Positions 1-64,000 of a stretch of 64,000 bases of DNA are shown piece after piece. Source of the stretch: Setoptus koraiensis (Eukaryota > Animalia > Arthropoda); NCBI GenBank assembly GCA_048013815.1, contig CM106586.1, forward strand, positions 16,182,001-16,246,000, written 5' to 3'. The notes under the pieces were generated by a model. That model had not been told where the DNA came from. It saw only the letters and a program-made list of their open reading frames with translations, and made no database searches. The first letter of the stretch is position 1. Every line of letters begins with the position of its first letter. The position numbers and the translations under genes were made by a program.

Positions 1-1288
1 CATTACTGGCGGCTCTCAAGGAGGTCAAGTTGGTTAGCTTCTGTTGAAGTTGCCTCAATCAACTCTCTTATGTCTTAATAGACAACAATATTATTATTCT
101 TATTATTATTATTGTCATTATTATTATTATCAAAAATATAAATATACCGATTCGCACCGCCAAGCGGACAAAGCATGAAGCTGAATTGGATAAAATTTTT
201 GTCTAGATCCTGTAGGTGTTATCATAGAGAGGCGCGCACGCACACACAGCTACAAAGTTAGATGCTGCACTGCAGTAGCTTCAATGCAGTAGCAGAGGCA
301 GTAGCAGCAGCTTCTCTGGAGTTGTTCGCACATATTTGTATTCACTCAGGCTTTACCAGTGCAAACCAACTACTGTTCTAATGCGCAACGATTGTGCACA
401 CAACACACACACACATCAGTGCAAAAAGAATTTATATACGTTCGTCTCAATTTCAAAGCACGCAGGCAACAATAACAAAAACGAAAAAATTTGGCCCATT
501 ACACACATTTCACAGACAGATAGATAGGATATATTATTAACAATAACAATATCTTTGCAATTGTTGTTACATCAATTATACATTATTTATTCGGATCAAG
601 TATTCCCAATGAACAACAATTACTGATAACTTACAGCTGAACAATATTATCCAAAAGAGCGTTTCTCTGGCACGTAAAAAACGTTATCGTTGTTGTTTTC
701 TTCAAACATTTGGCTGCAACCAACAACAAAGCAAGCAACACTATTGCTATTTATAATGATACATCAGAACAACAAACAACTCTCTTTTATGGATTGTAGA
801 GAAAATCATTCGCATAATACAGTTGGTTACTAGTCAATCAATGCACTGATCAACAACAATATCGTCAACAATACCACCAAACACAACAACGTTCTCTAGT
901 AACCTCTTAATTAATACATAATTCATCACCGAATCAAAATGAATTTTTTCAATAATGTCGTCAAATCGTCTAATGCCATGATAAAGGAGAGACTGAACGA
1001 CCCTTTTGGCAAACAAAAAGCACAAGACGACCAACAGGAAGATACACCCAACGTAAACAATCAGGAACATGGAAGTCAGGCAACAACGTGTAAGTAGACC
1101 AGATATTATCTGTGACCACAACTATACACTCTCACAATTTATTCACTTTATCTTTTATTCTCATTTCTTGATGACTCAACAACATCGTCTCGACAACTTC
1201 AAAATATTCCATTTCAGCCAACGCGTCAGACACTATCACCGCCAACACTAAAAAGCTATCAGCAACCAATGATTCGAACCTCGATGAT

Positions 1289-2573
1289 ATGATCGGCGAC
1301 AATAACAAACAAAACTCACAATTTGCGGCTATTGCCGCTGATGCTGAGGCCGTGACACAAAAGGCCGTCGAATCAGCTAAAACATTTGGTAATTTTTTAT
1401 TCTCTATGGCCAACAAAGCTGGCCAAACTGTTAGTCAGACAGCTAAGCAAGTAAAACAAGTGGTTGAATCTAGTAGTATGTTAGCAGACTTCTCAAATGA
1501 GCAACAGGAATTTATTAAAGAACATGGTGGTAATATTCAACCAGGAGAGTTGCCTTGGGCTTCATGCGGTAGTGAGGAAGCATGCAATAGTGTCAAGGAG
1601 CAAGTATTATCATTGTCACAAGATAAACGAAATTTTGTTCGTAGTCCACCCGCTGGCGTAGATTTCCAATTCGAAGCAACATCTTGCTATCCAGTAGCTC
1701 TATCATTGCTTAGAGAAGATCCGAACCTTAACACAATGAGATTTGAAATTGTGCCGAAATTGTGAGTTTTTCTCTATACGAACTAGGTTCACATTCATTT
1801 TTTTTGCCCTCCAATATATGTTACTAATCCGTCAATAATTGTTACTTATTTGCACACTGAAAAATAGGGTCAACGAAGATACATTTTGGAGAAATTACTT
1901 TTACAGAGTCTCGCTCATCAAACAGTCAGTCCAGACCAAAAACCAAGAAGGATCTGAGAAACGAATTGGGTGGGCTTCAAGTCGCAGTTCTAGTGGAGAA
2001 GGGCCAGATGAATTCAACAACGATGGTAATCAAGCTGATGATGTGAGCCCTCAGCATTTTTCAAAACAGCAGAGCTTCAACACTCAAGAATATGAATCTT
2101 CTGAGTCCAGGAAGCTTGTAGCTGAAGCCGACGACCTCAAAAGCAAATTAAAGGAACTAAACATAGGATCTTTAGATGAAGCTAGTCTTAAGGATGGTTA
2201 GTTTGATCAATATTCTTTACTAAAGCCCTTGCCATCCGTTATTAGCTCTATTGCCTATTCTCTTACTACACATTTTACTAAACTCATAAAATGTCAATCA
2301 CACGTCATATCTTATTCAAAACTACCGTAGAACTAACATCTTTTAAAGCAGATAGTCTTGAGCTCTCAGATTTCGAGCTTCCCAATTTAAACCAAAATAA
2401 TCTAACTCATTTGTTTTTTGAATATAACACCCACAGATGATAAATGGGAAGAAGAACTTACGAGAGACCTTCAAGAATTTGAGGTGGTCTCGGGTGATGT
2501 GAGCGCTCTAGATGAGGATGCATTAGAAAAAGACATTCAAGAATTAGCCAGAATCAAGAGTTCAAGATCATAG
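1289..2573 (+). CDS. SYAP1: Synapse-associated protein 1 / Sap47-like BSD-domain protein; 3 coding exons (1289-1761, 1868-2196, 2437-2573); true start may lie upstream
   Basis: Joined translation gives F-EIVPKL|VNEDTFWRNYFYRVSLIKQS (BSD domain) and the C-terminal DDKWEEELTRDLQEFEVV typical of SYAP1. GT-AG introns at 1762-1867 and 2197-2436 preserve frame. Confidence 0.85.
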
Positions 2574-3070
2574 AGTGTTGTTCTTTTTAGGAATGTTTTA
2601 GATATACCATCAGAATCTGATAAAACAATTGTGTTCTCGATTTAGAGTTTGTCAGATGCTTACTCTAAAACTTGTGAAATTGATGTAACACTCATTTATC
2701 TATACGCAAGAAAGAATTCAACTTAAGAAGGAATATCCATTTATTTTAGGACCTACAGTGATCCAACAGTCATGCAACCTGAATCAAGCTCTTAGATATC
2801 GAAGAGATTTCCCTAATGAAATAATCTCAATGAAACTCGACTTTGATTACGCATATTGATCACAATTGAATCTTAATCAAAATATTGAGATACTTATTGA
2901 TTCCTAACACTCTTACATTTGTGTAATATATAATATTTTATAGATGATGTAAACCAAAGTTATGATCGTTTGTTTTAAATTACAATCATATTTATCTTAG
3001 TTTATTGTTTAAACTTTCAATATGTAAACACCTCAAATATAAAAATAGCTTGTTAACCCTGAAGTGTTTA

Positions 3071-4259
3071 TTAAAGGGATGGTTCATATTTCTCTCTAAA
3101 GTAATCCATGAAATTCTTCAAACATTTGACGTCATCCAGAGTTACTCCATGATAGATCGATGCCCTCAATCCACCTACCAGCCGATGACCTTTGAGTTCG
3201 TACAAGTGATGTTCCTCTGCTTCGGATAGAAACCTCTTCTCTAGTTCTACATTCTTTTCAGCTGTTTTAAATTTTGAGATGCGAAACACTACATTCATAC
3301 GGCTTCTCCACTCTTTTCCTTTTGTGGCCGGCCAACTATAAAATCCCTGCGAACCATCAATAGTTTTATAGAGGAGGTCAGCCTTTTCGCGACTCAATTT
3401 ATCCATGGCTGACAAACCTCCTTGCTTCTCTATCCACTTAAAACAAAGTCCGGCTAAGTAAATTCTGTAATTCAACAAAGAGAATCGATTAGTAAGATGA
3501 TTGGTGATGAAAACATTAGTCTAGTTTGGTCCGAGACAGACAAACTTACGGGTACACTGGTGGCGTATTGTAATTGGACCTATTTTTTTTCATCACATTC
3601 CAATCTTGCACGGAGGGACATACTTTCATGGCCTTACCGATAAGGTCATTTCTAGCAATCACTATGGCCAAACCGGCCATACCGAAGTTCTTTTGGGCCG
3701 AGGCCACGATAACCCCGTATTTGCTAACATCAACTGGCCGAGACAGAAAGTTGGACGTCATGTCGCAAACTAAAGGCACGGAATCTGTTGTTTGCGGAAT
3801 CGTATGGAACTCTATTCCCTGGATCGTTTCGTTGTCACAAAAATAACGATATTTTAGGGACTCAGGTGATGATTTATCTTCAGGTTTGACCAGCACGACT
3901 TGCATATACTTTTCGGCCTCTTTGGCCGCTTTTTCAGACCAATTGCCAGTAGTGATGTATCCAGCTTTATATTCATTCAATTGATCGCAAAGATTCATGG
4001 GAATGGATGCAAATTGTGTTTGCGCACCACCATGCATAAAAAGAACAGAGTAGTCATCGGGTATATTCATCAAAGATCTTAAATCTTTCTCTGCTGCAGT
4101 AAGAATCTTGTCGAAAGTTGACGATCGATGGGACAATTCCAAAACGCTTATACCTGTCCCTTTAAAATCTTTAAATTCATTGTATGCTTCATCAATTACT
4201 TCCTGAGGTATCTTAGCTGGACCAGCTGTGAAATATATTTTTTTTTCATTGGAAAACAT
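3071..4259 (-). CDS. PSAT1: Phosphoserine aminotransferase; 2 exons (4259-3550, 3464-3071)
   Basis: N-terminal FTAGPAKIP and ELSHRS, GGAQTQF, DMTSN, PLP-lysine motif SAQKNFG, YNTPP, GHRLVGGLRASIY. An 85-nt GT-AG intron (3549-3465) joins the two ORFs in frame. Confidence 0.97.
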
Positions 4260-4702
4260 GGCGCTTCGGTTGTATCTATCTTTATTACACAACGATTGAA
4301 TCTACGTAAATCAAGTTAATGTGATTGAATTTCCTATCTTTTTTAGTGTTAGTGTGAGTCTCGACATGAATGTCTAAATTCTGGTAAGCATTTCACCTTT
4401 TCAAACGATATATGTCCAGATGATAAGGGAATAATAAACAAACAATGAATACGGAAGAGTGATAAAATATTACTCACATGTTTGCCTTAGCGACAGCAAA
4501 CACAACAAAAACAAAGATAAAATAAAGTGGATTGGTAAGAGGTGATCACGTGAATAGTCTTTAATTGTAATCTGATCAGCGATAAGTTATAGACATACGT
4601 GTATGTTACGTATGAAATTTATTGTTGAAATATCAATATATTACATCGGGATAGATAATGCAACCGATACTGCTGTTGGCTTTTAATTTAGTCTTCGTTG
4701 TA

Positions 4703-5848
4703 TTAAGCTTGGACAAACATATTGTGAACGGTTTTCATGTGGATATGTGATTCGGTTTTACGAATTGGCAATCTACACTCTTTCAAAGGGCACAGAATAT
4801 ATAGTTTGTGTTTCTTTTTCATGTGCTCCATTAGGGAAGTTGCGTCATCGAATCTGAATGAACAAACATAGCAGAACTTTTGTTTCGACGCTATTCTTAT
4901 GGTTCCACTGCTTCTAGTTCTCCTGATAGTATTCTCGATGAGAGCCTTATGATGAGATCTTGTAGAGATGTGTTTACTACCCTCAAACATTTTCGTCTTA
5001 TTGATACAGGTTTTTTTGCTATCAGTCTGAACAATATGTTTGACTTTGTTTTCCTTAGTGTCGTGTTCATGGGTCATGGTATCATTAGAATTGATCTGCT
5101 TAGAATTGTCTTGATAGATGTCCATTTGCAAGATTTCTTTTTTAATTTGTTTGACATCCTGTTTAACCACTGGTACTGTAACTACGACGTTGTCTGTTCT
5201 CTTAGGAGTTGTCTTGTATATAGTTGTTGAGGCATTTGTTCTGGTGTGCGCGACTAAATTAAGTGGTTCATTGTGAGTAATGCGTGCCGGTGGACTTGGC
5301 GAAGGAGTGATTAGGCATGATGGGGTCACATTTAAGTCTAAATTTTGAGTGTCAGTTGAAGTAGTAGTTGTGATATTATTAGTGATTGCCTCGGGCTGGG
5401 TCTGGCTTGCCGCTCGAACACTAGAGGGGTCTATATTTTCTATTGTGATTCCAAGTTCAAAAGTTGAACATGTTCGAAAGAAGCTAGCCAGACAATCGAT
5501 GTCGACGTGGACTTGGCCATAGTATAAATACTCTAGTATTGCTATGACGTGGGAATGAGGAAATTGATCGAGATTGATGTGAATGTATTCTTCGACCTTT
5601 TTTGGATTCTTTTTCGGTTTATTCTTCTTGCGGCACAATTGAAAATGGATTTGTTCAGCGAGATAGAGACTGTATTGTAGCTTGCAACTGTGAGCGTACA
5701 TTTTATTGCCCTTGCACATAATAATAGTGTCGAATGGCTCTTGGTTGTTGCATATGAATTCAGTGAGTAATTTATCATCTATGGACAGATTTAGATTGCG
5801 GCAGCGCGAGTGAACGTACGATTGTGTTGAGCTGGGTATGAGCGACAT
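4703..5848 (-). CDS. BTB/POZ-domain protein with two C-terminal C2H2-type zinc fingers, intronless, divergent
   Basis: BTB-like FDTIIMCKGNKMYAHSCKL...ILEYLYYGQVHV, a Thr/Pro-rich linker, then CYVC-x12-HMKKKH and CPLKEC...HMKTVH. First ATG is at 5848; the ORF track starts at an upstream TTG. Confidence 0.75.
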   Translation of the reverse strand: MSLIPSSTQSYVHSRCRNLNLSIDDKLLTEFICNNQEPFDTIIMCKGNKMYAHSCKLQYSLYLAEQIHFQLCRKKNKPKKNPKKVEEYIHINLDQFPHSHVIAILEYLYYGQVHVDIDCLASFFRTCSTFELGITIENIDPSSVRAASQTQPEAITNNITTTTSTDTQNLDLNVTPSCLITPSPSPPARITHNEPLNLVAHTRTNASTTIYKTTPKRTDNVVVTVPVVKQDVKQIKKEILQMDIYQDNSKQINSNDTMTHEHDTKENKVKHIVQTDSKKTCINKTKMFEGSKHISTRSHHKALIENTIRRTRSSGTIRIASKQKFCYVCSFRFDDATSLMEHMKKKHKLYILCPLKECRLPIRKTESHIHMKTVHNMFVQA

Positions 5849-6075
5849 GGTGTGACGATGAATTTGATGATATTCAAATGAGGTGAACCTGTGAGAATAA
5901 TTGTCCTGGGTAGATGGTTCGAATGTGCGTGTTGGATTGAAATGTAAATGACAATTTGCGATTGGCAATTATGTTAAATTAGCTGACCGGCCGATGACGA
6001 GCGCGGACGAAATGAGCGGCAATTAGCGAGTGCAGCAGCTTTTATATCGATCGAATATCGTTGGTCGAATGAACC

Positions 6076-6114
6076 CAGCATCGAATCTCAGCACCGAATT
6101 TTGGCATCGAATCT
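6076..6114. repeat. 3 x 13-bp degenerate tandem repeat (cagcatcgaatct)
   Basis: Units cagcatcgaatct / cagcaccgaattt / tggcatcgaatct, upstream of the BTB gene. Confidence 0.6.
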
Positions 6115-6652
6115 TGGTGAATCACCCTCTGCCCGCGATAAGCAGGGGTGCACACAAAGGGGCAGTGGCAACAGTGTGCCTAAAAAGCGAACTGCGTGAA
6201 AAAAGTTCGATCTTTGTGCCAGGTTGTGCACGCGGACAGTGCGTAAGTCTGCGTGGCGCCACGCACATGGCTGACTGTCGGCATTCCGCTAATCCGGTCT
6301 GTCGTCTCGACACAATCGCATTGTTGTGCACTCGGTGCGCGTGCGGTTACGGCGCACCAGTTCAACTCCTTTGTTTGGCTGTTTGTGGCCAGACGCATCA
6401 CAAGTTGTGATTCACCACAGTTCTCTTACCCCATTACTCATCGTCGAACTTTTGCACCAACAACAACGCGTTGGCGCAACAGTCCGACTGTTACAGCCGC
6501 TTCATTGGCGCGCCAGCGACCGCTGCGCCTCTGGCGTCTCTCTCTCTCGAACTCAGAGGTATCGGCAGATTTGCACCCAGTAAAGTGTGACACTTTTTCT
6601 CTCTTATTATCTCTTATTATTTATTATTATTGATTATTATTCGCGGTTATTC

Positions 6653-9600
6653 TTACAAAACCATTTTGTCATTTATGATCTTACAAATGTAAGCTACGTT
6701 GTTATCTATAAAACTCTCGTGATTTCCCTCCAGTATGTGCAGGTCCACCTTTCCGTTGATAACCTGGCGAAGGAATTTATATTATCATATAATTATATTA
6801 TTATATTATTATCGTTATTAACCTTAGCAAATTATACGCAGCACAGTAAGCGCACTTACCTTCGACAGAGAATAATCGTCCTCCGAAGATTTTTTCTCAT
6901 TTCCGTCATTTGCATCCAAATAATTCTGTCTAGCTCTAATTAGAGTGACATCGCCCATCAGGCAATGTTTTGTGCGGTAATTTGAGATGATCTCGTACCG
7001 GCGACAAAACGCTTCTACGGCATGCGCCAGGTCGACCTGTCTCGTTAGATCTGTTATATTCAGTAATTGTGTCAGTGTGTCGCATGCATATTTTAATTTA
7101 GCTTCCGTGTTGGACTCGATGGATATTAATTTTTCTCTAATGGACAAATGATCCACGTTGAGGTGCTTTGTATGATGCACTATGAACAGTAGAAGTATTT
7201 CATTAACTTTTTCGCTGAATGTAAGAGGCTTGTTGCGCGTTAGATTGGCCATGAATTGTGAGCCCAATTCAATCTGGCCTGGTGACCCGTCCAACAGTAT
7301 GAGACAACCCGGTGTTAGATTGACTTTAGATGCGTTATTCTGAATGAATGTTAGTATCTCGAACGCTATTGTCGCACCAAACGAATATCCGACAAGGTCA
7401 ACAATTCGCAGCCCGTTATCGGACTGTTGGGGACCGTTGTGCCAATTGAGTGTCTCTAGAATATCTACATAGGCCCTTGCTGCCTCGTGAGCGGTTGTCG
7501 TTTTGCCCAACTGTTTGGTCCAGTTGAGTCCTATACAGGGCCTGGCGATTTGCTCGCTGATTAATCTCATACGTTTAAATTCGCCGTGTATGGGTGGTAT
7601 GAAAAATATGGGCCTAGATTGAGTTGCCGACAAACAATGTTGGTTCAGATTGACAGAGTCGGCTTTTGGAAGCTGAAGTTGGGGCCTAAAGCCGGCGATA
7701 AAGTCCTTGTTTAATCTTGCTGTCGTTATCTGACTCAAATCAATTTTGGCCTGACTAGCGCCTTGCTGGCCACTTGCCGCATTACTATCGTCTGTACTGG
7801 CTGTACAAGTCTGGTTTGTGTTTTGTTTTGCCTGGACATGTCCGCCCTCGCCAATTTCTCTTATTTTTGCAATTGTCAAAGCTCTTATCTCTTGTACATT
7901 GAGCGTCAGCTCATATTCACGCTCAATGTATTGTCTGATCTCTACTGCCATGAGCGAGTCAAGACCGAGCTCGCCCAAATTGGCCTGTTCGCTCACCTTG
8001 CTGGCATCTTTGATACCGAGAACGTGCAATACGGCAGCCACTAGGTCTCCTTTGGCCGTCTCGTGGCCCCTCTGATCTATTTGCACAATGCTGGAGCAAA
8101 CGGCAAAAGGCGAACACAACAAATTGGCCAATGTGGCAAAACAAGAGGACATTCTTTGCGGAATAGTGCCACCAATGACAATGTCGTTGCCGCCCAGATT
8201 CTCATACGCAACACCAACGTCGCCAATGGCGCCCCATTGGATGGCCAGACCGTGTAAATTGTGTTTGCGTCTATTTTCGCATATGCGTTCCATAATTGAA
8301 TTGGCGTAGCCATAATTAGACTGGCCCGCGTTGCCCTTGCCGCACGACACAGAGGAAAAGGTGACAAAAAGCGACATGTCGGGCGCCTCTTGACGGCTAA
8401 TGTCGTCCAACAGTATGCAAGCGTCCGCTTTTGGTTGGCAAACAAGCTCAAAATGTTCACTTGTCATGTTCTCTAGCAGACTGTCCTTGAGCACCATGGC
8501 CAGGTGAAACAATCCGCCAATTTTGTTGACGGGCGACAATTGCTTGGCCAATTGGAATATCTTTTGCACGCCCTGGCGTGTCGTTCCGTCCGCCACTGTG
8601 CCATCGACAACAACATACTGACACGCCAAGTTGCGCCTCAGTCTCTCCAACACAACCCGCTGGTAGCCCGTAGTGAATCCCTTACGGGACGTGACAACCA
8701 GATACCTGGCGCCCATGGCAGCCAGCCACTTGATGAGCTCCAGACCGAAGCCGCCCAGGCCGCCCGTTATTATGTACGCCTTAGTGGGGTCCAGCATGAA
8801 TCTTGGTATGACCGGCATCAGCTGTTGCTGTGGCTGCGATTGGGCTGGAGGCCGCAACTGTTGCTCTGGCTCGATTTCTATCAGCACCTTGCCAATGTGC
8901 TTGCCGGTGGCCATATATCTGAACGCCTTCTCTAGTTCGTGCTTGGCGAACAGGGTATTTTTGATGGGCTTGATGTAGCCCTGTCGCATGCCATCCGTGA
9001 GGGTCGTCAGCACGCTGTTGAGTTGCTTGCTGAACGCGCCGGTCACCTTGTCCGTCTCGAACAACATATCTAACACTATTCCGTGGAACGACTTGTTGAC
9101 GTCCAATTTGAGCAATTCTAAACTGTTGTTCATGGCTAAATCGTATTTGCCTATCTCCAAGAAGCGTCCGTTTTCCGCGAGACATCTCACACTGGCTTGC
9201 AGCTTGTCGTCGGCCAACGAATTTAGCACCAGATCCACACCGCGCCCATTGGTGGCCCTCATAATGTGGCCCTCGAACGAGCAATCGCGCGAACTGAAAA
9301 TGTGATCAGGTTTCACAAATCCGTTGAATTCGTCCAACAAAAATTGACGCTTCTCATCGCTGCCCACAGTTGTGAACACCTCTAGCTTGTGGTGCATGGC
9401 CAGCCGGATTGCGGCCTGACCTACGCCGCCCGAGCCGGCGTGAATCAAAATCGACTCGCCAGATTGTATTTTTCCGCGATTTATCAGTGCCATTATGGCA
9501 GTGGCATACACAACAGGTATTGTGGCGGCCTCGCGCAAGCTCATCTCGTCGGGTATCTCAAACTTGATGGCACTCCTATCCGGACAGATGACTTGCGTTG

Positions 9601-12600
9601 CAATTCCGCGACCAAAAACCATGCCCGCCACACGCTTATTCTGGTGCAAATCAATACCGGCAAATTCCAGGCCCAACAAACAGTCGTTTAGAGCCAGTTT
9701 GGGCGGCAGAGCGTCCAGGGGCAAGCGGCCCGTGGCCAGCATGACGTCGCGAAAATTCAAGGCCGAATAGTGAACCTTGACAAGTTGTTTGCGTTCCGTT
9801 TCGCTCAAATAAGCAAACGGTGCCTCGTACCAACGGAAGCTCGACAAGTCGCCCCTAATGGACACGTTTGCGTAAGCTTGCGCCGATTCAATTCTGTGGT
9901 GCGATCTGTCAAATGTGGCGCCAGTTGCTTCCGTATCCGTTGGCGTTGCATTTTCAGCTGTATCGAAATAGTCTGTAAGTGTTATGTGGCGCCACGATCC
10001 CCAATTTCCGTTTGAGTTTATGCAATTCCAGATCATGTTCCTCTTGAGAGCTGTGGCAAAATTTTCGCTCATTCTGATGTCCTGCAAACTCACCTCGGAC
10101 TCGTGCCTCTCTCTGAATGTGTGCATGTCATAGAAGCAGCGCAAGTTTTTGCTGCCAAGCTCGCGCCTCAGACACTGAATCATACCCACAAGCCCGTTGA
10201 CGGGATTGTCCTTGGTGGCCACCGCGCACAGCCACACCGTTCTGTCCGCCTTCTTGTCCACCTTTTTCCCGGAAGTGGTTTCATGTGTTTCAATTGGGTT
10301 GTTTGACGACGCGTCGGCGCTGTCCAGCGGGGCCCCGCTCGCTTGTTCGCTGCTCGTGTCACCGCTCTCTGGCTTGAATTCGTTCTTCAGCTCGCGCAAC
10401 CAACTTGCGTAATCTTGGTGCCTGACGTGTATCATTTTGATGTTGTCACTCTCGTCTGGTTGTTGTGGTTGCTGCTGTTGTTGCTGTTGCTGGTTGCTCT
10501 TGTGAACTTGAAACAGGAACACTGTGCAACCGGTGGTGTCCTGTCGCTTGGAGATCAGTGTCATATTGCACCTTTTGGCCTCTGTCACCAGCAGTTTAAT
10601 ACGAGCATCGCATGCCAATTGAATCTGATGAACTTCCTCAATGATTGCGTCATCAAACGACGACTTGTGCGACGTCGAGTGTGGATATCCGGTGCTCGCC
10701 GCATCATCCGGCTTATATTGCCTGGTAGCCATGATGAATCTCTCTGCCATGCTCAAGCTGTGACGCATCATAGCTATCAGAAAGCCGCCTTGTCTTACTA
10801 TTTGTGTCAATGTGCTCAATATGGGCCCCAAACCATTGGACTCTATCAGCATCATCGGAGCGTAGCAGCTACTGTCAAAATAGCAAATTGCGTCTAGCAG
10901 TCGATCTTCTTGCACTAGACTCAGCAGTGAGCATTTTGTATCGCTAGCGACATCTTTCAATGTGTGCGTTTTAACATCGCTCTGAAGCTGCAATTCTTTC
11001 GGATTTGGATGGGCCAATGTGAAGTCAAGCGCTACGTTTGGGGCCACCTCTTGAACGAGCTTCTTCAAATAACTATGCTGAATGTTTTGTCCGACGTTTA
11101 TCTCCATCAGGCGCAACTTGTTTGCCGAATGACAACTGTTCTCGATGATCATCTCAATGGTTGGCCGAATGAAACGTTCGCTAATGAGGCTCGATTTTAT
11201 AATGTCTGATCGGGCAAGTAAATTTTCATGCTCCTCACACGATGTCACAATGCTGGCGAGCAGCGCGTTCAGCCTGGTTTCTCTTCGCGTGTTGGTCGAC
11301 TTTGTCGCTACACTGCTCACATATGAGCTCCAAACGGAATCCAACAGAGATAGAAGTGCCCAGGGCTGGTTCTTCGCCAGTTCCTGCTTGACAAAATCCG
11401 CATCTATTGGCTGCGTTTTGCTTTTCTCATTCTCATTTTGTTGCTGCTGGCTGTTGCCGTCGCTACAATTATCCTGTTGGTTGGTGTTATCATTTTGCGA
11501 CTGAGATTGGTTCAATTGGCCCCGACGAATTTTCAGTTTTTCATTCATATACTGCTCTATTTGTTGTTTAGTTAACGGCCTGTATCCATTGACAAGATTC
11601 TTGAGCAATTTACTGTTGTTGGGCCCGCCGGCCTGTTTGCCATTTTGCCTTGCATGATCAATGAGCTTGATTAATTCATACACCACGTTGTTACAAATTC
11701 TGCAATAGTACTCCCTGGCTGCATTTCCGCTCAACTCAAAGTCCCTAACGGGCTCCTCGATATCGGGCATGAATTTGTAACTTTCCAACAGTGGCTTGTT
11801 CAATTCTCGTCTGGGCGCCGGGGTGGCTCTAATGCCGCGCATCTCTACACCGTCCGTAACAATTATGCCTGTCACCAAATCACAGAAAGTGTCAAATATG
11901 CACACTCTTTCCACTTCGTCATCGGCCTCTTTTTCATCCGATTTAGGGGCGATTTCTTTTTGAGTGTCCGAATCATCAGCTGATGAATTCATATGTCTGA
12001 GCATCATGTTCTTCATGGCCTCGCGCGCTTTGCCCGTGTCCAGTGTCTTGGACAATTTGTCCAACTTGACGCCGGCCCTGGTCAACTTTTCAAATATTTT
12101 ATCCGGATTGAAGCGCACATAATCGAAGCGAGTGGGCAAAAACAGTCCGCCCGTCGGAGCGTGTGTACAAATAGCCAAAAAGATTGATTGCAATATGTTG
12201 TCTGTCAGGGCCACCATTTCGCCATTGAATTTCACCTGTACGAAACGGCCGTCACTTGAGGCCGACTGAATACAACGGAACGTTTCGCCATAATCGTATC
12301 CATTGACTCTAAATGACTTATAAACATCGTCGTGACTCAGAGTTAACTTTAGATTTTCGCCACGTATTCTGTTCGCTATATCTTCATACAGCAAACCGTT
12401 TGGATTGACCTCTGGCGATTTTACACTGCCGTCCACCACAACACTGTCGCCCTCTTTAACCTCGAACTGGCCAGTGGTAACCTCGAGATTTATATACAAT
12501 CTTGTCAAGCTGCTGCCGCTGAGCATGACGGCCCGGTGTAGGCGAACATTGTGAAACTCAATGGGCACCAGTTTGTCTTCGGTGTTTTGGTAGCTGGCGT

Positions 12601-15600
12601 CGTAGATTTGTCTCTTTGTGAATGAGAACACCCTCCAAACATAAAACAAGTAGCCCGTGGCGGGAAACAGCACCCTACCCTCGACAGTGTGCCCGACGAG
12701 ATACTTGTCCCTCTCTTGCACCAATTCTATGGGTAGTTCCGATTTGGCCGACGATTTACCAAATTGGTCGGGATATTTTGGTACAAACATGGTATCTGAA
12801 TGGTCCCATTGTATGAGCGAGCTAAGCGAAGGCACTTGGCGCCGAACAGGAAACTGCACCGACGGATACAGGTCACTGTGCAACAGATCAACTGTGAGGC
12901 CAGCCTGGAATAGGCTGCCAATGCCAGAGAATAATGTTAAATTTGCATTTTGGGCATCGTCGCGTTTCATCAGCTTCACATAAGCCAGCTTGTCTGGGCC
13001 CATCAGCGATCGCAATATGGGCTCGAACAGTCCGTGAGGTCCGATCTCTATGACAATGGAATCTTCATCGATTGTTGCAACGGCCTGGCGAAATTCCACT
13101 CTCTCGCACAGATTGCTTGCGAAATATTCGGCATTTGCAATTATATTGTTCTGTTCTCGTGGGCCCGAAACGACACTCGATATCCATTTGCCGCTGCGGA
13201 GCTGACTGTAGTCTGTGCCCGCGAACAACAACTTGCGAACTGATTGCACCAACTTGTTCCTTATGTCGCTCCCCATTATGTGAGGATTATGGAGGCCGTA
13301 CTCAACATTGAGCCTCGTGAACTGGATGCCCGTGTTGCCCGGTTGCCGCTCAACAAATCCGACAAACTCGTCCACTTGTTGCCGTGTGCCCGATATGGTG
13401 GCCCATTGGGGCCCGTTGTCGCAGCCTATGTACAATGTTTTAGGCGATTGGGGTTGCTGCTCGTTGCTTGCATAGAATTTGTTGATCCAATTTTGAAGCT
13501 CCTCAGAGCCTCTGTTTATGGCGACCATTGAGCCGGCAATGGAGTCGCCATTGGCCAGCAGTGTGCTAGACAGGTAGTAGGCCAGAAGGATGGTCTCGCG
13601 TTCGTCAAGTATTCCGTCGGCATACGCGCACGCTATTTCGCCAAGAGAGTGTCCAATAATGGCCCCAGTTGGCACAATATTCAGGCTTGATTTTAACAGA
13701 TTTGTCAATGCTATTTGCATGGCGGTCACGCCAACAAACGTGTCCACTATGGAAAATTTGGTGTCTTTTTCGGTGAGCGTCTCTATCAGATCAAATTCAA
13801 ACGGTTCCAAAATGGCGTTGAGTCTCTCTATGGTGCACCAAAACGAGGGGCATTGCTGCAACTGCTTGCCCATACCATTCCAGGCGCAACCCAAGCCAGG
13901 GTACACGAAGTAACACGATTTCTGTTTGGCCTCTTGAAAATGGTGCTGGGGTCGGCCCAAATCGAGCGCTTTTTCGCCGCTGGCCTCAGGTGGTCGCATA
14001 TTGCACGCCTTCACCGACCTGTAGAGCTCCGTTTGAGTTGTCAGATCAACAATTAGGACGCCCCTGTAGCGCATGAGTCTGTCAATGGGGCCAGAGGAAA
14101 GCGAATCGACCAGCGCGAGAAAATCTCTCGTCAGCGTTCTACTTTTCATATCGTCGCTCAAAATGGAATTAAAGAAATGTTGAACTTTGTCCTCTGTTCG
14201 TCCGAACATACAAATCAGGCGCCACTGTTCCTCGAATCGGCAACAATCCGTTTCCTCGGCAACGGGCCTAACTACGTCTCTGGCGTTTGCACGGAATATT
14301 CCGTGCACATTGGCCCCACCGAAGCCGTAACAACTCATGGGTATTATCTTGGAGCGCAACGGTTTATTCTCTAGAACCACCTGTAAGCGGCCGTCCATAA
14401 GTGACTCAATGGTGGGATTTGGCTTCATAAAATGCAAACTCTTGTATATGATCTCGTTCTCTAGCATCAATATTACCTTGGCCAGCGAGCACAGTCCCGA
14501 CGCTCCCTCCGAGTGGCCCATGTTTGTTTTGATGCTGCCCACCATGAGGGGCCCCACGGTGCGCTCATTGCGTTCGTCTGCGGGATAATAGACCTCTGAG
14601 ATGGCCTTGGCCTCTTGCGGGTCGCCCGCGGGCGTTCCAGTTCCGTGCGCCTCTAGATATTCGACGTGATTTGTGTGCAAATTGGCCTGTTCTTTGCACA
14701 CTCTTATCAGGTGTTCTTGCGAGCTGGCCGACGGAAACGTGATGCCTTCCTTCTTGAAGCCGTCAACGTTACATTGGCTATTTATGATGGAGGTGTAATT
14801 ACGCAGCGCCAACGGTTTTCGTTGCAGCAACACCGACACGCATGCCTCGCTTTTGACGTAACCGTCGGCTCGTGAATCGAGAAAACGCGAATATCCGCTT
14901 GTGGATAACATTTGCATCTGTAGGAATATAAACGAGTTTATTGGATGTATTGATATGTTAGTTCCGCACACAATGGCCTGATCAACGAGGCCCAGCTGAA
15001 TGCTAGCAACGGCATTGTGCAGCGCAACAAATGCCGAGGCGCAAGCCGCATCGTAGGTGCTGACGTGACCCCTGAAACCAAAATATTGAGCGGTCTTTAT
15101 GGCCAGTTGACTATAGTAGCCGCTGCCCTTGAATGCGATATCCTCTGCAACGGCATTCTCAAACTCGCTGGTGTGCAAGCCCAAAAAGAGGCCAGTTTTG
15201 GAGCCTCGCAACGATGCCGGATTGATACCTGAGAGATTATGAGAGAAGCGGGGAATCGTCTAGATTTAGTTCTTTTGTCTCGCTCGACTGCAGCTCGCTT
15301 GGGCACAGCGAGGCCCCATCAATGTTACTGTATGTTGTCGGATTACTGTCGTATGGCAACTCACCTGCGTCCACAATGGACTCGTAGATGACCTCGTAAA
15401 GGATTCGCAATTGGTGCTCAGTGAGATCGGCCGTTTCTTTGCTGTAGCCAAAGAATTCGTAATCGAAGCGCGAAATATCCTTTATGCGGCCAGCTCTGCG
15501 GGGCAGATCCCACAAGCCCAGCGGGTAGCGCTTGTCGTCTGGATCGGCCACCATATCGATGCCTTCATTTAGATTGTGCTGAAATTCATTCATGTTGTCT

Positions 15601-15845
15601 GAAGCGGGAAAGCGGCCCGCAATACCGGATACCACGACCCCACTGTCAGCAATATCCATCGGATCTGCTGCTACATGGCCACTGCCAATGATATTAGCAC
15701 GTGCCTCACTGGCCTCACTGGCAAGCTTGCTCGTGGCGCCTGAGTTGCTGCTGTCTTGTTGCTGCTGCTGGTCAGTTCTTTGTTGGTTGTGGCTGCTGTT
15801 TGTTGAGGCCTGATCGCACTGATTTTGCTGCTTGTTTGCTGACAT
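6653..15845 (-). CDS. FASN: Animal type I fatty acid synthase or FAS-like megasynthase (KS-MAT-DH-pseudoMT-ER-KR-ACP-TE); 3 exons (15845-15365, 15228-6860, 6763-6653)
   Basis: KS SGIAGRFP, DAAC, EAHGTGT, NMGHSEG; MAT GHSLGE; DH HTVEGRVLFPATGY; ER LIHAGSGGVGQAAI; KR GGLGGFG and GQSNYGYAN; ACP LGLDSLM; TE GYSFG, with the catalytic His (EGNHES) in the last exon. Introns 15364-15229 and 6859-6764 are canonical and restore frame. Orthology to canonical FASN is unproven. Confidence 0.96.
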
Positions 15846-18800
15846 TGTTGTTGTTGTTGTTGTTGTGTAGCGTTGATACCTTTCTGATCTGGTTAGTGTC
15901 TTATGGGCACATCACAGTTGTTTTCAAATGGAAATGGGACCATATCCCGCATGACGTAACTTTGTTGTGAGTTGACACTTGAGATATATACTAATTATTA
16001 ATGTACTCGATTGCGCTGAATATATCCCGTTGCATAAAAATTGGCATAAAACGATTTCAGCCAAACTGATTGTTTATATACAAACGCTGTTGTTGTTCAC
16101 AGAAGGAATCTTAAAACTAAACTGGAAACAAGTCAGTTGGGTCTGCATCGGACGGCACAACGCAAGTCACAACTGACGATGATACTTGTGCAATTAGACC
16201 CATTCAATGCCAATGAATATAATCGCTGGCACCAAGTTTTATCAAAAACTCTGTAGCAAGTAGACTAAAGAAGAGTTACTTCACTTTCACTTTCGCATTC
16301 GCATTCACGTTCACGTTCACGATAGTTCACGACTCAAAGTTACTTCGAACACAAGTTGCATACACGAAAATGTTGCAAAAGTTGCAAAGTCTCTCTCTTA
16401 TTAATCTTATCAGCAATCGAAATCAACTCATTCTGTCCTAATAGCACAGCTGATAAACAAGCTAATTAGTGTAATTTTGGAATAATTAATTAGATTAGAT
16501 AGTGTCTATAAGGGAGCATTGCAGTTGCAGTAGCAATGGTGGTTGCGGTGGTGGTGGTGGTGGTGGTAAAAGTAAACAATTATCATTATAAAAGTTGTCC
16601 GTGAGCAACAACAATGCAATAGAGATTTACGAACTTGACAAGTTGATTGTGTTAAGCTAAATCGGAGAAGCTCTTCTTATGGCAACAAGAAATACGAGAG
16701 AGAAATAGCAGGCAGGCCAGAAATAATATATTGAGCAATCGACGTAACATCTTATGTTGATTTACGGCTATTGACAGGTTATTATGCAGATTTTGGCGCT
16801 GTTGCAGCCAAGTTCAATAAAACAATTAATTGAAACAACTATCAACTTATTTTATAGATATAACCCAGCAACACAATTTGGCAGCAAATTAACTTAGTTA
16901 GTCGATAAGTGAGTTGGCGAAGGTTGCGAAGCCTCGATTAGCGCGTCGACCGGCGACGACGACGAAGATGGTAACTGAGACATGTTATAATGTAAGAATA
17001 ACAAGCAGCTCGCATTAGCAGCATGATGATGATGAAAACTAATCCTTGATTACAAGTTTGGATAAAAGTTTAGTACTTGTTAGGTGCTTCTGGGTGCATT
17101 CTATCAGTTAGTCAGTGTCGTTAGTTCTTATACAAACGACGTGGTCTTTCGTTCTTACGTATCGCTCAACTCGTCTGCTTATTTTCGAGGCATCCCAACA
17201 AACCGACTAAATTGATTGATTAAGTGGCACATATACAGGTAGACAGGCAGGCATACAGATAGAGTTAATTCAAGGTGACGTAATTTAGAGTAAGATAAGC
17301 AACAAACAAACAGTAGTTATTTTAGCTCGTTATGAATACTAATCATGCCCGACTCTGTGTTGGGACTGTTGCACTTATTTCTGGGCTAGTTCCCATGTCC
17401 CAAGCTAAAAGCGCAAAACCGACTAAACGACGAAAGGCAAACCAAACAGCCTTGTGTCATTATTGAGGATTTACTAACTGCAACAGCATGTTTGGATCGC
17501 GCTGAAGCAAATTGATGAGCCTCTCAATTGATCAATTCAGACTCACTTTATGCTACTTTTAACGTGTGACTTTTATATTATTGTCTCTCATTGTTGTTCA
17601 TGTGCTATGATGTCTTCAATAGGAAAAATTAAAAATGCTTATGGCAAGACATATGGTTAATGTTCATTAGTGTTTGGGTGTTTGATAAACAGTACTGACT
17701 AGCGAGATAGTAAATGAAAAGTCGTTGACAAAAGTCCCATATTCTCATTTGATTCCTCTTGCATGGCACGGGATGATTGTTGAAACTAGTCGAGCATCGT
17801 TTTTGCTTACTGCTCCAATCTTTCAAGTTGCAGCAATGCCTAGAATGTTTCGTAAAAACATGTTGATTCAAGCATAACGACGCCATCATCCAAATAATAA
17901 TTTTGAACTAAAACACACACACACACATACAAATCGCACAACCTGTTGACTTGTTGTCTTGATAAAGGGATAATCTTATTCTTGATGTCCTAATAAACAT
18001 TTCGGCATCAACGGGGAAAGGAAAAGAAATCCCTTTAGATTGTTTCTCACAAAACTGGTTATACAATATTGGATGAATGCAACACGTGATGAGAAGCAGT
18101 TCCAATTGAACAGCCACAAACTCCGCCAAACAATCGGGTAATTTCCATATCGAGCCTTACCATCTATCCACATCTATTTGTGTTATCTGCCTATGCATTA
18201 TCATTATTATTATTATATTTGCTGTCTCGCTTATTCATTTCAATTGAAATTGTTTTGTCGGAGAGCATCGCTCGGCGACAATGTCAATATCAGCTCCATA
18301 AAGAGCTTAGTTAGGCCCGACAGTCGGATTTACGAGTGACCTTCAGCGAAATGATTGTTCCATATCATCGCGCTTTCCATTTCATTTTGATCGTTTGCTG
18401 CGAAACGAAATCTGAGAATGAGAGTGAAAGTGAAAGTCTCTTTTACCATCAAACACGAGGCATGATCGTTATGCGTTATGGCGAGCTCGTGGGCCGTTTT
18501 CTCGCCTATCGACGAACGCGAGCCAACTGCTGTCCACATTGATGCCGACAAGTCATCGCTTGACCTCACCTTTGAGAAATTTTCAAATTCGTCAATAAAC
18601 TGAGGCGAGCGCAAACAGAGAAGTGAGTCAAGTTTATTCAACTTGTCATGGTCAACACTCGTTGAGCTTTATGAGCTAGCGTTTATCATGCAACTCTCGG
18701 CACCATGTATCTCTAATGGCTAAAGCCTCCAATTGCCGGCTCATGTGCATTGTCTGATTGTAAAAGAAACTAATTATCCAAATAATCTCTCTCGACATCT

Positions 18801-19533
18801 CGACATCTCGAAGCGTGGTACTGCCGAAACCACGATACACTCACTTCATCAAACGTTTGCCATAACTCTCTGCATTATTATTTAAATCTAACAATTGCAA
18901 AACAAATGGAATTTTATTGCCTCATGTCAAGCTATGTGTGTATCACGTGAAGATTAAAATTAAATAGCTGCACATATTACATTGTCAAGGCTGATGCGTT
19001 CTAATTGCCGAACCATCATTAGCTTCCGTATGTGTGTGTTTGGTGAACCTGTTCGTTCGGAAATTAATTAATGTATCATAATCCGTTTGTTTTTATGATC
19101 TCTCTGTTAGGTATTGTGTAAGCGATTCGCACCATGTCAAGCGTAAACATGATGATCATTGCGTGAAACAATGACTGATTTTTTTTTGCAATTCAAAGTG
19201 ACATCGCAAAAATAAACTCTTTTAGCACTTTTGCATTCCGTCTGCCGTGCTACACCGGTTTGTCTAGACACACAGGCGCCATATCAATCGATGAGAGTAT
19301 AAGAAGGGCCTACAATTTGTTACTTTTGTGCCATATGAAACATTGTAACAACATAATTGTAGTCGCCAACCCTCAGGCAATGCTAATGTGTTAACTGCCA
19401 TCTAAAGGCACCAATTGTCAGCGTCAGATACACACAGCAGGCAAAACTATAGTTAGTGTCTTGTGTATAAGAAGATAGACACACAAAATAAAAATTTTCA
19501 AGTAGTAAAACAAGTAGCAACAATATCTGCAAA

Positions 19534-21348
19534 ATGATCTTTCGTTTGCATTATTTTCTATTCAATGCGGGCCTCAGCGCGATAACAATCATGCTGTCAG
19601 TGTTCCTCAAGCGTTACAGTGATGCCTCGCCGGCGGAAATAGGCACCCTACTGATGGTGTTGCCTTTCTTGTCTGTCATAACTAAGCCAGTTTTTTGTGC
19701 TCTGGCCGACAGACGTAGAGCTCATTTAGCTTTCCTGGTGGCCGGCTTAATTATATTGCTCTTGGGTTACGGTTCATTTATCATAATACCGTTCTTTCCG
19801 AAATTTGTCGAGCAACAAGGCCGAGCATGCTGGTATATATTGGTGATATTAACAATAATAGGCTACAATGCATTCGGTGTTATTTGGTCTCTTGGTGATG
19901 CAATGGTGGTTAATAAGTGCCATAGAACCAATCAAAAGTTTGGCATGTTCCGTTTGTGGGGAACGATATCTTGGGGTGTTTTCGGTTTTATTATTGGCCG
20001 AATAAATCAAGTGGACATGCTGCCAGATTATGTGCCGGCGTTCCTCGTCATGATAGTTGCTGTCCTCATTGAGATAGTGCTATTGTTGGTTTGGCCTTAC
20101 AAAGATGACTTCATCATGGGCGATTTACCCTCGTCACAAATGTCGTCCATTATTGAGAGTAACAATGAAAACAATTCAGAACCAGTTCCGGTGGCTCACC
20201 TGCCCAACAGCTTGAGCGGGTCGCTTAGATTGGAACACGAGGCTGTGGCGAGACTTGCCAATATGTTTGTCCAGGACATCAACAATACAATCTCTAGTCT
20301 CAAGTCTAATGCAAAAACGCGAACTAAATTGCCGATGGACTTAGAGAAATCGCCAACAAGCGGTTTCCAATATCCGAGCCAAACTCAAACGCAGGTACAA
20401 AATGCCGACGCACAATTGAACAAACAAATTCAAAAAGAAGCAGAGATCAATCAGACCAGTGCTAATTTCAATACAAATATAAGCATAGGTAGCAGGAAAA
20501 AGTATCCGCTGTATAGGACCTTGTCCACTGTCAATTACAAGCCGGAATGCTTGGATAAAAATGATTTGACGCCCAGCGATGATGGCGAATTGCCTATTGA
20601 GGACAAAGAGGATTTACAATTAGTGCTAATCAAGATGATAGTCAGTAGAGATGGAAAATTCTTGAAGTATTTCATAGTATTCATGGTCTTTGGCGCCTTG
20701 TTCAACATACACATGGCATTCTTCTTTTTACATTTAGAAGAACTGACATTAAAGGCGGGAATCTTCTCACAATTGTTGGGCTGGTGTACGGTGTCACAAT
20801 CTATCGCGGAGACTCTCTGCTTCATCATATCGCCTAAGATTGTTTCGGTAATGGGCCAAGACGGTGCTATCATATTTTGCCTCATCTTATTTGCGATACG
20901 ATTTTTCTTCAATGGACTATTCTACAGCGGATTGAATCCATACTTTTGTCTAATATTCGAACCAGGCCACGGAATCAGCTATGGTATCGCCTATTATATC
21001 GTCACAGACATCTCTCTGCATTTCACTCTACAGGTGGACCAGTTACTGCCTGAACTTATTGCGAGAAAACTTGTCGAGCCTGGCGTTGATGTCAATGGTG
21101 TAAAAAACGCTGTTCGCGCCACTATGCAAGGTATATTTAGTGGAGCTTTCGATGGCTTAGGGGCCGGTTTGGGGGCACTTCTCGCTGGCCTCATTCTCGA
21201 ACGAAAACATTACACCTATCTCTGGTGTCTCTGTGGGATACTGGCCACCGCAAGCGCCTGCATACAGCTTGCGCTAGCAATTGTGTCGCATTTCAAGAAA
21301 TCCGACAGAAATAAGACCAGTCAATCAGCTGGTCAACTATCTATCTAG
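19534..21348 (+). CDS. Major facilitator superfamily transporter, MFSD6-like, intronless, 604 aa
   Basis: Two bundles of hydrophobic helices around a long polar loop; KPVFCALADR, RLWGTISWG, HGISYG and FDGLGAGLGALLAG resemble the MFSD6/MFS_1_like family. Confidence 0.85.
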   Translation: MIFRLHYFLFNAGLSAITIMLSVFLKRYSDASPAEIGTLLMVLPFLSVITKPVFCALADRRRAHLAFLVAGLIILLLGYGSFIIIPFFPKFVEQQGRACWYILVILTIIGYNAFGVIWSLGDAMVVNKCHRTNQKFGMFRLWGTISWGVFGFIIGRINQVDMLPDYVPAFLVMIVAVLIEIVLLLVWPYKDDFIMGDLPSSQMSSIIESNNENNSEPVPVAHLPNSLSGSLRLEHEAVARLANMFVQDINNTISSLKSNAKTRTKLPMDLEKSPTSGFQYPSQTQTQVQNADAQLNKQIQKEAEINQTSANFNTNISIGSRKKYPLYRTLSTVNYKPECLDKNDLTPSDDGELPIEDKEDLQLVLIKMIVSRDGKFLKYFIVFMVFGALFNIHMAFFFLHLEELTLKAGIFSQLLGWCTVSQSIAETLCFIISPKIVSVMGQDGAIIFCLILFAIRFFFNGLFYSGLNPYFCLIFEPGHGISYGIAYYIVTDISLHFTLQVDQLLPELIARKLVEPGVDVNGVKNAVRATMQGIFSGAFDGLGAGLGALLAGLILERKHYTYLWCLCGILATASACIQLALAIVSHFKKSDRNKTSQSAGQLSI

Positions 21349-21666
21349 AAAGTGTAATATATAGTATAAGAAAGAATGCAAGGTATTGATGTAAGTGGCA
21401 CCAATAAGAGACTTGTAGGAAGAACGAATAAAAAAGTTTTCATTCGAAAGAATTCGTTCGAAGCGAGCGATCGCTCCGCAACACTAATACTCCAAATCTT
21501 TTCGAAAATCCCGCCTCGTTGTACGCAAACAAATGTCACATGCCTTGCGACTCGCAAGTTGCGAGCATTGCCCAGGCATTGATTTATTTATTATTATTAT
21601 TATTTGTTTATTTGTAAGATATATAAGAGATATCTCGGAAGATCGGAAAAACTAATCATTTGAGTC

Positions 21667-24600
21667 ATGTGGCGTAATCTTATGAAAGCCCCAAAGAGGA
21701 AGCTCTCCACGGAGGCGAAGAATGTGGCTCCACTTCAAGTAGGTGATATCATTCATGGTTATAAAGTAGAGAGGATCGACCATATCAAAGAACTCAACAT
21801 TAAACCCTACTTTCTTAGTCACTTGACGACAGGAGCCGAACATTTACATGTACAGCATGATAGTGATAGCAATAATGTATTCGCAGTATCTTTGCGAACC
21901 ACACCACAAAACTCAACCGGGGTTGCTCACATTCTAGAGCATTTGGCCCTATGTGGCTCAAAAAAATATGCCGTCCGCGATCCTTTCTTCAAAATGCTTA
22001 CAAGATCATTGGCAACATTCATGAATGCAATGACTGGCCCAGATTACACCGTTTATCCCTTCTCCACTCAAAATTGGCATGATTATGACAACCTGCTCAG
22101 CGTATATTTGGACAGCGTTTTCTTCCCACGATTGCGGCCGGTTGATTTTCGTCAAGAGGGTTGGCGTTTAGAATACGAACAACCAAATAAAGAAGATACA
22201 CCCATTGTTATCAAAGGAGTTGTTTACAACGAAATGAAAGGTTACTTCTCGAGTTCGGCGGCCATATATAGTCGCCGACTGCTAAACTCTTTATATCCTG
22301 ACAACACTTATCAATACGAGAGTGGTGGCGATCCTCAGGATATACCGAATCTGACACACGCAGAATTGAAAAAATTTCATCAGACCTACTATCACCCGAC
22401 CAATGCAAAATTCTTTACCTATGGTGACATACCTCTGGAAAAACATCTAAGCAAGATTAACGAATCAATAATGACAAAGTTCACTCACAATTCGTATTCT
22501 AAAGAGCAAAGTGAAATTCAGGAGCAGCAACCCTGGAAAACTTCCAGAGTAACCAATATTAGTTGCCCACCAGACCCCTTGAGCGCTGATCCCACTAGGC
22601 AGACCACCACTTCAATATCCTACATGTTGGGTGATATCAGGAATATGGAAGAAACATTTCTTCTTAGCGTGTTATCCTCACTTCTCATGGACGGACCTAA
22701 TTCTCCATTCTATCAAAGTTTAATTGAGTCAGGATTAGGCTCCGATTACAGTCCTTCGTCTGGTTTCGCTAATTATACTAAACAGCCTTATTTTTCTATT
22801 GGTCTCCAAGGTCTGTCCCATAGCGATGTCGAAAAGGTGCAAAACATAATTCAACAAACATTCGAGAAGGCATCTAAAGATGGATTCCCCGATGAGCGCA
22901 TTGAAGCAATACTGCATAGTATAGAACTAAGTACAAAACACATAAGCGGTAATTTCGGACTAAGAATTGCAATGTCTATCAATTCAGTGTGGAATCACGA
23001 CGGAGATGTAATCGACTCGCTTAAAGTCAATGAACAAGTCGAAATATTCAAGAACAAACTACGCATTGATAAACGTTACCTAAACAAAGCGATAGAAAAG
23101 TATTTTCTCTCAAATCCACACAAACTAACTCTCAATATGAGTCCTGAGGAAAAGTACCAAGAGAAACGTGCCAACAAAGAAAAGATGATGCTCGATGAAA
23201 AGATTTCTAAACTCAAAGATATTGATAGAAAAACTATCCTCTATGAAGGTATGGAGTTGGTCAAAATACAAAGTTCCAAGGAGGATACTTCAGTATTACC
23301 TTGCTTAAGCGTTTCCACTGATATACCCCGCCAACTTAAATATAAAACAAATCTCATGTTCGATACACACAAAGGCGTCAACATACAATTGTGTGAGCAA
23401 CCTACCAACGAAGTAGTGTATTTCAGGACATCTGCCGAAGTGGGCTCCAAATTAGATGATCAATTGATAGATTACCTGCCTTTATTTTGTGACGTGGTAA
23501 CAAAACTGGGCGCCGGAAATCTAGACCGTAAGAAATTCTCTCAGAAGATTCAGCTGACTACAGGGGGATTGGGTGCCTCATTCATGCTGAACCCTAGCTT
23601 ACACGAATTAGATAAATTTCAGCAGGATATACTACTTTCGTCTAGATGTCTGAAGCGAAATGTTCCTAAAATGTTTGAATTATGGGCTGACATATTCAAT
23701 GGAGTTCATTTTGAAGACAAGGACTACTTGCATCAACTCATCAAGGTTGCTGCATCTGAGTTAGCGGAGGGAGTTTCATTCAGTGGGAGGCAATATGCCA
23801 TGTTGCGCGCCTCATCGAAACTCTCAAGATTGACACGATTGCAAGAAAGACTCTCGGGCCTCTCACATGTCGCGAAATTGAAAGACATCGCCAGCAAGGA
23901 GCCGATAGATTCTGTGATTGAAAAATTGAAAGCAATATCAAGTATTGCTTTGAACCCATTCAGCCTCAAATGCTCACTCAACGCAGAACCTGAAGTCATC
24001 GATCAAGCTAGTCGAGAGCTGAGAAGTTTCCTAGATAAAATACAAAATACAAAAACACCTTCAAGCTCCCCGATCAAAAAATCAGAAAATAATTTTCATA
24101 TTGATGGAGATGATAGATCTCATGTGGGTTGGATGGTGCTGCCATTTAATACACATTTTGTGGGGAAGGCCCTCATGTCTGTACCAAAAATGCACAAGGA
24201 TTTCGCTAATCTGAGCATCCTTGCCAAATTAGTTTCTTCGAAATTTCTACTCAATGAAGTGCGTGAGAAAGGAGGTGCTTATGGCAGCGGAGCTCTCATG
24301 TCGACGACTGGCACGTTTCAGTATTTTAGTTATCGTGATCCACAACACATTAAAACCCTAGATACATTTAATAGATCTGTAAACTGGTTGTTGAAAGAAG
24401 AAAATTATACCGATCAAGATATAGATGAATCAAAGTTGGGTGTGTTCCAAGAGGTTGACAAACCAATAGATCCTGGATCTAGAGGCCTCTCTTTCTTTTT
24501 AACTGGAGAAAGTGACGACATGAGACAAGAGTTTAGAAATAATCTATTAGATGTGAAGAAAGCTGATATTGCAGCAATGGCCGCTAAATATCTTAAACAA

Positions 24601-24684
24601 GATAAGTTCGGTGCTTTCATATTAGGGCCTGAACCCATCAGTGAGATCTTCGAGAATGTCGAAAAAGTTGATATTGGGTTGTAA
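21667..24684 (+). CDS. PITRM1: Mitochondrial presequence protease (M16C), intronless, 1005 aa
   Basis: Inverted zinc motif HILEH (TGVAHILEHLALCGS), RDPFFKML, FMNAMT, GVVYNEMKG, REKGGAYG, YRDP; basic presequence-like N-terminus. Confidence 0.97.
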   Translation: MWRNLMKAPKRKLSTEAKNVAPLQVGDIIHGYKVERIDHIKELNIKPYFLSHLTTGAEHLHVQHDSDSNNVFAVSLRTTPQNSTGVAHILEHLALCGSKKYAVRDPFFKMLTRSLATFMNAMTGPDYTVYPFSTQNWHDYDNLLSVYLDSVFFPRLRPVDFRQEGWRLEYEQPNKEDTPIVIKGVVYNEMKGYFSSSAAIYSRRLLNSLYPDNTYQYESGGDPQDIPNLTHAELKKFHQTYYHPTNAKFFTYGDIPLEKHLSKINESIMTKFTHNSYSKEQSEIQEQQPWKTSRVTNISCPPDPLSADPTRQTTTSISYMLGDIRNMEETFLLSVLSSLLMDGPNSPFYQSLIESGLGSDYSPSSGFANYTKQPYFSIGLQGLSHSDVEKVQNIIQQTFEKASKDGFPDERIEAILHSIELSTKHISGNFGLRIAMSINSVWNHDGDVIDSLKVNEQVEIFKNKLRIDKRYLNKAIEKYFLSNPHKLTLNMSPEEKYQEKRANKEKMMLDEKISKLKDIDRKTILYEGMELVKIQSSKEDTSVLPCLSVSTDIPRQLKYKTNLMFDTHKGVNIQLCEQPTNEVVYFRTSAEVGSKLDDQLIDYLPLFCDVVTKLGAGNLDRKKFSQKIQLTTGGLGASFMLNPSLHELDKFQQDILLSSRCLKRNVPKMFELWADIFNGVHFEDKDYLHQLIKVAASELAEGVSFSGRQYAMLRASSKLSRLTRLQERLSGLSHVAKLKDIASKEPIDSVIEKLKAISSIALNPFSLKCSLNAEPEVIDQASRELRSFLDKIQNTKTPSSSPIKKSENNFHIDGDDRSHVGWMVLPFNTHFVGKALMSVPKMHKDFANLSILAKLVSSKFLLNEVREKGGAYGSGALMSTTGTFQYFSYRDPQHIKTLDTFNRSVNWLLKEENYTDQDIDESKLGVFQEVDKPIDPGSRGLSFFLTGESDDMRQEFRNNLLDVKKADIAAMAAKYLKQDKFGAFILGPEPISEIFENVEKVDIGL

Positions 24685-25048
24685 TATTCTCAATCCGCAA
24701 CCAATTACAATCATTAGACGCAACTCGTTGCAGGTATAATGACAATTATTATAGTCCCAAGTTAAATTTAAAAGTTGAATGTAATCTGTATGAATGAATA
24801 AAACTGCCAGCTCTACCACACATCAGCCTCTCGCGGATTTTCTACTGAACTAGTACTATTATATAATAACATCTGATTTGTAATATCCCGCTAGATCGTA
24901 AACAGCCTAACGATCAGACCACATGATAGTCGTCTGTATCATGCCTATTTGCAGACATTCGTTCAGATATATTATTTAGGACAAAATTTACCGACCTTAT
25001 TGGAGATCCCAGAATCATTTTTTTTCTGGCTATTAATTTGTTTTCTAG

Positions 25049-27477
25049 ATGGCCGATAGAGAATGGCAAGATGTCACAGACGATTTCCTTTCCTCTATAA
25101 AAGGTTAGTAATATAATATTGTATTGACAACCAATTTTCTTTATATTCCATAAAATCCTCATAGTTATTTTTTCATGCAATTTTTTTACAGAGTTAAAAT
25201 TAGGAGAGCTCATGAAGATCGGAAACTTTTCTTTATTCGAGGCCATGGCGGCTATAGAATTGATGGATCCGAAAATGGACACTGGTATGATATCTAATAA
25301 GATAGAAAGAAAGATTTTGAATCTGGAGCAATCAGTTAGATGTGGCTTAGTGAAAATTAATAATTTAGAGGATAATGAGCTTATAGGTATTATCGATGAT
25401 ACATACGCTTGTCTGGTGACATGGCTAGAGGGACACTCGCTTGCTCAAACAGTTTTGACAAATCTCTACTTGCACGAGCCAGACAGAGTAGAGGATAAAT
25501 ACCTAAGAGTATTCTCTTATTCCATGCTCAAGATAACCGATATTCTAAAGGATATTGTCATAACAAAATATTGTTTCGAAGAGGAAGACTTCAACCCAAA
25601 CAATTTTGGATTTAATTTAGCAACTAATATAAGCGATTCAAAAGTATTCACCTACCTCAAAGAAGTTTGCGACTATCTCGGAAGTAATGTCAAACCGGGA
25701 ACAACGGATGCTCTACTGACAAGATTTAGATTTACAAAAAATCTTTATCATTGTTTAATGACTATCCGAAAAGAATTCATCAATACACACAGCAATAACA
25801 ATTCTTTTGATCAACAAAGTCACAATACATCTAAACTATTACAACTAGCATTCAAAAAAAACATGCCAAACGTCATTACTATTTGTGATACTATCGAGCG
25901 CAATCTAGTTCAATGTCAGAACCTAATTGAACCTTGGAAGGATACTCTCAATTTGGGAATCGAGCCACCGAAAGTGCAACGAACCGATGAAACAGTTCAA
26001 AATGCCGATTACCCTACTATCATGGGTTTTGAACCTCTCATATACCAAAAACTCATGGCTTTGGCTTATCCAAAATGTCCCTCAATTTGTACCAGGGAGC
26101 GATCTGTAGATTACTTAGATAATCTACTATTGAGGCTTGCGCATTGTTGTCAATCTAGTCGAATTGTATCATATAATGATATAATCAAGTTTATGAGTCG
26201 CTTCAGCAAATATTTCAATCCATCTTCTTGTGTTATTTCAAGATCTTTCCTTCAGCTAATCTACATACCGAATAGAGATTTGAATACCATACAAGAAGTG
26301 TTACGCCAGAACATTAGGGACCTATTCAACCCTGCAATTCTACAATCGAAGTCTAACGTCATGGAGACCAAACCTAAATTAAAAGAGAAAGTTGATAGTT
26401 TCTTTGCGGATTGTGCTGTGATATTCTCTCAAAGCCTGCTCACCTACGGCCATAATAGGGCTCGACAAAGAGAAAAGCTTATAGATCATCTAGAATCTCT
26501 CAAAATGTTGCAATACAAGGCCATCCTCATAGATGAAATGATCGGAATCGGAGGAGACTCAAACTACTTCAGTTACTGGATTGGATATTATATTATCAAT
26601 GATTCTATACAGTTCGTGTTGTCTGGCCTTGAATTGGAATTGTACTCTATTTATGAATACGATTATATATTTTGGTACCTATACGAGCTATTGTATGCAA
26701 AGCAAATAGAGATTCTGAGTGTAGCTAAGCGATGTACAGAGGAGAGAGATTCCCTGCAAGGTAAGTAGACTCCTGGTTGCATCCTTTTTAAAACTGTGAT
26801 AGTCACTATCTGATACACAATTTTTTCTACCCATATTGTTTATATTTAGATGTCCAAGAAAAACAGGGAGTGAAAAATAAAAACCGCATCAAATCTAAGC
26901 CTCCAAAGAATAAGAGGCCTATAATCAGTCCAACTCATCGGGAATGTGCACTAATAGAGGCTCTAAAAACTCTTAGCGGTGGAATATTTTCTCTGGTTTC
27001 TGGTTTGAAAATGCAATGCAAGATCAAAACCCCAAAGTCCGATCACACCTCAGAGGAAACTGTATTTGTGAATAGGTTCAAATACCTGTTGGGTGCAAAT
27101 GTAGCTAAAAACTTCTATGATCAATATGTATTCGCGTCCCTTACGATAATGGAAAATGAGGATAACAATATTTATGCGAATGCTCTGAAGTTCTTCATTA
27201 AGGCTAAGGCACTATTGGAGTCACTACCTGAAGCTGATGAAGAAGTAGCATCATATTTAAAGGTGGCCAAGACAAACCTAATCGTAGCCAGACTGCTGTC
27301 AAGTAACCCAGGAGTATCTAGCAAGGTAAGTCAATAGATGAACAGTAAATATTCTTAAGATATGAATACAAAAAATAAATAATAATCATTTATTCACTTC
27401 TTAATCCTAATATTTTTCAGGACCCTGAGTTTGATTTCTCAGCCCATCCTAATTTTCCTATTGTGAAAATAATTTGA
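25049..27477 (+). CDS. NAA35: NatC auxiliary subunit NAA35/Mak10; 4 exons (25049-25103, 25192-26760, 26850-27325, 27421-27477)
   Basis: WQDVTDDF..ELKLGEL..FSLFEAMAAIELMDPKMDTGM, WLEGHSLAQTVLTNLY, FGHNRARQR-like segment (YGHNRARQREKL), LELELYS, terminal PEFDFSAHPNFPIVKII. All three introns are GT-AG and in phase. Confidence 0.94.
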
Positions 27478-27486
27478 GTTTCGAAA

Positions 27487-27711
27487 TTACTCAAAACCGA
27501 ATATTTTGTAGATAGCCAACATTACACAACTTGCTGCCACATATCCGCTCAGCCTTTCGCCGATTCTAGCGGCCTTCCAGGGGATCCCACGTAGTCCTGT
27601 CTGGTGACGATCTAAAAGAGCAGGCCAGTAATAACGGATGTGTGTACATGTACATATAAACAGGACTATGACCACAAGTAGGCTGTTGAAATTGCAGAAT
27701 GCTGAGAACAT
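27487..27711 (-). CDS. TMEM167A: Protein kish (TMEM167 family), 74 aa, intronless
   Basis: MFSAFCNFNSLLVVIVLFICTCTHIR...LLDRHQTGLRGIPWKAARIGERLSGYVAASCVMLA matches the kish pattern FNFQSLL..ICTC.Y.R...LLD..K.G..G.FWK.ARIGER.S.YV. ATG at 27711. Confidence 0.92.
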   Translation of the reverse strand: MFSAFCNFNSLLVVIVLFICTCTHIRYYWPALLDRHQTGLRGIPWKAARIGERLSGYVAASCVMLAIYKIFGFE

Positions 27712-27845
27712 GTCGAGCCTAGTTGAGAAAATATTAATATTAAATTTATTAATAATGGAATGAACTGATGCTTCTAGATAAATTCTAATGTCAGTCACAT
27801 TTGTATGTGATTTTTATTTATACACATGGGAGTGCTCGAACATGA

Positions 27846-27858
27846 GCGCCAAATTCGA
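27846..27858 (-). promoter_or_regulatory. Putative E2F/DREAM-like composite element (tcgaatttggcgc)
   Basis: E2F-type TTTGGCGC fused to a TTYGAA-like half, about 135 bp upstream of the kish ATG; a similar element lies at 29681-29693. Confidence 0.35.
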
Positions 27859-27880
27859 GACGCGATCCTTATTTTCTATA

Positions 27881-28225
27881 TCAATTTAACAATTTCTCGA
27901 ATAGAGTCAATTTTCTTGATTGTTTCGAAGTTATTGACTGACTGATGGTTTTTTCTTTCGACGTAGATGGAAAATTCGTCTTCCTGGCCTGTTTCCATAT
28001 TTCAATCTCCGCCAGTTCGTCCAATGTAAGCGTTTTCTTCACTTCTTTGACCATCTCTGGTTTGGCCTTCAGCGTCTTGCCTTTGCCAAACCGACTTTGT
28101 GCTTGGAAGCCTCTTGAAGTTCCACTGTCTAGTAGCCTCTCCATATGTTGAGTTTTAACATTGTCCTCTGGCCTTGTGTCATCCAGCATCGGTGGTGGTA
28201 ATCTGATAAATCCTGTCGAATCCAT
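27881..28225 (-). CDS. Hypothetical 114-aa basic protein, no recognised family
   Basis: ATG-to-stop ORF fills the gap between RagC and kish on the same strand, has protein-like charged composition, and has a conserved promoter-like block about 90 bp upstream. Confidence 0.5.
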   Translation of the reverse strand: MDSTGFIRLPPPMLDDTRPEDNVKTQHMERLLDSGTSRGFQAQSRFGKGKTLKAKPEMVKEVKKTLTLDELAEIEIWKQARKTNFPSTSKEKTISQSITSKQSRKLTLFEKLLN

Positions 28226-28313
28226 TTGTTATAAAGGGTGGTCGCAAAAACCTTTACTTTTGAACTGAAAAGTCTTCGCTAGCGCTTCCACATTGTAACA
28301 TGTGGACAAAGAA

Positions 28314-28348
28314 TTGCGCACGTCGGCCACTAGGTAGCACCATCTGTC
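28314..28348. promoter_or_regulatory. 35-bp element, copy 1; contains CTCF-like core CCACTAGGTAGCAC
   Basis: ttgcgcacgtcggccactaggtagcaccatctgtc is 32/35 identical to 29708-29742. Confidence 0.55.
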
Positions 28349-28420
28349 GTCGAACAGGGAAGAAATGCCAATTTTGAGTTCGAAAAAATTTTAGAGTATT
28401 GTTGTTGTTTTTATTTATGA

Positions 28421-29527
28421 CTAGCGCATACGTCTGTTCAAATTCTTCAGTTCGAAAACTTCCTGAATGGCTCGACGAAAACATTGAAAGTTATAATCAA
28501 TAATGCCTTGTTTATCATTGAAATTATCTTCTCTAGAAATACATACTAGAGCTAAGAACTTATTAACCTCTCTTAAGTAAAGCACAGTTCCGTTGTTGAG
28601 CTTGATTACAGACGAGGAATTGTTATCGAAAGTACAGCCTTCGTTGGTGTCATCTACTCCATATATGCAGGAAATATCTATTATAACATCAATCATGTCA
28701 CAGCACAACTCATAACTTTGCATGTCCACTGGAGCGGAGTCAGTTGCGATATAAATTTTTGTAACCACATCAAATAGAAAAGCCTTCTCTATGCCTGAGT
28801 TGGAAATAAAAAAATTTAAAATGTTTTCTAATGCCGGCAATTGGCGGATCAATTTTTGAACAACCTTCGAAAAGGCCTCAAATATTGTATGATCATAGAT
28901 GGATGTTAAATAGAAGCTTAAGTATACGTTTTCTTGGCCGGCATAACTTAAATCGTCGCTTGCACGGTGATTAATATCTCTCTGAGCTTCAATCTTGCTA
29001 TCGTCTGATAGTCCGTCCACTTTGTGAATAAATACCTCGAAGGTTATATCTGGGTTTATTTTATGAGCATGAACCACAGTCATATGTAATTTGTTCATGG
29101 CTTCGGTATAATCGTCTTGTGCATCTATAACGAACACCAATGCACCGCATTTGCCGAAAATGTGCTTTGAATCAAAGGTTGGATCACAGAAATCTATTTG
29201 ACCAGGAAAATCCCAGATGACAAACGAAACAAAGGAGGAATCCGATATGTCGTCTTTCACTATTTTGTTTGTGCTTTCTAAAAATAGCGTCTCATTAGGT
29301 GACATTTTGTGGAAGACAACTTTCTGGATAGATGATTTACCACTTCTTCTGAGTCCCATTATCAAAATGCGTGGCTTATCATCGGACGAGGTGATATTAT
29401 TACGGTCCTGGTCATCAGCTCTAGTTTCACTGAATGGTTCGTCGTCGTCATCGCCTTCATGTTCATATGCAAAGCCTTCCGAGAACGATTTATGAACGAA
29501 ATAGTCTTCATGGTTACTCGAGGCCAT
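28421..29527 (-). CDS. RRAGC: Ras-related GTP-binding protein C/D (RagC/Gtr2 class), intronless, 368 aa
   Basis: [78 protein letters not shown]. Confidence 0.97.
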
Positions 29528-29680
29528 GTCTAGGATGAATGAAGTATAAGTTGCTCGTTATAGTGTTTGTCCAATTTGTAACAAATAAACATTATATTGT
29601 TTTATAAAATAAATGTGTGGATCTATATAACAAAACATGTTTTTGCCAGATGCAACAATGAACATATGTTGAGCTTCTAG

Positions 29681-29693
29681 GCGCGAAATTCAA
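29681..29693 (-). promoter_or_regulatory. Putative E2F/DREAM-like composite element (ttgaatttcgcgc)
   Basis: TTTCGCGC plus TTGAA, about 155 bp upstream of the RagC ATG. Confidence 0.35.
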
Positions 29694-29707
29694 GCGTGAT
29701 TCTTTCT

Positions 29708-29742
29708 TTGCGCACGGCGGCCACTAGGTAGCACCACTTGTC
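29708..29742. promoter_or_regulatory. 35-bp element, copy 2; contains CTCF-like core CCACTAGGTAGCAC
   Basis: ttgcgcacggcggccactaggtagcaccacttgtc; direct repeat of 28314-28348, about 180 bp upstream of the RagC ATG. Confidence 0.55.
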
Positions 29743-30156
29743 CATAAACTTTATATCAAGGGCGGGTTCTCGCCGATCACTATTTCGCCAACTTCTGTCC
29801 TTCTACAGATACATACTACATGATAATTCATTCGTTCATTTCTCGATCAGCCTCGCATCAGACAATATCAAGATCAACCTGAGATTATTAACCTGAAGAC
29901 ATCGGACACCGAGTGACCTCAAACTAACAGCAACTAATCCCCAAATCCTCAATTAGAATATATGCGCTCGCCGGAAGCCATCAAGTTCGTGTTCTTACGA
30001 GTTGTTCGTACGAGTGTTGGTGTTGCAGCAAACTTTGAAAAGAAGAATTTCAAGTGTCGTCAAAGCCTCAAATATACAATATAAACAGCAAGATCTCGAA
30101 GAAATATGTCACATGGTAAGTCAGCGTGATCCACCTGTTGTTGGTGTGAAGAGTGT

Positions 30157-33100
30157 TTATTGTCTGATGATACTGCGAGGATAAGACGAGCATTCGTCGT
30201 CGTGATTGCACACGACCCTTCCGTGTAACGGCTGGGTAGCCCTGTGGTTGCTTACAATATTTTTGGCGCATTTGTGACCAACTGTGTCATTGTTGTTATT
30301 GATAGATGAATCATTTGTCGAGTGTTTCGAAGAGCCCGCTGAATCTTCTCTATCGACTGTATCAACGGTTTTATCATTATTATTACTACCGAGATTGTTG
30401 TTGTTGTTGTTGTTGTAAGTACTGTTGTTGTTATTGTTGTTATTGCTGAAACTGGAAGAGCTGTTGCCAGATGAGAGATTGCTGGCGCAACAAGGCGAAC
30501 CGTTAATATGTCTGAACTTGTCAATTTGTGCCACGCTACATCTAATTGGTTGCTTAAGAACAAACCAAGTGACTGATTCGTAAAACGGTGGCGTGGTCAA
30601 TGATCCATGATAGGTCCAATAAGATCTATTTGCTGAGGGCAATAAGTTATCGAGTCTGATTGATTGTTTCAATGTTACACTGTCGCCCTTATTGGGGATC
30701 AATCTTAAATTAGTGGAAACTTTGTCTAGCTCTGCATGATTCAAATGATCGTTGCTCGCCTCGAGGAATACGGCCACCACAGCTAAACCATCGGGATGTA
30801 GTTGAGCCTTCGACATGCTGTGATACTTTTCCATATTGTAGTGCACGAAATGTAGCTAAACAGACACAATAACAGAAAGAAAACATTGGAATATGAGCAT
30901 GCAGCAGCAGCATTAGAGTTTGTATACGAGACAGAATGTTTATAAAACGAAATTGTTTCAAAGTTCATGTTTGTTTGTATTTAGGCCAAAGGCAAGCTTT
31001 CGAGGCATGTACAACAACGAGAGACGTGACTTACTTCGGCCGTGTATAAGTGCCCATCAACACTGTGCTCCGAGCCGGCCTTATTGTCTGCGCCCCAATG
31101 ACAATGAAACTGATCTAAGCGATACCTGTTGAGATATGGCAAGGAGGCGCCAGACAGGGCTGAGTTATGGACACGACGACGGTCAGACAAAAAGAGATCA
31201 AAGTATGGAGAGTCAGTCTGGCGTATATTGCGCTAACACTAAACAAATGTTGCATGATCATCATGATCTTATTGCTTACCGGTGAGCATACTCTGTTGGT
31301 AGGGTAGCTTGACCTCCCAAGTGAAACCGGTATTGTTTAATTTTAGATTATCCAGAGTTGTTGGATATTCCAACATGAGTGGCTTGTTGCATTGTTTATA
31401 AATGGGATTTTGGCTCATCAGTGATATCGGCGACTGTTTCTTGCCAGTCATCACCTGCTTCGCAATCTCTTCTCTAATGTGTTTGTTGTGCTCGGCTGCT
31501 AATTGCATATTTTTGATTAGGCATGATGATGCGATGGAAACAGTTTTTTTCTCTTTTAGATTATCATGATAATTAGTCAAATTAGAGAATCATGCAACAT
31601 CGAGCAGGTGTAACACAGTTGCGCCATAGATGTATTAGATTGGCCCGCAATGCCTACTCGCAACATGTCAGTATGCCAACATTTTGCTTACCGTTTCTCG
31701 CCCTGTTTGACGTAGTGAAAAAATGAACATCGGCTAGCTGTTCGGACAGATCCTCGTCCGTGTTGTTGCGAACGCGTCTAGCTTGCATCGTTTTCGGCGG
31801 CCCGGTGACTTTCAATTCAACTAATGTCTCTTGTGAAATTATTGCAGGTTTAATTTGATGATGATTCTCGCCAGGGCGCCAATCATTGTTTGCTGCCGGT
31901 TGATTTGACCTATCGTTGCGCTTGTCTGATTTCTCTTTTTTTCTTCCATTGTCTCTCGCAGTATCGTCACAATCTATCAGATAGTTATTGCTCAAAGATA
32001 GCTGTTTGTTTGGTTTGTTATTGTCATGCAATTGCCGCTGTTTCATGTGGTCGCTTGCACAACCAGAATCAGTGGTCACCTGGCGTGTTAGTTGATGCTG
32101 GTTGTATGATGATGGCGTGCTAAATTCAATCGATTTTGCCAGCCATGATCTTGAGGAAAGGAATCGTTTTGTTAGACAGTTTATGTGCCGATTTAAGCCA
32201 CTATTCATATGAAACAATGCCACTCGACATTTGGCGCACTCTTCTTTTGTGTAGCTTTCCATTCGCGCTGGCACCATTGACGATGTTCTACTGGAATTGT
32301 AATCATCACTGGTGCTTGTTTTAGTCTTGGTGGCTGCAAGTACGAAACGAAAGTGATAATTGAAGGGTTACATGCGATCAAATTGATCTAATAATTATTT
32401 GTTTGCAGTTGTCAAACTGTTGGCTGTTGTAAGTGGCTATTATAGTTTTGTCGCCGATGATCTACCGAGCACTAATAAATAATAGTAATAATAATAATAA
32501 TAACGCGTGACACACTAGTCGAAGTCAAGATTATTGTGCTCGTGCAGGGTCGCATGACACAACTATCACAAACTATCGAGCTATTGTTTACCTGTCGTCG
32601 TATGTTGATTGCTAGTCTGTCAGTGCCAGAGCCTAGATTAGTTACGGTTGTGACAAGCGAACAAACTTTGAACAAACTTTTCTGGCTTACGATGCTCTCA
32701 GTTATACAGCTGGACAGTGTGTGACAGATGAGAATTGCGTTTTGAGTTGATTTATGTTGTCTGAATTAAAATAAACATGGGTAGTAATAGGTGGCAATTT
32801 TGCAGATAGATAGAAAACAAGTGCCAGACAAGAAGACGTGAGTTACTAACGTGATTGCAGTGGAGTGCCATAGAACGATAATTACAAAGAAATGCTAGGT
32901 TATGCTCGATATTTGTATTTGTGTCTAAGCGTCGGCTAACAATGCAACCGAACAGTAGTCGACTTTATTTTGCAGCGACATCCGGTCAGCGAGCCATGTG
33001 TGTGGCGCCCATATTGCACGGTTTGTGAGTATCTGGCATGATGATTATGTAAACATGAGCGCGCCTTAATTACAACGACAGCAGCAGCAGCGGCAGCAAC

Positions 33101-33441
33101 AACGACTTACCTGATGATGCATAGTTGTGCATTGTGAGATCGTGCAGTAGGCTCGTGTCAACACTACTGTTGTTTGATGATGATTGACCATCCGACAACC
33201 GCCAATTATATGTGGCAAACAGGGCATTACTACTTGTGGCTTTCAGCGATGATTCTATTCCCTGTTGTTTGTGTGCGCTAACACGACGATGATTACAATT
33301 ATAATGATGATGATAATGTGGTGATTTTGTATCGTTTGTTGTTGTTGTTGTTCCAATTATAAACAGTGACGGTAATGAACAATCTACGGCAAGCTTGTTG
33401 CCGCAAATACTCGAGCCTTTGTGGCTTAGTTTCAGTAGCAT
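30157..33441 (-). CDS. Alpha-carbonic anhydrase with long low-complexity N-terminal extension; inferred exons 33441-33111, 32333-31692, ~31553-31280, 31159-31035, 30855-30157
   Basis: QSPI, FHCHWG (Zn His94/His96), GSEH, AE|LHFVH (His119), [33 protein letters not shown]. Splice phases are compatible throughout. The two 5' exons are inferred from splice signals only, so the start is uncertain. Confidence 0.9.
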
Positions 33442-35835
33442 AATTATTCGGTGCGATGATTACATGTGTAGTGGCGAGCTTATGTGTGCCCTTATAACCG
33501 ATAAAGTATGATGAAAGTACGTTTCTGACAGACGGCGATTTACTGACTGACGGACTGATTGATTTGTTGCAAGTTACAGTTACGTTTCGCGTCGCACTTT
33601 TGCGGTTCAAAAACACCTAACTGCTGATCGTCGATCAGTGATCGAGAATAGCGAGCGAGACATAATACAACAACACACACACACTGATAATCGAGTGAAC
33701 AATGTTTTGACGTATTGGCCACACATCAACGTTATCTTGTTCCTAGAAAAGATAATAATACTATTGATCTATTGTTGCGCCAACGAAACCACAAATGTCA
33801 CCACAGCATCTGATAAATTGACTCACTATTGACGGGTGGGTAACTTTTGATTTAGCTGTACTTCAAAGTTGTTTCAGGCGACAATTAGAAGCCACACAGT
33901 GTGTGTCTCGTATCTGAAAATCTTTGCACCATTTCCACTGCTACACTTTGCCAAACATCTATATATCCGCATATCCATTTATCCATATGTATCTGGCTGG
34001 GCATATCTGGCATATCGTCGACTTGTAGGTATGCATGGCACGTTGTTGGCGCCTGTTATCACTGTTGCCAAATGGCCTAGACAAACGGTGCACAAGAATG
34101 GTTGAGTCAAGGCCCTCGGCTCGGCAAGGCTCGCATTGACAATTGTGCGTGTGTGAGTCGCCAAAGTAAAACGGATTCACAAGAACAATCGAGTGTGCTG
34201 TTTATCACTCGATTGTTTAGCTAACAACCTTGATCATACAACGGCAACACAATAATGCACACACATATTGTTTGTCGAGCTGGCTGGAGTGGGCTTCAAA
34301 TTTGGTTGGTGTCTCACACGCAATTGTACCTATTATGCCCGATAGTCACGCCGCGCTATTTTCGATTAAAAGCAGATCAAGATCAAGATGAGAGGACGAA
34401 CGAAGCAACGAAACATAATGCAGAGAGCATGCAAATAGATAAAGTGATCTCTATCATGATCGCAAGCAGTCGTCGGAATATACTAATGATTGCGGCCAGC
34501 TTCGAATCGAGAGAGCCATTCGATAGCACGCAATCACACACACAGGTCGAAATGCGAAGGCTTGCTTGTGCAGTGGTCGTGTCAGGCCGGAGCGTGTAAA
34601 TATCTCGTGATCTGTATTGAGCATCGGCAAATAGATGTAGCGGCGAGAGTGAGTCAAGTGCATGCGCTGCCAACTGGCAATTGGCCTCCTCCGATCCAGT
34701 CTAGTTTCGATAATAAATAATAATGATAATACATGCGTAATAGTAAATATTCCATTCTGTGTGCATCCAAATTGATGATGTTCCGTCGTTTTGTCTTGGC
34801 GCAACTCGGGCCGAGCCAGCCAGCCAGCCAATTCTTGGCGCGCACTTGCATGGGTAGCAGCATGATGGTTGTTATTCATTATTGAGATGTTATGATGCGA
34901 TATCATTTTAAATTCATTAAGTGCGAGGGGCGGAGGGCCGCCAACGAGCGACGCAAGAAGCGCCAGCGGAGCCGGCCGTTGGCGCGGCCATCATGCAAAC
35001 CAGTCACGAACACACCGGTCTCGCCATGCGTCCGGCGCGCTGGCCAAATTGTCCGTGAAGCGGCCGTTGCGCGGGCAACCGTTGCTGGCTTGACTGGTCG
35101 CAATTGGTTTGGATTGTTTATGGATGGAGAGGCAGACGGCGCTGTCGCACAGGGCCCACAGTGGTCTCAGCGGCGGCCAGTAATTAGTTGCCGCAGTGTA
35201 ATGGCCATGATTAAATTATTAATTATCGAATTATCGTGGCCCTTCGCTGCCGGTCAGTTAGGCCGGCCGGCCAGCAGCAAGTTTGCGCTCTCACACACTC
35301 ACTAATTGGAGCGAAATAAAATTATCATCTTAATTATCGTGTTGATCAACGGCCGTCTTGACAGTGTTGAACAGAGATCATATTGGCCGACATGAGCCGA
35401 TATTGTGCTGACTTTGGCCGGGCTCAACCGGCGACCGGCAACAGTTCACACTGTGTGCCACAGATTGTGCCAGCCAACCAACACTGCCCAGTTCCATTAC
35501 GTAACGCCGCTTGCCAGTGCAACAGACTGACCGACTGATAATCGTAGCCAGCCTAATAGAGATACATGCATTATTACGTAAGTCCGATAATTAATGATGG
35601 ACATAAAACAACATCGAATCAGCTGTCTACTTTGCATTTCTGCATGTTGCATGTATCTGCCTGCCATGTTGTACCTGTTGTTGGCAGACGGTTGCGTCAT
35701 TGCTAGCGAGCTGCCTAACGAGCTCGCCTGACGTATCAATCGAAAGTGATGCTCTGTTGCGATAACGCAAGACACAATAACGCAGGCGCAGCACTCCCGC
35801 AGTTCCGTCGCTCGCTTTTGTGTATGACCTCTCCT

Positions 35836-35837
<2 letters not shown>

Positions 35838-35880
<43 letters not shown>
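35838..35880. repeat. (TC)n microsatellite
   Basis: Direct reading. Confidence 0.95.
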
Positions 35881-35883
<3 letters not shown>

Positions 35884-35960
35884 AGCCCGACTCAATTGTC
35901 TAGCTCCGCCACAGGAATTATCGGCAACAAGCTCGCTAACTAGACGCGATTCGCCAGACC

Positions 35961-36051
35961 GCGCCAGATTCGACCTGGCGAGATTCGATTGGGCGAGATT
36001 CGACCGCGCCAGATTGGCCAGACCGGGCGCGAAATTCGGCAGGGCGAGATT
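35961..36051. repeat. Degenerate ~15-bp GC-rich tandem repeat (ggcgagattcgacc-like), about 6 units
   Basis: gcgccagattcgacc / tggcgagattcgatt / gggcgagattcgacc / gcgccagattggccagacc / gggcgcgaaattcggca / gggcgagatt. Confidence 0.7.
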
Positions 36052-37492
36052 ATCTTGGACGGGAGATTGGCTGTTGCACGGCTACAGGCCGTTGCCGTTG
36101 CAGTCGCAAAGCGTCGCAACGGTCAGTACTGCAGCGCGATTATTGTTGTTTGGCGAACCATTTTGCCAGCGAGCCAACAACAACAATGTTGTCTGGCGTG
36201 TTTGCGAGCACAAACAAGAGCTCGGTGCCCCCAATAGCAACAGCAGGCGCCTTGCGGGCCAGGCCAACGAGAGCCAGCAAATTAGCGTCCGCACAAACCC
36301 GATTAGGCTCGTCGGGCATCGGCTGCGCTTGTTGTGCGACGCCAACAACACCAGCAACAACAACAACAGCAACAACAACACCAGCAGCAGCAACAACAAT
36401 GCAGCCATCAACAGGTGTGCGAACGAGAGCTGGCAAATTGGCCAACGACGACCGGTCTTGTCATTTTCGGCCGGGCCAACGAATGAAGCCGCTAATGAAA
36501 AACGCTTCGCAAAACATCGAAGAAGAAGAAGAAGCCGGCTGCCGACGCTGGCCAGTCGTTGGCGTTGTGCCGTCTACAAGCTCGCCGAGATTAATGTGTG
36601 ATGATATGTAATAACATTAACAAAAGGGCCAACTGTTGGTGTGTGAGCAACCGTTAACCGGCAGTTACGGCAAAACTTGCCAACGGCCAACGGGCAGTTG
36701 TTGGCGTTGGAGTTGTATGAGAGTTGTGTGAGAGTTGTGTGATAAGAGAAGCGCGGTGCATCCTCGCCGGCTGACTGGCTGGCTGGCTCTCTCGCCTTGC
36801 CTTGCCATTTCATCAACTACAACATACGAGTCGCCCATTGGTCAGACATGCCAGCAGTAGTTCACACACACGCTTTTATACGCAGCCCAGACTGCGTCTT
36901 AATGCCATTATAATGCCTGGTGGCGTTACATAATGTAAATTAGCATAGATTTTAGGCATAATAGGTCGCAATTAATTCAATGTGTGCGCGCCTGTGTGCA
37001 AGTGCGCTAATCAACTGTGTCGTGGTGTTGCTGTTGGCCACTTTTATCACTACCGCCGCTTACGCAATTAATCTACGCGTCGCCGCTTGTACCGGTTAAC
37101 CGAGTCGCATTCGCAAAATGCAACTTGTTGCTGTTGTTGTTGTTGTTGTTGTCGTTGTTGTTGTTGCCGTCGCAATTGCAAGTGATGACGCAAGATGAAA
37201 GTGCAAACCGTTCAACGTTGACGGGCGATAATAAAAGCCGCGATGATAATGGTAGTGATAATAATTGGCGGATAGAGCCATAGGGAGCGCGAACAGAAAT
37301 CATCCAGCCTGCCACTCGTGATGAAAGTCGATCCGGAGTTGCGATCCAAGTCAGTGCAATTTGTAGTTGTCGTTGCTGGTCACTGGCAGCCGTCCACTGG
37401 CCGTTGACTACCGAATACGCTGGCACTGCTGGCGCTGGTAGCAGCGGTGGCGCTGGCACAGCAGCAAGTGGCATCTCAAATCGTCTATTTTT

Positions 37493-37546
37493 TGTATTAT
37501 TTGTTGTGTTATTTGTTGTGTTGTTTGTTGTGTTATTTGTTGTGTT
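37493..37546. repeat. 12-bp tandem repeat (tttgttgtgtta-like), about 4.5 units
   Basis: Direct reading; gives the TTNN repeat in the 37073-37561 ORF. Confidence 0.8.
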
Positions 37547-39203
37547 TGCGCTGGCAAGCACTCATCTGGCCCGACCAACCAGCCACTGGCCAGACGGACC
37601 AGTGAATGGCGGGTTGGTGGGGTTTATGAGTCACTTGCATGCCCGTAGTCTCCATCTATCGCCTGTGCGCCTGCATGTCCGGTCAGTGAGCCAACATCAC
37701 TAGGATGTTGCGTCACGTCCATTCGCCCTCAACACTTTGCAACCCGATGCGACGTGAGCTCGTTGCGTGTAGCTAATTCGATGATTTATTATTGTTTCTC
37801 TCACCTGTTCGCACTTGCTGCCGCCTGGCCGGTCGGCCGGCTGACTGGCCGGCTGGCTGGTGTTGCAGGCGCGCATCAGACAGAGGCAATTGGCCTGTCG
37901 TTGATTGTTCGTTTATATCGTCAGTGGTCATCGTTTGCTCTCGTTTTGAGCTGCTTCGCGAAGCGTTGCAGCCAGACCAACGATGCCATGCGAGGGACAC
38001 AGAGCGAGAGAGACAAAGAGAATTCTTTTGATCTTCATCACTTTTCTGCTCCTCCGCTGTGAGAGTTGCTTCTTTGTCGCGCTCCTTGCTCTCTCTCTCT
38101 CTCTCTCTCACAACTTGTGAGTCACAAGTCAGTGGAATGGATTAGCAGCATCAAGGTGTGCAGCTAATCCATTCCGCCGACATACGCCGATGAATAAATG
38201 CGGGGGATGCAACCATACAATTGATGAATCTGTACAATGCCGCAGGATCGCGCATCGGCACTCTTGTGTCGTGTCGTGCTCTGGATCGTCTCAACAACAA
38301 CAAACTGCGCTCTTTTTGCTCGCCTCTCGCTCGCTGTCGCTTGCTTTTTTCAACAAATTCTTTGAGCTCTCTCTCGCTCATTGGCTCCACAATGGGCTGT
38401 TGTTGCTGCTGTTGTGCGACCTCCTTTGTTGGTTCCATTATGATGGCGTGCATTTGTTCTCGAACGAATGCACGGCCAGTGAGAGTTTGTGTTGAGGCGG
38501 TGGAAAGTGTTGTTGTTGTTGCTGTTGTTGCTGCTGTTGCTGCTGCCGTTGTTGCTGCTCCGCGAAAATGATCCGCTCCGACGACGCATCGCCAGTTAGA
38601 GGTCAGCCGGACCAATAACCGTGGCGCACCGCTGTTGATTGCGCGGCATCAAGTTGGCCATTATCCGGCCATTATCGTCGGAGTGCGCAGGAATTCGATT
38701 AGCGTCATTATCATTATTATTGTTGCCATTAGTCAATGGTGATCGTTGGCCAAATTAATCAAATATCATCATCATCGCTCAATTTGTGTGTGTATCACGT
38801 GAGAGTATGTTGAAAAAGTTGGCAACAGAGACAGTGACGCTCGATACAATATACTCTCATTTTGGCCAATAACCGCGTAACAGCGCCGCGCAAACAGTCA
38901 GGCAGCGAGTCAAGACAGGCCGACCTGGCGATCGGTCGGAAATGCAGCCATGGTTTCATTGCCAACGCTCAAGTGCAATTGTGCTCCATGCAAACATGTT
39001 ACATGCCATTTTCCATTGATCCGGCGTCACTGCCGCAGAATTAGAATCGGAGAAGTAGTCTTTTATACTGTAGCGAGACCATAAGACTAAATAGAGAAAG
39101 AGAATAAGACGAACAACAAAAGAATCATTATTATTATTCTCTCGTACTAAAGCATATTATTTATTATTATCTGTTTTCGTTCTTGGTCGTTCGCTATTTC
39201 GCT

Positions 39204-39287
39204 AGCTCTCCGTCTGGCTCTCTGCAGACAGACGGAGAGCCAGACGGAGAGCTGGCTGCAGAGAGTGAGAGACACACTCTCTGCAGC
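39204..39287. repeat. Two adjacent perfect inverted repeats: 19-bp stem with 12-nt loop, and 13-bp stem with 7-nt loop
   Basis: 39204-39222 pairs with 39235-39253; 39255-39267 pairs with 39275-39287. Confidence 0.85.
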
Positions 39288-39485
39288 TAGTTATTATTAG
39301 TTACTTAGCTCTCGTGCTTCGTTCTTATGGGTACCTCGTAGCCACCTGTAAACTTTCTAATATCTGAACTTGACCGAATAATCCCCCTGTAAAGCGCTAT
39401 GAGTAATCTTGAATCACTCGTATTATTACTCATACATCGGTGATTCATACCTCATGAGTGAATGTTGCAATATCATTGGCAGTCG

Positions 39486-39550
39486 GCAACAGCGACAACA
39501 GCAGCAACAACAGCGACAACAGCGACAACAACAACAACAACAACAACAGC
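39486..39550. repeat. (CAA/CAG/CGA)n trinucleotide microsatellite
   Basis: Direct reading. Confidence 0.9.
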
Positions 39551-40288
39551 GATATAAATATTTGCTGGTGCTGACGAATAGGCAACGATTGACGAATCAG
39601 CGAGCGCCTTCTCTGCGAGACGGCTCAAACAACAGCTCGCCCAGAACAGCGTGAATACCGGCTGTCTGTCTATTGGCTGCTGGCTGGCTCTCAATACTGA
39701 CTCAGCTACTAACCATTTATTCATCACTATCGTCGTTATGCACGCTTGACTACCTTGGCCTGACTGGATATCTCAAAAGTCATGCCTACCACTGTCTTTT
39801 GTAGATCGACGATTTGGTATTGACAATTCACAAAAGGCGCCATTGTGTGCATACGCAACACCAACAAAAACTACAACAACAACAACAGTGGCGTAAAGTC
39901 AGCTGAAAATGTTACATAACTCAAATGAAGAAAGAGAAAAAACGAACAGCTAACGAAACAAGTGGCGCAACAATGCCACTGCATTCTTTTTTTAGAACTA
40001 ACGAGCTATCGCTACTTTCCATGGCCATCGATATGTGTATCTGAAAGAATGCCTCAAGAGCGTTCTTTTGGCAGACATGAGTAATAACTTGACAGCGACA
40101 GTGAGTCTCTTGAGTGAATATCCGGCCGTGAATATTCGGCGGTGAATTTGGCAGTTGGTTATCTCAGAGGCGAATCGAACTTTTAGCTCACATGCTGCAA
40201 AGTTGGCTGCTCGACAGTGGTGACCGGAAGACGTACCTTCATCGTGCATCATGTGCGCGGCCTGTTGCGCACTGCGCTGCATCCAAGG

Positions 40289-40360
40289 GTGCAATGGTGC
40301 AACGGCGCACTGATGCAACGGCGCAATGATGCAACGGTGCAATAGTGCAACGGTACAATG
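40289..40360. repeat. 9 x 8-bp tandem repeat with 16-bp higher-order structure (gtgcaatg/atgcaacg)
   Basis: gtgcaatg gtgcaacg gcgcactg atgcaacg gcgcaatg atgcaacg gtgcaata gtgcaacg gtacaatg. Confidence 0.85.
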
Positions 40361-41956
40361 ATGCGGGTTGCGTACAGTTGTGCGAGCAGCTAAGCATTCC
40401 TTGTGGCCTACAAAGGGTTGTTCGGTGATCGTCAGCTCGCACGTTTGTCTGCGCTAATGGTGCGTCGAATGTTGTGTACGAGCAAGTGCACAAGCAGCAT
40501 CGACTCATCCTTGCCTCACTAGCGCCATTTATCATTATTCGATGATATGGTAATGAGCTGCATTATTTATTTGCGTATCAGCACCATTATGTGTGCAGCA
40601 ACAAACATGGCCGCTCATTTATCATTTATTTATTTATTAAAATAATATTTATTTAATAGTATCATCAATAACAAGGAATTGAACTGCTAGCGACGGAATA
40701 AGGCCAACGAAATCAAGGAACTGCAAACGCGAATGCAAGCATATTTATTTATAAGAGAATATTATTGGATAGATATAATCAATTTATCATCGTTTTTCCT
40801 CGTCGGGCCGTCCTAATGCAAACTAGCTATCTACGACTGTGTAGAGCTTGTTGCAGTCCATTGCATTAGCAACAACAAGAGCAGCTCTGTCTGCCGTCAA
40901 CAAGTCACAATTTAGCTATTTGTGTCGCGCCCATGACGACCTTGATCACCATCTCACTTTATTGATTTGATGATATACATTTGCCATCCTAGCCATTGTG
41001 TGTAGGTGACACAACAACGGATTGTTGTCGTCTAGTCACAAATAGACGCAACAACGCAATAAGAGCGCAAGCAACAGAACACTACAACATCACATCTAGA
41101 TTGTCAGATTAAATCAAACGGAATGGAATCAAGCGTGATGAAATGAAGCGTTTCAAGCTGCACTAACTAACAAGTAGATATGCCACTCTCCATGATAGCA
41201 ATAATATCTTGTTTTGTTTGTTGCTTCTTGTCAACACATTTCAATGCAGCATCCTCTTCCTCTCGCTCGCTCGCTCCAATCTATTCAATTTAATGACAAC
41301 ACTGAATTGCTGAATAGCTCTGGTGCGTCTGCAATACTCATTATACATTTTATTGTTGTTCATTCATGAATCATTTGCGACATTTAACTGCCCTCACTCT
41401 CTCTCACTCTCACAACAAACTAGTCAATTAAATACACAACAGCAGCGCTAACACTACACATGAGTTATATCCTAATCCAATCATCATTATTATTATTATT
41501 GTTATTACTATTATTTCCATCATTAGACAAAACATATATAGAGCTCGTCCGGGCAAGAAGCGTGCCAGTAGGCCCGACAAATAAATAACCCATGGAACAA
41601 AAATTGACAGAATGTTACAACAGACACATTAATGTATAGATGGACGCCGTTTCTGTTGCAACTGTTGCAAGTCGCCACCACATGTAAAGAAGTTACTACT
41701 AACTCAACTATTAGAGAATCTCATCATCATTAATTAATATCATCATCGTCGTCATCTTATGCCGCTTACACCAAACACGAATGCTGCAACGATCAAAACA
41801 AAGCAACCGCCAAAGTGTTCATCAGCCGCATATGTAAAGCCGACATACACAAGCGGCGTAAATGCAGCCAGTATCATCATAATATTTAAAACGTCGAAAT
41901 TAATCATTTGTTTGTTTGTTGTTTATTTAGTTTACAATTTTAGACAAAATAGATAG

Positions 41957-44906
41957 ATGTTAGAAAAACGTTGGCATCAGGGCAAAAAGCAACGCCTTCG
42001 CCAAAATAGATTCAACACTATCAAGCAACTATTGCCACTTATACCAACTAGTCTCATCGATGAAAATCTAATCGCTTGTCACTTCCGATTAGGGGAGAGT
42101 CTCATCGATGCACAGCAACAAAGAGATGACCACAACGGAACGGACAGCAACTTTAATTGTAGCAGCGCCATCAACTATGATCGCGAGTCAACGTCTGCTG
42201 CTATCGCTGAAAGCGCCGTTGCTGACACAACTGCCACTGCCAAATTGTTTAGATTCGAAAATTTACTACCAAACATAGTTATACTAACAACTGCAAGAGA
42301 AAATAGAGAGAAAATTCCATCTATTGTGCCTTCACCGAATAATCACAATCAACATCACGACCAAAAACACAAGCTTGACCACAACCATAACCATAGCAAA
42401 CTGATGACCACTCTCAAGGTGGAGCCAGTCCTTTCGAAAGATAAATATTTGTTGCTTATTGTTATTGTTCCTCATCATTATCATGCTCCTCTACAACTAC
42501 TACCATTAGCGTCACTACTGGCGCTATTAATGAAGGCAATTTATGCGCCGAAAATAAGCTTCAAATGCAAACATTATTTCAGCACTACTACTTGGTTAAA
42601 AAAGTCTAGTCAGCATATCATCGGATGCCACTATAATAATAAGAATAATAATCGTAAAAATTATCATAGACCTTGTTATTGTTGCATTGACCAATTCAGC
42701 AATCATCAAATCTTTCAAGCCAAAGAAGCTAACCATGAACATGATCAGCATAATTTTAACCCAAATAGATATTCGTTGGATAGACAGAAAAATCATCATT
42801 TGTCTTCTTTTTTGTTGTTAGTGTTCCTTCTATTATTGGCATGGTTGCTATATGCTGAATTATTGTTATTGTTGGTGTGGTCAAATCCGTTCGATTGCTA
42901 TTCACCAAATCAAATATCAACTCAATTGAGTATACTAAATTATCAAGATAATGATGGCGTACGACAGTCACACAATCCTAAAAAATCATTACTATCATGC
43001 CTGTCATCATCGTCGTCGTCGCCGTCGCCATCATCCTATTCTATTAAACTGACTAGGACCAGAACAATAGACGAGCCATTAGATAACAAGAATGAAGTGA
43101 GAATGCTTGAAATAGGCCAGCTGCATTCAAAGTCAACTAATCACAGGCTCATGCAATGGATTTGGTGCAACAACAGCAACAACAAAAAGTTACTCCATGA
43201 TTGTTGTTCAATAACAGTATTACAACAGATAACCATACCTTTTGTTGCCTGTTGTCTTATAACCGCTTTCATTCATGTCAATCGAAGGTGGTCTATTATT
43301 CAATTTCCTTCATCATCATTCAATCATGTTATGTTGACTACAATAAGTATAAGTGACTTTGCATCAAATGGTCTTCTCCATTCGCTTGTAATCGAATTTT
43401 CAAAGATTGAACTAACAAGCTATAATCCTTCAATTGTTGACTTGTGGGCTAAGACTGACCACTTCATTATTGCTAGGCCACTATCGTCCAATTCATCCAC
43501 TTTATTTGATTATCAGGCGAAACTCCACTTAATACAGCTCACATCAACTCTCAACAACAATGCAAAAGATGCCCATTCTGTCATGCCATCAGACACGCCT
43601 AAAGTCAAAAAACAATTTGATTGGCACCAACAACAATCCAAAAAGTTTAATTATCAGAAGATTACTAAATATAATCTTCATGTTATTAAGTCAAAGTTAC
43701 TTTTCCATAGTTCATCAAAATCTTCCTGCCTGTCGAAATTAAGGAGAGCCAGACTTCATAAAGACTCTACTGAACCACCGACCGTCGATTTAATTGATAG
43801 ACAAGAGAAGAGAAACTTCAGATGCTCTGGTCGACAACTCTTTACAAGCCCTAAGGAGAGAATCAGGACAAAAAAATCAAATCTCAATTGTCTTTTGATC
43901 AATTTCGCTAGTCTCTGGTTAACTTGGAATATTTTAACTTATATGTGCGTAAATAATAAGCATAACTCCCAAGATCGATTAGTAAAATTATGCTCGTGTT
44001 CGCCCATTAGACAGAATAGATCAAGTTACTCGCTGTATTCCACCTTGAAGAATATCAATCTTAAGTTATTTGATGGCAAAAATACAAGAAATAGAAGGAT
44101 GGATATCTTAGTACAAAAGGACGATTCATTATACAAAGAATGTAAGTAGCATCGAATGTTGATACCGATTATACGATAGTGAATGTATAATTCTGATCTC
44201 TTACCAGAGCCTCCACTGTTATAACTTATAGCACATGTCCGAGGCACACAGAAATCACTTGTTGCTAACTTGTGGTTGTCATGATTTTTTTGAAACATGA
44301 TATTTTCGTGATATCTAATGGAATGGTCGACTTATCTCAACTTTGTAATCATAGATTTGTCATTAAAAAATGCAATCTAGTTTATAGTGTACCATCTGTT
44401 AATATTATCTAGCAGTAATTATGATCGAAATAGATTTGTAGTCTGCCGAATATCATGACATAATTACAGGAAATTCAATATTCTTTTTACAAATTTAACC
44501 AGAGTAAAACTAAACGACAATCTATTCATTTATGCACTCTACTAATTTTATGCTTGTACTTACCACCAACCTCATCATCATCATACATAAACTCATATTA
44601 AATATCTTGTATTTTGGTGTAAATGAATATTTCAAAATATAGACCTGGTAACCGATATGTGTCAATGGAAAAGTAATCTATTTGTGCCAACAAGTAATGA
44701 TGTTTATTTTTCCAGCTACGAATATGATCCAGCTCGACGAGTTGCCATGTATAAGCAGCTATTGGATTTAGCTGATGGAGCCTATCAGGCAAGATATGAC
44801 TCAAATATGATGCGTGGAAGGATATTCTCACCTCCAACAACTAGTCCATCTATTGTACTGAAGATACCAACCAAATTGTCTAAGACATTTGCTGGTTATG
44901 AACAAG
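41957..44906 (+). CDS. Hypothetical protein, 5' part of an unresolved gene (exons 41957-44141 and 44643-44906); His/Asn/Ser-rich with hydrophobic segments
   Basis: A 730-codon ORF in AT-rich DNA ends at a strong donor (T|gtaagt). The next exon is in phase and ends at G|gtaag. No family recognised. Confidence 0.45.
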
Positions 44907-45552
44907 GTAAGAGGACAAGCATGTTTGTGTAGCTCAACAGTGGCTATTTACAGTTTTGCTTGATTAACCTTTGATTATCCAAGAAATATCATTGGAACAA
45001 GATTTTTTCAGTTTCTCGAGATAAAACAAAACAATTTTTGATGCTGTTAGAATGCACCAATTATCGCCACCAACAATTTCAATCGGTCATCATTTGGTCA
45101 GCGTTAAGGTACTCTAGTGAGTACTGGCCGAGAGAAAGAGAGAAAATCAAGTAGGCAGGCAGTCAGGCAGGTAGACAGAAAGTCGAGTAGAGAGAAACAT
45201 CGAGACTATTTTTCTAGTTTCTTGCGTGCGAACACTCGAAGAAATTGACAGAAGCCAAATGGAACAGGCGAGACTTTTAGACCACTACTTAGCACTGCGA
45301 CGTAATATTCTTATGTTTGAAAGTATTCTATTTATTTTCAAGTTGACTATCGCACTCTGGTTGCAAGAGCATTAGCGAACCGACTCAGCTACGCTTCAAA
45401 GCTGACATTATGATTATGTAAGAGTCCAGGTGACTGTGGTCAGTAATATCTATTCCTTCATGCCATGGTTGTTATTTATGCAAATTTGTCGTTAGCCAAG
45501 AACCAAAACAGAAAAAGAAAAACAAGAAGAAGAGTACATCTGGTTGCGTGTG

Positions 45553-45555
<3 letters not shown>

Positions 45556-45624
<69 letters not shown>
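45556..45624. repeat. (AG)n microsatellite
   Basis: Direct reading. Confidence 0.97.
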
Positions 45625-45625
<1 letters not shown>

Positions 45626-46946
45626 GGTGAGGATGGTTGTGGCAGCAAATGGCTGGCATTCGGCCGCAATTTAAGTGCAAAAATGCGCACTTGCAAAATT
45701 GTTAGGCTAGAACAGTCTTTCAGGAGAGTGCGAGAGAAATAGATAGACAAACAGGCAGACAGTCAGATAGATAGGTAGGCAAGATTCTTGATGCGTCAAT
45801 CAACCTGCATCCATGACGGCCAGAAGTGGGTGCGTGTGTAGTTATGTCTGTTTTGCTCTCGCCTAAGATGTTATTATGTCTATTTGGGGACAGTATTCTC
45901 TGGTTCGGTAGACATTAGCTGCCGCAGCATAAGACAACGGCAATGTCGGAAGGCGACAATGAACCGACACTTGACAGTGATTTGCAAGCTCTCGCAACAG
46001 TACTATAGCAAATATATCATTATCGATATCTTCCGTTTCTCTCATTACACCTGTTTTCGCTGTAGCTTGTGGTATAAATTTGATTGCACCAACGGGTTTT
46101 AGAATATTGGCACGGATTTACGGACGACAATCAGAAATCCGTCAGGATGAGGACGAGGACAGAGGCTTGGTGAGTAGTTGAATCGCTGAAAACTATTATT
46201 ACCCAAAAAGAGAGCCAGCAAAAAGTGGTTTTATTAGCATTGAACTGAATTAATATATCCAAATGTCCGCCAGACATTGATGCCTGTTTTTTTTCTACTA
46301 GTTGAACTTGACCATTCGATAACGGTGATCGCGACTTGCAATGAACGAGCCAACGCGATACAACCGCAGAGAGATCAATATCAATTTCATCCATCTCGTC
46401 ATCATTTTGTTTGCACTGCTGCATACTGCAGCACATTTCCGATAAGCTGTGGGAGAGCAACATTAAATTGAATTCTAATGGGCACACATAAAGAGAAGGC
46501 AGCAAGTAGAAACGTGAGTTTAAGAATGTTGTGATGCAGATGATTCGATTCAGCTTGTTTCGATTTGCATCCGAGTCACATGGAGTGTTGGAGGCTAGAG
46601 AGACTTCGTGCTTCCTCAACTAGCTCTCATCTATTTAGCTCTCTAGTTGGAGTGGCTCTCGAAATAGCAGCAACGACTGGCAACAATCTATTAATGTAGC
46701 ACTGCCGGCAGGCTCTCATGGGTGTCTTGTGCGAGCGCTTCGAGCGAGCCACTCAGACACCTGGACCGTCCACGGTCACCATTAGATCACGCCAAATTAA
46801 ATCAAGTCCGTTCAGTGGGCATTCGCTTAGTGGAGCTCAGTTTGAGCACACGATTCACAGGTGAATTGCCGCTTTGCAAATAGACAACGAACAAATACCT
46901 GGAAATAGAATACCCTCTCTTGTGCATGTAATGATTTGAGTTGTGC

Positions 46947-47010
46947 GTTGCCGAGAGTTGCCGAGAGTTGCCAAGAGTTGCCGAGAGTTGCCAGGAGTTG
47001 CCAAGAGTTG
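46947..47010. repeat. 6.4 x 10-bp tandem repeat (gttgccgaga)
   Basis: gttgccgaga gttgccgaga gttgccaaga gttgccgaga gttgccagga gttgccaaga gttg. Confidence 0.9.
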
Positions 47011-50000
47011 TAGGTACTAGTTATTATCATTATCATCATTATTATTATAATTTAGCTTTAGATTCTTACTACTTAATTTATCCCTACTCCAATTTCACAT
47101 AGTGAACCACGGGTGGTATGCACTCTCTTCTCACCTCAGACGCTTCAATGATTGATATATGTTTGGCCAAGAGTTTGGCCAAAGTTGCAGAAGCAGCTCA
47201 GCAGAATTCAATTCAGATATAGCAATAATATACAAGCGCACTCATCATAAACATATCAGACTCTAGATCGGTCGTCATGATAGAACAGCTCATGTTGACC
47301 ACTGCCACTACCACTACCACGCACGCTGACCACCGCTGCTCTACCGTTTTTGTGGCCAAAAGCCGCAAGTGCACTAGCAAAATGATGCAACTCACACACA
47401 CAAGCATCATTATAATGTAGTGTTTCGCGCCTCTTTTGGGCGCAAGCAAGCAAGCAACAGGTTTTTGTTGTCGCTAACAAATCATTGGTGAACATCATCA
47501 GCATCTCATTATTGTTATTGCATCATGTTCCTTACCTATTTAGCCTACTATTTGCCACAATAATCGTGATACATGCGCCCATGCACAGTCCATTTGTTTG
47601 TTATCTATCGTTGTTGTTGTTGTCGTCGTTGTTGCAAGCAAATCCAAGCACTCCCAGTGAAACGTTCCCATAATTAAGCGTCTCACCAGATCAAAACACA
47701 CATGTGTTGTTCTTGTTGCTAGCAGAGGGCCATGTGTGCCAGTCGAAATGTTTGTGTTGGTGGCGCCTGATAATGCGATTCTATCCAGCCCAGGGCAATA
47801 CGCTTGCCCACTACAAATACGGATGTGAACTCGTAGAGCCACCATAATCTGATGAGCCCCCTTTCGACTAATCTACGTACGTAGAAGCGAAGCGTATTAG
47901 CTCATGTTTGTTTTTATGTCCAGCTTCCAGTTTTCAAGGGGACAAAAGACGGTCGAGTTTGTTGTTGGTAGTGATGAAAATGGATTATGCAGTTTATTAT
48001 GTTTGTGATGTGTGAATGGGAGCAGTCCTTGTTGCGAAACGAAACGAGTCGCCATCAGACGAGACAAGACGAATTGAACCAAAATGAATCGTCATCATTA
48101 GGAGTGATTTAAAATTCAACAGTTTACTAGTGGCGTCTTTCGACGGCTCAGCCAAGATCATAATTCTGAAAAGTTGTTACGTTTAATAGGAACGCATCAA
48201 CTGAGCATAAAGCCCCTATTAGATTTCTGTTGATTAATAGTAAAGTTCAGCTGTGTCTGACACGATCTGGCTGGCGAAATTGCCATAGAGCACACACGTC
48301 GGTAGTCAGTTGTATCACATTGGCATTGGCTTTAGATGGATGATCTTGATTAGCGTGAGAATTGTAATTCATTTTGTTGTTTGTTGTGATCATTGTTTCA
48401 GCAGCGCACTGTTATGTTGTGCCATGTTATGCAACAAGCAAAACAAATTGTTGTATTGACCGTGTTTTCTAGTTTGTCGGACTTGTCTTTTGCTACATAA
48501 CTACCAAAGACCATCTTATCGTTCAAGTTGCTATGTTTGAGTTTTGAGTGAAATCTGTCAAAACTAACCAGCCTTTGCGCTGACACAAAAACTTCAGCAA
48601 GGTTAAATATATCGTCATTTTAGCTACATCAGCAAGTGGATGGTTGCTTGCAACGATCTATGCCACTACTAAACATGGGACCGAGATGCGCGTTGTACGA
48701 GCAATATGCAAATACGATCTAAGACGGACTGCTCGCACGACGGTCGAATGGTTTGATGATCAAAATCATCATGGTTTATCTCGGCAAATGCATAATTGTT
48801 ACCTGTTCGATCAAATACTGAATGGATCAACGCTCATCGATTTGTGTCTCTCTGGCTGTTTGACCAATCTAACAAACAAATATAATAATATCTGGCTATG
48901 AAATGAATGCGCAATGTTCACACTTTGTTACTGGTAACCATAAAGAAGGTCTGGCTCGTTTTACAATCAGATTAGATTTGGTCATGATTAGACACTTGAT
49001 GATGATTGGGCAAACATCGTCTGTCTATAATCAGCTGAGATCAATATCGTCGAGTTGGTTGTAACTACTACAGAATAGGATAGCGGCAGCAGCAGCCATC
49101 AACAAACGACCTTGAAGTTTAAACAAGCGATTAGATGTTGGCTCACCTAAAAAACTTTTTCAAAAACATTATTGATCGTAATCTCTCAGTTAGTTAGTGC
49201 ACTCTAAAATCCCGCCGATTCTTAAATTGTGCCTAGAATCTTTCCATAATATAATGTATGTTTCTTCGTTTGTGGCTAGCCATTGAGGAAACCATTGAGA
49301 GAGGAAGAGAAATCGGTTGCATCAACGATTTCAAAGAACGATAGCGCTAGACAATTTTGCACACACGCCGTCTACTGTAAAACTCTCCTAATGATAGACT
49401 CCACCATTTCCCTAATAAGTCTGACCGATAAGCGAACCGAGAGCAAAAGAAAGAGAAATACCCACCTTAGTAGGTTCTAATAATGACCATGGTGTCCATT
49501 GATCGGCACTAGTATCGCCAGTAGTGAGAGATAGCCGAGCGCATGAACAAGGAGGGAGAGAGAGAGAGAGAGAGAGCGAGGCTTCTCGAGATTGAGAAGT
49601 TATGTTAATGGTGCCATGATTAGTTGATGTTGTTCTTTGTTGTTCCGCCGAAAAGTCTCGAAACGAGAAGGCTAACGTTTTCCTATTCAGCAGCATAGTC
49701 TCTTGTGATCGAGATTGCAAATAAGAGCCAGTTGGTTGAAGAGGCACAGACGAGCCGCCAAGTCTTGTATCAAAATAGCAACAATATTGTATTACATGAT
49801 ATTGAGCGTAGATGGTCCGATAGAGAGGCGGGGGCGGACACTGGGATGGAGGGCGAAAATAATAGCAGTGGTGGACCATAAACAATAATAATCTTATATT
49901 ATTAACGATAATTATTTATTTTCTTGCTTACTTAACATGCAGTGTTTTGGCACTCGATCAAGTCTGTCTGTTTGCTTGATCTCATTCTCTTTGTGATACT

Positions 50001-51633
50001 TGTTACATCGTAATCTCATCATCGGCTCGATCATTGTATCGTTTTGAGTGTTTGTTTGCTGCTGTCGTAAATCAGTGTCAGACTAAAGAGTCGACAAACA
50101 AAACGAAATCATTGTTAAAACATTATACATTTTACAGAATGCTTAATGTTTCAGCGAGACATGCAAAACGAGATGAATTTAATTTTACGATGAGGCCATT
50201 GTCTTGTAGTGTGTGCAATAGTTGTTTAAAGTTTCCATGACACAACAATAAACACACTATCAATTTATAATCTATGCGCTAATTGATTGAGAGAAAGAGA
50301 GACATCGTTGGTTGTTGAGTGTACACACTCAAAAGGGAGCACTAAAACGTCTTTATGCAAAACTTGAAATGTTCCTCGGAGTGAGCGCTCTATCTGGCTA
50401 TTCCTAAAACAACGCACAACATATCTCATTTGACGTATTGCAAGTGACAACAAAACAGAGAGAGCAACACAACAACAAGAGAGCCGACTCGGATTGACAA
50501 AATCTAGCGTAGCCGTTGGTGCTATCGATCTTGTTGCCGGCCTAATGTTTGTTTGGCGTGTAAACGATACGCTCACAAGAGCATAATGTGGTGGTCGCAA
50601 CAATGCGAAGCTCATTAATAACGCCGTTTGAGAGCATCATTTGCCTGTGAGCTATTGTTGTTACATAACTGAATCGTTCAAACTATCCGCACCATCCACT
50701 TGCCGTCTCACTGCCAATAGTGGTCTATGGATATGATGGACACAAACAGAAATTCCTATTTGCTGCCCATTTCCACTAATAATCACTTGAGTTATTAAGA
50801 GGAATTATCGTTATTAATTATAGTATTCGTGAGTGTGTTATGTTAGTAACATAACTGGAATGCATATGCCGCACCAAAGCAACTGGTGAGTATAACTCAA
50901 TGCGGTGAGTGTGCTGTCCATCAATGAGTGCAAGGAGTAACGAGGCTGTTTGTCACGCAACACGACCATGACGCAACAAACAAGTGCCTGTCATAGGGTG
51001 CACGCTGGACATTGATGATTTGTGGCGCATCAATCAGATCTGGTGATGTTGTTGTTGAAATTGCAAGCTTGACTGGCCTCTGTCTGGTGTGGTGTTGAGA
51101 GCCCCCGTTGCGAGAGACGCAAGTCGAGAGAAATATTTGGTAGTTGTGTCTGTTACACACAACTATATTACACAGTTGAGCAACAACGACAACAACAACT
51201 GACTTAAACAGCACACTGCCCGTACTCGTACGCCCAACGCAATGAAAACAACGACAACAACATGAAAAATAACAACATAAATCATATCGCATGCCCGATG
51301 ACGACAGTAGTTGCTTTTGACAAATCTATCGTCCGTCGTGAAACTGTTGCGCACTGTTGGCCCATGAGGCACTGATTTTGTTCCTTTTGGCGAAAGTTGT
51401 GACAGCACACAGTTCGCGCCCTCTGTCCGACTGTTCCGAATGCAAAAAGTGCCACCATTAAAAGTCAATATGTGCCTTGTCGTCGTCGTCGTCAATTGGA
51501 AGCGAGCGCCTTCCTGTTGTTCAGTGTCCTGCTGGCGATTCACAATTAGCAATTTTGAAAGACGCACCAGAGGGGCGTTGGCTTGTTGTTGGAGGAGCAA
51601 GCACGCGCTACTGGGTGCGTTGAAATCGATACC

Positions 51634-51759
51634 GCTCGGATCTGTCAGCTCGGATCCGTTGGCTCGGATCTGTCGGCTCGGATCTGTTGGCGCGGATCTG
51701 TTGACTCCGATCTGTGGGCGCGGATCTGTTGGCTCGGATTTGTCGGCTCCGATCCGTTG
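51634..51759. repeat. 9 x 14-bp minisatellite (gctcggatctgttg)
   Basis: Nine contiguous units with 0-3 substitutions each and no spacers. Confidence 0.92.
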
Positions 51760-54583
51760 GCGCCCTGGACATGTGCTGCTAATTAAAATGGAGCAACTTG
51801 GCCGCCGGAACACAGAGGGCGAGAGATGGCATGCCAGCAGCAGAAGTAGCGTTATGCACCAAACAGGCCAATTACGCCATGAGATGATGCTCGGATCAAA
51901 ACTGTTCACTGAGAAGCTCTCTCCCTCTAGATGCCAGCATCAGTTGTAACCATCGAAATGCCAACATCAGTTGCAACTATCGAACTGAGAGTGAGAGAAA
52001 GAAGCATCTGGCCACTGCCAGTCACACGAGCGGTCAGTTGAGTAGAGCGAAATAAATCTGGCACGATGTCGACCACCTTTGATGTTGCAAGCAGAGGCTT
52101 GTGGGTCACACAAGTGACCGGCAGCAGTATTTGCTGGCAACAGTATGTACGGCTTTGGGTTGTTAGCACGACTCACAGTTGGCATTTGTGGCACAGTTTG
52201 CGCATGCAACGACCACCATTTTGCAGCAGCCGTGTCGATGATGTAAGATCTGGGAAATTATCAGCTCGCTATTGAGAACGGGCCACTTTCCATCTACCAC
52301 TGCCACTATTGGCGCTGTTGTTGTTGCTGCCGTCGGTGTTGTTGTTGTTGTTGTTGCTGCCGCTGTCGCTGGACGACGTCAATGGCGACACGACTGACCA
52401 GCGTCGTGGGCACAGGCGCGGCGGCTGCATTTGCATCGGATGATGAATCATCTTTGAGCATCTCGTCGGACAGTCTCTTGTGGATCGTGCTTGTTGGAGC
52501 ATCACCCCGGCTTCGAGTCAATTTATATTGAAGCGTATCATTGTGCATGAGCGACACGTCGACATGTGTGGCACACAAACAACAACAAACTATGCAAACG
52601 GGCCAGCCAACTTTCGCCCAGAAACGCAGCGAAAGTCAACAGACTCGTTATTGTATCTGTTGCACAATCTATTATTACATAATAATAACAATATTACACT
52701 GGCCGACATTGGCGTGGTGTCATAACGCGCGATGGAGCGGATGTTGCGCAACTCACAGTTACGCATGACAGTTGCATCACATGGGCCGGCGCTCGAGTGC
52801 GAACACTGTTGAAGGGGCCAGTGGCGCCACCTCTCACTGCACTCTCGTTAGCTGGTCATCGAGCGATTGGTCAGCTTACCAATGGATCCGTCGACCAATC
52901 GAATCGCAAGCGATTTTGGCATCGATCGACTGTGTGCGAACGGCGAAGCTGTGGCCGGCCGAAAATCGCTGGACCAGAGTTCAAAATAAGTATTAATAAT
53001 AGCAGTAATGATGAATCAGGTTGTGTCCGATGGCTCGATTGATTGCATAAATAGTTGTGTGTTGATAGGCATTGCGGTGAGCAATGCCCTGCAAAAGGAG
53101 GCAACTTTTTCGAAACGGGCAGCATTTTGAACAGCCTCGGGCTGACTTGTCGCCGACATTTGATTGCACACTAATGCAAAATGTAGAGCAAAACGTTGCC
53201 AGTTGAGACATGCCAACGATTAGCAAACGGTAACAATTTATTCGATTTATTTCCCAACGAACCCAATCGACAATCCCGATATTGGCCAATATATCAGCTG
53301 CCTGAGACTGGGTCTGACTTTGTGAGTGCGCTAGTTGCAGCGCGTTGCCAGCCCAAATCGATGCCCATTCACCCTAATCCGTCCGCTGTATGATAGTACT
53401 GCTAATTAATCATTATTCGAGAGCGAGGGAGACGGCATGCAAGTGAGCGGATTATAATTAAGCTGCCGGTCAACTGTTGTCGGCTGGCCAACTGTTGTCG
53501 ACCGGCCACTTATGCACTTTGGCCGGATACGCAATCCCTGTTGAAAAGCGCTCAGTCGTCCGCTAATAAATTAGCTACTTAGCCAACAACGTGACATGCT
53601 ACTACTCATCATTTGAATTAAAACAAACTCTCGGCCCATTATTGGTCGCTGACCATCGCAATAAAAACCCAAAGCACAAATGGCGCGCCATGGTGCTGGC
53701 ACTTCGACAGGCACGACCAATAATACTCACCTAACCATACTATCAAATCACAGCGACAATAATAATTGGCACACGCCTAATTAGATCCCCCGAACGCCAA
53801 TAGTCACTATTGAATAGTGGCTCGCCTGTTGCGAGCGGCCAAACAATGCGGCCACAAGTTACCTTTTTGTCTGGCTCGAGTTTTGTGTAAAAATGAAAGC
53901 GCAAAATGCGACAAACACTCACCTGACGGCTGGCCCGACTAACAACGACGGAGCGGCCAATCAGGCCACGATATACGAGCATGCAAAAAAGTTAGTTGGC
54001 CCACATTGTTGTTCGCCCACACACGGCGCCATTCTTAATGCAATCGAGTATTTTATTTGACTAGATACGAATATGAGACTAACTAACTAACCAACTAACA
54101 CTACACAAGCGATGCAAAAATGATTTGATGTTGCCTGTTGACTTGACGAAACAACAGCAACAGTTATTAACGAGAGTTGCTGCCCCTGCAAAATGGGTAT
54201 AAATTTCTGCTAACTCAACAGCAGCATTCCTTTCTCCTTTGTTGCCGACGCTCACTTGAACCGGAGAGAAGAGACTTAAATGAGCCTCTAACAAAGCTCA
54301 TCATATGGTTCACTTGAGATAAATATCTCGGCCGGCCGGCCGCTGACACAGCCAACCCCGAAGAGTTGAGCGGCTCCTAATTAAGCCAAAGCATGTAAAT
54401 GGCATCGCACAACCACCGGCTTGCAAACAACGTCTAACCAAACAACGTCTCTCTTTGTCTGTTTATCGTTACGCCACATTCTATTGTTATATTTGTGCGT
54501 GTGTGTATGTGTGTGTTTGTTTATTTATCTATCCATTGGCCGTCGTTTTTTATGTTGCGCGCAACGCAATTAACAACGCTCAG

Positions 54584-57495
54584 TTTAACGTGAGCTACCT
54601 GGAGGGAAAAGAGACTCATCATATGGTGGCCGAGTCGAGAGGAAACATAATGTCGTTTAGGTTTTTATTGGACAGAGATAACTATCAGCGTGATCCTAAT
54701 TTGCGCTTTCACGTAGTGGCAACGGCCTTCACCACAAGTAAGTACCATTTTACATTGCATAACATTATACAGTATTAGACAGCATTATGTGGCAGCATAT
54801 ACTCTCTCGCGCAACCAACACAATTGACGCTAAACACTTCCGTTTTGCGGCTCGGCTCGCTCACACGTCGAAGCGACACAGTTAGACGCTAATGAAAATG
54901 AAATGATATGTATTGCGACCGTCTCGTCTTGTTGCGCTTGGATTAACAATTTGCCGCCGTTGCTATTGTTGTTGCCGTTGTTGTTGTTGCTGCCGTTGTT
55001 GTTGCTGCTGTTGTGTCAATAGACAATCAACACTCGCTTGCATATGCAACGACGGCCGCGACCACCACAAGTTTCGCTTTAATGTCACGCTTCGTATGAC
55101 TCCTTTGTCTGGCTCCATTTCTCACCTTGTCTGGCGCTTGTTGTTGCTGTCGTTGCTCTCTGTTGTGGTCATTGGTTGTATGCACGACCGTGTTTATGAC
55201 GACAATATGTCAATGACAATGTATGCCAATGCAAACAATGATATTCACACAACATTGACATTGATGCCGATACAAAAGTAAACACGATATTGCCCTGATA
55301 TTATTATTTTGACTGCCTTTTGCCCACGACCGTCCAGGGGGCTTCGATGAGAACAACAAGTGCAAACAAGATTCACTTACAGGCGCCACTGGCGCCATCT
55401 AACTGCTCGGCCATGAGACGATTTGCACGCGAGAGGGGGCGCATCAAGAAATCAGTTTGATCTACTTTAAATTGGCTCCGTTCACCTGTCGAGTCTGTTG
55501 AACCTGTTGTCAGGCCAGTTTAGCTTGTTGTTGAGCCTGACGAGATTGCTGAACATGTCGACATGTCGAACCCGTTTCATACCAGGATCGTGCGCCTCTA
55601 ACACATGTCTTTTGCGGCTCAATGCGCAAATCATCTCAGACAATTCGAAATTGCGGGCCAACTGAATGACGGCTGATAAGTGGCTACCTTATCGCTACGC
55701 CGTCACAAGTCAGACAATTACGTAAACGTTTACTCAGGGTGCTAAATTGTAAGCTGCCACTTAACACTGTGCAGCACACTGCAACAAACTTCTTTCAACT
55801 TCTTTTATGACGAAACTTTTACAGCCACCAATTCTGACCGAAGTATTAACTGCCCACACTTTATTAACCTAATATCTATGCGTTTGTCTTCCTATCTGAT
55901 ACGTCTAGCCAACAACGAAGATTTTGCCCGCCAGCCAAAACGCGCTTCAATGTTCTCTTGCGACCATGAGCGATTGATCGACAAATCGTTGGTTTGCGAT
56001 AATTTCACCAATTGCGAAGGTAGGTAGCGCTCAGGTAATCGTATAAGAGTCGTTATATCACTGGCTACCAGTTTGATTTAGAACAGTGAAGGAACAATTG
56101 CTGAGTTAGTTAGTAGTCGAGTTGTTTGTGTGTGAAACACAAACAATGATATAAATGATAAATGATAATGTTAGCCGAGCAATTGTTGCGTTTACGTTAG
56201 ACCAACTCGCACTGACTCACAATGACCATTGCCTAGGCTATTCATCGTGCACTTTGCACTTAAACAATCTGATTAATAAAGCCAGCGCAACTGACCGGCA
56301 ACAACATTAAAACTTTGTCTTTGTTTGCGTCCGGCAAACTAAGGCAACAACACAATAAAAGCCACTTGGCTACTGTACAAATGTGGTGTTGTTTGCCGAG
56401 CACATTCTTCTCACCTGTCCGTGTTTTTGGTTGTCGTTCCCGTAGTGAGTTTGTGCAAGCGCGAAGCCAGTCGTTTACAGAATTTTCTCTGCTGCTGTTC
56501 TGTCGGGGCAAATATTTGTCGACAACACTAACATTCCACCCGATTCTTCTCTTCTTTTCACTCTATGCTACACACCAATATTGACAAAAAACCAATACTG
56601 TGTACACTCACACAACAATAATTAACAATTATCAGATGGAACCGACGAAGACAAGAGCAATTGTTACTTGAACTTGGATGCCGATCAACAGGTGACAGAA
56701 CTTTATCCTGGACAGACCAATAACGACAATAATAAAATAGCCAGCGAAGATCAGATAGTGAAAAATCTAGGAGATAATAATGCGCCAGTGTCTAAATTGG
56801 ACCAACATCAATCAACGTCATGGACCAGTTATGTTTACACCATTATGAAGCTTATACTTTTATTGTTATTGTTGTTATTATTGGCACTTTTTTGTTTTGG
56901 TCTCTTGCTGATGTGGCGCAGAAGATTGAGACCGCATACAGAACGCAGTCAGACAGACACCGCTGACAGAATTAGCACTCCATCCACAAACAAAGATTCT
57001 AGTCTGGGTGTCAAAAAACGATTTACTAGAAACAGATTTCAACCAGGCACTGCCACTAAAGGATCTATATTTTCATTTAATAAGCCGCCAGGGCCCAGAC
57101 CGTCCGATCTGTCCACAAATCTGGCCGTAGCCTCGATGTTACCTGGAGGCAGCGGTGCAACAAACAGACCATCGACTAGTGCCACTAGCACCCTCACTAG
57201 ACCAGTGCCGGCCAAACGAAAATCAAATCAGCCTACCAGACAGACAAGTCAATCTCCAACTGTCAAACAATTTGGAAACAAACTAGACAGATTTGTTGAG
57301 CTGACGCCTGCCTCTAGACCGTCAGAGCAATCATTAAATGTTTCCTATTATCATCAATCCTCCATGTCACGTTCCTTTGCCACTCCAAGTCCGGGCGGGT
57401 CTATTCTAGTGCCGAGAGAAACAATGCGCACAGTCTATATGCAAACAGACAAGAGGCCCTCGTATCATAGTGGCCTGCCATCATCTCAGATTTAA
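54584..57495 (+). CDS. 3' part of a single-pass membrane protein: CUB-like segment, LDL-receptor class A repeat, TM helix, Ser/Thr/Pro-rich tail (exons 54584-54737, 55909-56019, 56636-57495)
   Basis: Spliced translation gives FSCDHERLIDKSLVCDNFTNCE|DGTDEDKSNC (LDLa DxxDE motif split across a phase-1 intron), a Leu-rich TM followed by WRRRLR, and upstream ESRGNIMSFRF...FHVVATAF resembling the end of a CUB domain. 5' exons were not located. Confidence 0.75.
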
Positions 57496-58107
57496 CCTAA
57501 CTAACTACGGATTACAGGTATATGTTGTGTGTCAAAATGGAAACTATCTAATCAGCAACTATTTTTGTATACAAATCAACAACAATGTGTGATTGACAAG
57601 CAATAAATATAACATCGTGAAAGTATTTGATGGCGTAACTCACGATTTCTTTATATAGCTAAAAAAAAATATGTAATAGCACACCAACATATAAAATGCA
57701 CCAATCAACAGAGAATAATTGTATTGAATGTTTTTCATTAAAATAGATCTTACATCATCATAGCTGATGTTGCGTCACATTGAATATTTTCTTCCTTGGA
57801 TCGCCAGACATAGACACATGATCAAGCCCTCTTGCACTGGTTTACTCCAACCCGAAACGCGACTCGACTTGAGAATGGTTTCACCAATGCCAAAAACGGT
57901 ATAGGCAGAGAGTAATTGTATTGAATGTTTCTAAATTAGTTGAGTTAGAAAAGTGTTGGTCGTCCAATATTGTATTTTATTTTATAGTATAGGTATATTT
58001 TTAATGATATTGTTAATGATTAATATTCATATTGTCACAACTGTTTTTTCTTTTTTTTTTCTTTGTAATAAGTGAATCGTGTTCTATGCTAACAATGCTC
58101 TTGATGC

Positions 58108-59014
58108 TTATTTTCCTTCAGGAAATGGGCCGGCCATCAATTTTTTGATGAAAGCTGCGACGGGACATGATGTAAAGAGGATTTTTTTTTCGAAAGAATT
58201 CAAAGTCATTTGATTAGTTATGTATCATCAGCTACGTGTTGCCTGGACAATGAACAGGGTCATTGTTTGAGGCCCGTTTAGTTGACTTTGAGGCCGTTGT
58301 GCAACTTACCCTCATATTTGATAAAACCATCCTCATCAGCTGGACCAGAAACTGAGGCCATTATCTCCTCGCATTCGGCATCGGTTAATTTCTCACCAAG
58401 AGATAATAGAACATGGGCTAATTCGGCCTCCATCATGGCACCATTCTCGTTTTTGTCGTACACTTTGAGACCCTCCATGAAATCTTCGTAGGCTCCACAT
58501 TCTTTTTCTTTTTTGACTTGACTCATTATGGGCAAGAACTCTTCTATGGTCAGTTTCTTTTCTCCTCTCTTCTTGGAGCCGCCATTCTTTTCAACAAGTG
58601 CATTTGTGGGTCTCAGATCGAGCGATCTGAGTAGATCGCCCAGGTGTAAAGCGTCAACTTTTCCGATACCTTCAAAGTCGTAAATGTCAAAATGAAGCTT
58701 AGCTCCTAATTTTGGCACGAATATTTAAGAGGAACACGCACGGTAGAGCACAAGGTTGGGTCATAATTGGGCGCATTTCAGTGAAGACGAGAATACTAAA
58801 TTGTCTGCAATTAATTAACTAATAATATTAATTAATTAACTAGCTACTTACGTTCTACTTCTGCAGGCTTGAGATCGGCCTGAGATGGGCAAAGCGATGG
58901 GCGAAGATGATGATAGCGTTGAATGACAACAATTGGAATATTAGCTTAGTTTTTGTGTGAAAGAGATAATTAAGGTATGATATTTGAACTGTTATTAGTC
59001 TAGTGACCTACCAT
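58108..59014 (-). CDS. Mlc1: Myosin essential (alkali) light chain, muscle type; exons 59014-59012 (ATG only), 58879-58852, 58705-58310, 58154-58108
   Basis: M|ADLKPAEVE|RAKLHFDIYDFEG..KVD...LGDLLRSLDLRPT, EEFLPI, YEDFMEGLKVYDKNENG, LGEKL, DEDGFIKYE|AFIKKLMAGPFPEGK*. Canonical introns, all in phase. Confidence 0.95.
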
Positions 59015-59307
59015 TGTAGGATATTTTGTGGTTTGCTCGGCTGCTGTTTTGATTGGTCACTTTTGATTCACTACGTTCACTGGTGGCTAATTAAACTCGA
59101 GAACAGGTTAATTAGTGTGAAGATTGATTGTTTTTGATGAATGTAGCAGTTGATTGAAGTAGTGAGAGTATTGAAACGAACGACAAATGACTCAGGCCAG
59201 CTTGCAGTTTGGATAGCGAGCTGTCTAGACTGTGTAGAGGATATTTGAGTAGCGCCAGAAAGAAGGACGCAAGGGGGGCAGGGGGGCTGCGCTGAGTTTG
59301 TGAGTCT

Positions 59308-59365
59308 GCAAAGTTTGTTTGTAAAGTTTGTTCGCAAAGTTTGCTTGCAAAGTTAGTTCGCAAAG
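59308..59365. repeat. 4.5 x 13-bp tandem repeat (gcaaagtttgttc)
   Basis: Direct reading; lies upstream of the Mlc1 ATG exon. Confidence 0.85.
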
Positions 59366-61394
59366 AGGCACTCGAGCGAAAGTGCCAATGTGAATATTGC
59401 CGAGCCTATAGTGACGAAGACAAGCCACCATGGATGTGGTAAATGTCATTCGTCATAATTGTTGTTGTAACGCGCGATGAGCAGCGATCTAGCCAGCCAG
59501 TCGGTGCCCCCGTGCGCCCGCCCCGATTGGGCACCGTCTCTAGTTTCAATTTTAGTTTTATTTTTATTATTGAGCCAGCGTTTTGTCGTGAGCTGATTCG
59601 AACGAGGCGAGAAGCAAGTCAAGTGAACAGACTGATGATTTCTATTAGACGCGCCTAGCGAATGTGGAACATGTGAGCTTTTCGTTGTTTACCTCATACT
59701 GCTGGTCGTCTTGACTGAATGCAAATGGCGCTAGACGATTCGAGAGAACTCATTTGTCGACCAAGCAACAACACTACGGTCGTGCGTTCGAGTAAATTAA
59801 ATCTCTTGTAGAGCGAGCGGGAGGAGTCAGCGTAGCCGCTATTGAGTAAATCCCCAAACTGATGCTCTCACACATGCATTATCCAATGGAATAATTATTA
59901 TTCTTAATTTTATTATTATTATTATTGGATGAATCAGTGGTGTGTCGTTGTTTACACATCGCATCACGCTTACATGTTTGCCACCAAGGAACTGAGGCAG
60001 ACGGGCAGGCAAGCAAGCAAGCATTTTAAAGTCAACTGATAGCTCTAATAGCCTGCATCAGCCTGGCAAGCTGCTGATAATTGCAAAGCTGCCTTGATAA
60101 TGACTGTCACCCGAAAGAAAGTCATTAGTTGTGTGTTTTCCTCTCTGGCTCACATAGTCTGGGCGTGTAATATTTGTATTTAGCGTTAGCGAAGCGTTAA
60201 AAGTCGTTAGATGCGTGCCTAGCCACCAAATATATTTCTATGCCACCATTATTGGTTGTAGATTTGCGCCATTTTCTAGCCGCGCTCATCTTCTTCTTTT
60301 TCTGCGGGGTTTGGCCTCATTCTCGCTGTTCATTCAGCTATCGCTAAGCTACCGCACGGCGACAGTCTAGTCGGCGGCAGTTGTTCATTGGAACTACTGC
60401 AGTAGTCTAATTTGTTCCGACGACAATCTTTTAGCCGCAACCCTGATTGTGCCCCAGCTTAGAGGCTCCCTCTGTCTGTCTCTCGTAAGTTGTGCCGCAA
60501 GATGCCACATTTGTTGAGAGATAAGTGTACTCCATCAACTATCAACTGCACGCCGGCGTCAATCTGAACAAATATGATACTCAATGGACGATGTATCCAA
60601 GTCAATAGTTGATAGTATTGATATTTTGCTTCTTACACTCGCTCGCGGCGACGACGACGACGTTCGAAACACCTCCAAATATCTGCCCATCAACCATGCG
60701 CATCTGGGAGGCATCGAGGGTCGCAGCCACAGCAAACCATGATTGTATCCACTAATAGGGGTGACGATAACATTCAACAAAGGTCTCCCCAGCATGGAAA
60801 CACATTGTGTGTCTGTGTGAACAAGATCCGTCTAGTCTGATGATATACAATGACCAAATTAGTCACTTCACTGTGTCAGTCTGATGAATTAGTGAGGGCC
60901 AGTATGGCACATCGTCTAATGCTCGCCGACAATAAACCGACTTGTGTAAAAACAAACGGTATTTGAAAGAGCTTGGCGGCTGAATGTTAAAAACGTTCCT
61001 TTTGTGTAAACTGTCAATTCAGCGGGCTCTGGTCTGACGAACAACTTGCTGACATACTAACGATCAGCGACATTTCCCTGGTTCAAGCCTCCCCTTGCCT
61101 GCTTATTAAGCAGTGCTTAATAAAAGTCTCCGACAAACACTTTGCGAAAGTACCCCACTTTGCAACACGTCGTGCTCACAACAAAAGATAAACATATCGC
61201 AAGTTATCGTCGGAGCACTTTGCTTCGCCAGCACCCCTCGCGGCCATTCATTGAACTAGACCGAGTGACGTTACAGAGCAGTCGTCACATGGGCTGAAAA
61301 AGGGACCGAAAACCGATTCGAAGCCGCCGATAGCCTCTCCAGAAACAATGCCCAACGAGTTATATAACTGATATTTTCCATTTAATTTATCAAT

Positions 61395-61625
61395 ATGGGC
61401 AGATGGACATTCGAAGTGGCGAAAATGTTCATGTATTTGGGCTTTCCCGTTGTTTGTTTCTTGACATTTAACAATCCCATGTTCTATGAGAACGCCCTTC
61501 AAAAAGCATTGGAGAAGGACATGAAACACATAAACTTGGATAATCTGATGAAACTGCAGGAATCCACTGAAGAGAGCCAGCAAGATAGTTTAGATAAACT
61601 AATCAAAGAAATTGAAAAGCAATAG
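61395..61625 (+). CDS. PET100: PET100 cytochrome c oxidase assembly factor homolog, 76 aa
   Basis: MGRWTFEVAKMFMYLGFPVVCFLTFNNPMFYE matches the family pattern W.LEV.KM..Y..FPV..F..FN.P..FE, followed by a charged helical tail. Confidence 0.87.
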   Translation: MGRWTFEVAKMFMYLGFPVVCFLTFNNPMFYENALQKALEKDMKHINLDNLMKLQESTEESQQDSLDKLIKEIEKQ

Positions 61626-61753
61626 ATCAGCAGTATATTCATAAAAAACGTTTGTAGAGGATCATGTAACAAAATTCTTCTGGTGTGATTTTTTGATTTT
61701 CTTTGTTTATTGGTAGTTTGAAAATTTGGCACTAACAATTTTTCACTAAATCT

Positions 61754-64000
61754 TTATTCTCTTTTAAAATTGTGGGCGATCCTGGGCCACAAATAATCTT
61801 GAATAGATATTGCAACTATAGTCAAACTCAAGCTTTTTGTATCTACCTTCGCAAATTGCCTTTTTGGGGAATCGAATTTGTAATATTCACTTATATCTTC
61901 ATGATTAATAGTTTTGGGTCCGATACCATCCAGTTTCAAAATGGATTCGGTCTTCGAGTCATAATCGTATAAACCTCGAAACTGTTGACGATCACGGAAT
62001 AAAATGAGGAAATGTCTACAATCTTTGCACCTGTCCAACGTCTCTTGCATCTTTTTCAATGTCTTTGCATTGGCCGTGCCTTCAAGGGCTTTCGCAATTG
62101 CATTCTGGACTATATGAAGGTTAGTCTTGGTGGTCGGTTTGGCAAATAGCTTAGGCTTGGAGTATTCTGATGAGGAAGAACCAGGACGAATATGAATACT
62201 TTTGTTTGAGAGTGACAACAACTTAGTGTTGTTCTTGGAAATGGTGGTTGTTTTATCTTTTTCAGCTTCCTCGGCCAATTTTCTCTGTCTGTATTGATCT
62301 AAGATCATCTCTCGCCTTTGTTTATGTTCTTGCTTTCTCTGTTCAGATTTTTCTTTTTTAAAGTTGGCCTCCTCTTTTTGGCGAGCAAGCTCAGCTTCTC
62401 TAGCCATTCGCTTTGCCTTACGTTCTTGATCTCTTTTTTGACTTTGTATCTCCACAGCTTCCTTTTTTCTTCTCATTTGTTCTTCGTCCTTAGAGTCTGG
62501 ATTTGCAAAATCCGAACCAATAACAAATGCCTGAAAAATTTGCGCGGGAGGAGGTTTGGCAGTTTCATTTTCCTTAGCTGCTCGTTTAGCTTCGGACTCA
62601 GCTTTTCTATTTTTGTATAATGATAATATTTTGGCTTCTCTTTTTTTGGCCATCAGTTCCTCGAGTTCTTGATTCGAATCAGGGAGATCTTCGCCGATAA
62701 CAAATGCTTGGGAGACAGGTTTGGCAGTTCTAATATCATTAGATGATTTCTCAGCTTTAACTTCAAACCTTTGATCTAAACTTGACAACGTTTTGGCCTC
62801 TTTTTCTTGAGGGATTACCTCTTGGGGAATGGATGCTTGTGGGGTTGACTCTTGGAGTGCCGACTCTTGTAGTTCCTGATCTGTCTGATCTAATAAGTCA
62901 GGTTGGACACTAGACATCTCTGAATCGTTCGAATAAATGTGTTGCTGTCTAATAGGATGAGGTGGTTCTATGAAAGGCTGATCGATTAGGCTCTTGTGAC
63001 CATTAGATTTACCATTAGATTTCTCGGAGGGACTGTCACTGGATGATGCTATTGACTCTGGTAGATTGGAACGTTTTCGAATTTGTTCGCTACCAGCCAT
63101 ACCATTGTTGCCATTTGTGAAACTATTCTGAAGTGGCTCGTTATAGATATGATGATAATGAGTAAGTGGTTCTGGTTTTATCACTAGGTCACAGGGTTGT
63201 ATAACGAATTCAAACATTAGGTCTGCAATAAATGCCAAAACATTTACTCTAATATTTGATTCCACATATAGTAGATCTTCTATAGTAAGGAAGCATATGT
63301 TGTAAGGCATGAGTGAGTAGCAGAAATGTTGAATCCTTTTAAGATTGTAAATTGAGTCTTTTATAGAGTCTTGATTGTTATAAATGATTTCCTGCCAGCT
63401 GAAATCGTTGGGGCAATATAAGCTGATGAGAGTGGCCAATGCACATCCATCACTTATGTCATTTAAATCCTCTAGAGGGACCAGAGGCATCCAATCATCC
63501 TCGTTTGGCAATTGCTGATTGTGATTAGTTGAATAGGTGAGCATATCATCTAGGTCTTTTTTATTTGTCTCCAGTAGGATCTCTTGTTTTTTCCTTTGAC
63601 AGCTCTTATTAATCCAAAATATAGCTGCATCTTCGGAATTTTCTGGGACCTCATGGAGGCTAACATGAGTAAATTCGTTGCAAACTTGGTTAACCTTGGT
63701 AGGATCTAGCACTTCCTCAATGTATAATCTCATTAGGCCTGCTATAATGGCCATGTGTGCATCTAATTGGAATGGCATAGTTTGTGATAATGCCGCCTCT
63801 GAGAAAATATAATCAAATTGTTCCCTGAATATGCCCTTACTAACAAGAAAATCAACAACGCCCGAATTAGACAGACACATGTACTCCAAGTCGGAATACA
63901 TATTGCTCAGGCACAATCTATAATATTCGCCGCTTGCTAATTTTTTAATAATACTTGGCTTAAATTGGTAGTCCACCGATTGGTCCTGATTGGTGTAATC
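61754..64000 (-). CDS. Patronin: Patronin/CAMSAP microtubule minus-end protein; 5'-truncated by the window edge, no introns in the visible part
   Basis: KPSIIKKLASGEYY.LCLSNMY, CH-type DLNDISDGCALATLISLYCP, FVIG-led coiled coil, and C-terminal CKK domain (KTNLHIVQNAI...HFLILFRD..QFRGLY...GPK.I....I..YYKFDS..RQF...TKSLSLTI.AI.I...LW). The frame is open to position 64000. Confidence 0.93.
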   Translation of the reverse strand, partial: DYTNQDQSVDYQFKPSIIKKLASGEYYRLCLSNMYSDLEYMCLSNSGVVDFLVSKGIFREQFDYIFSEAALSQTMPFQLDAHMAIIAGLMRLYIEEVLDPTKVNQVCNEFTHVSLHEVPENSEDAAIFWINKSCQRKKQEILLETNKKDLDDMLTYSTNHNQQLPNEDDWMPLVPLEDLNDISDGCALATLISLYCPNDFSWQEIIYNNQDSIKDSIYNLKRIQHFCYSLMPYNICFLTIEDLLYVESNIRVNVLAFIADLMFEFVIQPCDLVIKPEPLTHYHHIYNEPLQNSFTNGNNGMAGSEQIRKRSNLPESIASSSDSPSEKSNGKSNGHKSLIDQPFIEPPHPIRQQHIYSNDSEMSSVQPDLLDQTDQELQESALQESTPQASIPQEVIPQEKEAKTLSSLDQRFEVKAEKSSNDIRTAKPVSQAFVIGEDLPDSNQELEELMAKKREAKILSLYKNRKAESEAKRAAKENETAKPPPAQIFQAFVIGSDFANPDSKDEEQMRRKKEAVEIQSQKRDQERKAKRMAREAELARQKEEANFKKEKSEQRKQEHKQRREMILDQYRQRKLAEEAEKDKTTTISKNNTKLLSLSNKSIHIRPGSSSSEYSKPKLFAKPTTKTNLHIVQNAIAKALEGTANAKTLKKMQETLDRCKDCRHFLILFRDRQQFRGLYDYDSKTESILKLDGIGPKTINHEDISEYYKFDSPKRQFAKVDTKSLSLTIVAISIQDYLWPRIAHNFKRE

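What the first reader, a model, noticed from the sequence alone, without database searches (positions are those of the whole stretch)
13280..13650. FAS acyltransferase lacks the malonyl-binding arginine and has a YxxH-type His motif
Seen: after GHSLGEIACAYADG the sequence reads ETILLAYYLSSTL, where animal FAS has EAVLAAYWRGQCI, so the invariant Arg is Leu (codon 13573-13571). The catalytic-His motif is VEYGLHNPH instead of (M/I)A(F/Y)HS, and the entry motif is PGLGCAW instead of SGMGTQW. Known: this Arg (R606 in rat FAS) anchors the malonyl carboxylate, acyl-loading PKS ATs often lack it, and (V)DYASH marks methylmalonyl-selective ATs. Inference: although every other catalytic motif is intact, this enzyme may not load malonyl-CoA normally and may use another extender or starter, or rely on loading in trans.
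Basis: partly seen in the sequence, partly recalled or inferred. Interest (0 to 1): 0.72.

Follow-up and report, generated by a model that had tools for sequence, protein, structure and literature searches.

The report
Mite fatty-acid synthase paralog without malonyl-binding arginine
This gall-mite gene is an intact extra copy of fatty acid synthase whose substrate-loading domain carries leucine in place of the arginine that normally grips malonyl-CoA; the change is shared by a whole mite-specific gene family that exists beside a normal synthase, so the gene probably makes specialised lipids by loading its substrates in an unusual way.

Summary
Codon 13573-13571 (minus strand) is CTG, Leu, at the position of R606 of mammalian FAS. 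The Ser-His dyad is kept (GHSLGE; His in YGLHNPH). The stretch is identical in contigs from at least two studies.

The gene is complete: three exons, 2986 codons, with KS-MAT-DH-ER-KR-ACP-TE all present.

The Leu is not private to this gene. All 42 members of a mite family (named members from Fragariocoptes and Aceria), plus one outlier, carry Leu, Met or Ile there. All 118 canonical animal FAS sequences I retrieved keep Arg, and one of them is a second, canonical FAS of the eriophyoid Aceria.

A careful tree places the family inside the acariform-mite FAS clade (100/99). It is therefore a mite-specific offshoot of FAS, not the housekeeping enzyme.

MAT is the most remodelled domain. The family has also lost H643, D647 and R773 (D647 and R773 contact the CoA adenine), and its KS motif DTACSSS has become DAACAS.

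The "YxxH / methylmalonyl" reading fails. The diagnostic third position is Leu, not Ser, and methylmalonyl-specific ATs keep the Arg.

Most likely the MAT prefers uncharged acyl primers, with malonyl loaded slowly or in trans. This is inferred, not shown.

The scan had already reported the same trait on another paralog of this genome.

The parts
15365..15845 (-). Exon 1: ATG at 15845, Gln/Asn-rich N-terminus, start of the ketosynthase. Ends in phase 1 before the donor GTGAGT (15364-15359).
   Evidence: Pfam ketoacyl-synt matches residues 69-170 of this ORF.
6860..15228 (-). Exon 2 (8369 nt): rest of KS, the linker, MAT, DH, the central non-catalytic region with poly-Q inserts, ER, KR, ACP and most of TE. 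The acceptor AG is at 15230-15229 and the donor GTAAGT at 6859-6854.
   Evidence: Open frame 6824-15211. Pfam domains. Splice sites read.
6653..6763 (-). Exon 3: the end of the thioesterase, including the catalytic-His motif EGNHES, and the stop codon TAA (6655-6653).
   Evidence: It continues '...DYSLSK' in phase 0 with 'VINGKVDLHILEGNHES...'.
12950..13909 (-). Malonyl/acetyl-transferase (MAT) domain: residues 435-754 of the exon-2 frame.
   Evidence: Pfam Acyl_transf_1, E = 5.7e-37. AlphaFold2 model pLDDT 88.4, pTM 0.89. Best folds are mammalian FAS MAT and EcPKS1/2, TM 0.75-0.79.
13571..13573 (-). Leu547 (CTG) at the position of R606, the arginine that holds the malonyl carboxylate.
   Evidence: It lies in model helix 118-134. 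The role of R606 is taken from PMC6954729.
13646..13648 (-). Ser522, the acyl-accepting nucleophile in GHSLGE; retained.
13289..13291 (-). His641, the catalytic His (H683 equivalent) in YGLHNPH; retained. It is followed by Asn (family-wide S684N).
13892..13894 (-). Leu440 in PGLGCAW, at the position of M499 (family-wide M to L).
13406..13420 (-). GCDNGPQW segment. Asp598 replaces canonical-invariant H643, and Gln602 replaces D647 (a CoA adenine contact).
   Evidence: The D647 contact is taken from PMC6954729.
13007..13009 (-). Ser735 at the position of R773, which stacks on the CoA adenine. The family mostly has Gln here.
   Evidence: PMC6954729.
15041..15043 (-). Ketosynthase active-site Cys57 within the family-specific motif DAACAS (canonical DTACSSS). 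The two KS His residues (EAHGTG, NMGHSE) are present.

Best explanation
What is shown. The window carries an intact three-exon gene of 2986 codons for a full-length animal-type fatty acid synthase. It belongs to a family that split off from the ordinary FAS within acariform mites and expanded in eriophyoid (gall and rust) mites. The family exists beside a canonical FAS. Its substrate-selecting half has been rebuilt, while KR, ACP, DH, ER and TE stay close to canonical. In MAT the Ser-His dyad is kept. The arginine that binds the carboxylate of malonyl-CoA is always Leu, Met or Ile, and M499 is Leu. Three canonical-invariant residues are also replaced: H643, D647 and R773, the last two being CoA adenine contacts.

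What is inferred. The MAT is an active transferase with a wholly hydrophobic acyl pocket. It probably favours uncharged acyl primers (acetyl or longer or branched acyl thioesters) and handles malonyl poorly. The ketosynthase is still of the decarboxylating Cys-His-His type and so still needs malonyl-ACP. That malonyl-ACP would come either from slow residual malonyl transfer at the same site or from loading in trans, for example by the canonical FAS. The enzyme would therefore make a specialised reduced lipid rather than bulk palmitate.
For: - Gene model and domains.
- R606 to Leu.
- The sequence is identical in independent contigs.
- 42 of 42 family members plus the outlier P0204 have Leu, Met or Ile, never a polar or charged residue. 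This restriction points to selection for a hydrophobic pocket, not drift.
- 118 of 118 canonical FAS hits have Arg, including Aceria tosichella P0253. That species also has the Arg-less P0153.
- Careful ML tree: family 100/100; family plus P0204 100/100; nested in the acariform FAS clade 100/99 and in the chelicerate clade 100/99.
- Share of canonical-invariant columns kept by the family, by domain: MAT 0.61, KS 0.78, DH 0.83, TE 0.84, ER 0.85, KR 0.93, ACP 0.97.
- Family signature: M499L, W605 to Y/H/R, R606 to L/M/I, H643 to I/V/D, D647 to E/Q, S684N, R773 to Q/S.
- This gene's MAT is as conserved as other clade-B MATs, with a MAT/KS identity ratio of 0.56.
- The Ser is kept in 41 of 42 family members; the His is invariant in a 42-row MAT alignment of 23 family rows, P0204 and 18 other FAS-type proteins.
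- The model has a confident MAT fold.
- Literature: R606 holds the extender carboxylate, and removing the guanidinium alters specificity (PMC6954729). ATs for dicarboxylic CoA esters share this Arg, while type-B loading ATs use non-carboxylated starters (PMC5655351). Insect FAS paralogs that lack MAT altogether can still be essential (PMC5039406), so help in trans is plausible in arthropods.
Against: - No biochemical data exist for any family member.
- No RNA evidence for this gene was found.
- In murine MAT, R606A lowered rather than raised octanoyl transfer (PMC6954729), so a primer preference does not follow automatically from losing the Arg.
- The KS still needs malonyl-ACP, and no trans-loading partner has been shown.
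- I could not inspect model coordinates, so a nearby Lys or Arg reaching into the pocket is not excluded.
- Clade-specific basic gains exist: K445, K648 and K736 in clade A; K511, R538 and K561 in clade B. This gene has only R538.
- The sister gene P0001 has lost the Ser nucleophile. That hints that MAT activity may be dispensable in this subfamily.
Confidence: 0.45

Rival explanations
1. The family's MAT still loads malonyl-CoA at a useful rate through a different binding mode, for example the family-wide Asn next to the catalytic His or lineage-specific Lys/Arg residues. These would then be ordinary malonyl-extending synthases with changed chain-length or primer choice.
For: The KS keeps Cys-His-His and so needs malonyl-ACP. 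S684N is conserved in 38 of 40 family members. Clade A gains K445, K648 and K736, and clade B gains R538, K561 and K511. Clade A has short branches, which suggests an important conserved function.
Against: No basic residue is gained family-wide. This gene and P0001 lack K561, K511 and the Lys at +2, and have Tyr at -1. Every other characterised malonyl or methylmalonyl AT keeps the Arg (PMC5655351, PMC12199272), as do 118 of 118 canonical FAS hits.
Confidence: 0.25
2. In this subfamily (this gene plus P0001) the MAT is vestigial. Both primer and extender are put on the ACP by another enzyme, as must happen in insect FAS paralogs that have lost MAT.
For: P0001 reads CHGLGE, with the Ser nucleophile lost, and has the most diverged MAT. 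This pair has no basic residue from -1 to +2 around the Leu. MAT-less insect FAS paralogs exist, and one is essential in Tribolium (PMC5039406).
Against: This gene keeps Ser, His and the glycine-rich entry loop. Its MAT identity to clade A (36.9%) is among the highest in clade B. It retains 39 of 64 canonical-invariant MAT columns. The AlphaFold2 model is confident.
Confidence: 0.17
3. One reading: the MAT selects methylmalonyl-CoA or another alpha-carboxylated extender, signalled by a YxxH motif.
For: A Tyr stands four residues before the catalytic His, as in YASH. The best PDB sequence matches include the methylmalonyl-using EcPKS1/2.
Against: The diagnostic Ser of YASH is Leu here. The Tyr is limited to this gene and P0001. 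Methylmalonyl ATs, EcPKS2 included (aligned 'afwra'), keep the Arg that is missing here.
Confidence: 0.04
4. Assembly or consensus error, or a decaying pseudogene.
For: No RNA evidence was found.
Against: The contigs are identical in at least two studies. The frame is open for 8.9 kb with GT-AG introns in the correct phase. The same substitution occurs in 42 relatives.
Confidence: 0.02

Closest known systems
Canonical metazoan type I fatty acid synthase (e.g. mouse and human FASN; Halotydeus destructor and Aceria tosichella FAS)
   Same: Same domain order and fold. KS Cys-His-His, the MAT Ser-His dyad, the DH HxxxGxxxxP motif, the ER and KR nucleotide motifs, ACP DSL, and TE GxSxG plus His are all present. 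The gene is phylogenetically nested in the acariform FAS clade.
   Different: R606 is Leu; M499 is Leu; H643, D647 and R773 are replaced; the KS motif is DAACAS instead of DTACSSS. The protein is about 500 residues longer because of low-complexity inserts. A canonical FAS coexists with the family in at least one eriophyoid, Aceria tosichella.
Animal FAS-like polyketide synthases (AFPKs; EcPKS1/2 of sacoglossans, arthropod ar-clades; PMC10764717, PMC11831141)
   Same: A FAS-derived paralog with the FAS domain architecture, a TE and a divergent KS, presumably serving specialised lipid chemistry. EcPKS2 and EcPKS1 are the top PDB sequence matches for the MAT, level with mouse FAS.
   Different: EcPKS1/2 keep the Arg. 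This family branches inside the mite FAS clade, not with mollusc-type AFPKs. The AFPK survey was based on KS domains and says nothing about the MAT arginine.
R606A/K mutants of mammalian FAS MAT
   Same: The same residue is removed. The published effect is altered substrate specificity (PMC6954729, citing Rangan & Smith).
   Different: Those are laboratory point mutants. Here the change is natural, is restricted to Leu, Met or Ile across a whole family, and comes with further pocket and CoA-site changes. The murine R606A mutant lost octanoyl transfer, so the outcome depends on context.
Type-B loading acyltransferases of modular PKSs (DEBS and avermectin loading ATs)
   Same: AT fold with the Ser-His dyad, acting on non-carboxylated acyl-CoA starters (PMC5655351). 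I recall that they lack the carboxylate-binding Arg, but I did not check this here.
   Different: Those sit in AT-ACP loading didomains of assembly lines. Here the AT is the only AT of an iterative synthase that still needs an extender.
Aberrant insect FAS paralogs lacking the MAT domain (PMC5039406)
   Same: Arthropod FAS duplicates in which substrate loading has been given up or changed, yet the gene stays functional.
   Different: Here MAT is retained with its catalytic dyad and re-specified rather than deleted.

Membership tests
Metazoan type I FAS | Domain order KS-MAT-DH-(central pseudo-domains)-ER-KR-ACP-TE on one polypeptide | tested here: met
   Pfam hits in this order. The TE His lies in exon 3.
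Metazoan type I FAS | Phylogenetic placement within the animal FAS clade | tested here: met
   Nested in the acariform-mite FAS clade 100/99 and the chelicerate clade 100/99.
Metazoan type I FAS | MAT with the Ser-His dyad plus the carboxylate-binding Arg (R606), giving dual malonyl/acetyl transfer | tested here: not met
   Ser and His are present, but Arg is replaced by Leu. Arg is present in 118 of 118 canonical sequences.
Metazoan type I FAS | Decarboxylating KS triad Cys-His-His | tested here: met
   AAC57AS, EAHGTG and NMGHSE are present.
Metazoan type I FAS | Product is palmitate made from acetyl- and malonyl-CoA | not testable with these tools
   Needs an enzyme assay.
Animal FAS-like PKS (AFPK, PMC10764717) | KS scoring between the FAS and PKS HMMs, and branching outside the common animal FAS clade | tested here: inconclusive
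   The authors' HMMs are not available. The KS is divergent (it keeps 47 of 60 canonical-invariant columns), but the gene branches within mite FAS.
Methylmalonyl-selective AT (YASH type) | YASH motif with a small Ser before the catalytic His, plus the conserved Arg | tested here: not met
   The motif is YGLH, with Leu at the Ser position. The Arg is absent.
Starter-unit (type-B loading) AT | Uses non-carboxylated acyl-CoA starters and, as I recall, has no carboxylate-binding Arg | tested here: inconclusive
   Leu stands at the Arg position here, which fits. Starter use by type-B loading ATs is stated in PMC5655351; that they lack the Arg was not verified, and no substrate assay exists for this protein.
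Starter-unit (type-B loading) AT | Part of a dedicated AT-ACP loading module | tested here: not met
   It is the single AT of an iterative FAS architecture.

The most novel reading that the evidence does not exclude
The family's MAT no longer works mainly on CoA esters. Having lost both the carboxylate-binding Arg and the CoA adenine contacts (D647, R773), it may take preformed acyl chains from another carrier, such as the ACP of the co-existing canonical FAS. That would make a two-synthase relay in which the paralog extends or finishes chains begun elsewhere.
Probability: 0.08. Interest if true: 0.8.

Novelty: new variant of a known kind. Interest (0 to 1): 0.55.

Why it matters
The malonyl-binding arginine was invariant in every canonical animal FAS I retrieved (118 of 118). 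It is also treated as a defining residue of extender-loading acyltransferases in fatty acid and polyketide synthases.

Here a family of at least 42 full-length, otherwise intact synthases always replaces it with a hydrophobic residue. That makes a natural experiment on how an iterative megasynthase can be re-specified at the loading step, and on whether such enzymes can be fed in trans.

The Arg is also gone from an aphid-relative paralog and a lacewing paralog, and is Lys in a beetle paralog. Loss of R606 may therefore be a recurrent route by which arthropod FAS duplicates take on new roles.

The result also gives a concrete biochemical handle on the almost unstudied lipid metabolism of eriophyoid mites, which are crop pests with very small genomes that nevertheless keep several 9-kb synthase genes.

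Tried and rejected
1. Insect or Drosophila FASN paralog (my first guess, from the poly-Q runs). Rejected: the nearest named relatives are the eriophyoid mites Fragariocoptes and Aceria, and the tree places the gene in Acariformes.

2. This family is the mites' only FAS, so that housekeeping synthesis would run without the Arg. Rejected: Aceria tosichella has a canonical Arg-bearing FAS, P0253, alongside Arg-less P0153. A tight cluster of similar unnamed 2.6-2.7 kaa proteins groups with P0253.

3. An ancient AFPK lineage shared with molluscs. Not supported by the tree.

4. A conserved compensating Lys or Arg. A scan of MAT columns found none gained family-wide, only clade-specific ones.

5. Residue-level inspection of the pocket. 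The AlphaFold2 model is confident, but the tools return no coordinates or per-residue structural alignment, so this was not possible.

6. RNA evidence. No RNA run holds the stretch.

7. Literature. I found no paper linking eriophyoids and FAS, and no mention of the arginine in the AFPK survey.

9. The big representative search was not used. It was unnecessary, and the operators had flagged it as costly.

10. All searches used exon 2 by reference.

It had already gone out inside alignment A1 to the search of solved structures in the same turn. It was left out of A2 afterwards. A local alignment file built earlier still contained it when the tree search was resumed.
Full report
**Observation**

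On the minus strand the window reads GHSLGEIACAYADGILDERETILLAYYLSSTL. The codon at 13573-13571 is CTG. phmmer against all PDB chains aligns the query's 'AYYL' to mouse FAS 'AYWR' and to EcPKS2 'AFWR', so the Leu occupies the position of R606. MAFFT alignments with 40 to 157 relatives put it in the same column.

- The catalytic Ser (GHSLGE, 13648-13646) is present.
- The catalytic His (YGLHNPH, 13291-13289) is present.
- The entry loop reads PGLGCAW where canonical FAS has SGMGSQW or SGMGTQW.
- Bases 12800-14100 are identical, with no substitutions or indels, in contigs of three public runs from at least two studies. A consensus error is therefore very unlikely, although some of these runs may be the assembly's own source.
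- No RNA run was found.

**Gene**

The finding lies in an 8.4-kb open frame (6824-15211). Reading the flanks gives a three-exon model:

| Part | Coordinates | Notes |
|---|---|---|
| Exon 1 | 15845-15365 | donor GTGAGT |
| Exon 2 | 15228-6860 | donor GTAAGT |
| Exon 3 | 6763-6653 | carries the thioesterase His motif EGNHES |

- The phases fit (…VDAG|INPASLRG…; …DYSLSK|VINGK…). The coding sequence is 2986 codons with the stop.
- Pfam finds KS, KS-C extension, Acyl_transf_1, DH, pseudo-KR, ER, KR, ACP and a weak TE, in the FAS order.
- The KS Cys and both His, DH HxxxGxxxxP and DxxxQ, the ER and KR glycine motifs, ACP DSL and TE GYSFG are all there.

**Relatives**

- A word search with the MAT region found nothing closer than 43% identity.
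- The top 17 hits are long (2.6-3.1 kaa) FAS-like proteins, mostly from Logan or ENA contigs. One is named: Fragariocoptes setiger, an eriophyoid mite.
- A KS-region search added more, including a second F. setiger protein and Aceria tosichella A0A6G1SKN2.
- Earlier notes of this scan call the genome a gall mite, which fits.
- All 42 family members, this gene included, have Leu, Met or Ile at the R606 column. So does the outlier P0204, from a metagenome contig. No member has a polar or charged residue there.

**Is it the mites' only FAS? No.**

- A search with the MAT of the canonical Halotydeus destructor FAS returned 118 canonical FAS proteins from mites, ticks, spiders, scorpions, Limulus, insects, molluscs, a nemertean, a hemichordate and a fish.
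- All 118 read Y-x-R-G at this site.
- Among them is Aceria tosichella A0A6G1SJY0 (P0253, 'AYWRGKC'), together with a tight group of unnamed 2.6-2.7 kaa proteins that cluster with it.
- At least one eriophyoid, Aceria tosichella, therefore has both a normal FAS and the Arg-less family.

**Phylogeny**

I built a careful IQ-TREE (LG+C20+F+G4 PMSF) of 58 KS-MAT sequences over 822 columns.

| Clade | Support |
|---|---|
| Arg-less family | 100/100 |
| Family plus P0204 | 100/100 |
| That group inside the acariform-mite FAS clade | 100/99 |
| Acariform clade inside chelicerates | 100/99 |
| Remaining canonical acariform FAS, excluding the family | 87/64 |
| Core canonical acariform clade, with eriophyoid canonical FAS nested next to Sarcoptiformes | 99/99 |

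- The family is therefore a mite-specific offshoot of FAS, either old within Acariformes or fast-evolving. It is not a mollusc-type AFPK lineage.
- Inside the family, clade A has short branches and includes Fragariocoptes and Aceria. Clade B is more divergent.
- This gene and P0001 are sisters (100/99) at the base of clade B.

**What changed**

I compared 20 canonical sequences with 20 family members. The table shows the share of canonical-invariant columns that the family keeps, by domain.

| Domain | Share kept |
|---|---|
| MAT | 0.61 |
| KS | 0.78 |
| DH | 0.83 |
| TE | 0.84 |
| ER | 0.85 |
| KR | 0.93 |
| ACP | 0.97 |

The two domains that choose substrates are the remodelled ones.

MAT signature changes shared by both clades:

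- M499 to L
- W605 to Y, H or R
- R606 to L, M or I
- H643 to I or V (Asp in this gene)
- D647 to E or Q (Gln in this gene)
- S684 to N
- A to G and L to F in the EIAPHxLL motif
- R773 to Q (Ser in this gene)

According to PMC6954729:

- R606 holds the extender's carboxylate.
- F553 is an animal-specific residue that loosens R606.
- D647 and T648 hydrogen-bond the CoA adenine.
- R773 and F671 stack on the adenine.

F553 is kept here. D647 and R773 are not.

In the KS, DTACSSS has become DAACAS in 19 of 20 family members and in this gene. The upstream ANR has become AIK, ATK or AVA. This agrees with a separate first-stage note on the same gene (s1-359811).

**The His motif**

- The family reads (F/I/V)ALHN or xxFHN. 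Only this gene (YGLHN) and P0001 (YAIHN) have a Tyr in the first position.
- The residue that is Ser in YASH and Phe in HAFH is Leu here. Canonical-type Chironomus proteins also read ALHS.
- The motif is therefore not YASH-like.
- Methylmalonyl ATs, and ATs for dicarboxylic CoA esters in general, share the Arg (PMC5655351). The SimG and LovB work attributes malonyl preference to the same Arg (PMC12199272).
- Losing the Arg argues against any alpha-carboxylated extender, not for a different one.

**Is the MAT alive?**

- This gene keeps Ser, His and 39 of 64 canonical-invariant MAT columns.
- Its MAT/KS identity ratio against other clade-B members (0.56) is typical. Its MAT identity to clade A (36.9%) is among the highest in clade B.
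- 54 of 355 MAT columns are at least 90% identical across 41 family sequences.
- The AlphaFold2 model built on a 41-row alignment is confident: pLDDT 88.4, pTM 0.89, with the Leu in helix 118-134.
- Its best structural matches are mammalian FAS MAT (2VZ8, 5MY0, 3HHD, 2JFK) and EcPKS1/2, at TM 0.75-0.79.
- In contrast, the sister P0001 reads CHGLGE, with the nucleophile lost, and has the most diverged MAT (ratio 0.44). Within this small subfamily, MAT activity can evidently be given up.

**Compensation**

- No column gains a basic residue in both clades.
- Clade A has its own gains: K445 right after the QW of the entry loop, K648 and K736.
- Clade B has R538, K561 ('GKM') and K511.
- Most members also have Lys or Arg two residues after the Leu, as canonical FAS does, and several have Arg or Lys one residue before it.
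- This gene has only R538. It has Tyr at -1 and Ser at +2.
- Whether any of these residues reaches the pocket cannot be judged without coordinates, which the tools do not return.

**Mechanism (inferred)**

- The strict restriction to Leu, Met or Ile, the retained dyad and the otherwise hydrophobic pocket residues point to an active transferase. The pocket residues are L440, F at 553, L at 610, and Y-G-L before the His. Such a pocket is tuned to uncharged acyl groups, by analogy with type-B loading ATs and R606 mutants.
- Context matters: murine R606A lost octanoyl transfer (PMC6954729).
- The KS is still a decarboxylating Cys-His-His enzyme, so malonyl-ACP must come from somewhere. It could come from residual slow transfer at the same site, or from another transferase acting in trans.
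- Help in trans is plausible in arthropods. Insect FAS paralogs have lost MAT altogether at least three times, and one such gene is essential in Tribolium (PMC5039406).
- With KR, DH and ER intact, the product should be a reduced chain.
- A canonical FAS is present in at least one eriophyoid (Aceria). Together with the family's size, this points to specialised lipids, for example cuticular or long-chain or branched compounds, rather than bulk palmitate.
- I put this at about 0.45. Rivals: normal malonyl loading by a new binding mode, 0.25; a vestigial MAT, 0.17; methylmalonyl selectivity, 0.04; error or pseudogene, 0.02.

**Comparison and novelty**

- By architecture and phylogeny this is a member of the animal FAS superfamily, but it fails one defining MAT feature, the Arg.
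- It resembles arthropod AFPKs in being a FAS-derived specialised paralog. That class was defined on KS scores that I could not reproduce, and the survey paper does not mention the MAT arginine.
- Arg loss also occurs independently in insect paralogs: Daktulosphaira has Leu, Chrysoperla has Cys, and Diabrotica and P0030 have Lys. It may be a recurrent route of neofunctionalisation.
- I found no publication describing it.
- Within this scan the same trait was already reported for another paralog of this genome (s1-325869). The present finding is therefore a second member of the same phenomenon, not a first discovery.
- Added here: a canonical FAS coexists with the family in at least one eriophyoid; the family's place in the tree; the loss of H643 and of the CoA-adenine contacts D647 and R773; the KS motif change; the Ser loss in the sister gene; and the rejection of the YASH reading.

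Noticed in passing
L001 (Logan SRR33593474), protein P0001 residues ~550-560: The sister gene of the window's FAS reads CHGLGE instead of GHSxGE, so the MAT nucleophile Ser is Gly. Its MAT is the most diverged in the family. It rests on a single contig, so an assembly error is not excluded.
   Followed up: partly
window 15029-15052 (-), around Cys codon 15041-15043: The KS active-site motif is DAACAS where canonical FAS and PKS have DTACSSS. This is shared by 19 of 20 family members. The upstream canonical 'ANR' is AIK here.
   Followed up: partly
window 13007-13009, 13406-13408, 13418-13420 (-): The canonical-invariant residues R773, D647 (both CoA adenine contacts) and H643 are Ser, Gln and Asp here, and are replaced throughout the family.
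   Followed up: partly
proteins P0020, P0034, P0027, P0030: Unrelated insect FAS-like paralogs also lack the Arg: grape phylloxera has Leu, the lacewing Chrysoperla has Cys together with GYSIGE, and Diabrotica and an unnamed protein have Lys. The loss looks recurrent in arthropod FAS duplicates.
   Followed up: no
L004/L005, protein P0204: A 2520-aa single-exon FAS from a metagenome scaffold has Ile at the Arg position. It is the sister of the whole eriophyoid family (100/100). Its organism is unknown; it could date the origin of the trait.
   Followed up: partly
window 9900-11900 (-) approx., central region of exon 2: Long low-complexity inserts (poly-Gln, Asn/Ser/Asp-rich) lie between DH and ER and before ER. 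They make the protein about 500 residues longer than canonical FAS.
   Followed up: no
window 41957-44149 (+): A 730-aa open frame with no Pfam match.
   Followed up: no
window 3546-4292 (-), 4703-5968 (-), 19534-29527, 61754-63976 (-): The neighbouring genes are mostly single large exons: an aminotransferase class-V fragment, a BTB protein, an MFS_1_like transporter, a PreP/M16C peptidase, NAA35, RagC/D and CAMSAP. The genome is compact and intron-poor. Nothing suggests a lipid gene cluster around the FAS.
   Followed up: partly
proteins P0032, P0025: A FAS labelled as a gammaproteobacterial MAG groups with an unnamed animal-like FAS inside the animal tree. It probably reflects eukaryotic contamination of the bin or a transfer.
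   Followed up: no
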